A stretch of DNA of 64,000 nt from positions 1,536,001 to 1,600,000 of the forward strand of contig CBDANS010000007.1 of NCBI GenBank assembly GCA_965197745.1, read 5' to 3'. This document shows positions 1 to 64,000 of this stretch, in pieces. Made by a program: the position numbers and the translations under genes. Below the pieces are notes generated by a model, which did no database searches, was not told the origin of the DNA, and saw nothing but the letters and a program-made list of their open reading frames with translations. The DNA comes from Opitutales bacterium. Lineage in GTDB: Bacteria; Verrucomicrobiota; Verrucomicrobiia; Opitutales; PNEW01. Position 1 is the stretch's first letter, and every line of letters begins with the position of its first letter.

Positions 1-140
1 AACTGGTAACCGAGGTCTGCGTAAGTATTTATTACCTCCTGCATCTCGTGGGTGCCGTCACTGTTGGTTGTGTGCGTGTGCAAATTTCCTCGAAGCCAGG
101 AGCCACCGGTTAAGTTTTCGTAGGGATGAGTTATATGCAT
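1..140 (-). CDS. PHP-domain / CehA-McbA-like metallohydrolase, N-terminal part (runs off window edge)
   Basis: Manual translation from ATG at 140: MHITHPYENLTGGSWLRGNLHTHTTNSDG...ADLGYQ; the GNLHxHTxxSDG motif is typical of PHP metal-binding domains. Confidence 0.75.
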   Translation of the reverse strand, partial: MHITHPYENLTGGSWLRGNLHTHTTNSDGTHEMQEVINTYADLGYQ

Positions 141-316
141 AATAAGTTTTCCTCGATTAAATTTTAAAGATCATAGATTTTATTTCACTTTACGTTAGCG
201 GCTGGTATATTGATTCACTCTATCCGTAATGCCAAGAGTAATACCATGATTATTCAAGAGAAAACCAATGTGTGGAACAATCGACATTCGCATACAGTAC
301 CGAAAGCGAAGCTCAC

Positions 317-405
317 CTGCCTGCCGTCCATAGTTCTCCCGCACATGCGGGATGGAACGAAGGATGGCCGTCCATAGTCTCACGACTGCGGGACGACGGA
401 TGGAC
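317..405. repeat. Two tandem small hairpin modules (GCCGTCCATAG...CGA(A/C)GG)
   Basis: cctgcctgccgtccatagttctcccgcacatgcgggatggaacgaagg followed by gccgtccatagtctcacgactgcgggacgacgg; same module type is found nested in REPs at 5638, 34838, 44140, 51376. Confidence 0.6.
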
Positions 406-493
406 ATTCTCCAAATCGTAAATTGAATCGATCCCCATTGACTTAACCTTGGATCAGGAAGATATATGAACGGAGGCAGCAAGCTTAGTTATC

Positions 494-1306
494 ATGATAT
501 TGACTGAAGCGCAGATGGATTTTTACCGAGTTTTTGGGTTCCTGATTTTTCGGCAGCTCCTGGTACCGGAAGAAATGGTTTGCTACAACCGGGAATTTGA
601 TTCGGGCATGGAGGCGTGGCGCAAGCGTTTTAAGGGTGAGCAAATTAACCATTTTTGTGTGCCGCTAATGGACGGTGATACCCCTTTCATTTGTTCACTT
701 CTGGATGACCACCGTTTTGCCGATGTCGCCGAACAATTATTAGGCACGGATGTTATTGGTATATGGTCCGATGCGGCCTGGATGTCTGGGGACACACAAT
801 GGCATACGGACCAGGTTACCTCGAAATACCGGGCCGTAAAATTCGCTATTTATCCAGACCCTCTCAATGAAAATAACGGGGCATTGCGTATATTTCCCGG
901 ATCCCATCACAATGTATTCTCAAACCGAATAAACGATAAGACCCTCGGGATGGATACGCGTGTAAAATACGGCGTATCCCCCGAAGAGATGCCGGCTTAT
1001 GTTTTTGCTTTAGGACCCGGAGATGTTGTCGCTTTTGGCAACCCCCTTTGGCATTCGTCTTACGGCGGGAGTGATCAACGAAGGATGGGGGTGGTTATGT
1101 TTACCGAAGATCCACAAACTCCCTATGCCCTGGATAATATTCAGCGCATTATGTATAATATGCATAAGCGTGTGGCTGTAAATTTCAAGGGTCGGTTCTA
1201 CCCCCACTATTGGCGTTCAATTGACAACCCGCGTCATCAATACTGGGTGCGTCGCCTCAAAGAACTGGATATGCTCGAGACGGCAGAAGCTTCCACTTAT
1301 GAGTGA
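494..1306 (+). CDS. PhyH-family (phytanoyl-CoA dioxygenase-like) Fe(II)/2OG dioxygenase
   Basis: LTxxQxxFYxxFGF N-terminus, WHTD (HxD), GALRIFPGSH, distal WH. Confidence 0.85.
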   Translation: MILTEAQMDFYRVFGFLIFRQLLVPEEMVCYNREFDSGMEAWRKRFKGEQINHFCVPLMDGDTPFICSLLDDHRFADVAEQLLGTDVIGIWSDAAWMSGDTQWHTDQVTSKYRAVKFAIYPDPLNENNGALRIFPGSHHNVFSNRINDKTLGMDTRVKYGVSPEEMPAYVFALGPGDVVAFGNPLWHSSYGGSDQRRMGVVMFTEDPQTPYALDNIQRIMYNMHKRVAVNFKGRFYPHYWRSIDNPRHQYWVRRLKELDMLETAEASTYE

Positions 1307-1359
1307 AATTAAATCCTTTATAGCTTAGAAACAAAGTATACATCAATGTAGGGATTGTC

Positions 1360-2139
1360 ATGCGTTTGAAAGATAAAGTAGCTATCGTGACCGGAGCCGC
1401 GAGCGGGATTGGTCGGGCCACCACACATAAATTTATTGAGGAAGGGGCGGTAGTCGTAGCCGTTGATATTAATGAAGACGGGTTAAAAGAAACGGTAAAG
1501 ACCTTGTCCGATAAAGGGAATGGGACACTGCAAACTTTAATCACCGACGTGAGCTGTTCAAAAGAAGTCAAATCCCTCATGGATTCTGTAGTTACACAGT
1601 ATGGACGCCTTGAAGTTATTTTCAGCAACGCGGCTGTCATGAAAGACGGTTCGGTGATCGATTTACCGGAAGAGAATTGGGATGCCATGTTTGCCGTGAA
1701 TGTAAAGGGTGCATTCCTTTTAGGTAAACATGGAATTCCGGTAATGATTAATTCAGGGGGAGGGTCCTTTATTATTACCGCATCGGTGAACAGTTTTTAC
1801 GCGGAATCAGATATCGCCGGTTATTGCGCCACTAAAGGCGCGTCGATGCAAATGACACGGGCGATGGCCATCGATCACGGTCCAGATAAAGTAAGGGTAA
1901 ACTGTATTTGTCCCGGTTGGATCGAAACGCCGATGTCGATGCCTTATTTATCTGAAAATCCCGAGGGGCGTGCGTTTGCCGGGAAAATTGCGCCTGCGGG
2001 GCGAATTGGACAGCCGGAAGACGTGGCGGCAGTCGCTTTGTTTCTGGCAAGTGACGAAGCAGCATTTGTCACTGGCGCCGCTTATAATGTTGATGGTGGA
2101 TGGACGGCAGGTATGACGAAAGCTATAGCATTAGTTTGA
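1360..2139 (+). CDS. Short-chain dehydrogenase/reductase (SDR)
   Basis: TGAASGIG, YCATK catalytic motif, RVNCICPG, VDGG. Confidence 0.95.
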   Translation: MRLKDKVAIVTGAASGIGRATTHKFIEEGAVVVAVDINEDGLKETVKTLSDKGNGTLQTLITDVSCSKEVKSLMDSVVTQYGRLEVIFSNAAVMKDGSVIDLPEENWDAMFAVNVKGAFLLGKHGIPVMINSGGGSFIITASVNSFYAESDIAGYCATKGASMQMTRAMAIDHGPDKVRVNCICPGWIETPMSMPYLSENPEGRAFAGKIAPAGRIGQPEDVAAVALFLASDEAAFVTGAAYNVDGGWTAGMTKAIALV

Positions 2140-2218
2140 TTATAGTTTTAATGTTTATAAATTACTTCTGCCTACTGCACTTAAGTAATCCGAAAAGCTA
2201 TATTTATATAAACAGGGA

Positions 2219-2950
2219 ATGAGACGGTTCTGGTTAATAGTGGGATGTGTTGTGATTGTTGCACTTATCGCAATTTTCAGCGTTCGAGAAAATATTCTAT
2301 CTGAAGAGGGCGTTGATTCTTACCTGGAAGCCCGCTATCGTATGGTTGACGCGCAAATGGAAAAACGTGGAATTAAAAACCCCGAGGTTTTAGCTGTAAT
2401 GCGGAAAGTTCCACGCCATGAATTCGTCCCTGGATTTTATCGCAGGCAGTCTTACAATGATCACCCCCTGCCGATCGGCAAGGGTCAAACCATTTCACAA
2501 CCCTACATTGTAGCGCTTATGACAGAACTGTTGCAGCCAGAGGATACCGATCGCATCCTCGAAATCGGGACCGGTTCAGGGTATCAAGCAGCAGTCCTCG
2601 CTGAACTGGTGGAGGAAGTTTATACCATTGAAATCATTCCCGCTCTTGCCGAGAGTGCCAGAAAAACACTAACCAGACTGAATTATAAAAACATCCAGGT
2701 GAAAGCAGGTGATGGTTACCTTGGGTGGCCCGAAGCCGCGCCCTTCGATGGGATTATCGTCACCGCTGCTCCGCCTTACCTGCCCCAACCTTTGGTAAAA
2801 CAGTTAAAAGAGGGAGGGCGGTTGGTCATTCCTGTCGGCGACTTCTACCAGGAGTTAAAAGTATATACCAAAACGGATTCAGAGCTGCTTTCTGATAATA
2901 TTATTCCGGTTCGATTTGTCCCTATGACCGGCAGGGCACAGGAAAAATAA
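2219..2950 (+). CDS. pcm: Protein-L-isoaspartate O-methyltransferase
   Basis: VPRHEFVP, GQTISQPYIVA, LEIGTGSGYQAAVLA, APFDGIIVTAA, VRFVPM; hydrophobic N-terminal extension. Confidence 0.95.
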   Translation: MRRFWLIVGCVVIVALIAIFSVRENILSEEGVDSYLEARYRMVDAQMEKRGIKNPEVLAVMRKVPRHEFVPGFYRRQSYNDHPLPIGKGQTISQPYIVALMTELLQPEDTDRILEIGTGSGYQAAVLAELVEEVYTIEIIPALAESARKTLTRLNYKNIQVKAGDGYLGWPEAAPFDGIIVTAAPPYLPQPLVKQLKEGGRLVIPVGDFYQELKVYTKTDSELLSDNIIPVRFVPMTGRAQEK

Positions 2951-3016
2951 AAGGTATGAATACCGTTATCAATTCTAACATTGCCATATTAAGACAGGTT
3001 ATAAGATAAAGCATAA

Positions 3017-4198
3017 GTGAATAAAAAATTATTGGATCAATTAAATGAATCAGTCCAGGTCGATCGTCTGGTCGATACCGCGGTAGCAATTGTCGGCATA
3101 CCCAGTCCCACATTAAGTGCCAGGCCCGCTGCCGATAAACTGGCAGAAATATTGAGCGAAGACGGCTTTGAAGTCGAGCGTCCGGAGGCTAATTGGCCTG
3201 AGTCACCAGCGGTGGTTACGCGTTATGATTCTGGACAGCCTGGAAAAACACTGCAGTTTAACGGACATTTGGATACCGTTCATTTGCCCTTTGTCGAACC
3301 CCGGGTGGAAGACGGCAAGCTGTACGGAAGTGGCGCGTCTGATATGAAAGGCGGTGTCGCCGCGATGTGTGAGGCACTCCGTATCCTTCGCGATACGGGA
3401 TTGTTGAATTCAGGTAAAATACTATTGACCGCCCATGATCACCATGAAGCCCCCTGGGGAGATGGCCGGCAAGTAAAAGCCCTGATTGATGAAGGCTATG
3501 TCGGGGACGGTGTTCTGATCCCCGAATATCTGTCTCATTGTTTGCCCGTCCTGGGTAGAGGCATGGGGATTTTCGAAGTCAGTATCACGCGGGAAGGAAT
3601 ACCGGTACACGAGGTGCAGGGAGGTTTGGAGCAGCCATCAGTGATTGCCGCCGGTGCAGAACTCATTCGCAGGTTTAGCGAGTTGGATATATCATTAACG
3701 AAACTGACTCACCCCTTAGGGACACGTGAAAGTATATTTATCGGGCAGGTAAGTTCAGGTGAAATTTATAATCAATCACCAACGGAGTTTAAACTCCAGG
3801 GCACCCGTCGGTGGCTGCCCGGAACTTCAAAAGATAAGGTTGAAAAGCAATTGCAGGATATACTTATGGAAGTGGGGCAGCTTGAGGGAATAAAAGGGGT
3901 GGGTGAATTTAATTTCCTCTTAGATCCCTATGAACTCAACCAGGATCACCCATTGTTGCCAGCTTTTCAGTCAGCTTACCAGGCAATCAAAGGTCAATCC
4001 CTTTCGCTTGGACCTAAACCCTTTTTGGATGATGGGAATAACTTTATCGCCAAAGCAGGCATTCCAGCGATCACTCATGGACCCGCTGCCATTGGGGCGC
4101 ACACCATAAATGAAGAAGTTTCGATTGACGAGCTGAAGCGGGTGGCGCTTACTTACGCATTAACCGCAATCAAATTCTGTAGTAACGACGATGAGTGA
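3017..4198 (+). CDS. M20-family metallopeptidase/deacylase (ArgE/DapE-like)
   Basis: FNGHLDTV, LYGSGASDMKGG, C-terminal GPxxxxAHTINE. Confidence 0.9.
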   Translation: MNKKLLDQLNESVQVDRLVDTAVAIVGIPSPTLSARPAADKLAEILSEDGFEVERPEANWPESPAVVTRYDSGQPGKTLQFNGHLDTVHLPFVEPRVEDGKLYGSGASDMKGGVAAMCEALRILRDTGLLNSGKILLTAHDHHEAPWGDGRQVKALIDEGYVGDGVLIPEYLSHCLPVLGRGMGIFEVSITREGIPVHEVQGGLEQPSVIAAGAELIRRFSELDISLTKLTHPLGTRESIFIGQVSSGEIYNQSPTEFKLQGTRRWLPGTSKDKVEKQLQDILMEVGQLEGIKGVGEFNFLLDPYELNQDHPLLPAFQSAYQAIKGQSLSLGPKPFLDDGNNFIAKAGIPAITHGPAAIGAHTINEEVSIDELKRVALTYALTAIKFCSNDDE

Positions 4199-5558
4199 TA
4201 TCATTTCTGAAAAACAAACCCTCGAAGAACGGTATCTGCGGCAGATTTTTATCCGCGATCAGATGACCGAGTTTGTTAAGGAACCATTTGTAATGAGTGG
4301 TTCTGATGGCGTTTATTATACGGATATTGATGGGAAACGCTACCTTGATGGTATTGCAGGAATCTTTGTCGCTTCAGTGGGCCATAATAACCGACGGGTG
4401 ATTGATGCGATAAAAGACCAGTTGGACAAAATGTCTTTTGCCCCGATCATGCACGGAACGAATGCATTAGCGGTTCAATTAGCCAATATGCTGGCAGAAA
4501 TTGCCCCCGGTGATTTAAGTGCGGTAAAATTTTGCAGTGGCGGAGCCGAAGCAAACGAAACCGCTTTTAAAATGGCGCGCCAGTATCATAAACTCAGTGG
4601 AAATCCTAACAAGTATAAGATTATCTCGCGCTACCATTCCTGGCATGGGGGCACAATGGGGTCCTTATCGGCGTCCGGATTAACCTCACGTCGTGTTGAC
4701 TCCGAGCCACTGGCAGCAGGTTTTGTTCATGTCTTTCCTCCTTACTGCTATCGCTGTCCCTTTGGTAAAGAATACCCCAGTTGTAATATTACCTGCGCCG
4801 GACTGATCGAGGACACAATCATTATGGAAGATCCGGATACCGTCGCTGCCGTAATTGTTGAACCGATTGGGCATACCGGTGGCATCATGGATCCTCCACC
4901 AGAGTATCTGCCCCTATTACGCGAATTTTGCGACAGGCATAACGTGCTTCTGATTTTTGATGAAATAATTACCGGGATAGGGCGCACCGGAGAAATGTTC
5001 GCCGCTGATACATTTGGTGTTGTCCCTGATTTGATTTGTTTGGGGAAGGGATTGTCGGGGGGATACATGCCTCTATCCGCGGTTCTTTGTCGAAGACCCA
5101 TCGCTGATAAATTCTGGGGCGATAAGGAAACAAATCCCGGCTTTGTCTCGGGACATACTTATGAAGGTAATCCCATTGCCTGTGCTGCAGGATTGGCGAC
5201 GTTAACGGAAATTATTGAAAAGGATTTATGCGCAAACGCACGTAAGGTGGGCAGCCATTTACGCCAAGGTCTGGAGGGACTTCGCAAGCATGGAATCATC
5301 GGGGACATTCGAGGGAAAGGAATGTTTTTTGGTGTAGAATTTGTCCGTGATCCTGTGACTAAAGAAAAATTCTCAGATGATATTCCGATTTCCACCCTTA
5401 TTGGGAAACGGGCTTTAGCAAAAGGTCTCCTGTTGCGGTATGACCCGCATTGGATGTCATTGGGACCACCCTTAATCCTGACGGAAGAGCAAGCTGATGA
5501 ACTTGTTTCCATTTTAGACGAAAGCATCACCGAAGTGTTGCAGGAAATAAATAATTAG
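4191..5558 (+). CDS. Class III PLP-dependent aminotransferase
   Basis: SGGAEANETAFK, SWHGGT, LLIFDEIITGIGRTG, DLICLGKGLSGG; overlaps the upstream stop (operon). Confidence 0.95.
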   Translation: MSDIISEKQTLEERYLRQIFIRDQMTEFVKEPFVMSGSDGVYYTDIDGKRYLDGIAGIFVASVGHNNRRVIDAIKDQLDKMSFAPIMHGTNALAVQLANMLAEIAPGDLSAVKFCSGGAEANETAFKMARQYHKLSGNPNKYKIISRYHSWHGGTMGSLSASGLTSRRVDSEPLAAGFVHVFPPYCYRCPFGKEYPSCNITCAGLIEDTIIMEDPDTVAAVIVEPIGHTGGIMDPPPEYLPLLREFCDRHNVLLIFDEIITGIGRTGEMFAADTFGVVPDLICLGKGLSGGYMPLSAVLCRRPIADKFWGDKETNPGFVSGHTYEGNPIACAAGLATLTEIIEKDLCANARKVGSHLRQGLEGLRKHGIIGDIRGKGMFFGVEFVRDPVTKEKFSDDIPISTLIGKRALAKGLLLRYDPHWMSLGPPLILTEEQADELVSILDESITEVLQEINN

Positions 5559-5622
5559 AGCGGCAGTCCGACATTTATAAATATCCGGAGGGCGACGGCT
5601 GATCGTGGCCTTAACAACAAAG

Positions 5623-5738
5623 AGGTGGAGCGGGCTGCCTGACGGCCATAGCGTAACACTGCACAGCGACGGCTGTTCCCCAGCACGCTATGTTTAAATA
5701 ATGAATAACGGTTAACGCGCTACAGCACCGCGTTCCAC
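5623..5738. repeat. REP-like inverted pair, family B (GGTGGAGCGGGCTG...CCGCGTTCCAC), with nested hairpin insert
   Basis: Same arms as 6373-6451, 34820-34941, 44126-44280, 51362-51451, 55448-55524. Confidence 0.8.
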
Positions 5739-5754
5739 ATGATATTGATAAATA

Positions 5755-5782
5755 TTTGGAGGGCCACGCTCCGTCGTGGCCG
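5755..5782 (+). repeat. REP-like palindrome, family C (TTTGGAGGGCCACGCTCCGTCGTGGCCG)
   Basis: Internal hairpin GGCCACG/CGTGGCC; copies at 6467-6494 and inverted at 13627-13654. Confidence 0.75.
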
Positions 5783-5875
5783 TAGCGTATTAGTGGAAAC
5801 GGGGCAATTTGCCGCTATGCGTAAGTTCAAATAAATAACAACAAGATGCACAATAGATACAAGCTCATGCCCCTT

Positions 5876-6339
5876 TTGTCATTGCGAGGAGTAATACGAC
5901 GCGGCTACCGAGTTCAGCATCTGCGGGACGACATCTTCCATTCCAGAAATATGGGATTAACCAATATCCCATATAAACCGATTATAAATATGTGCGCACA
6001 ATATATTACGTTTATATCCTCACCAATAAACGTAATGGAACACTTTACACAGGAGTCACTCGCAGTTTATTACGTCGCTTATGGGAGCATAAAAATAAAT
6101 TAAAGGTGGGGTTCACCAAGAATTACGATATTCATAGACTGGTATATCACGAATCCTTTTACGATATTGAAAATGCGATTCTACGTGAAAAGCAAATCAA
6201 AGCCGGTTCGAGAAAAAGGAAAATTGCCTTAATTGAAAAAGAGAACCCTTTTTGGAAAGATCTGAGCCGAGATTGGTATTCGTAAGAACAATGACTATTC
6301 GCCTGGATTGCTTCGTTGCATCACTCCTCGCAATGACAA
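5876..6339 (+). mobile_element. GIY-YIG nuclease cassette bounded by REP-like terminal inverted repeats, copy 1 (464 bp)
   Basis: TTGTCATTGCGAGGAGT (5876-5892) is a perfect inverted repeat of ACTCCTCGCAATGACAA (6323-6339); near-identical inverted copy at 9542-10005; mobility is inferred. Confidence 0.75.
5992..6285 (+). CDS. Small stand-alone GIY-YIG nuclease (UPF0213/YhbQ-like)
   Basis: YYVYIL...LYTGVT...RRLWEHK...AILREKQIK...NPFWKDL; GTG start. Confidence 0.9.
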   Translation: MRTIYYVYILTNKRNGTLYTGVTRSLLRRLWEHKNKLKVGFTKNYDIHRLVYHESFYDIENAILREKQIKAGSRKRKIALIEKENPFWKDLSRDWYS

Positions 6340-6372
6340 GAGTAGAGCAAAAGCGAACACTATAATTTCTCT

Positions 6373-6553
6373 AGGTGGAGCGGGCTGCCCCTAGCACGCT
6401 ATATTTAAATAATGAAGAACCTCAAACGCGGTAGAGACACCGCGTTCCACCCGACATTGATGAAAATTTGGAGGGCCACGCGTCGTCGTGGCCGCGATTC
6501 AAGGTACAGCTTATAATGGAAAATACGCGGACGCGACAACGCGCGTCCCTCCA
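6373..6553. repeat. Composite REP unit: family B pair (6373-6451) plus family C pair (6467-6553)
   Basis: Direct repeat of 5623-5782; inverted homolog including spacer at 13561-13686. Confidence 0.8.
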
Positions 6554-6610
6554 TTATTCTCATGTTCCTATTATCCTGTGTTATCTAGAACAGCCAACCT
6601 GCAAACAGCA

Positions 6611-7444
6611 TTATCGAACAGCGTGTTTGAACAGGGGTTTGGCTTTTTCCGGAAGCTTATCATAAACTTCCAGTGGCATCGGAGGGTATTGGATAACCCT
6701 CTGCTTGGGGTCATCATTAACAATTTTCATTTCTGTCGATCCTGGTATATATATATTCTGGTTCATCCACCAGGGCGCGTAACGGGCAACCATGGAGATA
6801 CGGGGCTCATCCGTTTTATTTGCCCCGCTCGCATGCCACATGCGACTGTCAAAAGCGAGGACGCTACCCTCAGATCCGGTCACCTGTATTTCATCGGGAA
6901 AAGGATCTAAAGTTGGTTCTTCACCATAGGAAGGATTTGTGTCTCGCTTATGGCTGCGCGGCACGAGGTGGGTTCCACCGTTATCCTCCCTAAAGGGGGA
7001 CATCATCCAGATTGTGGTTATGGTCATTAAAATTGTATCAGGGTAGGGGCTTTCAATATGCCCCGCATAGTTTCCTGCGAAAGGTTGATCCCCATGCCAC
7101 TCCCTACGATCACTGCCTGGTATATTATTCGTGGTTGAAGTGGCACAAACGCGAAAATGAGGGCCGAATAAATTTTCTATCAAGGAGGTCATTCTGGAAT
7201 CAGCGAGATATTCGGCAAAGGACGGAATATAATTTATGGAAGATGCGCAATATAAGGTATATCCGTTAGTAACTCGGGTGAACGGTTTGTTTTCGGGTTC
7301 ACCCTGTCCGATCGTGATCAGTTCGTCTCTAATAGGAGCTATGCGATCTTCTGGTACTACATCCTCGATTATACACCAACCCTCTTCACGTATCTCTGAT
7401 GCCAATGACTCCGTTGATTTTACCTCTTGAATATTAGAACTCAT
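6611..7444 (-). CDS. PhyH-family dioxygenase
   Basis: GWCIIEDV, WHGD, NGGTHLVPRSH, FDSRMWHASGAN...R. Confidence 0.85.
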   Translation of the reverse strand: MSSNIQEVKSTESLASEIREEGWCIIEDVVPEDRIAPIRDELITIGQGEPENKPFTRVTNGYTLYCASSINYIPSFAEYLADSRMTSLIENLFGPHFRVCATSTTNNIPGSDRREWHGDQPFAGNYAGHIESPYPDTILMTITTIWMMSPFREDNGGTHLVPRSHKRDTNPSYGEEPTLDPFPDEIQVTGSEGSVLAFDSRMWHASGANKTDEPRISMVARYAPWWMNQNIYIPGSTEMKIVNDDPKQRVIQYPPMPLEVYDKLPEKAKPLFKHAVR

Positions 7445-7563
7445 TGCTGGTTATTAAATTAATAATGAAAAATATTAGATCAAGAAATATTCAGAAAAAA
7501 TATATTTCTTTAAGGAGTAAAATATGAGATCGACTATTTATAATTTAAATACATAATGAATAA

Positions 7564-7581
7564 TGAGGGTTATTACCCTCA
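7564..7581. promoter_or_regulatory. Putative operator palindrome TGAGGGT-N4-ACCCTCA upstream of a pilin-like gene
   Basis: Perfect 7-bp inverted repeat about 25 bp before the start codon at 7606. Confidence 0.4.
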
Positions 7582-7605
7582 ATTCGAATATAATACCATC
7601 TAGAT

Positions 7606-8079
7606 ATGCATACTAAGAAAATATCGGGGCTTTCGGGTTTTACTTTGGTTGAGGTCATGATCGTGGTTGTGATTATTGGTCTCCTTGCCTCGTTTGCGAT
7701 ACCCGCTTTTAATAGAACGAGGATCGAATCGAGGGGCACGGCGTTCACCAATGACTTGCGTATATTTGCCGACGCTGCAGATACTTATATGCTGGAAACC
7801 GGCGACTACCTGGAAGATTCCGGTAGTGGGCAATTGCCTACGGGGTGGGATAATTATGTTCAGGTGGATAAATGGACGGGTGGTACCCCCATCGGTGGAG
7901 TCTGGGACATGGAATTGGATTCATTTGGATTCAAAGCTGGATTGGGTGTTCATGGGCCTGATTTTACGGTCCAGCAAATGCAAAGTATCGATGATCGGTA
8001 CGATGATGGTGACCTCAATACTGGAAAATTTCGCCGCATTGCGGCCGACCGTTACTATTTTATCCTCGAGGATACCTGA
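7606..8079 (+). CDS. Type IV pilin / type II secretion pseudopilin-like protein
   Basis: GFTLVEVMIVVVIIGLLA N-methylation motif; C-terminal IDDRYDDGDLNTGKF shared with paralogs. Confidence 0.85.
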   Translation: MHTKKISGLSGFTLVEVMIVVVIIGLLASFAIPAFNRTRIESRGTAFTNDLRIFADAADTYMLETGDYLEDSGSGQLPTGWDNYVQVDKWTGGTPIGGVWDMELDSFGFKAGLGVHGPDFTVQQMQSIDDRYDDGDLNTGKFRRIAADRYYFILEDT

Positions 8080-8188
8080 TAACCGTTAGGAATCACTTCG
8101 TTTGTTTTGCCCATCAGGCAATAAATGCTTGTCCCACACCCAGGGGATCGCAGGATGGCCATGAATACAGTTAAACAAGTATAATCTA

Positions 8189-9439
8189 ATGCCAACTCCC
8201 GGGGACAACTTCACTGAAATTAGTGCCTATCTTGGCAGGCAAGAAGGCACGCTGATTAAATTTCTTCAAGGTCTGATACGAATGCCAACCGTAAATCCCC
8301 CCGGTGATTGCTATACAAATTGCGTAACGGTTCTTGAAAAAAAACTTCATGCCATTGGGATGAAAACCCAGGTCATTCGTGTGCCCTCGATTAAGCAGAG
8401 AAAAGTGACTCTTGACTTCATGAAGTATCCCCGGTTTAACTTGATTGGGAGATGGAATACCGGGGCCACGAAAACACTACACTTTAATGCTCATTATGAT
8501 GTGGTCCCTGTCTCTGGTAATTGGAAATATGGGCCATTTGAACCGAGGGTAAAAGACGGGTGGATTTATGGGCGGGGGTCAGCGGATATGAAAGGCGCCA
8601 TAGCCGCCTGTTGTCTTGCCATTCAAGCCATGAAGCGATGCAGGAGAATTCCAGGGGTCAATGTCGAGGTGTCCTTCACTGCGGATGAAGAAACAGGGGG
8701 CGAATTAGGAGCCGGGTATATAGTCCAGGAAAAGCTGGTAAATCCTGATTATGCGGTGGTGTGTGAGGGCGGCAGTGGAAGAACTGTCGGTTGCGGTCAT
8801 AATGGGGTTCTCTGGTTGGAGTCGATGATAACCGGGAAATCCGCGCATGCCGCGCACCCGCATAATGGAATTAATGCTTTTGAAAACATGTCAGCGCTGG
8901 TCGTAAAATTACACCGGTGGAAAAAAATCCTGCAAAAACGCAGCTTCGTCGGTCCCAATGGAAATAAAAAGCATCCCACCATTAACATAGGAGGCGTATT
9001 CGGGGTTGGTTCAGGGGCGAAAGTAAATACGGTACCTTCTCACGCGAGTTTCACTATTGATAGACGCATTATTCCCAGTGATTCATTTCGCGAATCGGAA
9101 AGAGAAATTAAAAGTGTGATCAATGAAGCCAAAAGGCAGATACCGGATCTTCGCGTGAAAACATCACGCCTTTTAGCCATTAAACCCTGTCTCGTTGATC
9201 ACGAAAGTTACTTTCCCCAAACGGTTGCCCATGCGGTCCGTTCTGTCCTTGGTGGCCGTACTCAATTTGGGGTATGTGACGGGTTTACCGATATGAACCG
9301 CTTTGTTACAGGTAAAATTCCGACCGTGGGCTATGGTCCTGGGGGTAAGAATATTCACAGTGTCGACGAGCGCGCAAAAGTGCGTGATATACTGCAAACG
9401 GCCAGGGTTTATGCAAAACTGATGCTCTCACTTAAATAG
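8189..9439 (+). CDS. M20-family metallopeptidase (ArgE/DapE-like)
   Basis: TVNPPG, FNAHYDVV, YGRGSADMKG, DEETGG, GPG...HSVDE. Confidence 0.92.
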   Translation: MPTPGDNFTEISAYLGRQEGTLIKFLQGLIRMPTVNPPGDCYTNCVTVLEKKLHAIGMKTQVIRVPSIKQRKVTLDFMKYPRFNLIGRWNTGATKTLHFNAHYDVVPVSGNWKYGPFEPRVKDGWIYGRGSADMKGAIAACCLAIQAMKRCRRIPGVNVEVSFTADEETGGELGAGYIVQEKLVNPDYAVVCEGGSGRTVGCGHNGVLWLESMITGKSAHAAHPHNGINAFENMSALVVKLHRWKKILQKRSFVGPNGNKKHPTINIGGVFGVGSGAKVNTVPSHASFTIDRRIIPSDSFRESEREIKSVINEAKRQIPDLRVKTSRLLAIKPCLVDHESYFPQTVAHAVRSVLGGRTQFGVCDGFTDMNRFVTGKIPTVGYGPGGKNIHSVDERAKVRDILQTARVYAKLMLSLK

Positions 9440-9541
9440 GGTGAGGGCGACGGCTGATCGTGGCCGTAACGAATAAGTTGGGTCGGAGCAATTTACCACC
9501 GTGTGTAAGTTCAAAAAAATAGCTACAAGCTAATGCACCTC

Positions 9542-10005
9542 TTGTCATTGCGAGGAGTGATGCAACGAAGCAATCCAGGCGAATAGTCATTGTTCTTACG
9601 AATACCAATCTCGGCTCAGATCTTTCCAAAAAGGGTTCTCTTTTTCAATTAAGGCAATTTTCCTTTTTCTCGAACCGGCTTTGATTTGCTTTTCACGTAG
9701 AATCGCATTTTCAATATCGTAAAAGGATTCGTGATATACCAGTCTATGAATATCGTAATTCTTGGTGAACCCCACCTTTAATTTATTTTTATGCTCCCAT
9801 AAGCGACGTAATAAACTGCGAGTGACTCCTGTGTAAAGTGTTCCATTACGTTTATTGGTGAGGATATAAACGTAATATATTTTGCGCACATATTTATAAT
9901 CGGTTTATATGGGATATTGGTTAATTCGATATTTCTGGAATGGAAGATGTCGTCCCGCAGATGCTGAACTCGGTAGCCGCGTCACGATGCTCCTCGCAAT
10001 GACAA
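9542..10005 (-). mobile_element. GIY-YIG nuclease cassette bounded by REP-like terminal inverted repeats, copy 2 (464 bp)
   Basis: CTCTTGTCATTGCGAGGAG (9539-9557) and CTCCTCGCAATGACAAGAG (9990-10008) form a perfect 19-bp IR; interior is the near-exact reverse complement of 5876-6339. Confidence 0.75.
9596..9889 (-). CDS. Small stand-alone GIY-YIG nuclease (copy 2)
   Basis: Identical to 5992-6285 except residue 3 (K vs T). Confidence 0.9.
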   Translation of the reverse strand: MRKIYYVYILTNKRNGTLYTGVTRSLLRRLWEHKNKLKVGFTKNYDIHRLVYHESFYDIENAILREKQIKAGSRKRKIALIEKENPFWKDLSRDWYS

Positions 10006-10130
10006 GAGTAAGCAAATGCGATCAGCTAACTTCATTACCGCGGGACGACGGCTGATCGTGGTCGTTTCTAAGTTACCTGGTCCCTAATGCCTTTTAGTGG
10101 GGTCGATTTAATAAGCTCAAGTTAATTGAA

Positions 10131-10937
10131 TCAATTTAACCCTCTATAAATATCCCTAATATAGCTTTCTGTTTTCGCCTTATGATGATTCTCGGCAGTA
10201 TTAATACCCGATTTTATTTTATTCAGAGAAATTATCATTTCATCGAAAGTTTTTTGAGCTTCAGCGATACCCGACCCCTCCTGTTCCTGAATTAATTGCC
10301 GGTAATAGGACCCCAGTTTTAACTGGGGGAGAGAAATTTCATGATATGGGGTGCCACGGACCAGTGTATTGTGATTTCTCGTTAGGGAGTTAAAAATTTG
10401 TTCTTCATCTTCTACAGCCTCAGCGGACCTGAATGCTTTGTCTATTTCCCGTTGTGCCGTATCTGAAAACTCCTGATTCTCGCTATCGTAGGCGGCGGTC
10501 ATCGTATTTCTCGCACTGCCTATATATTGGCTTAAATATTTTATTTTAGTCCTGATACTATTGAAGCTTTCATTGACATCAGTATAAATCACTTCGATCG
10601 CTTCCCCTTTTTGAAATGATTCATCAGACTTGGCTAAAGCCATCTCTATTTCGAGATCGATTCGTTTTCTCAGGTTTCTGGCCTTCCTGATAATCGTAGC
10701 AAGTATCCTTTTTTCTTCCCTAAGCTGTCGCTTGAGTTCTTCGATATTCCCATCCTTATTCTTCCTGGATTTTGATTTGCCAAGCAATAATTCAAGTATG
10801 GTGTACGAAGTTTCTGACTTTTGTAGATGAAGGTTCAAACCCTCTATAGCCTGAATCTGCATCTCCCTGGCCATATTAAGCTTAGATCGTTCACTGATAA
10901 GCGATCTGATATCATCTGGAATGGTTAAAGTATTCAT
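10131..10937 (-). CDS. Hypothetical alpha-helical/coiled-coil protein
   Basis: 268-aa AT-rich ORF, charged and helical composition, no recognised motif. Confidence 0.6.
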   Translation of the reverse strand: MNTLTIPDDIRSLISERSKLNMAREMQIQAIEGLNLHLQKSETSYTILELLLGKSKSRKNKDGNIEELKRQLREEKRILATIIRKARNLRKRIDLEIEMALAKSDESFQKGEAIEVIYTDVNESFNSIRTKIKYLSQYIGSARNTMTAAYDSENQEFSDTAQREIDKAFRSAEAVEDEEQIFNSLTRNHNTLVRGTPYHEISLPQLKLGSYYRQLIQEQEGSGIAEAQKTFDEMIISLNKIKSGINTAENHHKAKTESYIRDIYRGLN

Positions 10938-11100
10938 TAATATAAATCCCTGACCCGTTCAATAATGGTAATATTACGGCCGTCTGATACTCCAGTGAAA
11001 GTTAGTAAAGTATTTTATTTTTGTAAGTAAAAAATACTTAAAAACTACGTCAAGTTTTCTTGAATATTATATTACTAGTGCAGTCGTCAAAATGACTGAT

Positions 11101-11559
11101 TTATTCCAATTGATAGTCATAGTTCATAGCCCCTTTTTTCTGGAATCGCCCGGAGGACAAGTCTCCATCATCTAATAATTGATCAATCTGCACCATGACT
11201 TCCAGAGAGGCGTTTGGTTTTAATAACCTTAATGTAGATTGAGCTTTCTGCCACATATAGCCACTGCCCGGCCCGGCACTGGTCGTGTAATTCGCCGGCA
11301 GAAAATCTTCCATTCCCAAGGGAATTTGGTTTAATCCGGCGGTCGGGGGCCAATCCCCGAATTCTGTGTTATAAAGTTCAAAGGCATCGGTATATTTCAC
11401 AAGATTGTTCACCAAAACCGTAGAATGAGATTTTTCGTTCGATTTATTGGCTGCCGGTATTAAAAGTGCCGCCAGGATTCCCACGATTACAACCACAACC
11501 ATGATCTCCACGAGGGTGAACCCTTTTGCTCGGTAGAGAGATTTTTCCTGAGTGATCAT
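11101..11559 (-). CDS. Pilin/pseudopilin-like protein
   Basis: KGFTLVEIMVVVVIVGILAA; IDQLLDDGDLSSGRF. Confidence 0.85.
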   Translation of the reverse strand: MITQEKSLYRAKGFTLVEIMVVVVIVGILAALLIPAANKSNEKSHSTVLVNNLVKYTDAFELYNTEFGDWPPTAGLNQIPLGMEDFLPANYTTSAGPGSGYMWQKAQSTLRLLKPNASLEVMVQIDQLLDDGDLSSGRFQKKGAMNYDYQLE

Positions 11560-11595
11560 TGACAGGAAACTAACAGATATTAACTGAACGACAAT

Positions 11596-13214
11596 TTATA
11601 TTTTACGCCTGAAACGGTAAAATACAAGTGCGCAGCCCAGTCCCATCAGGGCCCAGGTGGAAGGTTCAGGGACGACAGCAAGGTCGAGAGAATTGAGATT
11701 GTAGACAGGCTGGAAAAATAAATTACCGGAAAAGCCAAATTCATCATCGACGGAACCAAACTGTCCTGATCGCGTCCCTGTCCAGGTGAGGACCGTAAAG
11801 GTATCACCTAATACCGGTAAACTCCCTGAGAGGATGATGTCCAGAGAACCGCTCGAGAACGACAGCTCACCGTCAATATTTAAGATACTCCAATCAACCG
11901 TATCCTCAATAGAGACTTCAAAAATACTGCCAGCCGCAAAATGGAGATCAAGATCGACATCAAGAGGGTGTAGGGTATCAGGCGCGATCGTTCCAAAGTT
12001 GCTGAAAGTGGACCCACCGGAAGGATAGACATGTCCAGCCCCTTTAAATTGACCATGGTTAATGACATCATTGGTGATCAATTCCGATTGCCCAGAGTAA
12101 TCAGTGAACATTTCTACGATCCCGTTTGTCCCAACTGTTACGGAATCAGCTGAAAGAACCCCATCGTAATGAATGCGAATCGTATTGGTCGGCCCCGTAG
12201 GGCCAATCGTCCCTACGAAGGCATTACTGGCGGTAACTAAACCCCCGGAAGATCCCCCCCATATATATCCATTATACCCTGGCCGGAAAGGCCCACCTGC
12301 AGATCACCGGCCACTCCTAGAATGGCATTGTCATACACCTCAATAGTTCCGTCACTGCCGGAATTAAAACCAACAATCAAATCACCACCGACATCAACTC
12401 CCGCCGTATCCGTATTGCCCCCTATTGTAAGATCACCGCTACCACTACCGCCCACGACAAAGCGTCCATCGATGTCAAGTTGTGTATCGCCAGTCTCGAC
12501 TGAAGCACTAACTACGATTTCACCGAAACTGCCAGAATTAACCCCAATGATTGCATCAAAACTGCTGTTGTTAACGGTCCCCGTCGCTCCATCGGTAATT
12601 TCGAGGAGACCATCACCCTGGGAGTTTATGCCTACATTCAGGTCCAGGGTAGTGAACTGGGATCCGCTTCCCTCGACAAATAATCTACCGGGGCCGTTTT
12701 TCCCGATTTCTGAAAGGTTGGAGATATTGAGTATTCCCCCTGAATCTATAGTGAGGATACTTTCTGCGCCCAGTCCCGCGCTGTTGGTCGTCAACAGGTC
12801 TACCGCATTGACCGTCCCATCCTGGATTCCCAGATCGGTATCATCATTCCCTCCCTGCGAAAGATCAAAGTCTGAAAGAATATTTAAGGTATTCAGGTTA
12901 AGATTAAAAATCAGCGTATCATCCAGTATTTTGAGAACATTAACAGTTTGAGCCGTAGTAAAACTGACCGTATAACCTGTAGAACCGATATCGAATTTCG
13001 CGGTGTCACCGGAACCTGGAGCGATTCCTCCCGTCCATTTACTGTCATCGTCGAAATTACCACTTACGTCACTGTCCCAGGCGATCACCCCAGCCCATGT
13101 TGGCAGTGGGATTATGCCTATTACTAAAAAGGCAGCTGTTGCGGTCAGGAATTTTATATTAAATTTAATACAATCCGAAATGGCTCGATATAAAAACGGC
13201 ATGAGTTGGTTCAT
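11596..13214 (-). CDS. PEP-CTERM surface protein with beta-strand (autotransporter-passenger-like) repeats; frameshifted at a G7 run (12254-12260)
   Basis: Signal peptide, Gly-rich beta repeats (VGGSGSGDLTI); adding one G joins ORF 12237-13214 in frame to 11596-12111, which ends VPEPSTWALMGLGCALVFYRFRRKI. Confidence 0.85.
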
Positions 13215-13560
13215 CAGCTTATGATAACTAGTTATTATTGATAATATTTAAGTACACGTAATCATTAATCGTTTAAATAAATACCGGCAGGTGAGTAGAT
13301 TTTTTGAAAGAGTTTTAGATATAAGCAAAAAGGAAGCCAATGGCGAGAGAAAAATAAGTAAAAATCCTACACTTATTAGAGATTAAACCCTAGATTATCC
13401 TCTGTAAGTCGTAGCCATGCTACAACCTTCATCGCAGGAGTGTGTTCACATCAGGTAATGCAATTCCAGCATGTCTTTGTTTATCGAAGAAGCTCAATCT
13501 CGATACCATGGCGAATTAAACTGACGATCTTAATCGTGTAACCCCTTAAATTAATTTCTT

Positions 13561-13686
13561 TTGGAGAGACGCGCTCCGTCGCGTCCGCATATATTCCATT
13601 CAATGCTGTACCCTAAAGCGCCTACACGGCCACGACGGAGCGTGGCCCTCCAAATTTTCCTCAATGCCAGGTGGACGCGAGGTGCC
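13561..13686 (-). repeat. Inverted copy of the composite family C pair plus family B arm
   Basis: Aligns by eye to the reverse complement of about 6435-6553, including the spacer (ttccatt...gctgtacc). Confidence 0.75.
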
Positions 13687-13925
13687 TGTCGGTAATAACC
13701 CAGAGGGTGAAGGGTGATCAGGTCCGCGATATCAAGTAATTGGATACAAGCGTGCTTCTACTTTTAATAATACAGTACACAATTTTATGCGATGTTTTGC
13801 ACGATTATTGATTTTAATCATTGATAACTGTAAGGATATATTATAATAATTAATTATCAGTCTACTACTGGAAGTTGCTTAATAAGCGGTACTGATTTTA
13901 AAAATTAAAATCGAAGGAAACTAAA

Positions 13926-14793
13926 ATGAACACAGGCATTGTGAGAAAAATTCCGATACTGGGTATAATACTGTCAATTGGGCTGTGCATGCTCTCAGCA
14001 TCCACTGCTTCAGCGAAACCGAAAAAACACGCATTTCAACTGCCTTCTCATGCCCTTGAAGTGGCCCCTGGATTATTTTATCTGGGCATTGCAGAGGATG
14101 TCGATTTCAGGCCCGTTCAGGGCTTTGCCATCATCCACCCAAGGAGGGGCTTTGGTCATAAACCCGGTCACGGAGGCGGGGGAAATGGCGGCGGCGGAAA
14201 TGGAGGCAATAAAGGTAATGGCGGCGGAGGCGGGTCCACTTGTTTTGCTTTCCTCGCTAACGGTGCCCGATGGAAGGCGACGGAGGATTATGCTGTGGAC
14301 CCGAGTAATGATGACAGTCTCTCAGCTGCATTCGTGACCGATAGCATTGAGGCTGCCCTGACAGCCTGGGATGATGAAGTGGGATTTGATATTTTTGGTG
14401 ATGAAATCAATGCCGTTGTTGACGGGGTAGATGAGGTAAGCCCGGACGGAACAAACGAGTTTCTCTTTGGCAATATTTCCGATCCCGGAGCTATTGCCGT
14501 GACGATTGTCTGGGGAATATTTTCAGGCCCTCCGCGGGGTCGAGAACTAGGTTGAGTGGGACATGCTTTTCGACGATGGGGACTATACATTCGGTGACGT
14601 TGATAGTGGAGATAGTAATGTTATGGATTTCCGGAATATTGTCACCCACGAATGCGGACACGCGGCGGGAATGGGTCACCCCAGCGATGACTGCACGGAA
14701 GAGACCATGTATCGTTTTGCCGACATTGATGAAATTAAGAAGATAGACCTCAACGCCGGAGACATCGCCGGTATTAAAAAACTCTACAAGTAA
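13926..14793 (+). CDS. Secreted matrixin-like (metzincin) metalloprotease; apparent +1 frameshift at 14550-14551
   Basis: Signal peptide, Gly-rich linker; removing one G gives ELVEWDMLF joined to HECGHAAGMGH (HExxHxxGxxH) and the Met-turn TMY. Confidence 0.8.
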
Positions 14794-14917
14794 GACTGAA
14801 GGGATTTTCTGCTGCTGCGGAATTCTATCAGACTATTATAAAGTGATGCTGCGGAGGAGTAATTAATCTCAGATTTATACGCTCGCTAAGTATCAGGCAT
14901 TGTATAAATAGTGAGGG

Positions 14918-15433
14918 ATGAAACGTTTATTAACGGTCGTTATAATTATCACCTTATTGTTCTCTGTCGCGCATGCTAAAAAGGATAAAGGTAAACCGAA
15001 GGGTGATAAAGCTACCGAAAAAGCAACGGTAGTATCAGAAAAATCGAGAGAGAAAGATTCTGATCCCTGGATAAAATTTGAAATAAATACCGGGGAAAAA
15101 GAAATCACCGAAAAATATATTCTACAAAATCAGTCTAAAGGATCAAAAGGTGGAAAAAAAAATAAAAAGAAAGCACTGCCGCCCGGATTAGCAAAAAAGG
15201 TGAGCCGGGGCGGTGATTTACCTCCAGGTTGGCAAATGAAAATTGCCCGTGGCGAAGTGTTATCAGGCGCTGTTTATAAAGAAGCACAATCGCTTCCAAG
15301 TGATCTTATAAGGATACTTCCACCCTCGCCAAAGAGAACTGAATTAATAACGATTGATGGGAAGATTATTCGATTACTCGGCGCGACAAGAGAGATACTC
15401 GACGTCTTCGATCTCGATCCGCTGGTAAATTAA
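14918..15433 (+). CDS. Secreted hypothetical protein with LPPGLAKK/LPPGW motifs (RcnB/CigR-like)
   Basis: Signal peptide, Lys-rich N-region, PPGLAKK...LPPGWQMK. Confidence 0.7.
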   Translation: MKRLLTVVIIITLLFSVAHAKKDKGKPKGDKATEKATVVSEKSREKDSDPWIKFEINTGEKEITEKYILQNQSKGSKGGKKNKKKALPPGLAKKVSRGGDLPPGWQMKIARGEVLSGAVYKEAQSLPSDLIRILPPSPKRTELITIDGKIIRLLGATREILDVFDLDPLVN

Positions 15434-15567
15434 TCTTACGGTCAAAATCGCGTAGCGTCAGGTTAAGATAATTGTAGTTCGTTGTTTTACGATGTATAAA
15501 TTTTCGTCTCCTGTCTATAACGACGCGAACTATTGTAATTAAATATGATAACATAGGCGTAATTGTT

Positions 15568-16020
15568 CTATTTAAAAGAGAGAACATAATTTTTAGAACC
15601 TTGCTTTTGAAATTGTCCCGTATTCAAGTCGCCATCATCGATTTTTTCATCGAGTTCGATCATGGTCTCCTCAGTCGCTTCAGTATTCTGTATTATTAGC
15701 TTTGCCGCACCTGTCCAAATTAAATCACCACCGAAGGGACCGCCCTGGGTGTAACCGTTAGGCAGATAACCCTGCATGCCGGCTGGGATCTTATTCTTTC
15801 CCGCGCCCGATGGCCATGTCCCATTATAAAAATAATACTGATTAAAGGCGTCGGAGTACTCCATTACATCGTTGAGCAACTCAATTCTCTGCGTACTTAG
15901 GGTTACTTTTCTGAAAATCGGTAAAGCCATCGAGGCGAGCAGTGCGATGATTGCAACGACAATCATAATCTCGAGTAAGGTGAACCCTCGCCCACTGTAC
16001 ATACGCGTGCGCATGGGCAT
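15568..16020 (-). CDS. Pilin/pseudopilin-like protein
   Basis: RGFTLLEIMIVVAIIALLA; LDEKIDDGDLNTGQF. Confidence 0.85.
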   Translation of the reverse strand: MPMRTRMYSGRGFTLLEIMIVVAIIALLASMALPIFRKVTLSTQRIELLNDVMEYSDAFNQYYFYNGTWPSGAGKNKIPAGMQGYLPNGYTQGGPFGGDLIWTGAAKLIIQNTEATEETMIELDEKIDDGDLNTGQFQKQGSKNYVLSFK

Positions 16021-16024
16021 ATTA

Positions 16025-16063
16025 TAGAGTAAAACCCCTATATAAGTAGAGTAAAATACTCTA
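16025..16063. promoter_or_regulatory. Tandem putative operator boxes upstream of a pilin-like gene (TAGAGTA-N3-TACTCTA plus an imperfect copy)
   Basis: Perfect palindrome at 16047-16063; TAGAGTAAAACCCCTA at 16025-16040. Confidence 0.45.
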
Positions 16064-16223
16064 TAATTACTATTATTTACCTTTTCTTTACAAAAATATT
16101 ACTGAAAGAGCTAATTCATCTATTATTATCAAAATTAATGACGAAAATGAACTGAACTATTCCCGATGATTCACTGCGCTGTTCGAATATTGTGGACAGC
16201 GAAAATAAATAATACCTGGAACT

Positions 16224-17384
16224 CTACCAGTTGGTAAATGAACCGTCGCGCCGATAAATATGTGGCCCTTCCCAAAATTTAAAGGACTCTTTGGTGGCCG
16301 ATTCTTCATCAACTTCTATCCCCAACCCCGGTCCCTCAGGCACCGGGAAACGGCTGCCTTCTAATTCAGGTTGTAGCGGGAAGATATCTTTATCCGAGAA
16401 TCCGAGATTCTCAGTGGGTGAGGTTCGGACCTCCAGCCAGGCGAAGTTGGGCACAGCCGCTGCGAGGTGAATTGTCGCTGCGGTGCAGATGGGACCCAGG
16501 GGATTGTGCGGCATCAGTTCGATATAATGCGTTTCCGCCATACTTGCCACTTTTACTGCTTCGGTGAAGCCACCGACATTGCAGATATCAATACGCGCAA
16601 AATTCGTAATACCGCGTTCGATGTAGGGAAGAAAATGCCATTTGCTCGATATCTCTTCACCAATAGCAAAGGGGACATCGGTCATCGTTCGGAGCGATTC
16701 ATAGGCCTCTGGAGTCTCGTCGCGTATGGGTTCTTCCAGAAAATCAAGAGTGCCCGATGGCATACGTTGACAAAAGGAAGCAGCTTCAGCGACATTCAAA
16801 CGGTGATGGTAATCGATACCGAGAATCGGTTCATTGCCGACAGACTCTCGCAGTTTGGTTAACCAGGTTGCGGTAGTTGCGATTGATTCCCGCGGTTCAT
16901 AAATGTTTTTATCTTCGTCTGAACCTGGCCAATCGGGCGTCGTCCGGATAACGTTCCACCCATTATTAATCAATAATTTCACATCATCCAGCAACTGGGG
17001 CCCCATCGGTGCCGGTGTCGTAGCAAAGCAGGGGACGAAATCCCTTTGTTTCCCGCCGAGGAGCTGATAGACAGGGACATTGAGAGCTTTACCTGCAATA
17101 TCATAAAGGGCGATGTCGATTGCTGAGATAGCCGCGGTGAGAACACGTCCCCCCTCAAAGTATTGGCCGCGGTACATTTCCTGCCACAGCGCCCCCATCT
17201 GCATGGGATCTCGACCGATGAGGAATTCCCGGTAATGCTTTACTGCACCATCGACTGCCAGTTCACGACCGGAAATTCCTGATTCTCCCCAACCGTAGAT
17301 ACCCTCATCTGTTTCAACCTTTACCGCCATCTGATTGCGTCGGCCTACCCAGACGGGAAAAGTTTTTATATCGGTTATTTTCAA
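16224..17384 (-). CDS. Mandelate racemase/enolase-superfamily dehydratase (galactonate dehydratase-like), copy B
   Basis: KVETDEGIYGWGE, AISAIDIALYDIAGK, DYHHR, FLEEP, AIGEE, PHNPLGP; TTG start. Confidence 0.92.
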   Translation of the reverse strand: MKITDIKTFPVWVGRRNQMAVKVETDEGIYGWGESGISGRELAVDGAVKHYREFLIGRDPMQMGALWQEMYRGQYFEGGRVLTAAISAIDIALYDIAGKALNVPVYQLLGGKQRDFVPCFATTPAPMGPQLLDDVKLLINNGWNVIRTTPDWPGSDEDKNIYEPRESIATTATWLTKLRESVGNEPILGIDYHHRLNVAEAASFCQRMPSGTLDFLEEPIRDETPEAYESLRTMTDVPFAIGEEISSKWHFLPYIERGITNFARIDICNVGGFTEAVKVASMAETHYIELMPHNPLGPICTAATIHLAAAVPNFAWLEVRTSPTENLGFSDKDIFPLQPELEGSRFPVPEGPGLGIEVDEESATKESFKFWEGPHIYRRDGSFTNW

Positions 17385-17430
17385 AGGGTGCTTTATAAAT
17401 TACAGCGATAATGAATAATTACCTGGAACC

Positions 17431-18576
17431 CTACCAGTTGTTTAAAGAACCATCGCGTCGATAAATATGAGGCGACTCCCAAAATTTAAAGGCCTCTTTG
17501 GTGGCCAGTTCTTCATTTACCTCTATACCCAACCCGGGGCCCTCAGGCACAGGAAATCGGCTGCCCTCTAATTTGGGCTGTAAGGGAAAGATATCATCAT
17601 CAGCTGAGCCCTGATCTTTAGGTAAGGCTTGCGCTTCCAGCCAGGCAAAATTTGGGACGGCAGCCGCCAGGTGGATTGTCGCTGCGGTGCAAATGGGACC
17701 CAGTGGATCGTGAGGCATGAGTTCGATATAGTGGGCCTCCGCCATGCCTGCCACCTTCATCGCTTCAGTGAAGCCGCCCACGTTGCAGATATCGATACGC
17801 GCAAAATTCGTAATGCCCCGCTCGATGTAGGGAAGAAAATGCCATTTGCTCGATATCTCTTCACCAATAGCGAAGGGGACATCGGTCATCGTTCGGAGCG
17901 ACTCATAGGCCTCCGGAGTTTCGTCGCGTATGGGTTCCTCCAGAAAATCAATCGTGCCAGAAGGCATTCGCTGACAAAAGGACGCGGCTTCTGCTACATT
18001 CAAGCGGTGATGGTAGTCGATACCGAGAACCGGTCCATTGCCAACGGCTTCTCTAAGCTTGGTTAAGCAGGTTGCGGTGGGAGCCATGGATTCCCTGGGT
18101 TCAAAATTGTTATTCTGTTTATCCGAAAAACCAGTCCGGATAACATTCCATCCTCTTTCAATCAATGAATTTACATCATCGATCAGCTGAGGAACGGTGT
18201 TTAAGGCTGTCGTCGCAAAGCAGGGAACGAAGTCCCTTTGTTTTCCCCCCAGCAGCTGATAGACAGGAACATTAAGGGCTTTGCCCGCGATATCATGAAG
18301 GGCGATGTCGATTGCCGAGATGGCCGCGGAGAGAACGCGCCCCCCCTCAAAGTACTGACCGCGGTACATTTCCTGCCAAAGCGCGCCCATCTGCATAGGA
18401 TCACGACCGATAAGGAACTCGCGATAATGCCTGACCGCACCTACAACGGCCAGTTCACGACTGGAGAGCCCTGATTCACCCCAACCATAAATCCCCTCAT
18501 CCGTTTCAACCTTGACGAGCATCTGGTTGCGCCTTCCCACCCAGACGGGGATTGGTTTTATATCGGTTATTTTCAT
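17431..18576 (-). CDS. Mandelate racemase/enolase-superfamily dehydratase, copy A
   Basis: Close tandem paralog of 16224-17384 with the same motifs. Confidence 0.92.
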   Translation of the reverse strand: MKITDIKPIPVWVGRRNQMLVKVETDEGIYGWGESGLSSRELAVVGAVRHYREFLIGRDPMQMGALWQEMYRGQYFEGGRVLSAAISAIDIALHDIAGKALNVPVYQLLGGKQRDFVPCFATTALNTVPQLIDDVNSLIERGWNVIRTGFSDKQNNNFEPRESMAPTATCLTKLREAVGNGPVLGIDYHHRLNVAEAASFCQRMPSGTIDFLEEPIRDETPEAYESLRTMTDVPFAIGEEISSKWHFLPYIERGITNFARIDICNVGGFTEAMKVAGMAEAHYIELMPHDPLGPICTAATIHLAAAVPNFAWLEAQALPKDQGSADDDIFPLQPKLEGSRFPVPEGPGLGIEVNEELATKEAFKFWESPHIYRRDGSLNNW

Positions 18577-18681
18577 AGGTTGTCCTTATGAATTATTGTT
18601 AAGCTCTACTCCTGACGCTATTTTTTCAGCTGGTTTGAACGAAAAAAAGTTTAGAGCCGATGACAGGGGCATTGGGAAAAC

Positions 18682-19479
18682 TTAGATCTTTTCAACGAGC
18701 TTTCGCAGCCCCTCACCAATCTTCATCAAGTTCGTTTGATAGATGAAGCGGTCCCAGCCGAGACAGAAATGGCGGACGCCCAGATCAATATATCGTTTGG
18801 CCTGTTCCGGTTCTCCAATCTCGATCCTCGGATAAAGACCGAATTCGAGCGATTTTTTGATCACGAGTTCTTCGGTAGCGCGCATCTCTTCGGGGTCCCT
18901 CTTGCCCAATTTGCTGCGGGTGAGCGAGTAATCGGCCGGTCCCCACTGGGTCATGTCGACGCCTTTTTCTTTCGCCACGGACAACACCTCGTCGAGGTTG
19001 TCGACCGCGGAGCCCTTCTCGATCATGATCATAAAGACTATACCGTTAAGATCTTCGAGATAGCTATCGGCACTGAATCCACCGAAGGTCGGGCGTCGCA
19101 GTTTAACGCCCATATGCCCGTCCACCCCCGGGCAATCGGGCCGGATCACCCGGTGACAAATATTGACATCCTCAACGGTGCGCACATCGGTAAAGAGGAC
19201 GGACTTAAAACCCGCGCCCAAGGCAGCCTGCGCCCAAAAAGTCTGGCTTGCCTGATCGAGCTTGATCAAGAGTGGCAAGTTCGAGCACTGCCCCGAACGC
19301 GCCATATGAAAGAGTAATTGAAAGTCAAAAACGGTGTACTCGGCGCTGAATTCCCCGTAATCATACAAACCCGTATCCCCAATGATCTCCGGGAGATCCG
19401 GATCGGAGGAGAGATAATGGGTGCCAATCGTTGGCTTACCCTCGTTAAGTTTCTCACGAAACGTGTTGGACATGATCAT
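18682..19479 (-). CDS. HpcH/HpaI aldolase family protein
   Basis: MIEKGSAVDNLDEVL, GVDMTQWGPADYS. Confidence 0.85.
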   Translation of the reverse strand: MIMSNTFREKLNEGKPTIGTHYLSSDPDLPEIIGDTGLYDYGEFSAEYTVFDFQLLFHMARSGQCSNLPLLIKLDQASQTFWAQAALGAGFKSVLFTDVRTVEDVNICHRVIRPDCPGVDGHMGVKLRRPTFGGFSADSYLEDLNGIVFMIMIEKGSAVDNLDEVLSVAKEKGVDMTQWGPADYSLTRSKLGKRDPEEMRATEELVIKKSLEFGLYPRIEIGEPEQAKRYIDLGVRHFCLGWDRFIYQTNLMKIGEGLRKLVEKI

Positions 19480-19595
19480 ACACTTAATCCTTTTTTGAGG
19501 TTATCGTTTAAAAAATTCAAGAGGCGGAAAATCGCGTATGGATTATGTTCTCATAAGCGGATTGTCAAATTATCCCTTTTGATTTCTTGTGAGAT

Positions 19596-20645
19596 TTATA
19601 GATCTTCGATGTCTGGATGGGATTCCATGATCGATTGCGCGATTGCCATTACACGTGGAATAGAAGCTCTGACTTCATCAGTTCGCAGTCGTAGATCGTC
19701 GGGTGAGGTAATTCCAAGTTCAACAATCAAACTTTCAAATCCGGGGCTAAATCGGTCCAGATGGGTCGAGGTTTTCGTGTGATGAAAGGCTTTCATGCAA
19801 CGGGCATAGGTGGCGGCTATCCAGAAGACGGATTCGCGGTGATTACCCTGATTGATCAATTCCTGCGTGCCATCGATTGAGATAGGGCGTGAAATTCGGC
19901 TGAGGTCAGAGGAGTAGGGGAAGGGCCTCGGTTCTATATCGCACGCCACGTCGAATACCTCGGTGACGCTATCAAAATAAGTCTGCGTTATAACGCGGTT
20001 GAAGTGGCTCGATCCCTGGAGCGTATGGAGGAACTCATAGAAATCGAGGTGCCCATACTCAGACAGCACATCGTGTGCCGCCAGATACCTTTTCCTGATC
20101 GTTGGGTTCTTGAGGGCTGCCGCGAGGACAATATGGGTGGTGATACCGGTCGCCCACAACCAGGCAATCACCCTGTCGAATTCATTGGCGCGCTCACTCA
20201 CTGAATTCACATAATTCAGGCAGTTGGTCCGCGCGTCCTCGATCCGCTTACTCACCCAGCGACGCTGCGGAAATGCCTGTGACACCACGGCTGCCATCTC
20301 ATTCAGTTTGCTTGATGAGCTGGAAATGACATTCGCTTTTCGGAAATTATACCCAAGACGATAGTCGCTTAACACGCGTTCCAAGGGCAGCAGCCTACTA
20401 AACGGCCAGTACGAGACACCGAAAATTACTCCACTGTGCAGAAAATTACCAGGCAATACTTCCGGGGGTATACCTTCAAAAACCAGAGTTAGATCAAGGT
20501 CTGAAGTGATTGGGAATTCAGCGTCATTCTGAGCGCTATTAATGGACCCGCAGAAAAATGCACCCTTGAAACCCGTTAAACTGCTCGCCGTCTCAGATAC
20601 CCACTCTCTTCCTATTGCTCTGACAGCATGAACCTTCATGAGCAA
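19596..20645 (-). CDS. Hypothetical protein, possible nucleotidyltransferase-like N-terminus
   Basis: GAFFCGS...SDLDL resembles the hG[GS]x(n)DxD motif; otherwise unrecognised. Confidence 0.55.
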   Translation of the reverse strand: MLMKVHAVRAIGREWVSETASSLTGFKGAFFCGSINSAQNDAEFPITSDLDLTLVFEGIPPEVLPGNFLHSGVIFGVSYWPFSRLLPLERVLSDYRLGYNFRKANVISSSSSKLNEMAAVVSQAFPQRRWVSKRIEDARTNCLNYVNSVSERANEFDRVIAWLWATGITTHIVLAAALKNPTIRKRYLAAHDVLSEYGHLDFYEFLHTLQGSSHFNRVITQTYFDSVTEVFDVACDIEPRPFPYSSDLSRISRPISIDGTQELINQGNHRESVFWIAATYARCMKAFHHTKTSTHLDRFSPGFESLIVELGITSPDDLRLRTDEVRASIPRVMAIAQSIMESHPDIEDL

Positions 20646-20699
20646 ACCTCCACTTTAAAGGGTTTTAAGCGATATAGCATCTGGTTCATTTTCGCCAGT

Positions 20700-21696
<997 letters not shown>

Positions 21697-21781
21697 TTAT
21701 TTTGCCATAACTGATAAGGGGTGAGCGTAATTGACAAGAAACAATTAGGAATTCAATTTCAACAGCACACTGGAATAATTT

Positions 21782-22585
21782 ATGAACAAGCTGCACTGGA
21801 GTGTCGATTACGCTTATGCTTCTCCGCTGTCCGCAGATAAGTCGCAGGAAAATTTCGAGAGTGAATTTGGACGGATACTGGCTGACGCACTTTCATCTTC
21901 ACCCGCCGATTTTAATGCGGGGACGAAATCACACGGTTATACCTTACTGCCCAATTTCTGGGGGGGCTTCAAGCGCGGTGAGGATCCATTCCTGAATATC
22001 GGCCAGGTCTCTATCAAACGCAGACTTGATGACGGGGTAGGCTGGCGGTACACGATCGAGCATGAGAATACGTGCAGCGGTGAGAAACTAATTCTCAATT
22101 TTACCTGCGACAACAAACAAGCAAGACCGTTAGCCGGTTCATGGCAGATTAAGACAGAGAACAGTGCGGACGGTTCCTATGCTTCTCTATCCCTGACGGG
22201 AGCGTGCAATGAACAGATCGACGGGGATCGTGCTGTAACGATGACGACGGCAAGTGGACTCGCTATAGCTGCGGGAAACATCAGGCACGATGAAACGCTG
22301 ACCTGTAATTGGGCATTGTTCGACATTCTCCCATCGTTGAGCAAAGGTGACAGCCTGGATCGTCTGGCCATCCTCGACGACCTTGAGATCCTCAAAAATG
22401 ACTGTCAGATTCGTCCCCTCGATGATTGGGTTTTGGCGGTCGGCAATGAAAAGCATACATTTTCCGGGTACTGCGTATTCGGCACAGGATTTCCGCCTAC
22501 TTACTGGTGGCTGACCGAAAGCGGGGAGGTGGCCGTAATGTCTACAATGCTGTCTACCTACGTTCTTTGTGAACGAAGCGAATAA
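21782..22585 (+). CDS. Hypothetical protein
   Basis: 267-aa ORF ending 6 bp before the sulfatase; no motif recognised. Confidence 0.6.
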   Translation: MNKLHWSVDYAYASPLSADKSQENFESEFGRILADALSSSPADFNAGTKSHGYTLLPNFWGGFKRGEDPFLNIGQVSIKRRLDDGVGWRYTIEHENTCSGEKLILNFTCDNKQARPLAGSWQIKTENSADGSYASLSLTGACNEQIDGDRAVTMTTASGLAIAAGNIRHDETLTCNWALFDILPSLSKGDSLDRLAILDDLEILKNDCQIRPLDDWVLAVGNEKHTFSGYCVFGTGFPPTYWWLTESGEVAVMSTMLSTYVLCERSE

Positions 22586-22591
22586 TATATT

Positions 22592-24079
22592 ATGGCGGAT
22601 AATCTGAACATCCTTTTTATCAATACCGACCAGCAAACGTGGGATGCCGTCTCTGCTTACGGTAATTCTCACGTTCACACCCCGCATATTGACCGGTTAC
22701 AGAAGAACGGGATATCTTTCATGAATAGCTATTGCGCGGATCCTGTCTGTGCGCCGGCTCGCGCAAGCTGGGTGACAGGACTCTATACGTCTGAAAATGG
22801 GGTTCCCTTTAATGGGGGCAGGATGCACGATGACATCCCGGACCTGGGCCAGATTTTGACACGTAATGGGTATCACGCGGTCCATTGCGGTAAGTGGCAT
22901 GTGGAAGACCGTCTCATGCGGGAAAGTTTTCACAATCTTTATACCGGAAAGCGTGATATTGGTGCCTGTGGTGGCGAGTATTATGACCGGGTCTCCACCC
23001 ATGCGGTGATTGATTTTCTGGATCGCTATGATCAACCGTTGCCGTTCTACCTCCAGGTAGGGCTGGTGAACCCACATGACATCTGTGAATACCAGCATAA
23101 CCATGAACACAAGACGATACCCGGACCAATCGAACAGGGTCTGTTTGCAATCGAGGAGCTCCCCCCATTACCTGGGAATTTCGAATACGATGAACGGGAA
23201 ATCCTCCTGCAGCGGATGCTGCATCGGGACGAGCAAGCTGCCATTCACGCCCCGATCCTTAAAGGCATTCGCGATTGGACGGAGTCCCAATGGCGGTACA
23301 TGTCCTGGAACCACTACCGTTTTGTTGAAGCCGCGGACCAGCAGATAGGGCTTATCCTGAATGCCCTCGAAAACAGCCGCTTCCATAACAATACCTTAAT
23401 CATTTTTGCCGTTGATCACGGTGAGGCCAGCGGCTGCCACCGTTTATTCCAGAAATTCAGCCTCTACGAAGAAAGTATCCGTGTCCCGTTTATCATCTCC
23501 GACCTCAGTGACCAGCTCGATATACCAAAAAACGTGTTAGACACCGAACACTTTGTCTCCGGTGTCGACCTCGTGCCAACCGTCCTCGACTACGCCGGCA
23601 TTGAAGTGCCCGATGGCGTGCAGGGACTGAGCCTGAACCCGGTTGTTGAGATGACGCACCGAAATGTCACGTCGGAAGTCAAAGCAGATGAAAGTGATAA
23701 AACGACGGCAGAGCATAAAATTCCGTGGAGAGATTTTGCTTATGTGGAATCCAACTTCTGGGGGCGGGCAATAATCACGGAGCGTTTCAAATATATTATG
23801 GAGTATCGTCCAAAGGAGGAGGAAGATTTCGTTCCACCCGGTCCGGAAGTAGATTCCGTTGGATTGGAACAGCTCTTCGATCTGATTGACGATCCGTTAG
23901 AGACCAATAACCTTGCCGGTGATTCGCGCTATAACGATACAATTGCGGACTGTCGTGAAAAACTGTTTAGTTTCGAAAAGAAACTTCGGCGTCGACCCTT
24001 GCGTGACGGAAGACCGCGCGATTATCTCCGAAAGTTGTCCGAACAGCTTCTTGAACGCTGGGCCATGATTGACGGGTAG
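22592..24079 (+). CDS. Formylglycine-dependent sulfatase
   Basis: NILFINTDQ, CAPAR (CxPxR), GKWH, DHG, YEESIRVPFI, LFDLxxDPxExxNLA. Confidence 0.95.
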   Translation: MADNLNILFINTDQQTWDAVSAYGNSHVHTPHIDRLQKNGISFMNSYCADPVCAPARASWVTGLYTSENGVPFNGGRMHDDIPDLGQILTRNGYHAVHCGKWHVEDRLMRESFHNLYTGKRDIGACGGEYYDRVSTHAVIDFLDRYDQPLPFYLQVGLVNPHDICEYQHNHEHKTIPGPIEQGLFAIEELPPLPGNFEYDEREILLQRMLHRDEQAAIHAPILKGIRDWTESQWRYMSWNHYRFVEAADQQIGLILNALENSRFHNNTLIIFAVDHGEASGCHRLFQKFSLYEESIRVPFIISDLSDQLDIPKNVLDTEHFVSGVDLVPTVLDYAGIEVPDGVQGLSLNPVVEMTHRNVTSEVKADESDKTTAEHKIPWRDFAYVESNFWGRAIITERFKYIMEYRPKEEEDFVPPGPEVDSVGLEQLFDLIDDPLETNNLAGDSRYNDTIADCREKLFSFEKKLRRRPLRDGRPRDYLRKLSEQLLERWAMIDG

Positions 24080-24103
24080 GAAAAAGGTAAAGTAGAATTC
24101 TCA

Positions 24104-25729
24104 ATGACTATCACAAATAAACAGCAGATTGGATGGAAGGGGACCAGCACTACTGGTGTCGTTGCCGCAGGTGGCGCGGAGGCCGTCGCGTCAGGAATCA
24201 GGATACTGGATGATGGCGGAAACGCTGCAGATGCTGCCGTTGCCACTATCTTTGCTCTCAATGTCACCGATCACGGCGCATGCTCTATTGGCGGGGAGGT
24301 TCCCATTCTCATTTATGACGCGCAGCACAAGGAGGTGAAGGCGCTCAGTGGTCAAGGGCGCGCGCCATTATCCCAGGAAGCTGTTGATTGGTACATGAAG
24401 CATGGAATCCCTGGAGGAGGAGACATCAAGATGGCCCCTGTTCCCTCCGTTGTAGACTCGTGCATTACCACGCTCCAGCAGTATGGCACACGCACTTTGA
24501 AAGATATCGTGGCGCCCACACTTGCACTCCTTGATGCAGGAAAGGAATCCTGGCACCCAAAGCTCGCGATCACCTTTCGCAGAATGGTTGAAGAGGAACA
24601 AATTGCTTCCGGGGGCCGTGAGGAGAAACTCCAGGCGGCTGGTGACCGTTTCTACGGACGAAGCAAGTATCGAAATGACATCGCGGATGATCTGGAAGCT
24701 TATTACATCGAAATGGGCGGATTCCTCCGTAAAACGGATCTTTCTGCACACGCAACCATGATTGAAGATCCGGTAACAGTCGATTACCGAGGTTATACAA
24801 TTTGTAAGTGCGGTCCCTGGACTCAAGGCCCCTTTCTCTGCCAGGCTTTGAGATTGCTGGAGGGCTTTGACTTGAGAGCCATGGGCCATCTATCGACTGA
24901 CTACATACATGTCGTTACCGAAGCCCTCAAGCTGGCCATGGCGGACCGCGATGAGTACTACGGCGATCCAGAATTTGTTGACGTTCCCTTGCAAGCTTTG
25001 CTTTCAGATGCCTACACTGAAATCCGCAGCCCGTTGATCGAGATGGAAAGGGCATCCCTGGAAGCGCGTCCGGGCGATCCCCATGAGATGAAACCGTTCA
25101 AAGATGGGGGTGTTTTTCGACCCGGGTTTGGTGGAACAACGACCTGTGTCGTGGCGGACCGCTGGGGTAATGTGGTATCAGCCACTCCCAGTGCCAATGT
25201 CCCCATAGAGCCGCGAGATGGTGGCAAAGCCGGCGTAACCTTTGGCAATCGCCTGCGCAGTCTTAACACGACACCGGGACATCCGAACTGCATTCAACCG
25301 GGAAAACGTCCCCGTAGCACGCTTACCCCTACACTGGTTCTTAAAGATGGCAAACCGATCATGGCGATCAGTGTCGCTGGAGGCGACCTGCAGGACCAGG
25401 CGACATTGAATCTCCTTCTCGATGTAATCGAGTTTGAGATGCTCCCTGAAGCAAGCGTAACCGCGCCACGCTTCGCCACCGCACATCACCAGGACTCTTT
25501 CGACCCCCATCACAACCGCGCAGAAACCTTTATCGAGCCGGGGTCGTTAACGATCAGCGATCGGGTGAGTGACTCTGTTCAGGAAGATCTTACCCGGCGC
25601 GGACACAAGAGCGAGGTAACGGCATCCCCGATTGCTACTCCCGTCATGCTCACTATCGATCAGGATAGTGGAGTGTTCTATGCTGCCGGCGATCCTGAAA
25701 CCCAACGCCACGCAGCAGGATTAGAATGA
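24104..25729 (+). CDS. Gamma-glutamyltransferase family (Ntn-hydrolase)
   Basis: GGNAADAAVA, EALKLAMADR, GTTTCVVADRWGN nucleophile region, PGKRPRSTLTP. Confidence 0.9.
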   Translation: MTITNKQQIGWKGTSTTGVVAAGGAEAVASGIRILDDGGNAADAAVATIFALNVTDHGACSIGGEVPILIYDAQHKEVKALSGQGRAPLSQEAVDWYMKHGIPGGGDIKMAPVPSVVDSCITTLQQYGTRTLKDIVAPTLALLDAGKESWHPKLAITFRRMVEEEQIASGGREEKLQAAGDRFYGRSKYRNDIADDLEAYYIEMGGFLRKTDLSAHATMIEDPVTVDYRGYTICKCGPWTQGPFLCQALRLLEGFDLRAMGHLSTDYIHVVTEALKLAMADRDEYYGDPEFVDVPLQALLSDAYTEIRSPLIEMERASLEARPGDPHEMKPFKDGGVFRPGFGGTTTCVVADRWGNVVSATPSANVPIEPRDGGKAGVTFGNRLRSLNTTPGHPNCIQPGKRPRSTLTPTLVLKDGKPIMAISVAGGDLQDQATLNLLLDVIEFEMLPEASVTAPRFATAHHQDSFDPHHNRAETFIEPGSLTISDRVSDSVQEDLTRRGHKSEVTASPIATPVMLTIDQDSGVFYAAGDPETQRHAAGLE

Positions 25730-25778
25730 AAAAAGGGGTCAGGCTGTTTTAACGTCTTCGACTTTTTGACCTTTTGAC

Positions 25779-26669
25779 TCAATCCATTTGGCGTTGGGTA
25801 TACTGCCTTCCCTTCTTTGCCACCTCTTCATTCTGTCCCGAAATAATTCTAGCCCCTGAATCTATCGTTTTATCAATATTATCGGTGCTTCCCCCACCAA
25901 TGAAGACGATGCCATTTTCCTTACACGCGGTATTAACTCTTCTCCTTGCTTCAATAATCCTCTTGTCCTGATCAACCCCAGCACCGCTCCTGGCATCTCT
26001 TACTATACCCATCGACATCGACATGTCTCCCGGACCCATTTCAGCAAAGCCGATTCCTGGCACCCTTAATACCGCTTCACAATTTTCCAAACCTCTTACC
26101 GATTCAATCTTCAATCCTAATAAAAGTTCTCCTTCAGGATTAAGCGGCCAGGGATCGGCAAGATTTATATAATCATGAGAGTCGGTTCCCCATACCGTTG
26201 AGGCCGTGCCTTCAGAACCCACTCCCCGGGTGCCTTTGCCCAATCCTTCCCCAACACCGAGCGCATTTCTAGGATACCGGCAGGATTCCACAAATGCTCT
26301 CACCGCATCAGGGCTCTCGGTCTGGCATAATAATATTCCATGCACACCCCTGGCTAGGATCTGCCTGATCTGCCAGGCATTAAACCGGATAATATCTTCA
26401 CTAGCACCTTCAACAGGTAATTCAACGATAAGCGCGGGTGTTTTGTGTCCGGATTTCGTGGGACCTCCATCAATTAATCCTTTGATATAGTTATCAAGGC
26501 CCGTCATGTCAAAACAACCATGCTCCATACCGATATTGATGTAATCGGCCCATGTCTGAGCATCCTTTTTTCCCTCCTCATAAGTCAAAACATGACCTGA
26601 ATGGGCGCCAATATAATAAACTGGCTGATCTTCGCTTAATAATTCTACTGCTTTATTGATTCGTGGCAT
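25779..26669 (-). CDS. HpcH/HpaI aldolase family protein
   Basis: MEHG, ILARGVHGIL, LGLKIES, PGIGFAEMGPGDM. Confidence 0.8.
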   Translation of the reverse strand: MPRINKAVELLSEDQPVYYIGAHSGHVLTYEEGKKDAQTWADYINIGMEHGCFDMTGLDNYIKGLIDGGPTKSGHKTPALIVELPVEGASEDIIRFNAWQIRQILARGVHGILLCQTESPDAVRAFVESCRYPRNALGVGEGLGKGTRGVGSEGTASTVWGTDSHDYINLADPWPLNPEGELLLGLKIESVRGLENCEAVLRVPGIGFAEMGPGDMSMSMGIVRDARSGAGVDQDKRIIEARRRVNTACKENGIVFIGGGSTDNIDKTIDSGARIISGQNEEVAKKGRQYTQRQMD

Positions 26670-26820
26670 TTTTAGTTTTTATGGAATTTAAATATCTACT
26701 GTTATAGGATATGAATACAACGCAAAAAAATAAAACCTTGCTCCAGCTGCCAACACACTAAAATCACTGTTAATTAAATAGGGCATTGACTTACATTTGT
26801 AATAATAGGATATTTACTTG

Positions 26821-26928
26821 TGCTTGCTGGAAGCATCCATGTCCGCGGAAAAGACTGAGTCTGACAGTATGATGATCAACAGTTGAGTGAAATTATAACC
26901 TTCTGCTTGGATCAGCGGACATCAGGCA
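26821..26928 (+). ncRNA. Candidate structured 5' leader RNA of the ankyrin gene
   Basis: Closing stem ATGTCCGC (26839-26846)/GCGGACAT (26915-26922), extended by TGCTTG/CAGGCA; lies between a TTGACT-17-GATATT promoter-like site and the RBS. Confidence 0.45.
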
Positions 26929-26945
26929 AAAACATATAGGAGGTT

Positions 26946-28250
26946 GTGATGAACAAACACAATCAACAGTTGCCTCCATCAAATCCTGATTTGAAACAAC
27001 TTAAAAATCGGGCTAAAGATCTAAAAAAGATCTTTGAAAATAGCGGTCCATCCGCAATCGAACGTATTCAGAATTTTCATCCGGAGTTTCTGAATGCTTC
27101 TGATGATAAAATCCAAAACGCAAAACTTGCGCTCAGTGATTTTCAGCTAATCATTGCGCGTGAGTATTCTTTTCCAAGCTGGCCAAAGCTCAAGCGTTTT
27201 GTTGAAACGGCGTCAGACCATACCGTTACCGAGTCAGCTAATCAGTTGAGATTAGCAATAATTGATGACGACGTCACCTCAGTTAAAAAATTAATCAAAA
27301 AGGAACCGGATTTAATAAATGAGCATGTATTAAGGCAGCAATGGGATTATAAAAATCAGCGGCCCCTTACTTATGCCAGTCAGATTGGTCGGGTAGAAAT
27401 TGTTAAAGTATTGTTGGATGCTGGAGCAGACCCAGGAGCGGATGGACACCTTGCTGTGGCTAGAGCAACCATTTCAGATAATAATCTGCCAGTAACACAA
27501 TTGTTTATCGAACATGGAGTAGATCCTAATGTGATGGTTCACGGTTGGGGTGCTTGGTTGTTATATCCCTGTGAAAGTTTGTCACCTGAATCTTTAGAAT
27601 ATTTACTAAAATCTGGCGCTGACCCGAATTTGATTTATGAAGATGGCAGATGCCGGGAAACACCAATGGAAATGGTGTTGGGGACTTATATGAGATCTGA
27701 AAATCGTCATAAATGTATTAATGCTTTAATCGGTGCCGGTGTCCATTTTGATGACGGTCCGGTTATGGACATTCATCGAAGGCATCTCGATCAGCTTGAA
27801 GACAGGCTTAGAACCAAACCATCTTTGATAAGTGAATGCTTTGATAATGTTGACCATGGTGGTACAGCTGGACGAGGTATGACTGAAAAGGGTGGTACGC
27901 TTTTACATATTGCTGCGGAATGGTGTGAAACTGAATCCGTAGAGTTGCTCTTAAAGTACGGTGCAGAGGTTAATGCAAAAGCAAAAGTAAATGAGCAGAA
28001 TGTCGGAGGGCAGACTCCAATATTTCACTCGGTAAGTCAGAATAAATGGAAAGGTGAAGGTTATGTCATTACAAAGCTTTTGCTTGAGGCTGGTGCTGAT
28101 ATTTCAATAAAGGCAAATATACAGGGAGAATTTGATAAGAAGAATAACGTGGCGATATATGATCCTCTCGAATATGCCGAAGCCTTCCCGGCTCAAGAAA
28201 AATTCCGCGATGAAAGAATCGTTGATCTATTAGTGAAACATAAAAAATAG
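26946..28250 (+). CDS. Ankyrin-repeat protein with N-terminal LPxxPDLxQLKxxAK...AREYxFxSW domain
   Basis: Ankyrin motifs (PLTYAS...VKVLLDAGAD, TLLHIAAE...LLLKYGAEVN, GQTPIF); AGGAGG RBS. Confidence 0.88.
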   Translation: MMNKHNQQLPPSNPDLKQLKNRAKDLKKIFENSGPSAIERIQNFHPEFLNASDDKIQNAKLALSDFQLIIAREYSFPSWPKLKRFVETASDHTVTESANQLRLAIIDDDVTSVKKLIKKEPDLINEHVLRQQWDYKNQRPLTYASQIGRVEIVKVLLDAGADPGADGHLAVARATISDNNLPVTQLFIEHGVDPNVMVHGWGAWLLYPCESLSPESLEYLLKSGADPNLIYEDGRCRETPMEMVLGTYMRSENRHKCINALIGAGVHFDDGPVMDIHRRHLDQLEDRLRTKPSLISECFDNVDHGGTAGRGMTEKGGTLLHIAAEWCETESVELLLKYGAEVNAKAKVNEQNVGGQTPIFHSVSQNKWKGEGYVITKLLLEAGADISIKANIQGEFDKKNNVAIYDPLEYAEAFPAQEKFRDERIVDLLVKHKK

Positions 28251-28307
28251 GGTGGAACTGTTATGGGGGTGCCTGACCCATTTCCCATTTTCATTGAAAT
28301 GTTTTAA

Positions 28308-28415
28308 TTGTCATCGCGAGGCTGCTTGTCGGCCGTGGCGATCCAGTGGAATTTCGATCAACTATTGACAGCCCCCTGGACTGCCGCAGTCGGCACACCT
28401 CCTTCGCAATGACAA
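28308..28415. repeat. Gene-less REP pair of the GIY-YIG-cassette family (family A), 108 bp
   Basis: TTGTCATCGCGAGG...GCGATCCAG-spacer-CTGGACTGC...CGCAATGACAA. Confidence 0.8.
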
Positions 28416-28462
28416 AAGAAAAATGACTTTTGACTTTCAGCTACAGACAACCTGGAGTTGAC

Positions 28463-29251
28463 ATGACCCGTATGGGTATACCCACATATACAGCTATGAA
28501 AAAAGATATTCACCCCATCCCCGACGACCTGATCGTTCTTGTATTCGATGATGCTGTAAAATCTCACGTTACTTTTGTCGCGCCGCTGCTCAAACGCTAC
28601 GGCTTTAATGCCACTTTTTATGTTACCGAGGGCTTGGGCTTTCTGAAAAATAAAGAACGCTATATGACTTGGGAAGAGATTCGCGAGCTGCATGAAGCGG
28701 GTTTTGAAATCGGCAACCATACTCGCCAGCACAAAGCGGTGAGTAAACAGTCACGTGAGGAATTGATCGCTGATATCGAGCAGATTGATAGCCGATGCGA
28801 GGAATATGGCATTCCCGTTCCTGAAACATTTTGTTATCCTGGGGGACACCATTGCCCGGAGGCGGTAGCGGTTCTCGAAGAGAGACAATTCCTTTTCGCA
28901 AAACGAAGTTTTGAGATGGAACCCTCTTGGTCAGATGATGATGAGGGAAAAGGGGGGCTGGGCCCTGCCTATGATCCCACCCTTCACCCTCCCTTACTCA
29001 TCCCAACGACCGGAATGTCAGGACCCAACTGGCCATTTGAAGATTTTGTCCGTGCGGTAGAGCTGGCCAGGGAGGGGAAAATCACTGTTTTTACTTTCCA
29101 TGGCGTGCCGGATCTGGATCACCACTTTGTAAACACCGATCCCGATAAATTTAAAACTTACATGGAATACTTGTACGAACATAACTGTACCGTTATTGCC
29201 GTCCGCGATTTGACTCAATACGTTGACCCTTCGGCTGCTAATAGAGATTAG
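28463..29251 (+). CDS. Polysaccharide deacetylase family protein
   Basis: LVFDD, ATFYV, MTWEEIRELHEAGFEIGNHT, FCYPGG, FHG; start chosen at the ATG after GGAG. Confidence 0.88.
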   Translation: MTRMGIPTYTAMKKDIHPIPDDLIVLVFDDAVKSHVTFVAPLLKRYGFNATFYVTEGLGFLKNKERYMTWEEIRELHEAGFEIGNHTRQHKAVSKQSREELIADIEQIDSRCEEYGIPVPETFCYPGGHHCPEAVAVLEERQFLFAKRSFEMEPSWSDDDEGKGGLGPAYDPTLHPPLLIPTTGMSGPNWPFEDFVRAVELAREGKITVFTFHGVPDLDHHFVNTDPDKFKTYMEYLYEHNCTVIAVRDLTQYVDPSAANRD

Positions 29252-29469
29252 GTTTCAGGTGTCGGGGTTCAGGGTGGAAGATGTCGGGCTACGCCCTCGG
29301 TACAGGATGCACATAACGACGCCGATTATATAATGGAAAAGATTGAATGCCAATAAAGTTGAGAAAAGTATTATCTGTCAGGATCCATCCGCATATACGC
29401 ATTTACACTTATTCACTTTCTCGCATTTCCCTTTTGACTTTTTGATCTTTTGACTTTTTGACTCAACAA

Positions 29470-30285
29470 ATGACTGAAGAACAAAAGTTCTTTTTTGATC
29501 TCCGGGGGTGGATTCTTTTACCTGCCGTGTTATCGTCAGCCGAGATTGATGGGATGAAGAAAGAGGTGTATGATGGCGCTAAGAATGGTTATGAAGGATT
29601 ACTTCAGAAGTTGCTCGACCATCCGGCCGTCGTGGGTATTCTGACCGAGCTTCTTGCGGAGCCCTCTTTTGTTTCGAACGATTACTATAGCTTCCGATGT
29701 GAGAATTCGTTTGTCTTGAACCGCCCTCCCGGATGGAGAATAAGCGATAAAGCTAATTCTGGTGGTACCGGTATGCCTCATGTTGTGCGTCCTCCACAAC
29801 AGGCGAACGCCATGCGGTACCAGGTACAAGGGGATAAAATTTTTGCAGGGTTGACCCGCGTAGTCTGGGAGCTTGAAGAGGTGAAAGCGGGACAAGGGGG
29901 AACCACCTTCCTCAGCGGATCACACAAAGCTCATTTCAACTATGGTGGACCCGACCCGTATAGACCCAATGTCAGTGAGTCGCCCTGGGAAGAAAGCATT
30001 CGTGAGACCATGGAGGATTACAGTTGTCCTGCCGGATCTGCCATCGTATTCACGGAAAGCCTGATCCATGCCGCCAATGATTGGACCAATCCCAATAACT
30101 CGCGCTGCGCGGTATTCAATTGTTACAACTCTCTCTGGGCTCAATGGCACCTGCTCAATCTGGACCATAAGATTATCGAAAACATGCCCGTAAAACGACG
30201 GTCCCTCTTTCGAGGCACCTGGGAACTGGGAGAATTAAATGGCAGTCGCAATCACGGATATGCGGCAAATAATAGATCGCTGTGA
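29470..30285 (+). CDS. PhyH-like dioxygenase (divergent)
   Basis: MTEEQKFFFDLRGW, GGTTFLSGSHK, FTESLIHA; paralog at 63778. Confidence 0.75.
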   Translation: MTEEQKFFFDLRGWILLPAVLSSAEIDGMKKEVYDGAKNGYEGLLQKLLDHPAVVGILTELLAEPSFVSNDYYSFRCENSFVLNRPPGWRISDKANSGGTGMPHVVRPPQQANAMRYQVQGDKIFAGLTRVVWELEEVKAGQGGTTFLSGSHKAHFNYGGPDPYRPNVSESPWEESIRETMEDYSCPAGSAIVFTESLIHAANDWTNPNNSRCAVFNCYNSLWAQWHLLNLDHKIIENMPVKRRSLFRGTWELGELNGSRNHGYAANNRSL

Positions 30286-30519
30286 TGGGAGCGTTGAAGC
30301 GCGAAGCGCATCAGCGCGTGTTAAGTTTTAAAGTGTTAGGTTTTAGGAAAGAGGATACAAGGTTCGGGAAAACATAGTTGCTACCATTAGGATCAATCGA
30401 CAATCGAAAACCCCTACGAAATTTACAGACTGAAATAAAATGTAATCGCCATCACAGTTATTCGGTAAATAATATCAGCTCTCCTTCGATTCCCGTAACA
30501 CTAACAAACAGGACAGATA

Positions 30520-31518
30520 ATGAAAATAGTACCCATACGACGGATCATAATTCTTACAATAAAGGGTATTTTATTTATTTCGGCTCCTCCTTGTATTGCG
30601 AAGGATCTGACGATTTCTAAAGAGTCGGACGAAACAAGTTCATCTTCATCGCACAACGCTGTCGTCCACGACTCGATTGAAATAGACGGTGTCGATATAT
30701 TCTACCGTGAAGCCGGACCGAGAGATGCACCAACGCTCTTTCTGTTGCATGGTTACCCGACTTCATCCCATATGTTTCGCAATCTGATGCGTGACCTCGC
30801 CGACAAATTCCATACCCTCGCGCCTGATTATCCTGGCTTTGGTCGTAGCGAGCAGCCGCCGATGGCCGATTTCGAATACACCTTTGATCATATGGCTGAA
30901 CTGATGAAGAAATTTCTCAAAGCAAAAGGCGCTGATAAATTCAGCATCTATCTTATGGATTACGGGGCACCCATCGGTTACCGTATCGCCGTCAAGCAGC
31001 CGAAGCGCATCCAAGGTCTCATCATCCAAAATGGCTGCGCTTACGAAGAAGGTTTACTCGAGTTCTGGGACCCAATCAGAAAGTACTGGAATAACAAGAC
31101 TGCTGAGAACGGTAAAGCGCTTGAAGGCTTTCATTCACTCGAAGGCCTTAAATGGCAATACACCCACGGCACGGGATCCCGCCAGAATCAAGTTAGCCCC
31201 GACAATTGGGAGATTGATTTGCGTCATTTAACCCGCCCGGAGAATAATGAAATTCAACTCGCCATGTTCTACGACTATCAGAATAACGTGCCACTTTATC
31301 CAAAATTTCAGTCCTACTTCCGCAAACGTCAACCACCAACTCTGATTGTTTATGGAAAGAATGATCACATTTTCCCTGAGGCTGGCGCGCATGCTTATAA
31401 AAAGGATCTAAAGAATATTGACTTTAATCTATTTGATACAGGTCACTTTGCTCTTGAAACTCATGGCAGAGAAATAGCCCTTTTAATTCGCAAGTTCTTG
31501 AGCAAACAGGGAAAGTAG
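30520..31518 (+). CDS. Alpha/beta hydrolase (epoxide hydrolase-like)
   Basis: FYREAG, LLHGYPTSSHMFR, APDYPGFG, MDYGAP, GHFALE. Confidence 0.92.
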   Translation: MKIVPIRRIIILTIKGILFISAPPCIAKDLTISKESDETSSSSSHNAVVHDSIEIDGVDIFYREAGPRDAPTLFLLHGYPTSSHMFRNLMRDLADKFHTLAPDYPGFGRSEQPPMADFEYTFDHMAELMKKFLKAKGADKFSIYLMDYGAPIGYRIAVKQPKRIQGLIIQNGCAYEEGLLEFWDPIRKYWNNKTAENGKALEGFHSLEGLKWQYTHGTGSRQNQVSPDNWEIDLRHLTRPENNEIQLAMFYDYQNNVPLYPKFQSYFRKRQPPTLIVYGKNDHIFPEAGAHAYKKDLKNIDFNLFDTGHFALETHGREIALLIRKFLSKQGK

Positions 31519-31662
31519 AAATAAATTCCCAATGAGTAATAGGGTAACGCTGGATCTCATTTCACCTACGCCCAAGTTAGGCAGGTTCCGAAGTTCAAGA
31601 AATGATAATTATCACCCTCCGTATCAATCGACAATCGAAAATCGCAAATCGAAAATTGTAGA

Positions 31663-32559
31663 ATGCCTGTATTAAGCGAAGAAGATCGAGCGTTTTGGGA
31701 TGAGAACGGTTACGTCATCATTCATGACGCGGTTCCTCCAGAATACATCAAAGCTACTCAGGATGAAGTTTGGAATTTTTTGGAAATGCAGCCCGACGAT
31801 CGGGAGAGTTGGTATCCTGACCCGCCTCGACCGGGCCTAGGGGTGAAGATGCATCATCACTAGGTTTTGTGGAACAACCGTCAATACCCCCGCGTGCATC
31901 AGGCTTTTTCGGAGATCTGGGGAACAGAGAAGTTGTGGGTAAGTTTTGATCAGTGCAGCATGAGCCCCCCGCTCCGCGAGCACTTGAATGATGGCGGGAA
32001 ATTGCATTGGGATACCCCTTTAGAACCGCCTATTCCGTTTTGTTGTCAGGGTGTGCTCTACCTGACAGACACAGAAGCGGAGCAGGGAGCGTTTACCTGC
32101 GTGCCGGGGTTCCATCTAAAACTCGAAGCATGGTTGGAGTCCTTGCCACCGCACGCTGATCCGCGAAAGCAGGATCTGATGAGCCTCGGAGCGATACCAG
32201 TAGCAGGTAAAGCTGGAGATCTCATTATCTGGCATCATTTACTCCCTCATGGAGCGGGAAAGAATACTGCGGACCAACCACGGGTGGTACAGTACATCTC
32301 CATGTTCCCGGCTCATGGAAAGGACGAGGATTTTGTAAATTATCGCATCAAAGCATGGAAAAATCGACTGGCCGGCGGGGGGCATTCCGGCAGTAGGGTA
32401 GAGTTGAAAAAAGGAAAGGAATTTGAAAAAGGTCAGACCGCTAAATTGTCACCGTTAGGACGAAAATTGTTGGGATTGGATTCGTGGGAGAGCGCTTACG
32501 CGCGTCAAAAAGTCAAAAAGTTGAAGGCGAAGGAGAGATCAGTGAACGGTGAACGGTAA
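31663..32559 (+). pseudogene. PhyH-family dioxygenase with in-frame TAG at 31861-31863
   Basis: Paralogs have CAG (HQALW) at this codon; both halves are in one frame and otherwise intact (LHWD, IWHHLLPHG). Confidence 0.8.
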
Positions 32560-32687
32560 TCAGTAAACGGTAAACAGTGAATAGTGCTGTCGCTTGTGTT
32601 AAGTTCTAAACATGGTTCATTTAGGTGGAACGTGCTGTCCCTATTTATAAAATCGACAATCGCAAATCGCAAATCGACAATTGAAAT

Positions 32688-33619
32688 GTGTCCGTATTAA
32701 GCGAAGAAGACCGAGCGTTTTGGAATGAGAATGGATACATTGTCATTCATGATGCTGTTTCTCGGGAAAATATAAAAGCTGCGGAGGATGCTATATGGAA
32801 TTTTTTGGGAATGCGACCCGACAACCAGGAGAGTTGGTACCCCGACCCCCCACGGCGGGGGATCATGGCTGAAATGTATCAGCACCAGGCATTATGGGAC
32901 AATCGTCAGTACCCCCGCGTGCATCAAGCCTTTGCGGAGGTCCTGGGAATGGAACAGTTGTGGGTGAGTATTGACCGCGTCAGCATGAGTCCACCGGAAC
33001 GCACCCCCCCCCCAATGATACCTCGTCAAAACAACCCATTCCATTGCACTGGGATTACGTTTTACAACTCCATGGGGATGGGAAACCCACGCTTATGGAA
33101 GGCAGTCTTGAACGGCCTCTTCCGTTTTGGGTGCAGGGTGTGCTCTACCTGACAGACACCGTGGAGAATGGGGGAGCGTTCACCAGTGTGCCGGGATTTC
33201 ATCGGGAAATTGAAGGGTGGTTGGAAACCCTGCCGCAAGTGGCCGACCCACGTAAGCGAGATGAAAGCGGTGGCGTCTTTTTAAACTACGATGCGTGGTT
33301 GGAGACTTTGCCAGCGAATGATGATTCGAGTGTGCAAGCCATAATTGATAGGGGCACAAAACCTGTTCCCGCTAAAGCCGGGGATCTTATTATCTGGCAC
33401 AGTTCACTCCCTCACGGGGCCAGCTATAATACTGCAAACCATCCACGTGTGGTGCAGTACATGACCATGTTCCCGGCGCAGGAAAATGATGATACTGCCC
33501 GCAATCGTCGGATCAAAGTATGGCAAAATGGCATGGCAGCTGAGGGACATTCAATGGATCATTCCGCAGAGCTTTCACCGTTAGGGCGAAAACTGCTGGG
33601 TCTAGACAGGTGGGATTAG
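32688..33619 (+). pseudogene. PhyH-family dioxygenase frameshifted in a C10 run (33004-33013)
   Basis: C11 or C8 restores DTSSKQPIPLHWD as in paralog 33817-34692. Confidence 0.8.
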
Positions 33620-33642
33620 CTGACTCGCAATGCGCATCCGCT

Positions 33643-33742
33643 AGTTTTAGGTTTTAAGTGTTAGGAAAATGATCGTCATAAAGAATCTTATAATAATAGT
33701 TTCTGACTAAAACTTAAAACCTAACACTTAACACTTAACACG
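33643..33742. repeat. Convergent 7-bp tandem arrays (GTKTTAR / YTAAMAC)
   Basis: gttttaggttttaagtgttagg ... aacttaaaacctaacacttaacacttaacac; similar arrays near 30319, 36076-36142, 44367, 48266, 55408. Confidence 0.7.
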
Positions 33743-33816
33743 CGACGGTGAAATTCCTACCCGCTTTTTAATTGTTCAATAAACTGAATTATTATGTTAA
33801 ATCATAGGAGCTCATA

Positions 33817-34692
33817 ATGCCCGTATTAAGCAAAGAAGATCGAGCGTTTTGGGAGGAGAACGGCTACGTTGTCATCCATGATGCGGTTCCCCCGGAAAAT
33901 ATTAAAGCGGCCGAAGATGCGGTTTGGGATTTTTTGGAAATGCAGCCCGACAACCCAGATAGTTGGTACCCCGACCCGCCTCGGAAGAACATCACTATGG
34001 AGATGTACCATCACCAGGCATTGTGGGACAATCGTCAATATCCCCGCATGCATCAAGCCTTTGTGGAGATCTGGGAAACGGAGCGGTTGTGGGTAAGTAT
34101 TGACCGCGCAAGCATGAGCCCACCGGACCGCACATCCCCGAAAGAAGCTGGGAAATCAAAAGGTGATACCTCTTCAAAACAACCAATTCCGTTGCATTGG
34201 GATATCGCTATAGAACCACCTATACCGTTTTGTGTTCAGGGGGTGCTCTATCTGACGGACACAGCAGCGGATGGAGGAGCGTTTACCTGTGTGCCGGGGT
34301 TCCATCGAAAACTCGAAGCGTGGTTGGCGAACTTGCCGGCGGATGCCGATCCGCGTAAGCAGGATCTGATGAGTCTGGGTGCAACACCGATTCCAGGTAA
34401 AGCCGGTGATCTCATCATCTGGCATAGTTCTCTGCCTCACGGGGCAGGTCTTAATACAGCAAGGTATCCACGGGTCGTGCAGTACATCACCATGTTCCCG
34501 GTGCAGGAAAAAGACGAAAATATTCTAACTCATCGCGTTAACGCATGGCGAAATAACCTGGCAGGTTTGATCGTCGAAGGCACTGGCAGGAATTGGGAAT
34601 TACGTAAGGAAAAGGAACATGCTATTGGTCAAACCGCGGTGCTGTCACCGTTAGGGAGAAAGCTGCTGGGGTTGGATTCGTGGGAGCGCTAG
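33817..34692 (+). CDS. PhyH-family dioxygenase
   Basis: FWEENGYVVIHDAV, LHWD, QGVLYLTD, IWHSSLPHG. Confidence 0.9.
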   Translation: MPVLSKEDRAFWEENGYVVIHDAVPPENIKAAEDAVWDFLEMQPDNPDSWYPDPPRKNITMEMYHHQALWDNRQYPRMHQAFVEIWETERLWVSIDRASMSPPDRTSPKEAGKSKGDTSSKQPIPLHWDIAIEPPIPFCVQGVLYLTDTAADGGAFTCVPGFHRKLEAWLANLPADADPRKQDLMSLGATPIPGKAGDLIIWHSSLPHGAGLNTARYPRVVQYITMFPVQEKDENILTHRVNAWRNNLAGLIVEGTGRNWELRKEKEHAIGQTAVLSPLGRKLLGLDSWER

Positions 34693-34819
34693 CGCGCGTC
34701 AAAAGGTCAAAAAGTTGAAGACGGGGGAATCAGTGAACAGCCGCCGTCGCTTCGCTATGGCGTGCCAAGGTGAACGGTGATAAGCGCTGATGCGCGTGTT
34801 AAATTTTAATCATTATTCA

Positions 34820-34941
34820 AATAGGTGGAACGCGGTGCCTGTCCGATATAGTCCCGCTACCGCGGGACGACGGCTGATCCCAACCGCGTTTGTATATATT
34901 ATTAATAAAGAAGTGCGCTGAAACAGCCCGCTCCACCTATT
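34820..34941. repeat. Family B REP pair (reverse orientation) with nested module
   Basis: AATAGGTGGAACGCGGTGCC...CAGCCCGCTCCACCTATT. Confidence 0.75.
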
Positions 34942-35054
34942 CTTAGTTAATCATTTTAGTTTCTTGCATCCTGAACTCTCAACCTTGAACCTTCCAATGA
35001 AAATGGAAAAATGATGGATAATGAAAACGACGATACATTAATAAAGGAGTTAAT

Positions 35055-35957
35055 ATGGATAAACTAAAAATTTTGATTGTCCATGCCCATCCAGCTGATT
35101 TTGCCTGTGATGCTTCTGCAACTATAGCCTTGCATTCAGAAAGAGGTGATAAAGTAACTAGCTTAGTGGTTTCTCATGGTGAAAGACACCATATGCTATG
35201 GATTCATGATCAGGAGACTAAACCTGTAGAAAAACAAGATCCCGATTTTAAAAATCTAAATATAGATAACTATCGGGAATTCAAAAAACGTGAGACCGAA
35301 CGCATCGCCTCTATCCTCGGAGTGGATGAATTGTTAATGCTGGGATGGACCGACAGCGAAATATATTTTGATCATGACAAAGTTGAACAAATATCTGAGA
35401 TAATTAGAAAAGTTAAACCAGACATATTTATAACCAGATTGCCAAATGTCCCTTACCTCTATTCAACGCATAACGATCATCCTGAAACGGCAAGGATAGC
35501 GATGAAAGCTCTCCGGCATGCCGAAGAGAGAGTTAGACAATTTGACGGAGTTGATGCCTATAGAGGTGTGAAGCAAGTTTTTCATTCGCTTGCAGGAGGG
35601 GAGGAAGTTAATTCTAATCATATGTTACTACCAGGAATTACTCCAGATGTTTGGATCGATACCACATCGGTTATAGAGAAAAAAGTGCAAGCTATTGACC
35701 AGTTAGTGAGCCAGGGATATAAGGGTAAATTTGCCAGGCGGGTTGTTGAAGCTAGAGATGGAAGGTGGGGGATGATAGCGGGAACCGCCTATGCTGAACC
35801 ATTTGTAAGACCAACCGGGTTGATTTATAACAGTCTGCCTTTACCCTCAAGCGCTATTAAAGATGCCCATAAACCGACAATTGACCATAGCGGAAAGACA
35901 TCAGTTCACAAAATACCTTCAGTAACTCCGAAGGCAGCTTATAAGCTTAAACTTTAA
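35055..35957 (+). CDS. PIG-L/LmbE family protein (GalB 4-oxalomesaconate hydratase-like)
   Basis: HAHPADF, SHGER, IIRKVKPDIFIT, HNDH, YAEPF. Confidence 0.8.
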   Translation: MDKLKILIVHAHPADFACDASATIALHSERGDKVTSLVVSHGERHHMLWIHDQETKPVEKQDPDFKNLNIDNYREFKKRETERIASILGVDELLMLGWTDSEIYFDHDKVEQISEIIRKVKPDIFITRLPNVPYLYSTHNDHPETARIAMKALRHAEERVRQFDGVDAYRGVKQVFHSLAGGEEVNSNHMLLPGITPDVWIDTTSVIEKKVQAIDQLVSQGYKGKFARRVVEARDGRWGMIAGTAYAEPFVRPTGLIYNSLPLPSSAIKDAHKPTIDHSGKTSVHKIPSVTPKAAYKLKL

Positions 35958-36028
35958 CTGTATGGTTCAGTTTCCCTTTTTCCCCATTAGAGGTTATGGA
36001 TATATATGAAGCCATGCAGCGACCCCCG

Positions 36029-36055
36029 CTGGGATTGGACAGTTGGGAGAGCTGA
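36029..36055 (+). pseudogene. Orphan 3' tail of a PhyH paralog (LGLDSWES*)
   Basis: ctgggattggacagttgggagagctga matches the C-terminal LGLDSWE motif of the 31663, 33817 and 38062 paralogs. Confidence 0.55.
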
Positions 36056-36202
36056 TGCGCTTTGCGTGTAAGCTCGTTTTAGGTGTTAAGTTTTAAGTGT
36101 TAAGTAAAATCAACCTAAAACATAACACATAAAACTTAACACGCGCTTGCGCCCGCGTTATCCTTGACACTCTACGGTCGTTGCTAATTAAGATCGCAAC
36201 CG

Positions 36203-37045
36203 ATGTTAAAGCGCAGGAAAGGGTACTTGAAGCCGCGGAAAGGCCGCGTTCCTAAGGCAAGTCGTCAGCTGGAGGACGAGGGTTACACCATTTTACATAA
36301 GGTGCTTAGCAAGGAGGAGGTCGATGACCTCGCACGGGAAATCAATGAGGTTTATGATAAGCTTCCACCCGATGGACGAGTAAGCCTTGGTCTTTTGGAA
36401 GAGGACAGAGCTTTCCGTTATGAAATGTTTAATCGCAGTGCCTTGTGCCAGGAAGTTGTCGCCCATCCGAAGATCCTGAAGACCATTGAACCACTGTTGG
36501 GCGAAGATTGTCACATTATTGCGAACACCAGCTGGCGCAATCCGCCCGATTCCGATCCTGAACATAAGGGCGGAGTCTGGCATATAGACGGAGGTCCCCA
36601 TATTCCGCTCGATGACGATCAGGTATGGCCGAGCAACATACCTCACCCGGTTTTTGCCATCGGCACCCATATTTTTCTAACAGACTGTCCCATGGATTGT
36701 GGCCCCACGGGCGTAATTCCGGGCAGCCATCTTTCGGGCAAACCGGCACCGCTCAATCATGACATGTTGCTGACCTGGAACAATGTTTCGGTAAAGCCCC
36801 TTCCTGCCAAAGCGGGCGATGTCGCGATGTTCGTCTCAGATATTTGGCACAGACGGATGCCAACATCCGATGAAGATAGTGGCCGATTCTTTCTGCAAGT
36901 GCATTACGCGCGAAGAGACATAGCGCAGCGATTAAGGCGGACAGCTGAGGTTAATCATGTCTCGCCACAAGCCATCGCGCGCATCAAAAGTGATCGTGAA
37001 AAAGCATTACTCGGTTTGCATCCCCCGAAATTCTATGACGGCTAA
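36203..37045 (+). CDS. PhyH-family dioxygenase
   Basis: LEDEGYTIL, WHID, GPTGVIPGSH, DIWHRR. Confidence 0.85.
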   Translation: MLKRRKGYLKPRKGRVPKASRQLEDEGYTILHKVLSKEEVDDLAREINEVYDKLPPDGRVSLGLLEEDRAFRYEMFNRSALCQEVVAHPKILKTIEPLLGEDCHIIANTSWRNPPDSDPEHKGGVWHIDGGPHIPLDDDQVWPSNIPHPVFAIGTHIFLTDCPMDCGPTGVIPGSHLSGKPAPLNHDMLLTWNNVSVKPLPAKAGDVAMFVSDIWHRRMPTSDEDSGRFFLQVHYARRDIAQRLRRTAEVNHVSPQAIARIKSDREKALLGLHPPKFYDG

Positions 37046-37096
37046 GAAATGCAAAAGGGTTAATACCCAGAACTTAGAAATAATTAAATTAATCAC

Positions 37097-37855
37097 ATGG
37101 AATTAAAAGGAAAAGCAGCATTAATTACAGGCGGCAACAGCGGAATCGGTGAAGCTATCGCATACGCCTTGGCGGAAAAGGGAACAGAAGTATTGATAAG
37201 CGGCCGACGGGAAGAACAGAACCGCGCGGTTGCTGAAGCGATCAGTAAAAAAACCGAGACCCGGGTAGAAGCGGTAACCGCCGATGTCAGCATTGAGGAA
37301 GATTGTGAAATGATGGTTCGCCGAACGATTGAACTATTCGGAAAAATCGATATCTGTGTTAATAGTGCGGGGGTCTCAACGGGACCCCAGTTTTCGGAGC
37401 TTTCCACCGAAGTCTTTGATCAGGTACTTAAAACCAATTTATACGGAGCATTCTGGTGTTCACGAGCCGCATTTAACGCGATGCGTAAGAATAAACTGAG
37501 TTCTCCGGATGATATTCGTGGTTATATCATAAACATTTCATCGGTTGTAGGACTGGAAGCTTACGCGCGAAGTGGGACTGGGAGTGGCGTTTACAGCGCT
37601 TCCAAATTCGGCATGATGTCGCTCAACCAGGGCATGTCTGGCTCGGGGCAGAAGGAGTTGATAAAAGTTACCGCGATATGCCCCGCTATGGTCTCTACGC
37701 CAATGACTGAAGAATGGCGAAGCAACAATAGCAAAGAAGGTGATGAATTTATTGAACCCGAAGATGTAGCCGAAACAGTGCTTTACCTCATGCGCCTCTC
37801 ACGTGCAGTCTGGCCCGTGCAGGAAGTTTTGCCCAGACGTGAAGATGAGTGTTGA
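37097..37855 (+). CDS. SDR oxidoreductase
   Basis: TGGNSGIG, INISS, YSASK. Confidence 0.92.
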   Translation: MELKGKAALITGGNSGIGEAIAYALAEKGTEVLISGRREEQNRAVAEAISKKTETRVEAVTADVSIEEDCEMMVRRTIELFGKIDICVNSAGVSTGPQFSELSTEVFDQVLKTNLYGAFWCSRAAFNAMRKNKLSSPDDIRGYIINISSVVGLEAYARSGTGSGVYSASKFGMMSLNQGMSGSGQKELIKVTAICPAMVSTPMTEEWRSNNSKEGDEFIEPEDVAETVLYLMRLSRAVWPVQEVLPRREDEC

Positions 37856-37906
37856 GAGATTTGCGATATTCGAATGCCAATTTTCGATTGAGTTATTACT
37901 CTCTTC

Positions 37907-38014
37907 TTGTCATTGTGAAGGAGGCGATAGCCGACTGCGGCAATCCAGGGGAATGTCTGTTGCGAAATGTAATTTCCCTGGATTGCCGCGTCGCGTTGCT
38001 CCTCGCAATGACAA
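37907..38014. repeat. Gene-less family A REP pair, 108 bp
   Basis: TTGTCATTGTGAAGGAG...GCAATCCAG-spacer-CTGGATTGC...CTCCTCGCAATGACAA. Confidence 0.85.
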
Positions 38015-38061
38015 TTGAAATTGATGTATTCTCCATCTAAGATTTAATAGTGGAACAAAGT

Positions 38062-38955
38062 ATGAAGGTTTTAAGCAAAGAAGATCTAAAGTTCTGGGAT
38101 GAGAACGGTTACGTTATCATTCATGATGCGGTTCCTCCGGAAAATATTAAAGCGGCCAAGGATGCGATTTGGAGTTTTTTGGGAATGCAACCTGACAACC
38201 GGGAGAGTTGGTATCCCGACCCGCCTCGGAAGGGTATTGGGATTGAGATGTATCATCACCAGGCTTATTGGGACAACCGTCAATACCCTCGCGTGCATCA
38301 AGCCTTTGCCGATATCTGGGGAACGAATCGGTTGTGGGTAAGTTTTGATCGCGGCAGCATGAGTCCTCCGGATCGCACAAATCCTCAAGATTCCGATAAA
38401 CTGAACGGGGGTTCCTCATCGAAACTACCCCTTCCCATTCACTTTGATGGCCCCGTAGATCCTGCCAATCCGTTTTGTGTTCAAGGTGTGCTCTATCTTA
38501 CAGACACGAAAGAGAATGGGGGTGCATTCATCTGTGTCCCTGGGTTCCATCGGAAAGTCGCTGCCTGGTTGAAGACATTGCCTCCTGATTCCCATCCGAA
38601 TAGACAAGATTTTATGAGCCTCGGCGCAAAGCCGATTGCAGGTAAAGCAGGTGATCTCATTATCTGGCACCAATTACTGCCCCACGGGGCAAGTCAGAAT
38701 ACGGCGCGGTATCCAAGGGTGGTGCAATACATCACCATGTTCCCTGCGCAGGAAAAGGATGAAGAAACGCGAAATTATCGTGTCAGCGCATGGCAAAATA
38801 ACCTGGCCGGCGGAGGGGCCTGGGGTGTGATGCACGAGTTACCTATCGGCAAGAAAGTGGAGCTGCGAAAAGAAAAGGAACATGCCATCGGTCGACCCGT
38901 GAAACTATCTCCCCTAGGCCGAAAACTGCTGGGGTTAGATTCCTGGGAGCGCTGA
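38062..38955 (+). CDS. PhyH-family dioxygenase
   Basis: Paralog of 33817-34692; IHFD, IWHQLLPHG; alternative GTG start at 38050. Confidence 0.9.
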   Translation: MKVLSKEDLKFWDENGYVIIHDAVPPENIKAAKDAIWSFLGMQPDNRESWYPDPPRKGIGIEMYHHQAYWDNRQYPRVHQAFADIWGTNRLWVSFDRGSMSPPDRTNPQDSDKLNGGSSSKLPLPIHFDGPVDPANPFCVQGVLYLTDTKENGGAFICVPGFHRKVAAWLKTLPPDSHPNRQDFMSLGAKPIAGKAGDLIIWHQLLPHGASQNTARYPRVVQYITMFPAQEKDEETRNYRVSAWQNNLAGGGAWGVMHELPIGKKVELRKEKEHAIGRPVKLSPLGRKLLGLDSWER

Positions 38956-39046
38956 AGCGCTTTGCGCAGCAGTTAGTTTTAGGTTGAAAGAAGTATTATC
39001 CGCCAGGATCAATCGAAATTCGCAAATCGCAAATCGACAATGGCTA

Positions 39047-40498
39047 TCAGTCTATATCGGGCGCCCAGATGCGATTCTCACGGGCTTCGAGGAAACCCTC
39101 GTTGGTGGACTTGAGTTTCCAGATTTCTAATTTCCGGATTTTGGTCGGGGTTTTGCTGCGTCCGAAGAAGGCATACGCCTTTAAACTGTTACCTCCATCG
39201 CGGTAAGCAAGATGGGAAGTCAAAGCCGCTTGACGACCGCTGATGAAGACCTCGATCAGATACTTGTCGACAAAGATGCACAGCTCTAAATCTTCCCCAT
39301 CCGGGAGATCGGCGACGGAAAATGGCGCTTCGGTTTCTCCAATGCAAACGGTGCCGGTCTCAGGCCGAATGAGCACGAGGAGGCCTTCATTGTTTCCGCT
39401 GGCGAACAGCCGGATTCCGAAGCGCCTGCGTTCAGCCGCCGCTCTATCCATGGAGACGCGCAGCTCAAAAGAGTCCGACTCGATATCGGCGATGGGCAGT
39501 TCCTCGGACGAGGTCACTTCCAGATCGTTGAAGATAAGTTCTTCGTGCCGGAGCGACTCGAGCTCGCGCAGCGGTTGGATACTCAGGCTACCGTCCTCGT
39601 GAAGGCCCAGCTCACGCGGCAGTGACTGGATCGACTTCAGATTGATTTCCGGATCGAGGGTGGTAAGCCAGGCCCACATTACGCGGCGACCATCTGCTGT
39701 AAGCACGCTCTCCGGCGCAAAAAAATCACGGTAGCAAGGGTCTGTGAGTGACTGATCTGGGCGTCTCCAATTCATACGCCCATGGGTGTGAGGAACGAAC
39801 TGCTCGGCCTTGGCATCCCAGTCGCCAAGGTAGTAGCGGCAGCCGATCATATGACTGATACACAGGAGCATCCACTGGTTTCCGAAGGGGTAGAAATGGG
39901 CGCAGGACAGGTCTTCGCCGATGGCGACATCCGGCATGTCGTGTTGCATGAAGGGCCCGACGTAGCTCCAGTTGATAAGATCAGTAGACTTGCACAGTTG
40001 AACGTCGTCGGCAGCGGAATAGGCGTAGTAAGTGTCGTTGATGCGGAAGCAGTCGGGGTCGTGGGTTAAACCGATGTCTTTCCCGTCGGGATCGCCTTTC
40101 GGCAGAATCGGATAGGGTTTCTCCCATTCACTGAGTTGATTGTTCTTCGCGACTGCGATGTACGATTGATTTGGGTCCGCCAAACCCGCGTAGATGGCGG
40201 CAGGCTTTCCCTCCGCGGTGATGAATCCGGTGCCGCTGAACATGCCGGTGCCCGTAAAGGAAGGCTGCAGCTTGGTGGACTGCCATGTCCAGTGCAGCAT
40301 GTCGGGGCTGGTGACGTGGACAAAGGAGTATGAAATTTTCTCCTTCCACGGGTGCCGCAAGATGTAGTGCAAGTGGTAGACGCCGTCGAAATAATAGGCG
40401 ACGTTAGGATCGCCCGGTGCACTGTCGCCACCGGGGTGCATCAGGTGGTAGTTGAGAACCAAGTCGTCAGCTACTATTTCTTCGTCGGTGTGTTTCAT
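39047..40498 (-). CDS. Glycoside hydrolase family 32-like (five-bladed beta-propeller)
   Basis: GDPN, HVTSPDMLHW, FSGTG, HDP, FFAPES, RRVMWAW, QSLPREL, IFVDKYLIEVF. Confidence 0.8.
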   Translation of the reverse strand: MKHTDEEIVADDLVLNYHLMHPGGDSAPGDPNVAYYFDGVYHLHYILRHPWKEKISYSFVHVTSPDMLHWTWQSTKLQPSFTGTGMFSGTGFITAEGKPAAIYAGLADPNQSYIAVAKNNQLSEWEKPYPILPKGDPDGKDIGLTHDPDCFRINDTYYAYSAADDVQLCKSTDLINWSYVGPFMQHDMPDVAIGEDLSCAHFYPFGNQWMLLCISHMIGCRYYLGDWDAKAEQFVPHTHGRMNWRRPDQSLTDPCYRDFFAPESVLTADGRRVMWAWLTTLDPEINLKSIQSLPRELGLHEDGSLSIQPLRELESLRHEELIFNDLEVTSSEELPIADIESDSFELRVSMDRAAAERRRFGIRLFASGNNEGLLVLIRPETGTVCIGETEAPFSVADLPDGEDLELCIFVDKYLIEVFISGRQAALTSHLAYRDGGNSLKAYAFFGRSKTPTKIRKLEIWKLKSTNEGFLEARENRIWAPDID

Positions 40499-40684
40499 TC
40501 GTGTGTCCTCTCATTTGTATTCATTTTGGAAAAATCCTCCTTTTTCAACAGGAGATGACGCATTGATTCCTATCACAAGAAAATTTTCAACCTATTGCCC
40601 CTTCAATTACAAAAAGATCGGTATGACCCCTTTTGAATTTGCCTGTAGAGTGAAAACTTAAATATTATGATGAGGAGTAGCTAA

Positions 40685-41437
40685 ATGAAACTCAAGGCAT
40701 CAGAAGTCCAAACTTTTCAACGAGAGGGATACTTGAAGATCCCCCATCGGATAATTGAGGAAGACCACCTTCAGCGTCTTGTCAGGTCCTATGACGAGGT
40801 ATTTAATGGAGCGGGTGTACGCAACCTTTCGGAAATGGAATCCACAACTGAAGATGCCGTGGAAACAGATGACGGGAAGATGTGGAAAGTGGAGGAGATG
40901 TGGAAAAGAAGCGAGGATTTCTGGCATCTGGTCTATCACAAGCCATTGCTTGAGATTGTTGAGAGCCTGATTGGTAGAAGCGTACAGCTATTTGGAGACG
41001 AGGCACTTTATAAACCAGCGAACAATGGTGGCCCTATACCCTGGCATCAGGACAATGGCTATTGGCGCTGTCAACGTGCAGACCTGGTCAGTATCTGGAT
41101 TGCCCTCGACGATGTCGATGAAGAAAACGGATGCATGTATGTAATCCCCGGTAGTCACATTAGCGGTGAGGTGGAGCATTCACGATCTAAGACGGGTGAT
41201 GGCAATATATCGAAGATTTTGCTGACAACTCAGGTTGATGAAAGCAAAGCGGTCCCCATACCCTTGTCCGCGGGTCATGCCATGGTTCATCACTGTTTAA
41301 CCTTACATGCTACCCGACCAAACTTTTCTAGCCATGATCGGCGCGCAATAGTCATTAATTACATGCCAGTTGGTACCCGAAATGGTGAAGGGGAGTTGTT
41401 GAAAGAAGGTTTTCCCATTTTAGCTTCCACGTCGTAA
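40685..41437 (+). CDS. PhyH-family dioxygenase
   Basis: FQREGY, PWHQDNGYW, IWIALDD, NGCMYVIPGSH, LHAT.PN.S..DRRA. Confidence 0.92.
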   Translation: MKLKASEVQTFQREGYLKIPHRIIEEDHLQRLVRSYDEVFNGAGVRNLSEMESTTEDAVETDDGKMWKVEEMWKRSEDFWHLVYHKPLLEIVESLIGRSVQLFGDEALYKPANNGGPIPWHQDNGYWRCQRADLVSIWIALDDVDEENGCMYVIPGSHISGEVEHSRSKTGDGNISKILLTTQVDESKAVPIPLSAGHAMVHHCLTLHATRPNFSSHDRRAIVINYMPVGTRNGEGELLKEGFPILASTS

Positions 41438-41475
41438 GCTAATGAATAGATAAGAGAGTCGTGTGGAGTCGCTAA

Positions 41476-42252
41476 ATGAAACTCAAGGAATCAGAAGTCC
41501 AAACTTTTCAACGAGAGGGATACTTGAAGGTCCCCCATCGGGTGATTGAGAAAAATCACCTCCAGCGTCTTGTCAGATCTTATGACGAGGTATTTAATGA
41601 CCATGGAATAGGAGAAGGTGTGCGCAACCTTTCGCAAACGGAATCCACAACTGAGGCAGCGGTGGAAACGGATGACGGGAAGATGTGGCAGGCAATGGGG
41701 ATGTGGAAAAGAAACAAGGATTTCAGGTATCTGCTCTATCACAAGCCGTTGCTCGATATTGCTGAGAGTCTGATTGGTGGAAGCGTACAGCTATTTGGAG
41801 ACCAGGCGCTTTATAAACCGGCGAACAACGGTGGCCCTATTCCCTGGCACCAGGACAATAGTTATTGGCGTTGTCAGCCAGCAAAACTGGTCAATATCTG
41901 GATTGCCCTCGACGACACCGATGAAGAAAACGGTTGCATGAATGTCATCCCCGGCAGTCACGCGAGCGGTGCGTTGGAGCATTCACGAGCTAAGACGGGC
42001 GATGGAAATACATCGGCTATATTAATGACATCACAGGTAGATGAGGGGGGCAAAGCTGTCTCCATACCCTTGACCGCGGGTCATGCCATGGTTCATCATT
42101 GTTTAACCTTTCATACCACGCAGCCAAATTATTCCAGCCGTGACCGGCGGGCAATGGTCATTCACTACATGCCGGTAGGGACCCGCAATGGTGTCGGGGA
42201 GTTGTTGGAAGAGGAAGACTATCCGCTATTGAGAGGTCAGAACGTTAATTAG
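41476..42252 (+). CDS. PhyH-family dioxygenase (tandem paralog of 40685)
   Basis: PWHQDNSYW, NGCMNVIPGSH; high DNA similarity to the preceding gene. Confidence 0.92.
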   Translation: MKLKESEVQTFQREGYLKVPHRVIEKNHLQRLVRSYDEVFNDHGIGEGVRNLSQTESTTEAAVETDDGKMWQAMGMWKRNKDFRYLLYHKPLLDIAESLIGGSVQLFGDQALYKPANNGGPIPWHQDNSYWRCQPAKLVNIWIALDDTDEENGCMNVIPGSHASGALEHSRAKTGDGNTSAILMTSQVDEGGKAVSIPLTAGHAMVHHCLTFHTTQPNYSSRDRRAMVIHYMPVGTRNGVGELLEEEDYPLLRGQNVN

Positions 42253-42419
42253 ACAAGCAGGACAGGTCCTTCGGCGATGCTCAGGGCAGGCAGGTGTCGG
42301 GTGTCGGAATAGATATATAAGATGGACAATGAAAACGACCATCAATAGCGTGGATGGGAATGGGGATTTTATTTAAATCCATGCACGCATAATTTTACAC
42401 ATAAGATAAAAATGGAAGG

Positions 42420-43196
42420 TTGCCGATGTTAACCGACCAGCAAGTCACATTTTTTAATACCTTTGGTTTCATTATCCTCAGGGAAGTGTTTTCGGAAAAT
42501 GAACTCGCTATTATTAATGATGAGTTTAATCGAGGGGCTATAGATAAGCGGCAAATTCACCCGACGCTTACTAACTGGTCCAACCTTGGCCCGGAGGCAT
42601 CTTTCCTCAATGTGTTGCCGGAAGATCCGCGAATATGTGAAACGGCAGAGCAGTTATTTGGAGAAGATGCGGTAGCGATGTCATCGAACAGTAGCCGCCG
42701 GGTGGGCGACACACACTGGCATACTGATCGACCTGCCCCCCATTCTTACGGAATGAAATTTTCCGCTTATCTGCAGCCCATCGATGCCAGTAATGGCGCG
42801 CTTCGTGTCATACCGGGATCACACAAGAAACCATATATTGATAATCTGAAGAAAATTGAATTGAATACTCCGGATATTAGTGTGCCCTCGTATTCCTGTG
42901 TGTCATATCCAGGAGACATTGTCCTTATCAACTTAGCCTTATGGCATTCCAGTTGGGGCGGATCCTCTGACCGTCGCGTGTGTACCATGGACTTTTACAA
43001 AAATCCTAAAATACCTGAAGAAGAAGAGGCTATTTATGATCAGGTGAAAATCGATAAAGAAGTTTACGCAAAAGTCCGCACCAGCGGGACTAACTTCCAT
43101 CCCCAATGGTTAGCCAATTCTCAAAACAGTCCCCGACGTCAGCGCTGGATCGATTGGTTGCGGAAATATGGGTATGTCGAATCGAATGCGACCTGA
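42420..43196 (+). CDS. PhyH-family dioxygenase
   Basis: FFNTFGF, WHTD, GALRVIPGSH, LWHSS; same subfamily as 494-1306. Confidence 0.88.
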   Translation: MPMLTDQQVTFFNTFGFIILREVFSENELAIINDEFNRGAIDKRQIHPTLTNWSNLGPEASFLNVLPEDPRICETAEQLFGEDAVAMSSNSSRRVGDTHWHTDRPAPHSYGMKFSAYLQPIDASNGALRVIPGSHKKPYIDNLKKIELNTPDISVPSYSCVSYPGDIVLINLALWHSSWGGSSDRRVCTMDFYKNPKIPEEEEAIYDQVKIDKEVYAKVRTSGTNFHPQWLANSQNSPRRQRWIDWLRKYGYVESNAT

Positions 43197-43269
43197 AAAG
43201 TTTTGACCAGCTTAGTGAAGGTATTAATATTCGTAATCTCTAATTCCCACTCTCAAGTTAACTAATATT

Positions 43270-44121
43270 ATGATACAGGATAATCACAGTCTTACAGAAA
43301 AGCAGATCCAACACTTTGAGACCTTTGGCTTTTTGGTCCGCCGTCAAGTGTTTAGGCTCGAGGAAATTGAACGTATTGACGGAGAGTTTGAAAATCATTT
43401 AACCGGAATGAAAGAGGAGTTTGAGCAAAAGAAAGATAGGCCTTGGCCTAATTGGTCGAATCTGATTCCAGAGACACCTTATATAGCAAATTTATTAGAA
43501 GATCCACGTATCTGCGTGCCTACCGAACAATTGCTGGGAGAAGACACCGCCCCTGTGTATTCCAATGCCAACAGCATGAATAAAAGTACCGGTTGGCATC
43601 CAGATATGCTTCATCGACATATTCGCGGACTTAAAAATCTTATATACCTGCAACCAACAACCGGTGATCATGGATCATTACGTCTCATTCCAGGTTCCCA
43701 TATGAATCCAATGTTTGATGAACTGCTACGGATTGGATTAAAAATAACCGCTGATAACGGACCGCAGTTTCTAAAAGATTCCGGCATGCGTGGTGAAGAT
43801 ATTCCCGCTTATATATTTTGTTCGGAGCCTGGGGACGTAATCACTTTTAACCAGAATACATGGCATGCCGCTTTTAATTGTTTTGAAGATCGAAGGCTCT
43901 GTTCTTTTGGTTTCTACAGCAACCCGAAGACTGCTCAAGAAGAAGTGGAACTACATGCACTGGCGGATAGAGCAAAAGAGCATAAAAAAACCCTGACCAT
44001 GAGTTCACAATCACAATACCATCATCCGTGGTGGTTATCTAACCCGGAAGGCAGTGCGCGGCGAGCACGATGGATAGAGTGGTTAGAGAATTGGGGATTT
44101 ATCGAAGCTTTAAATAATTAA
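43270..44121 (+). CDS. PhyH-family dioxygenase
   Basis: FETFGF, WHPD, GSLRLIPGSH, TWHAA. Confidence 0.88.
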   Translation: MIQDNHSLTEKQIQHFETFGFLVRRQVFRLEEIERIDGEFENHLTGMKEEFEQKKDRPWPNWSNLIPETPYIANLLEDPRICVPTEQLLGEDTAPVYSNANSMNKSTGWHPDMLHRHIRGLKNLIYLQPTTGDHGSLRLIPGSHMNPMFDELLRIGLKITADNGPQFLKDSGMRGEDIPAYIFCSEPGDVITFNQNTWHAAFNCFEDRRLCSFGFYSNPKTAQEEVELHALADRAKEHKKTLTMSSQSQYHHPWWLSNPEGSARRARWIEWLENWGFIEALNN

Positions 44122-44125
44122 ATAA

Positions 44126-44280
44126 GGTGGAGCGGGCTGCCTGACGTCCATAGCCTAACAACGCACAGCGACGGCTGTTCCCCTAGCACGCTTCTTTACT
44201 TACGACATTCACCAACGCGGTAGGGAACAGCCGTCGTCCCGCGGTGGCGGGACTATGGCTGTCAGGCACCGCGTTCCACC
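44126..44280. repeat. Family B REP pair with nested modules in both arms
   Basis: GGTGGAGCGGGCTGCC[insert]CCCTAGCACGC...AACGCGGTAGGG[insert]CACCGCGTTCCACC. Confidence 0.8.
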
Positions 44281-44411
44281 CTATATGTCATAGCTAAGAT
44301 GATAATTTACATATTACCTCTGAACCCAACCTGCCCTGAGCGCAGTCGAAGGGAACCTTCTTACCTAATACTTAAATCCTAACACCTAACACACAAAATC
44401 TATCGATTTTT

Positions 44412-46985
44412 TCATTCCCCCTTCAGGCTATGAACCGTCAACCCTTCGAATTTTGGTTTACCGGGAGTGATGAAACTCAAGGAGTAACCCAAAACAATTC
44501 CCACGGTCATCCCGACAATGGAATATAGGAAAAAATGAACATCGGTATATTGTTTTAAAAAACACAATAGTATGACACTAAGCACCGTGCTGGTAATAAC
44601 GCCGAAGCTGTTCGTGCGATTGGTAAAGATGCCAAGCGCAAATACTCCCCCTATCGCACCGCCAAACAGGTTTAAAGCAATAATAAATACATCCCACATC
44701 GAGGAGCTGTCCAGTTTTGCCATCCAGAGGGCGGCACCCGTTCCAAACATTCCGAGCAATCCAGTCAGCCAGCGTGAGACGACAAGTAAATGATGATCGG
44801 TAGAGGCCGGCCTGGACCGCTTGTAGAAATCAGTGACGATGACCGTCGCCGTGCTGTGCATGGAACTGTCCAGGCTGGACATCGCCGCGGCAAAAATTCC
44901 GGCAATAATGATACCACTGAGACCGATGGGGATATTTTGAACAATAAATAAAGGGACGACGGCATCAGTGGGCAAAGTCGGGTTTAATTGTTGGGGATGT
45001 GTTTTATAATAGACGTAAAGTACAGTCCCCAGACCAAATGCGATAAAAGACCAGGGGATGGCAAACAGGCAATCACACCAAAGCGCTTTTTTCGCTTCTT
45101 TTGCATCCGCAGTCGTCATAATTCGCTGAACGATCGTTTGATCCGTGCATAAATTTAATAGGCGGGTGATTATAGCATTCAGGAGGACAACCCATATTAC
45201 TGCTTCAGTGTAATCCCATTTGAAAATGGCCATCGTCAGCTTGCGGTCTGTCAAAGCAACTTCAAAAAAAGTTCCTACCCCGCCATCGATGTCTGTAAGG
45301 ACAAGCACGATACAAAGTATGGCACCCCCCATAAGAACAATGAGCTGAATAACATCCGTCCAGATGACGGCTTCCATACCTCCCAACACGGTATAGACGG
45401 TGGCGAATACACCCATGAGAAGGATGCAGGTGTATTTATCGATACCGGTTACCGCGGAGAGCGCGAGCGCTGGTAGAAAAAGAACGACGCTCATGCGCCC
45501 GAGGATTTGAAAGAGACAGAATATCCCGGCAATTATAAGACGAACAACGATATTAAACCTTGCTTCAAGGTACTCGTAAACGGAAGTAAACTTTAATTTG
45601 TGATAAAAAGGAATGATCGTGCTATTAATAAACGGAACGACGATAAACCAAACGACAACTGCGGTAAAATAGACCCAGTTAGTAGCAAATGCTTTCGCGG
45701 GAATAGCCATAAAACCAATGGAACTTACTCCCGTAGCTAACATGCTCAGCCCAGCTGCCCAGAAAGGAATGCGCTTCCCCGCCAGCAAATAATCTTTCGT
45801 CGTTTTTTCCCTTTTGGAAAAATAAAACCCCATCCCCATTAACACGACCAGATACAATATAAGTAATGTGTAATCGAGGGGATGAAAATACCTTTTTATT
45901 ATACTCTTGGTTCGAGCAAGAAAGATTTTAGTAGTCCGTATTCCCGGCGATGTTTCTCCGCTCGCCAAAACGTAACCCTCTGCAAAGGGAACGATACCCG
46001 TATGCACTATGCTTTGTGGAAGGTGTCCGAACTTTACCCAGGTGTCGGTAATCGTATGGTAGGCTAATATGTCATCAGCAAATCGAGATTCGACCTTCAA
46101 CAAACCAGTCCGGCCGATATAATGACCATCAGATCCGCCGAAAATCATGATATGCGACTGACCGATCGCAGCTGCAGGTGCCTGGAACGCGGGGCGTGGC
46201 ATAGGCGCAATTTGCTTCCAACGATTAATTAAATCATCTTCACGTGGATCATAAAAGTAGGCGTCATTGAGATAGACTTCATCGTGTTTACCACTAAACA
46301 GATATAGACAGGGATGATAGCCGCTGTTTTGGGTAATGAGTGTCGCTCCGTAGCGTTCTAAACCAGGAAAGGATTGAAGCTCCTGCCACAGCATCATCTC
46401 GCCCTCTTGGGATGGCATAAGATCCAAGACCATGAAATTATTGAGCGGGCCCTCCTCATTCATTCCCCCGGCAGCATAGATCATATTCCCAACGCGCGCA
46501 GCAGCTGCCCCATGACATTTGAGAGGAAGACCTGGTAATTCCTCTCTTACAATTTCCTTACTCTCTTCATTCCAGTTTAAAATAAAAACTTCTTCATATA
46601 GGTTGTTTTCATCGCGTCCTCCCAGGCAGACGAGACCATTATCCACTACCACCGAGGCTCCATCGGTGACAGGATGCGGCAATTTAAAATTTGTATGCCA
46701 AAGGTATTTATTTTTACCCGTTTTTTCTAAAACGTAAATTGAATCATGATAGACAGTTTGTCCGTCTTGGCTATTAATTTGAGATGTACTCGACCCCCCG
46801 GCAATTATCAACGCGCCATTGCTTGTTCCGATAAATGCTCCGGCAATGCCCGCTTCGTGTGGCAAGTTTGGCAATTCTTGCCAGGTGAATAAATCATCAG
46901 GGGAAATATTTTCACCGGATTCTGCCGCGACGGAGGTGCAGACGGTAATTAAAATAGATAGAAATATAAATAAAGTGTATCGCAT
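44412..46985 (-). CDS. Sodium:solute symporter with N-terminal Kelch-repeat (NanM-like) domain
   Basis: Signal peptide, Kelch-like WQELPNLP/LIIAGG repeats, then SSS core (DYLLAGKRIPFW, YEYLEARF, AAMSSLDS); start placed at MRYTLF. Confidence 0.9.
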   Translation of the reverse strand: MRYTLFIFLSILITVCTSVAAESGENISPDDLFTWQELPNLPHEAGIAGAFIGTSNGALIIAGGSSTSQINSQDGQTVYHDSIYVLEKTGKNKYLWHTNFKLPHPVTDGASVVVDNGLVCLGGRDENNLYEEVFILNWNEESKEIVREELPGLPLKCHGAAAARVGNMIYAAGGMNEEGPLNNFMVLDLMPSQEGEMMLWQELQSFPGLERYGATLITQNSGYHPCLYLFSGKHDEVYLNDAYFYDPREDDLINRWKQIAPMPRPAFQAPAAAIGQSHIMIFGGSDGHYIGRTGLLKVESRFADDILAYHTITDTWVKFGHLPQSIVHTGIVPFAEGYVLASGETSPGIRTTKIFLARTKSIIKRYFHPLDYTLLILYLVVLMGMGFYFSKREKTTKDYLLAGKRIPFWAAGLSMLATGVSSIGFMAIPAKAFATNWVYFTAVVVWFIVVPFINSTIIPFYHKLKFTSVYEYLEARFNIVVRLIIAGIFCLFQILGRMSVVLFLPALALSAVTGIDKYTCILLMGVFATVYTVLGGMEAVIWTDVIQLIVLMGGAILCIVLVLTDIDGGVGTFFEVALTDRKLTMAIFKWDYTEAVIWVVLLNAIITRLLNLCTDQTIVQRIMTTADAKEAKKALWCDCLFAIPWSFIAFGLGTVLYVYYKTHPQQLNPTLPTDAVVPLFIVQNIPIGLSGIIIAGIFAAAMSSLDSSMHSTATVIVTDFYKRSRPASTDHHLLVVSRWLTGLLGMFGTGAALWMAKLDSSSMWDVFIIALNLFGGAIGGVFALGIFTNRTNSFGVITSTVLSVILLCFLKQYTDVHFFLYSIVGMTVGIVLGYSLSFITPGKPKFEGLTVHSLKGE

Positions 46986-47230
46986 GCGATAGCCATTACC
47001 GAGACCCGCGGCTGCGTGAAAACATCTTCCAAAGGTAGAGAAGACACAAGAAAAAGATTTAGGGAAATAAGGTGGAGCCATCAGGCACGGCGACCCACCA
47101 TTTTCAATTTATAATAAATAGTAGAGTGGAATCCTGCATTCGCATAGACGCTATCCCTCTACAGGTGTCGGTATCAACACACGCGCTGTAACTTGACATC
47201 AAAGCCACTAATTTTATATTAACCGGTATC

Positions 47231-48073
47231 ATGAAATATGTTACTCCCGATACGGACTGGTCTAAATTGACTTTAGGGGAGAGGATCAAACATCTCGAAA
47301 TCGAAGGTTACGTCGTAGTTCCAGATATTCTCAGTCCCGAGCATGTCAAAAAGCTCAAAGCTGAAACGATAAAACTTGAGACTAACCATACCGATTACAG
47401 TGAGAGACAACGTGTTTTAAAAGAGAGAAATCTGGAGTATAAGGGTGGGGTCTTTACCGATCTAGTTGCCCATCCTCCCACCATCGCTTTCTTGAAAGAA
47501 CTTTGTGGCGATGAGATTATCATGATGTCGTACTCCTATTCGCGTTCTGAACCGGGCCATCCGGGTATCAATTTTCATAGTGATGCCATGAGTTATGGAT
47601 CGCACCATTTTGGACACTCACTCAGCTGTCCGAAAATGCTGCGTGTTCTCTACTACCTGGACGATCTAACCCCGGAAGTTTCACCTTTCCGCATTATCCC
47701 TCGCACGCATCTTAGTTTTCATAATCAGGCCAACCCCTACCTGCGTTACAAGGAACATCCTGAACAGGTCATGGTTACCTGCAAGGCGGGGTCTGCAGTT
47801 TTCTTTAATATGTATTGTTTTCACGGAAATTTCCCTAACGTAGGGGATAGGCCGCGAGAAGTGTTGTTAATAAGTTACCGTCCTTCGTGGGCCGGTCCGA
47901 TTAATGAAATTGAGTCGAGAGACCCTGAAAAAGTAGCAACCCTGCCCCCAGAAATACAAGCGTTAATGGGCGATTTGAATACCCGCATCTGGAAGCCGGA
48001 TGCAGGTAACATTCACCCCGACATGCCCAGTGAAGCTACGGGAATCAATCCGAGTCGTTGGGATCGCGTCTAG
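47231..48073 (+). CDS. PhyH-family dioxygenase
   Basis: LEIEGYVVVPD, FHSD, YLDDL, PFRIIPRTH, FHGNFPN. Confidence 0.85.
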   Translation: MKYVTPDTDWSKLTLGERIKHLEIEGYVVVPDILSPEHVKKLKAETIKLETNHTDYSERQRVLKERNLEYKGGVFTDLVAHPPTIAFLKELCGDEIIMMSYSYSRSEPGHPGINFHSDAMSYGSHHFGHSLSCPKMLRVLYYLDDLTPEVSPFRIIPRTHLSFHNQANPYLRYKEHPEQVMVTCKAGSAVFFNMYCFHGNFPNVGDRPREVLLISYRPSWAGPINEIESRDPEKVATLPPEIQALMGDLNTRIWKPDAGNIHPDMPSEATGINPSRWDRV

Positions 48074-48240
48074 TGTGATTGCGGATTGAGGATTACAGAA
48101 TGCGTAGCGACGACACTACCGAACGCAGCGACATCTTCCATTCCAGGGGTTTACCGGTCACGTATTGACATCCCTCTGGAATGGAAGATGTCGGGCTGTA
48201 ACCCTCGGTAGCTTCGTCGCGTTGCTCCTCGCAATGACAA
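48074..48240. repeat. Gene-less family A element with extended arms (TACCGA...GACATCTTCCATTCCAG), left end degenerate
   Basis: cgacatcttccattccag-spacer-ctggaatggaagatgtcg...ctcggtagcttcgtcgcgttgctcctcgcaatgacaa; the extended arm matches the 5' arm of the GIY-YIG cassette. Confidence 0.8.
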
Positions 48241-48306
48241 TAAGGTGGAGCGTTCCACCTCTTTGCTTAACACCTAAAACTTAAAACCTAACACTTCTCG
48301 AAGAGA

Positions 48307-50586
48307 TCAGTCGATAGTGATCTCTTCGAGAGCAACCTCAATTGCATCTCCATCTTCATTGGCGAAGGTTGCATCGATACTCAGTGTGGGCTGAGGGGTG
48401 TTGTCGGACTTGAAATTGTTCTGGGTGATCAGGGTCTCAAACCCGGTTGTCGTCGATCCACTCTCTGCGACGACGATCGAAGCTCCGTTCGTCTGGGCCA
48501 GGTCGCCTCCAGTGATCCGCAAACCGGGATTGCCTGCCGGCACCGTGAACGATCCTGAACCAAATAGCAGGTGTGGGACCGCATCGTCGCTGGCATCGAT
48601 GTCCCCGACGGTCAAACGTACCGCGATCGGCACTCCCCGCGCATCTATGCCGATCCTGCCGGTGCTTCCCGAAAAAACAGTGTTCGACAACTGCATGCCA
48701 CCCATTCCCGTGGAGTTGATCACTTCCACCAGGGTCACGTCGGCTTGTGCATCATAGACCTGTCCCTCGGGGAACAGCGCCTGGTTCACCGCGTTGATTG
48801 ATCCTACCGTGAAGATACTGAAGAAAGTACTGGAGTCAGCACCATCAATAACCACGCTCGGTTTGCCCGTCACGTACTCCACTGCCTGATTATAGCGCGG
48901 GGGCAGGGCCGGGGGCAGGAAGGACGCAGGGTCCAGGTTTACGGTAAAAGTGCCAGCGCCCGAAAACTCAACCTGCACGATATCCTCGTCTTCGTCCATG
49001 AAGGAAACCCTCGTGATCTGATTCGGTTTCGCTGGGAGTTGAATGGATTCCCCGGTGAGCAGGATCTGGTCGAAGACGTTACCGTTAGGATGCTGGATGT
49101 TTTCACCAGCTATATCACCTGAACCGTCGAGGACGAGAGGGACAGAGTGAGCTGCAACGGTAATGACTGCAGTATCACTATTGACGGTCCCTCCGGCATT
49201 TGTGACCAGCACCCAGAAGTTTGTGCTCGTTGTGAGTGCACTGGTGGTGAAGGTGCTGTCAGTGGCTCCGCTGATAGGACTAGTGGTATCACCGCTATTA
49301 CCTGAATACCACTGGTAAGTAAGATCATCTCCACTGACCATAACTGATAAAACAACTGCAGTTCCCGATTGCACTTCCTGACTCGCGGGTTGGTTAGTAA
49401 TGGAGGGACCTTGTGCGGGGGGCGGTTCACCTCCCCCCGTCGGGATGCCGATCGGAGTAAACCCAAAATCGTCAAGAGCGATGTTCGTTAAAAATCCACC
49501 AGTCTGCGCTTGTGGTGACGGACCATTTCTATAAGTAATTTTTGCTATCCCGTCCGGCGCTCCTAATTCTTCTGCCACAAAGGAGAAAAAGGTAAAGGGA
49601 AAGTCAGGCAACTCGATACTCATATTTAAGGGGACATCATTGGTCGAGGTGAGCATATTCCCCGCCGTGTCGAATACTTCTAACGTCCCGTCGCCTTCTT
49701 CACCCACCGCCGCGTAAAACTCCACCTTCGCCGCCGGTGTTTCTTCAAAATTTATTTCTCCCATCGTTTCATCAAGAACTTGCCAGGAACCACCTGCGAC
49801 ATCGCCTAATGATGATGAACTACTGGGAGCGAGAGGAAAAGTATGGTTAAAACGCTTAGTCACGTTGCTATTAATGGTTACAATAACGGTGGTAACGACA
49901 CCCGTAGTAAAATGAGCCGTGTTTGGTGATTCACCGATGGTAAAATTTACCCGGTTTACAGAAGTTTTAAATATGGGGTGATTATCTAAATCCGAAAAAT
50001 CTTCAAAAACGGTATTGTTGGGAGGCCCTACAACATGGGTAAAAGTAAGGTCATCAATGGAGACTTGGCCGGAAGCATTAATAATTTTAATTTCTTTGAT
50101 TCCGTTCGTAAAATTGAGATCCGACGTATCGTTGATATCCCCGCTGAAAGCGACGAAACTTTGCAGAGGAGGGTTAGCACCAGGACTGATGTTATCGGGA
50201 AGGCCGTTTACAATACCAGAATCTGCCAAAACAAGAAAAACTTTATCTCTTAACTCAATGCGTCCACCACCCTGGGTATCGGCGGCAAAGAACTGAAGAT
50301 TTTGCACACCTCGCTCAAAGAGAATTTTTCCTTCTGAAGCACCGGGAACAAGGACCAGGGCCTTGATACCTGAATGCGCAAGAGCGGGATTAACTACGGT
50401 TTCCAGGGTAAAGTTAATCACCCGGGCGGTGAAGGGTGATTCGCCGATAGTAAATTCAGTTCCTTCTGCGGAGACACCCTCGAAATCGATGAAGGTTTCC
50501 TGATTTTGAGGAAAAGCAAAGGGTATACCCGCTAATAAGGTGGATATTATTAAAATTGAATTAAGGCTTTTCATAATCATGAACAA
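48307..50586 (-). CDS. Secreted/surface protein with immunoglobulin-like domain
   Basis: Signal peptide, PSITNQPASQ...LTYQWY...FWVLVTN Ig domain, C-terminal NIQHPNGNVFDQILLTG domain. Confidence 0.8.
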   Translation of the reverse strand: MFMIMKSLNSILIISTLLAGIPFAFPQNQETFIDFEGVSAEGTEFTIGESPFTARVINFTLETVVNPALAHSGIKALVLVPGASEGKILFERGVQNLQFFAADTQGGGRIELRDKVFLVLADSGIVNGLPDNISPGANPPLQSFVAFSGDINDTSDLNFTNGIKEIKIINASGQVSIDDLTFTHVVGPPNNTVFEDFSDLDNHPIFKTSVNRVNFTIGESPNTAHFTTGVVTTVIVTINSNVTKRFNHTFPLAPSSSSSLGDVAGGSWQVLDETMGEINFEETPAAKVEFYAAVGEEGDGTLEVFDTAGNMLTSTNDVPLNMSIELPDFPFTFFSFVAEELGAPDGIAKITYRNGPSPQAQTGGFLTNIALDDFGFTPIGIPTGGGEPPPAQGPSITNQPASQEVQSGTAVVLSVMVSGDDLTYQWYSGNSGDTTSPISGATDSTFTTSALTTSTNFWVLVTNAGGTVNSDTAVITVAAHSVPLVLDGSGDIAGENIQHPNGNVFDQILLTGESIQLPAKPNQITRVSFMDEDEDIVQVEFSGAGTFTVNLDPASFLPPALPPRYNQAVEYVTGKPSVVIDGADSSTFFSIFTVGSINAVNQALFPEGQVYDAQADVTLVEVINSTGMGGMQLSNTVFSGSTGRIGIDARGVPIAVRLTVGDIDASDDAVPHLLFGSGSFTVPAGNPGLRITGGDLAQTNGASIVVAESGSTTTGFETLITQNNFKSDNTPQPTLSIDATFANEDGDAIEVALEEITID

Positions 50587-50840
50587 GAAAAATTCGAAGG
50601 CTTATTATATTGGCCGGAAACAGCCATATTGATATAAGGGAACTTTGACAAGAGCTATTGCGCGCTTAAAGTTCCTTTAAGCGCGCCGTCTATCTTCGCG
50701 CTTGCGTTCTCAACCTCGTTCTTCCACCTTCAATACCGTGAAGAAATGCTTTAGGAACGGTCTCGCCGGGGATGTGTGCCCGTACCACACGAAAAGCGAT
50801 TTCTTATCAGATGAAAAATCTCATAAAAAAGGGCGTTAAA

Positions 50841-51248
50841 ATGATGAAATATATTCACACTCCAGAAGATTCAAAAGATATCGATACTAAATTAGGGGTC
50901 GCTATAGCCGGGCCTGATCATGTCAAGATGGCCAAAGTTACACTCGGCGAGCTTGGGTTTAATAATTTTCCCACGCAGCGCTTGATTATTGGCACTCATA
51001 CATGGCCTCCGGGTAGAAGTCACGGTTCTCATCATCATCCGAACTGGGAGCAGTGCTATTACATCATGGCAGGTCAGGCAGAGATCACCGTTGGGGATGA
51101 GAAACGGATCGTTGGACTAGGAAGCTCTGCGTATATGCCGGCGAATGTCGAGCACAACATCACCGCAGTCGGTGATGAGATGATGGTAGCGTTCAATATC
51201 GGATGCGTCCTTGATGAAAATTATGAGGGAACAAATATAGTAACATGA
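50841..51248 (+). CDS. Cupin domain protein
   Basis: HHHPNWEQCYYIMAG...YMPANVEH; start uncertain (50772-50844). Confidence 0.85.
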   Translation: MMKYIHTPEDSKDIDTKLGVAIAGPDHVKMAKVTLGELGFNNFPTQRLIIGTHTWPPGRSHGSHHHPNWEQCYYIMAGQAEITVGDEKRIVGLGSSAYMPANVEHNITAVGDEMMVAFNIGCVLDENYEGTNIVT

Positions 51249-51361
51249 GCTGAGAGTATCCCGATTGCGGAATACGGATTGAGGGTTGTCGTGTAATACA
51301 CTAGGTAGCGATTGCGGATTGTGCCTGACGGTTATTAATACCTTCGAATTGTCTTTGCAAT

Positions 51362-51451
51362 GGTGGAACGCGGTGCCTGACGGCCATAGCCTTGGCGACG
51401 GTTGTTCCCTACCGCGTTATATAAGTAATAGAAAAGAAGCCCGCGTTCCAC
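51362..51451. repeat. Family B REP pair with nested module
   Basis: GGTGGAACGCGGTGCC[tgacggccatagccttggcgacggttgtt]CCCTACCGCGTT...CCGCGTTCCAC. Confidence 0.7.
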
Positions 51452-51603
51452 TCGGCGGCGGCGACAAACAGGGCGACTTCTTGAATGCCATGCTCCCGGC
51501 AAAAGCAAGCGAGGTTGCGCGCGTCCTCGCCGGGAATGATGTGGTACCGGAGTTGATAACGGACAGTATCGCCCTCAATCATCTTATCGGCATCATCCTG
51601 CAT
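51409..51603 (-). pseudogene. 5' fragment of an unknown gene truncated at a REP arm
   Basis: Protein-like YQLRYHIIPG...FCREHGIQEVALFVAAAEWNAG directly downstream of the oxidoreductase operon; the EWNAG codons coincide with the REP arm GTGGAACGCGG. Confidence 0.45.
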
Positions 51604-51665
51604 ATCTTCGTATCTAGCCTATGGCGTCAAGGCATTTAGGAATTGTTTACCGACCAATATTTTTT

Positions 51666-52754
51666 TCATTCTTCGCCGATATCCTCTAGCTTCACAAGCT
51701 CCCCGCGATCTGCTGATTCTTCAACGGCGAAGCAAAGCTTCATAGTCGCATAGGCATCGCGAGGACTTGTTTTAGGAGGCAAACCCCGAGCGACACGTCG
51801 CACGACATCCCTGCTCTGGTCAAGGGTGTTATGGTAGTAGGAATGATTGTCTTGTTCATCCCATGTCAGTTTTTCAGCCAACTTGCTTGTAAAACAATCC
51901 TGGTCCTCGATGAACTCCCAACGTTCGATCGATCGGCCAAAGGTATCGGTTTTTACCACGCCCTTCGTTCCTACGACCACATACTTAAGCACATAGCCCA
52001 ACTCCGACAGCTCATCTTTGTGTTGCGCTTTCATCATTGGGTCATAAGCAGCAGTGGCGGTTGGAAGTCCCATCATACAAGTCAGGTGGCTGACCGCACC
52101 GTTCTCAAAACGGTAGATTGCATGGTAGTTGTCGCGGACTTCGTAATAGGGGATGATATTCGGAGCAGAGCGCGCGAAGACGTCGATGACCGGGGAACCG
52201 ATCCACCATAGGGGCAAGTCGACGTAATGACTAAGCTTTTCACCGAACATGCTACCGGCGATTTCCTTTTTGACGCGCCATTCCCCCTTTCGCCAGGAGC
52301 TAATACTGTAATAGCAGTAGGTGTTGATCAATCTGCCAAGCAAGTTAGCATCGATCCATCGCTTGACTGTCGTGTATAGTTTAGAGTAGCGCAGCTCGAA
52401 TCCGATCTGCAGGTAGCCACCACACTGTTCAACACATTTAACCATCTGGAGCGCATCAGAGAGTGTCGTGGCCATAGGCTTCTCACACATCACTGCTTTC
52501 TTTGCCTCAAGGGCCTGCAAGGTCAGGGCTTTGTGCGTAGCGTTGGTCGTTGCGATAAAAACAAGACGGACCTCAGGATCATTCAAGACATCATTGATAT
52601 GGCGAGTAGTTTGAACTTTGAAACACCTACTAACTTCGTTGAGGGGCTGCTCCTCGATATCATATACGATAATGTCCTGCACGCCTTCAAAGCCATTTAA
52701 GTGTTCAATAATGTGGCCACCCATGTTTCCCGCGCCAAAAACACCAACTTTCAT
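51666..52754 (-). CDS. Gfo/Idh/MocA family oxidoreductase
   Basis: VGVFGAGNMG, CEKPMA, GFELRY, SHYVD. Confidence 0.92.
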   Translation of the reverse strand: MKVGVFGAGNMGGHIIEHLNGFEGVQDIIVYDIEEQPLNEVSRCFKVQTTRHINDVLNDPEVRLVFIATTNATHKALTLQALEAKKAVMCEKPMATTLSDALQMVKCVEQCGGYLQIGFELRYSKLYTTVKRWIDANLLGRLINTYCYYSISSWRKGEWRVKKEIAGSMFGEKLSHYVDLPLWWIGSPVIDVFARSAPNIIPYYEVRDNYHAIYRFENGAVSHLTCMMGLPTATAAYDPMMKAQHKDELSELGYVLKYVVVGTKGVVKTDTFGRSIERWEFIEDQDCFTSKLAEKLTWDEQDNHSYYHNTLDQSRDVVRRVARGLPPKTSPRDAYATMKLCFAVEESADRGELVKLEDIGEE

Positions 52755-52803
52755 TTGTTCCCTTCCTTCGTTCAGTTAGGGAGGGCAGCAGAAATAACGA
52801 TAT

Positions 52804-53905
52804 TCATTTGTTGACCTCTCTTGCAGCTGCATCGTAAACCTCGCGCAACAGTACGCGCCTACCTTCGGCCTGGGCAATCCGAGCGGCTTCGATTATGGCG
52901 ATCGGTTCGAGAATATGTTCGTAGGGAATGGGTGGTTTTCCGGTGTCGATCATCTGCCGAAATAAGTGGACGATTCGTTCGGTGCCGCTGCCAAACTCAG
53001 GGTCGCCGATGGGAGGCGAATGAATCACGCCCAGATTGCTGTAAGCGGAGCAGTAATACGAGCAACTGCGGGGCATAAGAGTATTGGGGGCATTGACAAA
53101 CATCGCCTCGAGACCGCTGGGGTAGTGCAGCAGGATGCATTCGAGAGGAATCGAGCCCATGCACTCGACCCATTCCACGCCATATCCCATCAACCCCTGT
53201 GCTGTAGCCAGACCGTGAATGACCGCTCCATTTGCCGGGCCAGCGCCCTTGACTACAAGCAGTCCCACCTCACCGATCTCATCAAAGCGTTGGCCAAACT
53301 TTTTGCCGACATCGGTGTGTGCCAGGATCGAGGCGCTCATCAAAATGGTGTTATGCTCTTTAGCCAACCTGACCATCTCCTGCGCGTCCGCCAAGGTAGC
53401 TGCAAAGGGTTTATCCACTAATGTGGGAATACCTCCTCTCCAGAAATGGCCGGGCCAGCTCCAGGTGGTCTGCACCATCGCGCGGCGAACTGGAGTCGGC
53501 GATGTAGGCGGCGTCTACCCCTTCAGCCGTTTCCTCTATTGTATCGCAGACCTTGGGGTGGCTCAGGAATGTCTTGGAATAAGCGATCGCCCGACCCGGG
53601 TAGGTGCCGTACTGGAGTTTTGGATTACCGTTATTATCTTCACCCTCTTCCATAATACGGTCAAAGACTTTGCTGATCACGAAGCCCGGCACGGGTTTGA
53701 TCCTTATCTCTCCCGGGCTGGCAAGAACCTTGAAATAGTGATGGACGGACTCACGCGTTGGGGCATCGTCACTGTACGTCGCCAGGATCAGTGGGTCGAC
53801 ATGGTCCATGAAGATACCGAACCAGTAAGCGTGCGTATCGCAGCGAACAATAGCCAGGCGTGTCTTTTGATTACTCGTCATCGATCGGTCTTTTGCGCTA
53901 TTCAC
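52804..53905 (-). CDS. Gfo/Idh/MocA-like oxidoreductase; apparent +1 frameshift near 53435
   Basis: DGADHLELARPFLE (ORF 53411-53905) joins GIPTLVDKPFA (ORF 52804-53478) after removing one base. Confidence 0.8.
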
Positions 53906-54737
53906 GGTCAGTCACAATCTGCTGATCCGGTACAGGGGTTTCGGTTGGTGTATTCAGAGCGGTAATTTCCATGAGCCGCTTATTGTCCTGGCAGGCGATT
54001 TGACCACCATCGACGATGATAGCCTGGCCATTTAGAAACGAAGCATCCTGCGAGAGCAAGAACGTGATCACCGAAGCGATCTCTTCTGGCCTGCCATAAC
54101 GATCCATCGGAATCTGTTTAAGGTAAGCCTTTTTAAAAAGCATTTCCTGGATACTCAGGTCGCCTGGTGTATCGATAACGCCAGGACAGACTGCATTGAC
54201 ACGTATGTTATTGCAAGCGAACTCACCCGCTGCGGTTCGTGTCAGCGCGACAAGGGCGGCTTTGGACGCATCGTAAGCAGCGTTGTTCGTACTGGATCGG
54301 TAGGCGTTTCGGCTGGAGACATTAACAATTGCTCCGCCGCCGGCTTTTGACATTTCGTGCGCTAACTCACGTATCAGCGCAAATGGCGCGCCGACGTTGA
54401 CGTCGAAGTTCAACCGCCACACCTGATCAGACATTTCGGTTATGGGTCCGCCGTCCCAAACGCCAGCATTATTGACCAGTTGTGTGATAGGCCCATGGCT
54501 ATCCGTCAGGTCGGAGATTAACTTTGGAATAGCCTTGATCTTCCGTAGGTCGAAGCAGCACGGAATTATCCCATGGTTTTTTGTCTCTGACATCAAAGCA
54601 TCAAGGCTATCCTGGCAACGATCCAGGGCGACCACACGCACCTTCTGTTCGAACAGGCGCAAAGCTGTTGTTTTACCAATACCGTTGGCTGCTCCAGTCA
54701 CCAGTGCAAGCGTTGATTGTTGCAACGTCATTGTCAT
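53898..54737 (-). CDS. SDR oxidoreductase
   Basis: TGAANGIG, NNAG, YDASK, RVNAVCPG, VDGG. Confidence 0.92.
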   Translation of the reverse strand: MTMTLQQSTLALVTGAANGIGKTTALRLFEQKVRVVALDRCQDSLDALMSETKNHGIIPCCFDLRKIKAIPKLISDLTDSHGPITQLVNNAGVWDGGPITEMSDQVWRLNFDVNVGAPFALIRELAHEMSKAGGGAIVNVSSRNAYRSSTNNAAYDASKAALVALTRTAAGEFACNNIRVNAVCPGVIDTPGDLSIQEMLFKKAYLKQIPMDRYGRPEEIASVITFLLSQDASFLNGQAIIVDGGQIACQDNKRLMEITALNTPTETPVPDQQIVTDRE

Positions 54738-54753
54738 TTCCTTTGTCGATGCC

Positions 54754-55218
54754 TTATCGGTTGATGATGTCGCCGTACTCCTGGAACATTTCAATACTGA
54801 TGTCATCAGGATCGAGTGCGTACATGGCGCGTGCGACCTTTTGCCCGTCGCGGATTACATCGGTGGGCGGGTTGACGGCACCGTGGCCAGCCTTTTTCAA
54901 TGCCGCATACTGTGCGTCGATATCATCGACCTCAAAGGCAATGTGGGACGAGCCCACGAAGTAATTCGAAAGCTTACGCTTCTCACATGGCGGGTTCAGA
55001 TACTGGAACAGCTCCAGCAGAAATTCATTAACCGGATGGCGCAAAAGCGCCACTAAAAGATTGACGTCATTGTAACCCAGAATCGCATCATAGGACGGTA
55101 AATTCGACCGTTCAGAGACGCGAACTACTTCCAGACCCAGGCAGTCGCGGTTGAATATTAGCGACTGTTCGAGGTTGGAGACCGTAAAACCATGGTGATG
55201 GATCATCTTGATGGCCAT
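54754..55218 (-). CDS. VOC/glyoxalase family protein
   Basis: HHHGFTVSNLEQS, LELFQY, HIAFEVDDI, DPDDISIE. Confidence 0.9.
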   Translation of the reverse strand: MAIKMIHHHGFTVSNLEQSLIFNRDCLGLEVVRVSERSNLPSYDAILGYNDVNLLVALLRHPVNEFLLELFQYLNPPCEKRKLSNYFVGSSHIAFEVDDIDAQYAALKKAGHGAVNPPTDVIRDGQKVARAMYALDPDDISIEMFQEYGDIINR

Positions 55219-55224
55219 ACCTAG

Positions 55225-55389
55225 AGATCCAGCGGTTGGCGCCGGTGATCAGCAGACCGCGTTGCCCATAACAATTGCAAACGGGAGATATTCACTGGGA
55301 ATTGCCGCAGGAAAGTTCCACGGAGTTAAAACCGTAACGACACCAAGCGGTCACCAAAATGTCAATACCCGCTTTTTGGGATAGAAAGA
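55225..55389 (-). pseudogene. Aldehyde dehydrogenase internal remnant
   Basis: Manual translation KRVLTFW*PLGVVTVLTPWNFPAAIPSEYLPFAIVMGNAVC*SPA; PLGVV..TPWNFP and GN.V are ALDH hallmarks. Confidence 0.75.
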
Positions 55390-55447
55390 TGCGTGATCTA
55401 TCGATCAGTGTTAGGTGTTAAGTTTTAAGTGTTAAGCAATTAGGTAA

Positions 55448-55524
55448 GGTGGAGCGGGCTGTCCCTAGCGCGCTTCTTCTCTTCTATTAATAAACTAGCG
55501 CGCTAGGGACAGCCGCGTTCCACC
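55448..55524. repeat. Family B REP pair, empty form
   Basis: GGTGGAGCGGGCTGTCCCTAGCGCGCT...AGCGCGCTAGGGACAGCCGCGTTCCACC, near-perfect long hairpin. Confidence 0.85.
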
Positions 55525-55642
55525 GTATATGTCATAGGGAAGATGACAATTTGCATATTACAGCTGAACTCTGAAACGTGAACCTTCTTTTTAACAGGCG
55601 CAATAACGCTATTCAACTGTTAACCGTTCACTGTTTACTCTC

Positions 55643-58225
55643 TTAATCTCCCCTTGGAAGTGAAGTATAGAGGGTGAGGCCCTCCATGGACTTTTCTCTT
55701 TCAGGTATAATCAAGCTGCAGAAGTAGCCCACAATGAAACAGACGACGAATCCAATAAATGCGTAATAGTAAAAATTAATATCGGTATGGAATTTTATAA
55801 AAAAGAGACAAACCGCGCTCGTGATCGCACCAATAAATGCGCCGATTCCATTGGATCGTCGTGTAAAAATACCCAGGGCAAATAATCCCCCCAGACCGCT
55901 GCTGAATAATCCAAGGATTGAAATGAAAAAGAGAGATGCGGATTTGATATCAAAGGATACCATGATTAAGGCGATGGTAGTAGCAAATACTCCAATAATC
56001 AAAGTGGCCCATCGCGCGAGATTTAAACAGCTATGTTCGGAGGCGTTTGGCTTGAATCGACGATAAAAATCAGTGACATAAGCTGTGGCCATCGAGTTCA
56101 TACCGCTGTCCAGACTGGACATCGCGGCGGAAAAAATAGCGGCTATCACGAACCCCGCTACCCCCACGGGTATTCTCTGCGAAATAAATAATGGCAAGAT
56201 AACATCATTCTGCATCCCCAAGTTTAGACTAGAAGGGTGAGCTTTGTAAAAAGCATATAAAGCTGTACCCATGAAGTAAAATAATAATCCGGTGGGGATC
56301 TTCATCGCTACGTTTAACCATAACCCCTTGGCGGCTGCTTTTTCATCCTTTGTTGTGAGATATCTTTGGATCATAGACTGATCTGAGGTATACATAATTA
56401 AGGTCCCGAACCCACCACCAATAACTACGGCCCAAAAGGTAGTCGCGGTTATATCCCATTCCAGGTAGAGGACACGGAATTTGTCGTCAGCTATCCCTGT
56501 TTTGAACACCTCAATAATACCGCCATCGATGTGAAAGGGAATAACGACCAGGGCGACGATGATCCCGCCAAAAAATATAATAACTTGAACAACATCAGTC
56601 CAAACCACCGCTTCAATACCACCGAGCACGGTATAAAAGGTGCTCAACAGTCCCATCGAAAGGATGCACACATAAATATTTATACCGGTAATGGTGGAGA
56701 GAACAATGGCGGGTAAATACATCACGATGCTGATCCGTACCAATTGGAAAATAATAAACTGTGCGCTACCGTATAAGCGGACGGGGAGATTGAAACGTTT
56801 TTCAAGGTATTCGAAAACGGTGACGATGTTGAGCCTTCTGAAAAAAGGGAGATAAAAATAGATGGTAATAATAGGGACGAGTATGATACCTATATACCCG
56901 GGATAGGTAAACCAGTCCGTGGCATAAACTAATGCGGGCAGGGAAATATAAGTGAGCGCGCTAAACCCCGTCCCCAAGACACTGAGTCCTGAGGCCCACC
57001 AGGGAACACGTCGGCTGGCGAGAAAATAATCGTCCGTTCCCTTCTCCCGTTTGGAAAAATAGAGCCCCATGATTACCAACCCAATCATGTATGAAATAAG
57101 AAAGAGGTAATTAATTATGCCAAACTTCGCACGCGCGCTGATGTCATGCATCATTAGCTGTACCTTGGGTGTTCTTCTGCCCGGTCGAATTTCACCACTC
57201 GTCAGGGCAATACCACCTCCCCAGGCCACGGCTTCCGCGTTGACTACACTTATTGGAATTTCATCTTTGCTTAGCCAGGTGTTAGTGATCGTGTGATAGA
57301 CGAGCAGGTCAGAGGAAAATCCTGGATGGGCATCGCCCAGTATTTGATCGATAAATTCACCTGTCGCTCCACCAAATATCAGAATATGCGATTGCCCGTA
57401 GGATAAAACGGGAGCTGCCGTGACGGGATGCGGGGCATCAGTAATACGCTCCCACTGCTTAAACCTTGGAGTGTAGCGGTATCCGTCAGTCAAAGGTTGA
57501 GGCTTAACTTTACCGGCCCCTTTATTGATGAGGGTTTCGCCACCAATAATATATAAATAAGTTTTATCACCCTCATTCTGAGCGGCAACGATCGCCTTCC
57601 TCCGAGCCGGACCATCCCAGGGTTCCAATACTTCCCATCCGGCCTCTTTGTCACTTAAGTTGAGTGACCAGAAAACCTTGGACAGGTTTTCTCTGCTTCC
57701 AATGGCCTGGCCACCTGCGACATAGAGTTTATCTCCTATCTTAGCGGCATCACCATAGGCTAGCGGTTGTGGCAGCACAGGCAGTGATACTTGTTCAATA
57801 TTCTGAGTTTCAGGATTCCAGATGAGTTGTGTGACCCCGTCATGATAGCTCTCGGCATCACTACCTCCGATCAGGATCAGGTTGTCTCCGGTGCTGACCG
57901 ATGCCCCGTAGGCGAGGGGTTGCTTAAGTTTGAATCCGGTCAACCACTTCTTATCTTTATTTTCAGGGGTTAAAACATATACCGTGTCATACCAGACTTT
58001 TGTTCCATTCTTCCACGCCGGTTTATCGGGAAAGTTCGCGCCACCAGCGACGATCAGTGCGCCGTTGCTGACACCGGCAAATACGCCTCCCAAGCCAATC
58101 GTATGCGGAAGATCAGGTAGCTCCTCCCAAGTGATGGCTTCCGGATTCTGGGTATCACTTTCACTGCAACCCGTATTTAATAAGACACCGACAAGAGATA
58201 AAAGAATAACGAATAGACGTTTCAT
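55643..58225 (-). CDS. Sodium:solute symporter with N-terminal Kelch-repeat (NanM-like) domain, lipoprotein-type signal
   Basis: LLNTGC lipobox-like, WEELPDLP, LIVAGGANFP, then SSS core (DYFLASRRVPWW, FEYLEKRF, AAMSSLDS). Confidence 0.92.
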   Translation of the reverse strand: MKRLFVILLSLVGVLLNTGCSESDTQNPEAITWEELPDLPHTIGLGGVFAGVSNGALIVAGGANFPDKPAWKNGTKVWYDTVYVLTPENKDKKWLTGFKLKQPLAYGASVSTGDNLILIGGSDAESYHDGVTQLIWNPETQNIEQVSLPVLPQPLAYGDAAKIGDKLYVAGGQAIGSRENLSKVFWSLNLSDKEAGWEVLEPWDGPARRKAIVAAQNEGDKTYLYIIGGETLINKGAGKVKPQPLTDGYRYTPRFKQWERITDAPHPVTAAPVLSYGQSHILIFGGATGEFIDQILGDAHPGFSSDLLVYHTITNTWLSKDEIPISVVNAEAVAWGGGIALTSGEIRPGRRTPKVQLMMHDISARAKFGIINYLFLISYMIGLVIMGLYFSKREKGTDDYFLASRRVPWWASGLSVLGTGFSALTYISLPALVYATDWFTYPGYIGIILVPIITIYFYLPFFRRLNIVTVFEYLEKRFNLPVRLYGSAQFIIFQLVRISIVMYLPAIVLSTITGINIYVCILSMGLLSTFYTVLGGIEAVVWTDVVQVIIFFGGIIVALVVIPFHIDGGIIEVFKTGIADDKFRVLYLEWDITATTFWAVVIGGGFGTLIMYTSDQSMIQRYLTTKDEKAAAKGLWLNVAMKIPTGLLFYFMGTALYAFYKAHPSSLNLGMQNDVILPLFISQRIPVGVAGFVIAAIFSAAMSSLDSGMNSMATAYVTDFYRRFKPNASEHSCLNLARWATLIIGVFATTIALIMVSFDIKSASLFFISILGLFSSGLGGLFALGIFTRRSNGIGAFIGAITSAVCLFFIKFHTDINFYYYAFIGFVVCFIVGYFCSLIIPEREKSMEGLTLYTSLPRGD

Positions 58226-58279
58226 CGGGGCTGTGATGACAGTGCCGTTGAAAGTAAAAGCTGTCCAGAGTTAATCCCC

Positions 58280-59014
58280 TCAAACATTTTGATCATCGCG
58301 TATTATATTTTTAATTTTTTCTCTGAGCAGCGTTTTCAATTCATCATAGTGTGTCAGCCAGATACTATGAGCGGCATCTTTAATTTCAAAATACTCTCCT
58401 TTTCTGATTAAATTTGCTAACTGTTCTGTCGGCCAATTAAGCCTTATATCCTTCCCCGCATTTATAAATATCGCTGGAACATTTATACTCGCTATATCAT
58501 GTAACAAATTAGGGTTCTTTATGTATTCTCTCCATGATAGAGAACCTATTTTATTTACCATCGGGTCTGCTTGAAAAATTTTACCTCCATGATCTTCACC
58601 GTATTTCTCTAAATTTTCATGGTATGTTTTACTCCATTCTCTGTCATTAACAATTCTTCCACCGGCGATTCCGATCAACCCGATAACATTTTGAGGATAC
58701 TTAATGGTATAGGCTAGCGCAACATCTGGACCTGCAGAATGGCCGCCAATAATAAATTGGTTAAAATTATATTCTTTTCTGATAAATTCTATATCTCCCA
58801 ATGTTGTTTCCAAATCATAATTGCCGTCATAGTCCGATCTTCCACATCCCCTCGGTTCAAACCTAACGACTCGGCATAAGTCATCGAGCATTTCTGAAAT
58901 TGGTTCCAGGTAATCGTCACACCCTGGGCCGCCGTTACAAAGAAGTAGAGGGAAGCCTCGACCATTTATTGTAGTCCAGATTTCCGTTCCGTTATTATTT
59001 AGTATTTTGTCCAT
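58280..59014 (-). CDS. Alpha/beta hydrolase (proline iminopeptidase-like)
   Basis: NGGPG, EPRGCGRS, GHSAG nucleophile elbow, AAH. Confidence 0.88.
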   Translation of the reverse strand: MDKILNNNGTEIWTTINGRGFPLLLCNGGPGCDDYLEPISEMLDDLCRVVRFEPRGCGRSDYDGNYDLETTLGDIEFIRKEYNFNQFIIGGHSAGPDVALAYTIKYPQNVIGLIGIAGGRIVNDREWSKTYHENLEKYGEDHGGKIFQADPMVNKIGSLSWREYIKNPNLLHDIASINVPAIFINAGKDIRLNWPTEQLANLIRKGEYFEIKDAAHSIWLTHYDELKTLLREKIKNIIRDDQNV

Positions 59015-59032
59015 TAAATGATACTCGTAAGC

Positions 59033-59854
59033 TCAACCGTCGTGGGAGCGATATTCACCGCTGGCGTTCCAGCCGGGATACTGCTCTTCAAGAGCAGCGA
59101 GCGTCTGGCGGGTGTAGTAGGAGTGATCGGGCGGGGGAAATCGGAAGAGCTGTCGGTCGGCGGCGTCAAGGCTACCGATAAACTCGCGGAAATGGGGGTC
59201 TTGCATCACATGGGTGTAATATTCGACGCCCTCCCAGTAGTGGTCAGCGCGGCCAAAGGCGAACTTCCAGATGTAACGCTGGCTGTCCTCGCGAAGGAAG
59301 TCGCTGCCGGAGTGCCAGCTGTAGTTGTGGAAGATGGCCACCGAGCCACCGGGGGCGATCATCGCTTCGGCGCGCGTAGGGTCCTGGTGTTGACCGTCGG
59401 CGTCGGCGGACAAGAGTGTGGGGCCTTGATCAGGGTCGACGTCTTCCAGGCAGAACCAGAAATTGAGCTGACTGTAGCTGCGGTCGGATTCAGTGGGCGG
59501 CAGCAGTGAGTTGTTGCCATTGTCAATGTGGAAGGACATGTTCTTGCGGCCGGGATAGGTGATCAGGCCGAGTCCCGGGCGGTAGTGGATCTGGTCAGTG
59601 TCGAGCCAACGGCGGGAGAATGCGATCGCTTCGCGATTAAGGATGGCGCGGTTCAAGCATTGCTCTGGATAGGGGAAGTGACAATTCGACGAGAATTTGG
59701 CCGGTAGATTCCCCTTGGCTTCGTCCCAAGGTTTGAGGATGCGGCGGAGGGCGGCGGCCATTTCGGCGCGTTGCAATTCAGGCAGAAAGTTGTGAACGAT
59801 AGCGTAGCCCCGGGTAGCGAGAGCGTCAAATACGGTGTCGTTTAGTTTTTGCAT
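59033..59854 (-). CDS. PhyH-like dioxygenase
   Basis: RGYAIVHNFL, FHID, LEDVDPDQGPT, SWHSGS. Confidence 0.75.
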   Translation of the reverse strand: MQKLNDTVFDALATRGYAIVHNFLPELQRAEMAAALRRILKPWDEAKGNLPAKFSSNCHFPYPEQCLNRAILNREAIAFSRRWLDTDQIHYRPGLGLITYPGRKNMSFHIDNGNNSLLPPTESDRSYSQLNFWFCLEDVDPDQGPTLLSADADGQHQDPTRAEAMIAPGGSVAIFHNYSWHSGSDFLREDSQRYIWKFAFGRADHYWEGVEYYTHVMQDPHFREFIGSLDAADRQLFRFPPPDHSYYTRQTLAALEEQYPGWNASGEYRSHDG

Positions 59855-60094
59855 GGTGTTTTCGAGAAGAGTATGCGCGTTAGCTTATGCAGATGGTGGC
59901 TGCTTGATCTTGAATCTTTTTCTATCGTCGATTCGATTTGCTTTGGTAATAAGGAAGATATTATTAAAAAGGCCAAGTTAAACAATAAGGTATATAAGAA
60001 ATGAACTTATCTTACCTTACTGACAAAAGCTTTAACAAATCATCAAATTGATTGCTTGCAACAACGATAAAATTAATTGGAAAAGGAGCAGACC

Positions 60095-61659
60095 TTGGGA
60101 ATAATCGATACAGCGGTCATCGTAATTTATTTATGCGTCCTTGTCGTTATGGGTGTGTATTTTTCACGCCGCCAAAAGACGACAGAAAACTATTTTCTAG
60201 CAGGTCGAAACTTACCGGGATGGGTGGTCGGTTTTTCTATTATGGGAACAATTATCGGGACCATTACCTTCATTGGTAATCCCGGAGAGGTATTTAAAAC
60301 TAACATGTGGGGTTTGCCCTCGAGTTTAGCGTACCCGTTCGTCATGGTTTTTGTGTCCGTTTATATAGTCTCCTTTTATCGCCGGACGATTCGCATGACT
60401 GCCTATCGATATTTGGAGATGCGGTTTGGCTACCCCGTGCGGGCCTATGGCGCGGGTGTATTTCTGGTCGGCCACATTTTACATTTAAGTATGACTTTCT
60501 ATTTTCTGGCGGTCGCCGTTGCTTACATGAGCGGATGGGATGTGTGGTGGGTAATCCTTTTCGTAGGCCTGGCGACAGTCATTTACACAGTGGTCGGAGG
60601 TATAGAAGCTGTCGTCTGGTCTGATGTAATACAAGGCAACTTACTTTTAATCGGCGGTCTGACTTGTCTGTGTGTGCTTCTTTTCTCATCCGATGCTGGT
60701 CCCACCGTAATTGTCGCCAAAGCCTGGGAGGGGGGGAAGTTTTCATTGGGTAATTGGGATTTCAGCTGGTATGAAAAAAAATGTGGTTTTTCGTTGTTGG
60801 TGGAATATTGGGCGCACTCCAAAGTTTAGCCTGTGACCAGTCCAATGTACAACGTTATCTCCTGGCAAAGACAGATAAAGAAGCAGCTCGTGCAGCCTTT
60901 ATGGGAGCAGTTGTCTGTGTTCCCATCTGGTTCCTTTTTATGGTAATAGGTGCTTTAACGTGGGCGTTTTATGAATTATCAACGGATCCACTTCCAGCCG
61001 AGGTGCTTCAACAAAAGGACTTTATCCTACCGTATTTTATAAAAACCCAATTACCTGCAGGATTGGTTGGGCTTATTTTAGCTGCATTATTAGCATCAGC
61101 CATGTCATCAATCGATTCACATTTGAATGCAATTGCGCTCGTCGTCGTCAATGATTTTTATGTGCGACTACGCCCCAAATCCAAAGATAAACATCGACTG
61201 CTCCTGGGGAAAACTGTGGTTGTGTTTTTTGGCGTGTCCTCGATCATAATGGCACAGCAATGGATCGGGATTAAATCGGTTATTGAATTATCCATTGTCG
61301 TTGGAGCGATGATACCGGGGGGAATTCTCGGTGTGTTTACTCTCGGGTTTTTATTTCGATGGACGACGGCAAGGGGTGCCTGTATTGCCATTGCAATTAG
61401 TATTATCTTTAATTCGTGGGCAGCGTTTACGCGTATTACTCTCCCAGGAATGGAATCACCCTTGCTTGATTTCGGGCGTTTTAATTACACTTTGAGCCCA
61501 TTCGTGATTGGAATATTCAGCTATTTTGTTCTCCTGGGCGCCGGCATGCTGGCGAGTTTACTTGCAGGGGGGCCCCGATCGGATACCAGGGATCTTACTT
61601 TTTGGGATGTCCTCGAAAGACGTCGGGAGGAGAAGAAATTATTGAAAAGTGAACAGTGA
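60095..61659 (+). CDS. Sodium:solute symporter, copy 1; -1 frameshift in an A8 run (60774-60781)
   Basis: TTG start after AAGGAG; ORFs 60077-60829 and 60781-61659 together match intact paralog 61946-63511. Confidence 0.88.
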
Positions 61660-61696
61660 ACAGTGCTTCTGCGTCTTAACATGGGTGATGATTTTT

Positions 61697-61736
61697 AGCG
61701 AGAACGTTGAATACGGTGTCGTTTAATTTTTGCATG
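61697..61736 (-). pseudogene. 5' remnant (about 13 codons, MQKLNDTVFNVLA) of the PhyH gene at 59033-59854
   Basis: gcgagaacgttgaatacggtgtcgtttaatttttgcat matches 59817-59854. Confidence 0.7.
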
Positions 61737-61945
61737 GTGTATTCGGAATTGGTGAGCGCGTTAGCTTATCTTGCAACTTCCTCTAGGGTCGAATCGGATT
61801 GCATTTCTGAAATTGAAAATATTATTAAGAAGGCAAATTAAACTATTCGGTATTATAGAAATAAACTTATCTCACTCAGATAACAAAAGCATTAATATTT
61901 CATCGAAATGATCGCCTGTTATAATAATATGAAGCGGAGCAACCC

Positions 61946-63511
61946 TTGGGAATAATAGATACAGCGGTCATCGTTATTTATTTAGGCGTCCTTGTAACTA
62001 TGGGTGTGTATTTTTCACGCCGCCAAAAGACGACGGAAGACTACTTTCTAGCGGGTCGCCACTTACCGGGATGGGTGGTCGGTTTTTCGATAATGGGTAC
62101 AATTATCGGGAGCGTAACCTTCATAGGCCATCCCGGAGAGGTATTTAAAACCAACATGTGGTCATTGCCCTCGCATTTAGCTTACCCGTTTGTCATGGTT
62201 TTTGTGTCTATTTATATAGTCTCCTTTTATCGCCGGACGATTCGCATGACTGCCAATCAGTACTTGGAGATGCGATTTGGCTACCCCGTGCGGGCCTATG
62301 GCGCGGGAGTATTTCTTGTGGGGCACATTTTACATTTAAGTGTGACTTTCTATTTTCTGGCGGTCGCCGTTGCTTACATGAGCGGATGGGATGTGTGGTG
62401 GGTAATCCTTTTCGTAGGCCTGGCGACAGTCATTTACACAGTGGTCGGTGGTATTGAGGCAGTCGCCTGGTCTGATGTAATACAAGGCAACTTACTTTTA
62501 ATCGGCGGTCTGACTTGTCTGGGTGTTGTTCTTTTCTCATCCGATGCTGGTCCCACCGCAATTGTCGCAAAGGCCTGGGACGGGGGAAAGTTTTCATTGG
62601 GCAATTGGGATTTCAGCTGGTATGAAAAAAATCAGTGGTTTTTCGTCGTTGGTGGAATATTGGGCGCAATCGGTGGTTTAGCCTGTGACCAGTCCAATGT
62701 ACAGCGCTATCTCCTGGCAAAGACCGACAAAGAAGCAGCTCGAGCAGCTTATATGGGAGCAGCTGTGTGTGTTCCCATCTGGATTCTTTTTATGGTAATA
62801 GGCGCTTTAACGTGGGCATTTTATGAATTATCAACGGACCCACTTCCAGACGAGGTGCTTCAACAAAAGGACTTTATCATACCTTACTTTATTAAGACCC
62901 AATTACCTGCAGGATTGGTTGGTCTTATTTTAGCGGCGTTATTGGCAGCAGCCATGTCATCGATCGATTCAAATTTAAATGCAATTGCGCTGGTAATCGT
63001 CAATGATCTTTATGTGCGACTGTGTCCCAAATCCAAAGACAGACAACGCCTGCTCCTGGGGAAAACTGTGGTTGTGTTTTTTGGCGTGTCTTCGATCTTC
63101 ATGGCACAACAATGGATCGGGATTAAATCAGTCATTGAATTATCCATTATCGTGGGAGCGATGATACCGGGTGGTATTCTCGGTGTGTTTATGCTCGGGT
63201 TTTTATTTCGATGGGTGACGACAAGGGGTGCCTATATTGGCGTTGCAGTTAGTATTATCTTTAATTCGTGGGCAGCGTTTACGCGAATTACTCTCCCGGG
63301 TATGGAATCACCCTTGCTTGATTTCGGGCGTTTTAATTACACCTTGAGTCCATTCGTGATTGGAATCTTCAGCCATTTTGTTCTCATGGGCGCAGGGATG
63401 CTGGCAAGTGTAATTGCAGGGGGGCCCCGAAAGGATACGAAGAATCTTACTTTTTGGGATGTCCTCGATAGACGCAGGGAGGAGAAAGAATTAGTGAACA
63501 GTGAACAGTGA
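61946..63511 (+). CDS. Sodium:solute symporter, copy 2
   Basis: DYFLAGR, YLEMRFG, GGIEAVAWSD, DQSNVQRYL, AAMSSIDS. Confidence 0.93.
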   Translation: MGIIDTAVIVIYLGVLVTMGVYFSRRQKTTEDYFLAGRHLPGWVVGFSIMGTIIGSVTFIGHPGEVFKTNMWSLPSHLAYPFVMVFVSIYIVSFYRRTIRMTANQYLEMRFGYPVRAYGAGVFLVGHILHLSVTFYFLAVAVAYMSGWDVWWVILFVGLATVIYTVVGGIEAVAWSDVIQGNLLLIGGLTCLGVVLFSSDAGPTAIVAKAWDGGKFSLGNWDFSWYEKNQWFFVVGGILGAIGGLACDQSNVQRYLLAKTDKEAARAAYMGAAVCVPIWILFMVIGALTWAFYELSTDPLPDEVLQQKDFIIPYFIKTQLPAGLVGLILAALLAAAMSSIDSNLNAIALVIVNDLYVRLCPKSKDRQRLLLGKTVVVFFGVSSIFMAQQWIGIKSVIELSIIVGAMIPGGILGVFMLGFLFRWVTTRGAYIGVAVSIIFNSWAAFTRITLPGMESPLLDFGRFNYTLSPFVIGIFSHFVLMGAGMLASVIAGGPRKDTKNLTFWDVLDRRREEKELVNSEQ

Positions 63512-63777
63512 ACAGTGAATAAGCGCCAGAGCGCGTCAAAAAGTCAAAAAGTAATTCCGCCATTCTCAAATTTTATCAATGGGAACTCGACTTACTTACT
63601 CTCATACCGACACCCATTAATTATTACCTAACACTACATCCGCGTTTTATTCATTTTGACCTTTTGACTTTTTGACCCTAAAATAGGGTAAGAGAAGTGA
63701 AATCAAAACAATCGAAAATCGTCGATCGTACCGAGTCCAGCGGCCGCGGGACGACATCCTCCAAATCGGCATTCGAA

Positions 63778-64000
63778 ATGACTGAAGAGCAGAAGTTCTT
63801 TTATGACCTTCGTGGGTGGATCCTTATACCGAACGTGTTATCGTCGGCTGAGATTGATGAGATGAAGGCTGAGGCGTATGCGTGTGATGGATCCCGACCA
63901 TTAAGGAATTCGCGGGGGTATGTAGGTTCACTGCAGAAGTTGTTAGACCATCCGGCTGTCGTGGGTATTCTGACCGAAATATTAGCGGAACCCCCTTATC
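63778..64000 (+). CDS. PhyH-like dioxygenase, N-terminal part (runs off window); paralog of 29470-30285
   Basis: MTEEQKFFYDLRGWILIPNVLSSAEIDEMK...LQKLLDHPAVVGILTEILAEP. Confidence 0.8.
   Translation, partial: MTEEQKFFYDLRGWILIPNVLSSAEIDEMKAEAYACDGSRPLRNSRGYVGSLQKLLDHPAVVGILTEILAEPPY

Follow-up and report, generated by a model that had tools for sequence, protein, structure and literature searches.

Near-identical Ssn-type nuclease cassettes between inverted repeats in an Opitutales genome: candidates for homing-like spread

The 64,000-nucleotide stretch of an Opitutales genome analysed here (the window) holds two copies of a small GIY-YIG nuclease gene, each enclosed by inverted repeats, which raises the question of whether the nuclease acts on these repeats and thereby spreads the unit. 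The first-pass annotation had placed a GIY-YIG gene among REP-like repeats in the position that a RAYT normally occupies, and the anatomy is as it stated. Its two inverted units are confirmed by an inverted-repeat search of the window and extend to 470 nt each, at 5873-6342 (cassette 1, + strand) and 9539-10008 (cassette 2, − strand). As inverted repeats they are 98% complementary with a spacing of 3196 nt, and cassette 1 matches the reverse complement of cassette 2 at 461/470 positions. Each contains a single 97-aa GIY-YIG gene within inverted ends starting TTGTCATTGCGAGGAG. Perfect terminal inverted repeats of 17-19 bp, claimed for both units, are found in unit 2 (19 nt, CTCTTGTCATTGCGAGGAG), whereas the repeat of unit 1 has one mismatch (CTTTTG...). 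Near-identity does stop at the unit ends, but some likeness continues beyond them: the left flanks, at 5749-5872 for cassette 1 and 9433-9538 for cassette 2 (~100 nt, + strand), are 75% alike (77/103) in equal orientation, and the cassette is therefore inverted relative to related flanks. The last 80 nt of the flank at 5749-5872 occur genome-wide only at the two cassette sites. Neither cassette shows a target-site duplication.

The cassettes are not a mis-assembly, a concern raised with the original description, since Logan contigs from 4 independent runs (3 studies) bridge all four cassette junctions; one contig, covering 5623-6357, includes cassette 1 entire. A cassette-free form is not seen among the contigs of public runs, in which rare variants are invisible.

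The two ssn-like genes (gene 1, 5992-6285, + strand, GTG start; gene 2, 9596-9889, − strand) encode proteins that, as annotated, differ by one residue, T in gene 1 and K in gene 2 at position 3. Both match Pfam GIY-YIG (PF01541, E 3.2e-13) and no other Pfam domain; the NCBIfam group I intron endonuclease model gives 20.4 bits, below its cut-off of 56. In an alignment of homologs, Y8, Y19, R29, H33 and E66 are invariant, and the spacing of the catalytic residues Y8-Y19-E66 equals that of Y6-Y17-E64, the residues mutated in SsnA (PMC11893778). Judged by its sequence, the 97-aa protein is an Ssn-type nuclease, with predicted activity. None of the 58 ORFs of the window matches a transposase, integrase or reverse transcriptase family, in line with the annotation.

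The association of gene and repeat is in fact already published, as the Ssn family of site-specific ssDNA nucleases whose genes lie between NTS/SRM hairpin repeats (Chenal et al. 2025, PMC11893778). The Opitutales repeat is an NTS/SRM-like variant: the NTS end tags are retained (YGTCATT...AATCCAG), and the stem is interrupted. The exact NTS consensus is carried by 5 genomes, all of which hold homologs of the 97-aa protein (E 1e-22 to 6e-29; 48-60% identical), and one of the homologs, L234 (54% identical), has exact NTS repeats on both flanks. In Thiohalobacter there are two paralogs, and each is associated with a repeat type of its own. On the Opitutales genome, the published SRM search pattern gives 16 matches against 19 for the control and 0 on the core of the repeat, and the exact core is absent from the 13 supplementary files, of 14, of PMC11893778 that were searched for it. 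Pelotomaculum terephthalicicum JT and Mastigocoleus testarum have close homologs of the 97-aa protein; a table of that paper lists an ssnA/cd10448 homolog for both, with SRM at 1.6-fold and 1.2-fold, respectively, and not enriched (PMC11893778).

Each repeat opens with the 5′ tag (T/C)GTCATT and closes with the 3′ tag AATCCAG; in between lie a basal stem of 5 bp (ATTGC/GCAAT) and a variable apical part. The arms had been described as palindromes of ~35 bp. They prove to be poor palindromes, with pairing limited to the basal stem, and DNA folding of the four arm strands of the cassettes gives structures no stabler than those of shuffles (z +0.09 to +1.74). The basal stem itself covaries between TTGC/GCAA and TCGC/GCGA, with 80 concordant and 1 discordant cases in the Opitutales genome, 304 and 6 in the loci of 80 homologs, and 46 and 0 in those of genome G015. 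The proposed length suits the short “type A” downstream arms, at 6303-6339 in cassette 1 (− strand, on which it reads TTGTCATTGCGAGGAGTGATGCAACGAAGCAATCCAG and shows the covarying stem) and at 9542-9578 in cassette 2 (+ strand). It does not suit the 72-nt “type B” upstream arms, which hold an extra nested mini-hairpin module. In cassette 1 this arm (5875-5946, + strand) runs from TTGTCATTGCGAGG through a variable part, ACGCGGC and the module to TCCAG, the module (5906-5941, + strand; TACCGAG, hairpin, GACATCTTCCAT) standing in place of the AA of GCAATCC; in cassette 2 the arm lies at 9935-10006 (− strand) and its module at 9940-9975. Paralogous arms with and without the module are found at C6:596296 and C6:595857. 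A rough pattern assigns the type B build to 38/116 genome arms and leaves 22 unclassified. GGAAGATGTC occurs 78 times genome-wide, 34 of them within arms, and a stand-alone copy of the module lies at 63729-63763.

The cassettes are full-length members of a family with at least 116 arms in the Opitutales genome. The 11-mer core GTCATTGCGAG has 116 copies, against 2 for the reversed control, an abundance far beyond chance, and the 13-mer at ≤1 mismatch has 156 matches against 2. Most arms stand in inward-facing doublets: neighbouring cores form 26 inward, 7 outward and 3 same-strand pairs; 22 of the inward pairs span 54-345 bp, and the other 4, with a gene or pseudogene, span 436-464 bp. Only two ssn-like genes are intact among more than 100 arms, and pseudogenes lie at C7:483586-483876, C6:787861-788152 and C4:88626-88751. 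Gene-less copies align to unit positions 346-444 with up to 88% identity (blastn). Many gene-less doublets retain the final ~68 nt of the gene and therefore resemble internal-deletion derivatives; 10 remnants of residues ~77-97 adjoin arms, with individually weak E-values. In the window, where the repeats occupy intergenic positions, gene-less doublets are found at 28309-28414 (ends TGTCATCGCGAGG and TGTCATTGCGAAG), 37908-38013 (~106 bp, two inward type A arms) and 48101-48239 (two type B arms, with a degenerate terminal core on the left). The arms show no replication-strand bias (56 vs 60 overall, 23 vs 25 for solo arms) and so give no indication of an ssDNA mechanism tied strictly to the lagging strand, as in IS200/IS605.

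Beyond this genome, the repeat is enriched beside homologs of the nuclease, as the first-pass annotation had anticipated. Among the 80 closest homologs, which come from many phyla, 37 have the exact core inward-facing within 250 bp on both sides, and 68 have it on at least one. Five of 41 relatives carry 56-166 cores, the others 0-4, and a homolog at E<1e-30 is found in 4 of these five. In a phylum sample of 151 genomes, G000, G012 and G186 are repeat-rich, and homologs at E≤1e-10 occur in G000, G186, G091 and G152. Repeat-rich genomes mostly have a close homolog. G012, however, has 56 cores in an assembly without one, and G091 and G152 have homologs but 3 and 0 cores.

Both cassette positions are intergenic, and the cassette is present or absent there among relatives: G001 lacks it at both, G002 has it at position 1 only (85% identical), and gene order is unchanged in either genome. 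At both positions the intergenic sequence is wholly different from one relative to the next, and the genomes compared yield no filled and empty site that could be paired cleanly at exact borders. One cassette of G001 sits at a rearrangement breakpoint and is not a simple insertion. Elements bounded by arms are also found flipped against conserved flanks. The gene-less doublet C6:705902-706145 aligns to its ortholog in G001 with 83.8% identity when reverse-complemented and with 65.1% in the same orientation, while its right flank keeps the same orientation (39/43); this element has flipped in place.

We consider it rather probable that these are complete Ssn-type cassettes that spread by homing-like copy-by-repair, and nuclease-driven mobility is plausible. 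Each unit comprises the 97-aa nuclease gene and two inward copies of its cognate repeat. SsnA binds its folded repeat in single-stranded DNA only, and its nick falls a few nucleotides 5′ of the tag (PMC11893778). By analogy, the cassette protein would bind its folded arm only in single-stranded DNA and nick it at the corresponding position, so that each strand would be cut once, at the outer border of the cassette. Nicking may take place while the DNA is single-stranded in replication, repair or uptake, and the nicks may set off copying, replacement and inversion among sites that carry arms. Spread would proceed by copying during repair rather than by cut-and-paste; inverted arms leave one cleavable site per strand, so simple excision is not expected. 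Such copying would explain cassettes that are 98% alike between related flanks that are 75% alike. A host role as in Neisseria, the cutting of incoming ssDNA with the repeat, may coexist with this spread.

That host role could also be the whole story, a possibility we take seriously but hold to be less probable. The nuclease would then belong to a domesticated system that, for instance, cuts incoming or exposed repeat-bearing ssDNA and so, as in Neisseria meningitidis, tunes recombination or transformation; the repeats would be maintained marks, and copies, losses and flips of a cassette that does not move itself would come from ordinary recombination between abundant repeats. In N. meningitidis, Ssn has been demonstrated to cut incoming single-stranded DNA during transformation, and in the portions of PMC11893778 considered here, modulation of transformation, not transposition, is the sole experimentally demonstrated Ssn role. 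The missing target duplication and clean empty site, arms at synteny breakpoints, the intergenic repeats of the window and the mere two intact genes for more than 100 arms all fit this account. It fits less well with gene-less doublets that keep the gene's 3′ end and with decayed genes, which resemble the life cycle of a selfish element, or with the 98% likeness of the cassettes beside 75% in their flanks. The distribution is also patchy, with 3/151 phylum genomes repeat-rich, and the near-identical core beside homologs in many phyla suggests that gene and repeat spread horizontally together.

It is unlikely that the repeats are non-autonomous and moved by another enzyme, such as the genome's one Y1/IS200-like protein or some IS transposase, with the GIY-YIG gene as passenger. 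The genome does hold one Y1/RAYT-like gene (PF01797, C6:163380-163706), and G012 has many repeats without a close homolog. However, the core motif is absent within 1.5 kb of this gene, so that no RAYT flanked by the same REPs, a contingency raised at first pass, is found elsewhere in the genome. Adjacency of gene and repeat in 68/80 closest homologs of many phyla, with canonical NTS at L234, is far too consistent for a passenger gene, and SsnA proteins bind their own repeats and cut beside them in vitro (PMC11893778). Very improbable is the view that the arms are mainly RNA elements (terminators, stabilisers, small RNAs) in an incidental inverted layout: the arms are intergenic, stem covariation would suit RNA as well and RNA roles are proposed for many REPs (Di Nocera 2013, PMC3733652), yet Rfam has no match at E≤1 over 5000-11000, the doublets are symmetric and therefore have no preferred strand, SsnA shows no RNA binding in vitro (PMC11893778), and the tight link to a nuclease gene is left unexplained.

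Among known systems, the closest likeness is to Ssn (SsnA of N. meningitidis; cd10448): a single-domain GIY-YIG protein of <100 aa, encoded between inverted oriented repeats that have YGTCATT as their 5′ tag, AATCYRG as their 3′ tag and a stem, in genomes with ~100 or more, mostly intergenic, copies. The Opitutales repeat differs in its interrupted stem, a 5-bp basal stem with a variable apical part, and in the nested second hairpin module of the upstream arm. REPIN/REP and RAYT systems (PMC3337134; bioRxiv 10.1101/2022.05.22.493013) share the short structured repeats in inverted doublets, the one or few small nuclease genes flanked by the same repeats, and the many gene-less copies. In contrast, the cassette enzyme is GIY-YIG and not HUH (Y1), the repeat tag is TGTC and not GTAG, and the only PF01797 gene of the Opitutales genome is not flanked by cassette repeats. 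CGTC-tagged REPs (Di Nocera, De Gregorio, Rocco 2013, PMC3733652) are likewise palindromic, carry at one of their ends an unpaired (C/T)GTC tag and often pair in opposite orientation; in their abstract-level description they are said to have no dedicated transposase, whereas a dedicated nuclease gene lies between two cassette arms. The Discussion of PMC11893778 raises the analogy of Ssn with IS and IS200/IS605-REP (RAYT) systems. IS200/IS605 TnpA is, similarly to Ssn, a very small enzyme that recognises hairpin ends in single-stranded DNA. The cassette nuclease has another fold. The two ends of IS200/IS605 are asymmetric and share one strand, whereas cassette arms are inverted, with one cleavable site per strand and no replication-strand bias. 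Finally, GIY-YIG homing endonucleases (I-TevI, Seg proteins) share the catalytic domain, and their selfish spread via nuclease-stimulated repair is the model proposed here for the cassettes. In these homing enzymes DNA binding resides in a domain of its own, and the targets cut are double-stranded alleles that lack the intron or gene; the cassette protein, in contrast, is a bare 97-aa domain, and its likely site is at the ends of the element itself.

Two copies of a 470-nt cassette lie in the window in opposite orientation, cassette 1 at 5873-6342 (+) and cassette 2, 3196 nt away, at 9539-10008 (-). The two are 98% complementary (461/470 bases identical as reverse complement). Each encloses a 97-aa ORF, at 5992-6285 (+) and 9596-9889 (-), that resembles the ssn genes of the single-strand DNA nuclease (Ssn) family. 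The encoded proteins differ only at residue 3, and the sole Pfam match of either is GIY-YIG (PF01541, residues 5-77, E 3.2e-13); among solved structures, the sole match is UPF0213 BH0048 (1zg2, E 1.5e-5). The termini of cassette 2 form a perfect 19-nt inverted repeat, CTCTTGTCATTGCGAGGAG, which carries one mismatch in cassette 1. ORF and repeat comparison thus recovers the anatomy described in the first-pass annotation, a small GIY-YIG gene between inverted repeats in two inverted copies one residue apart. The GIY-YIG protein is the cassette's entire coding content, and none of the 58 window ORFs (at least 90 aa) matches a transposase, integrase or reverse transcriptase family, as had been read from the sequence alone.

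The host genome is assembled as 4.45 Mb in 7 contigs. That one copy is a mis-assembly, a concern raised when the pair was first noticed, is ruled out: all four junctions are bridged by contigs from four public runs (three studies), one contig covering 5623-6357, and since these runs are independent the duplication is not an assembly artefact. In the same public-run contigs, no joint leaves out precisely one cassette; the joints seen are short-sided and can be ascribed to other repeat families. Rfam has no match to 5000-11000 at E≤1, and a promoter and terminator scan of 5560-6620 gave nothing above chance within cassette 1. A 9-bp palindrome at 5949-5957/5966-5974, considered as an operator, was dropped because it is kept neither in cassette 2 nor in the copy of a related genome, G002.

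Both cassette ends open with TTGTCATTGCGAGG, reading inward. The downstream arm (type A, about 37 nt) runs from TTGTCATTGCGAGG through a variable stretch to ACGAAGCAATCCAG; the upstream arm (type B) has the same build, with a module, TACCGAG-hairpin-GACATCTTCCAT, replacing the AA of GCAATCC. The earlier estimate of about 35 bp per arm therefore holds for the downstream arm but not for the upstream one, which is 72 nt long. Filled and empty forms of the module are seen in two paralogous arms, C6:596296 and C6:595857, with identical outer flanks and variable parts. The module is a mini-hairpin of 25-36 nt, present in the window within the long arms (5906-5941 and 9940-9975) and alone at 63729-63763. 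Because only 34 of the 78 genomic occurrences of its 10-mer fall within arms, we regard it as an independent small repeat that sits within the arm. Stand-alone copies are often flanked by short direct repeats of the surrounding DNA. A second Ssn dedicated to the module was not found in the genome, whose remaining small GIY-YIG genes are of another subfamily, in direct-repeat or tRNA contexts. Genes of this kind, UPF0213/Slx1-like, lie at C7:1846203-1846346, C5:56623-56832 and, in the related genome G012, at G012:C9:55168-55377; one has an intact tRNA gene on one side and a duplicate of that gene's 5' half on the other, and the other two lie between direct repeats of about 100-110 nt, the G012 gene adjoining a tRNA gene.

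The palindromic nature first ascribed to the arms survives in part. DNA folding of the window's four arm strands, in which only ATTGC and GCAAT pair, yields a stability no greater than that of shuffled sequence. The basal stem is nevertheless real, since both of its sides covary: GTCA-TTGC pairs with GCAA-TCY and GTCA-TCGC with GCGA-TCY, with concordant versus discordant arms numbering 80 vs 1 in this genome, 304 vs 6 at 80 homolog loci (the best 80 of 572 confirmed relatives) and 46 vs 0 at the loci of G015, a relative from another family. In other copies in the genome, the variable stretch is a clear hairpin whose sides change together (e.g., CCCGCA..TGCGGG, CCTGCA..TGCAGG, GGCT..AGCC).

The arms belong to an abundant repeat family. 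The 11-mer core GTCATTGCGAG has 116 copies in the genome against 2 for the reversed text used as a control, and the 13-mer, at one mismatch or fewer, has 156 against 2; no replication-strand bias of the arms was found (56 vs 60). Arm pairs, taken as sites less than 1 kb apart, comprise 26 inward-facing, 7 outward-facing and 3 same-strand pairs. Twenty-two of the inward pairs span 54-345 bp and four span 436-464 bp, the latter being the two window cassettes and two copies with a broken gene between inward arms, at C7:483586-483876 (in-frame stop) and C6:787861-788152 (frameshift and stops). Translated matches also identify gene fragments at C4:88626-88751 and C7:595729-595806. Many gene-less pairs match the cassette at both ends and at unit positions 346-444, covering the last 68 nt of the gene (for example C6:1092544-1092765 and C6:1095668-1095890, with 85-88% identity to the cassette), and 10 loci translate into remnants of residues ~77-97, with E-values weak on their own. 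Such a pattern would be expected if the gene-less doublets are internal-deletion derivatives of the full cassette. Three gene-less doublets lie in the window itself, at 28309-28414, 37908-38013 and about 48101-48239.

We note that the window also contains at least 14 PhyH-type (phytanoyl-CoA dioxygenase family) paralogs, at 494-1306, 6611-7444, 29458-44121 and 47231-48073, interspersed with sulfatase, SSF symporter-Kelch fusion, M20 peptidase and pseudopilin-like genes. A sodium:solute symporter gene appears to be split between overlapping ORFs at 60077-60829 and 60781-61659, which match the first and second half of the Pfam SSF model; a frameshift within 60077-61659 is possible.

Two genomes of another genus of the same family, G001 (the nearest relative) and G002, share 77-89% DNA identity with the window and conserve the gene order around the cassettes. 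G001 lacks the cassette at both positions, while G002 carries it at position 1 only, 85% identical and with both arms of type A. In both relatives, the three genes that separate the window cassettes keep their orientation. The intergenic DNA at positions 1 and 2 has been replaced wholesale between relatives and, consequently, no clean empty site, border or target duplication can be read there: no clean empty site was found at either position, the locus at C6:705902 carries elements in all three genomes, and no target-site duplication was found at either cassette, where the flanking bases (CCC/CTTTTG...CAAGAG/TAG and TTA/CTCTTG...CAAGAG/GTG, slashes marking the borders) differ. A second, unrelated repeat family brackets cassette 1 at 5623-5790 and 6373-6494 (also 5578-5622, 9433-9477 and 10031-10075). 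It reads GGTGGAGCGGGCTGCC ... CCTAGCACGC ... AACGCGGTAGnGACACCGCGTTCCACC ... GGAGGGCCACG...CGTGGCC, with parts of it in ~100 genome copies, is common in G001 and G002 too, and fills the "empty" position 1 there.

On the + strand, the ~100 nt to the left of both cassettes are paralogous (77/103 identical), the last 80 nt of this flank occurring only at these two places in the genome, and about 26 nt to the right are also alike; the cassettes between them are 98% identical and lie in opposite orientation to the flanks. Similarly, the doublet at C6:705902-706145 matches its orthologous G001 counterpart at 83.8% as the reverse complement and 65.1% in the same orientation, while its right flank keeps the same orientation (39/43), and the arm types at this locus differ in the three genomes. 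Inverted near-identical cassettes on diverged flanks, together with a flipped doublet, suggest that what lies between arms is replaced or flipped, not cut and pasted. A cassette in G001 lies at a rearrangement breakpoint; in G002 its flanks are inverted and separated by 5 kb, and in the present genome they fall on two contigs.

Two segments of ~2 kb beside repeat doublets, C6:706313-708336 (L241:5813-7836 in our locus numbering) and C6:714857-717268, are 96-97% identical to G001 or G002 where their neighbours are 82-89% identical, and one of them sits elsewhere in G001, which suggests recent transfer or a mobile segment. Nearby coordinates C6:717592-719811 (L241:17092-19311) encode a 739-aa secreted-looking protein, one end abutting a repeat doublet; its DNA has more than 80 matches at 75-82% in G001 and G002, and the protein therefore belongs to a very large paralog family.

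Gene and repeat are linked across genomes. In the best 80 of 572 confirmed relatives, a choice that favors similar loci, an inward-facing exact 11-mer lies no more than 250 bp from the gene on both sides in 37/80 and on at least one side in 68/80, so the flank enrichment proposed as a check in the first-pass annotation is borne out. These loci range over Opitutales, Patescibacteria, Cyanobacteria, Chloroflexota, Bacteroidota and several proteobacterial classes, and the GTCATTGC...GCAATC repeat class is not rare among them. Thiohalobacter has two paralogs, one with the GTCATTGCGAG-type repeat and the other with the CGTCATCCCCGCG type, which fits co-evolving enzyme-repeat pairs. Two further homologs, each 65% identical, are arranged differently. 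That at G015:C1:6638-9862 (L253) is embedded in arrays of tandem ~112-bp doublets that each combine a GTCATTGC...GCAATC arm with a GTCATCGC...GCGATC arm, and that at G186:C20:20560-20885 has two outward-facing cores 10-20 nt from the gene ends, the opposite of the window.

The expectation that repeat number follows the gene holds for most core-rich genomes but has exceptions on both sides. Of 41 relatives, five carry 56-166 cores and 36 carry 0-4. Four of the five (the present genome, G001, G002 and G015) have a homolog at E<1e-30, whereas in the fifth, G012, nothing closer than a distant GIY-YIG gene from another subfamily was found. The repeat lies at the ends of several G012 contigs, so a gene flanked by it could be missing from that assembly. 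When the phylum was sampled evenly (151 genomes), three genomes proved repeat-rich (at least 20 cores), the present one, G012 and G186, and homologs (E≤1e-10) occur in the present one, G186, G091 (3 cores) and G152 (0 cores). The link between core number and gene is therefore strong, not absolute; related genomes are not independent, and the lineages with both gene and repeats amount to at least three families (f1, f13, f23).

What kind of element this is can be narrowed by comparison. Repeats arranged as inverted doublets are common to this family and to REPIN-RAYT systems, and the gene's position had been likened to that of a RAYT, the HUH Y1 transposase tied to REP/REPIN repeats. Identity as a REPIN-RAYT system is rejected because the genome holds no repeat-flanked PF01797 gene: its only PF01797 (Y1) gene, C6:163380-163706, has no core within 1.5 kb. 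Terminal inverted repeats are likewise shared with MITEs and classical insertion sequences, but the target-site duplication is absent here, and no DDE, serine or tyrosine transposase is encoded among the 58 window ORFs. A GIY-YIG homing endonuclease, in which the nuclease is joined to a DNA-binding domain and has an intron or defined gene target, can be dismissed, the window protein being a bare domain (TIGR01453 20.4 bits vs a cut-off of 56) at an intergenic site.

The Ssn family accounts best for the protein. SsnA of Neisseria meningitidis, a 94-aa single-domain GIY-YIG protein (CDD cd10448), is reported to bind its repeat NTS (CGTCATTCCCGCGMAVGCGGGAATCYRG) as single-stranded DNA only and to cleave a few nucleotides upstream of it; NTS flanks the ssnA gene, and related SRM repeats stand beside its homologs across the bacteria (Chenal et al. 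2025, PMC11893778). Residues Y8, Y19 and E66 of the window protein are invariant in our alignment, with a spacing (11 and 47 residues) equal to that of Y6, Y17 and E64 mutated in SsnA, and R29 and H33 are likewise invariant. All five other genomes in which the exact NTS consensus was found hold homologs of the window protein (5/5, E 1e-22 to 6e-29). One of these homologs, 54% identical (locus L234), lies between exact inward-facing NTS copies, the upstream one at 58 nt and the downstream one at about 40 nt. The window protein has no match in representative genomes of N. lactamica and N. mucosa, where only a YhbQ-like 91-aa gene and uvrC were found, and at L111, where two inverted NTS stand about 440 bp from each other, there is no GIY gene inside. 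Because the homologs of NTS-bearing genomes, the L234 flanks, the repeat tags and the catalytic spacing agree, we file the window protein, by proxy, as very probably a member of the Ssn family.

Its repeat falls outside the published pattern. Chenal et al. report SRM near 71% of Ssn homologs (PMC11893778); their degenerate pattern is a search device, not a family definition. That pattern, HGTCWYN(0-2)YYVSBRHN(0-5)WNVSBRGN(0-2)RNCYNB, has 16 hits in our genome against 19 in the reversed control, none overlapping a core, and the core string is absent from the 13 supplementary files compared, of the 14 with that paper. In Supplementary Data 4, Pelotomaculum terephthalicicum JT and Mastigocoleus testarum appear with an ssnA/cd10448 homolog but SRM enrichments of only 1.6- and 1.2-fold, and the values for Lacunisphaera limnophila and Opitutus terrae are 0.64 and 0.59 (PMC11893778). 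The Pelotomaculum and Mastigocoleus genomes carry close homologs of the window protein, flanked in Pelotomaculum (L041) by the exact core on both sides. Since the pattern misses the core and SRM enrichment is low where the core flanks the homolog, the interrupted-stem GTCATTGC...GCAATC arm is a repeat class missed by the published survey. Published counts of the Ssn-repeat association are probably underestimates, because the GTCATTGCGAG class so missed accompanies the nearest Ssn homologs in many phyla.

By analogy with SsnA as described in PMC11893778, the enzyme would bind the folded arm in single-stranded DNA and cut just 5' of it. In the cassette, this cut would fall at the outer border, a few nucleotides outside TTGTCATT; the arms being inverted, each strand would receive a single cut. 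Nicks of this kind could not excise the cassette, but they could initiate repair synthesis or recombination involving further sites that carry arms, resulting in copying, replacement or inversion. Beyond the anatomy, family structure, cross-genome link, presence/absence differences and flips observed here, we give spread of the cassette driven by its nuclease slightly less than an even chance. Counted against it are the missing target duplication and clean empty site, the lack of strand bias, the weak folds, the G012 exception and the fact that reduced transformation by repeat-bearing DNA is the sole Ssn role demonstrated in the account of Chenal et al. (PMC11893778). As one joint statement, Ssn identity and nuclease-driven spread is somewhat favored. 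The fullest reading is tentative and on balance unlikely: a self-propagating ~460-bp element whose sole gene, a GIY-YIG ssDNA nuclease, would nick its own folded ends, with repair copying, replacing or flipping the content and the gene-less doublets as its non-autonomous derivatives. The nested and scattered TGTC-tagged hairpin modules might be processed by the same chemistry. If true, a self-propagating GIY-YIG cassette would be of a kind not yet demonstrated in bacteria.

Hairpin repeats tagged with CGTC/TGTC are widespread and are said to have no dedicated transposase (Di Nocera 2013, PMC3733652). Chenal et al. gave such repeats a cognate nuclease, likened NTS-ssnA-NTS in their Discussion to an insertion sequence, compared it with IS200/IS605 and REPs and suggested domestication, without settling whether gene and repeats together constitute a mobile unit (PMC11893778). 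The gene-repeat association and the RAYT/IS analogy are thus already known, in print since March 2025. In the accessible text of the literature on GIY-YIG with inverted repeats, on REP/RAYT, on SsnA since 2025 and in works citing Chenal et al., neither mobility driven by an Ssn nor this repeat variant is reported. New here are a repeat variant outside the published pattern and the second hairpin module nested in it; a series, within one genome, that leads from intact cassette through decayed gene to gene-less doublet; and presence/absence at shared loci with in-place inversion. Two arms, defined borders and three candidate catalytic residues provide testable substrates for Ssn-driven DNA rearrangement, and the distinct arm could, as a candidate, widen the range of specificities open to the ssDNA-cutting tools that PMC11893778 proposes. 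In sum, the cassette shares with the published Ssn systems a single-domain GIY-YIG protein of ~90-100 aa (here 97 aa), a gene with an inverted, genome-abundant repeat both 5' and 3' (here 116 cores vs 2 in the control) and repeat tags, TGTCATT...AATCCAG here and CGTCATT...AATCYRG in NTS, with a stem in between; the loop position of NTS is reported to be dispensable and extendable for Ssn enzymes (PMC11893778), which fits the free apical part of the arms described here.
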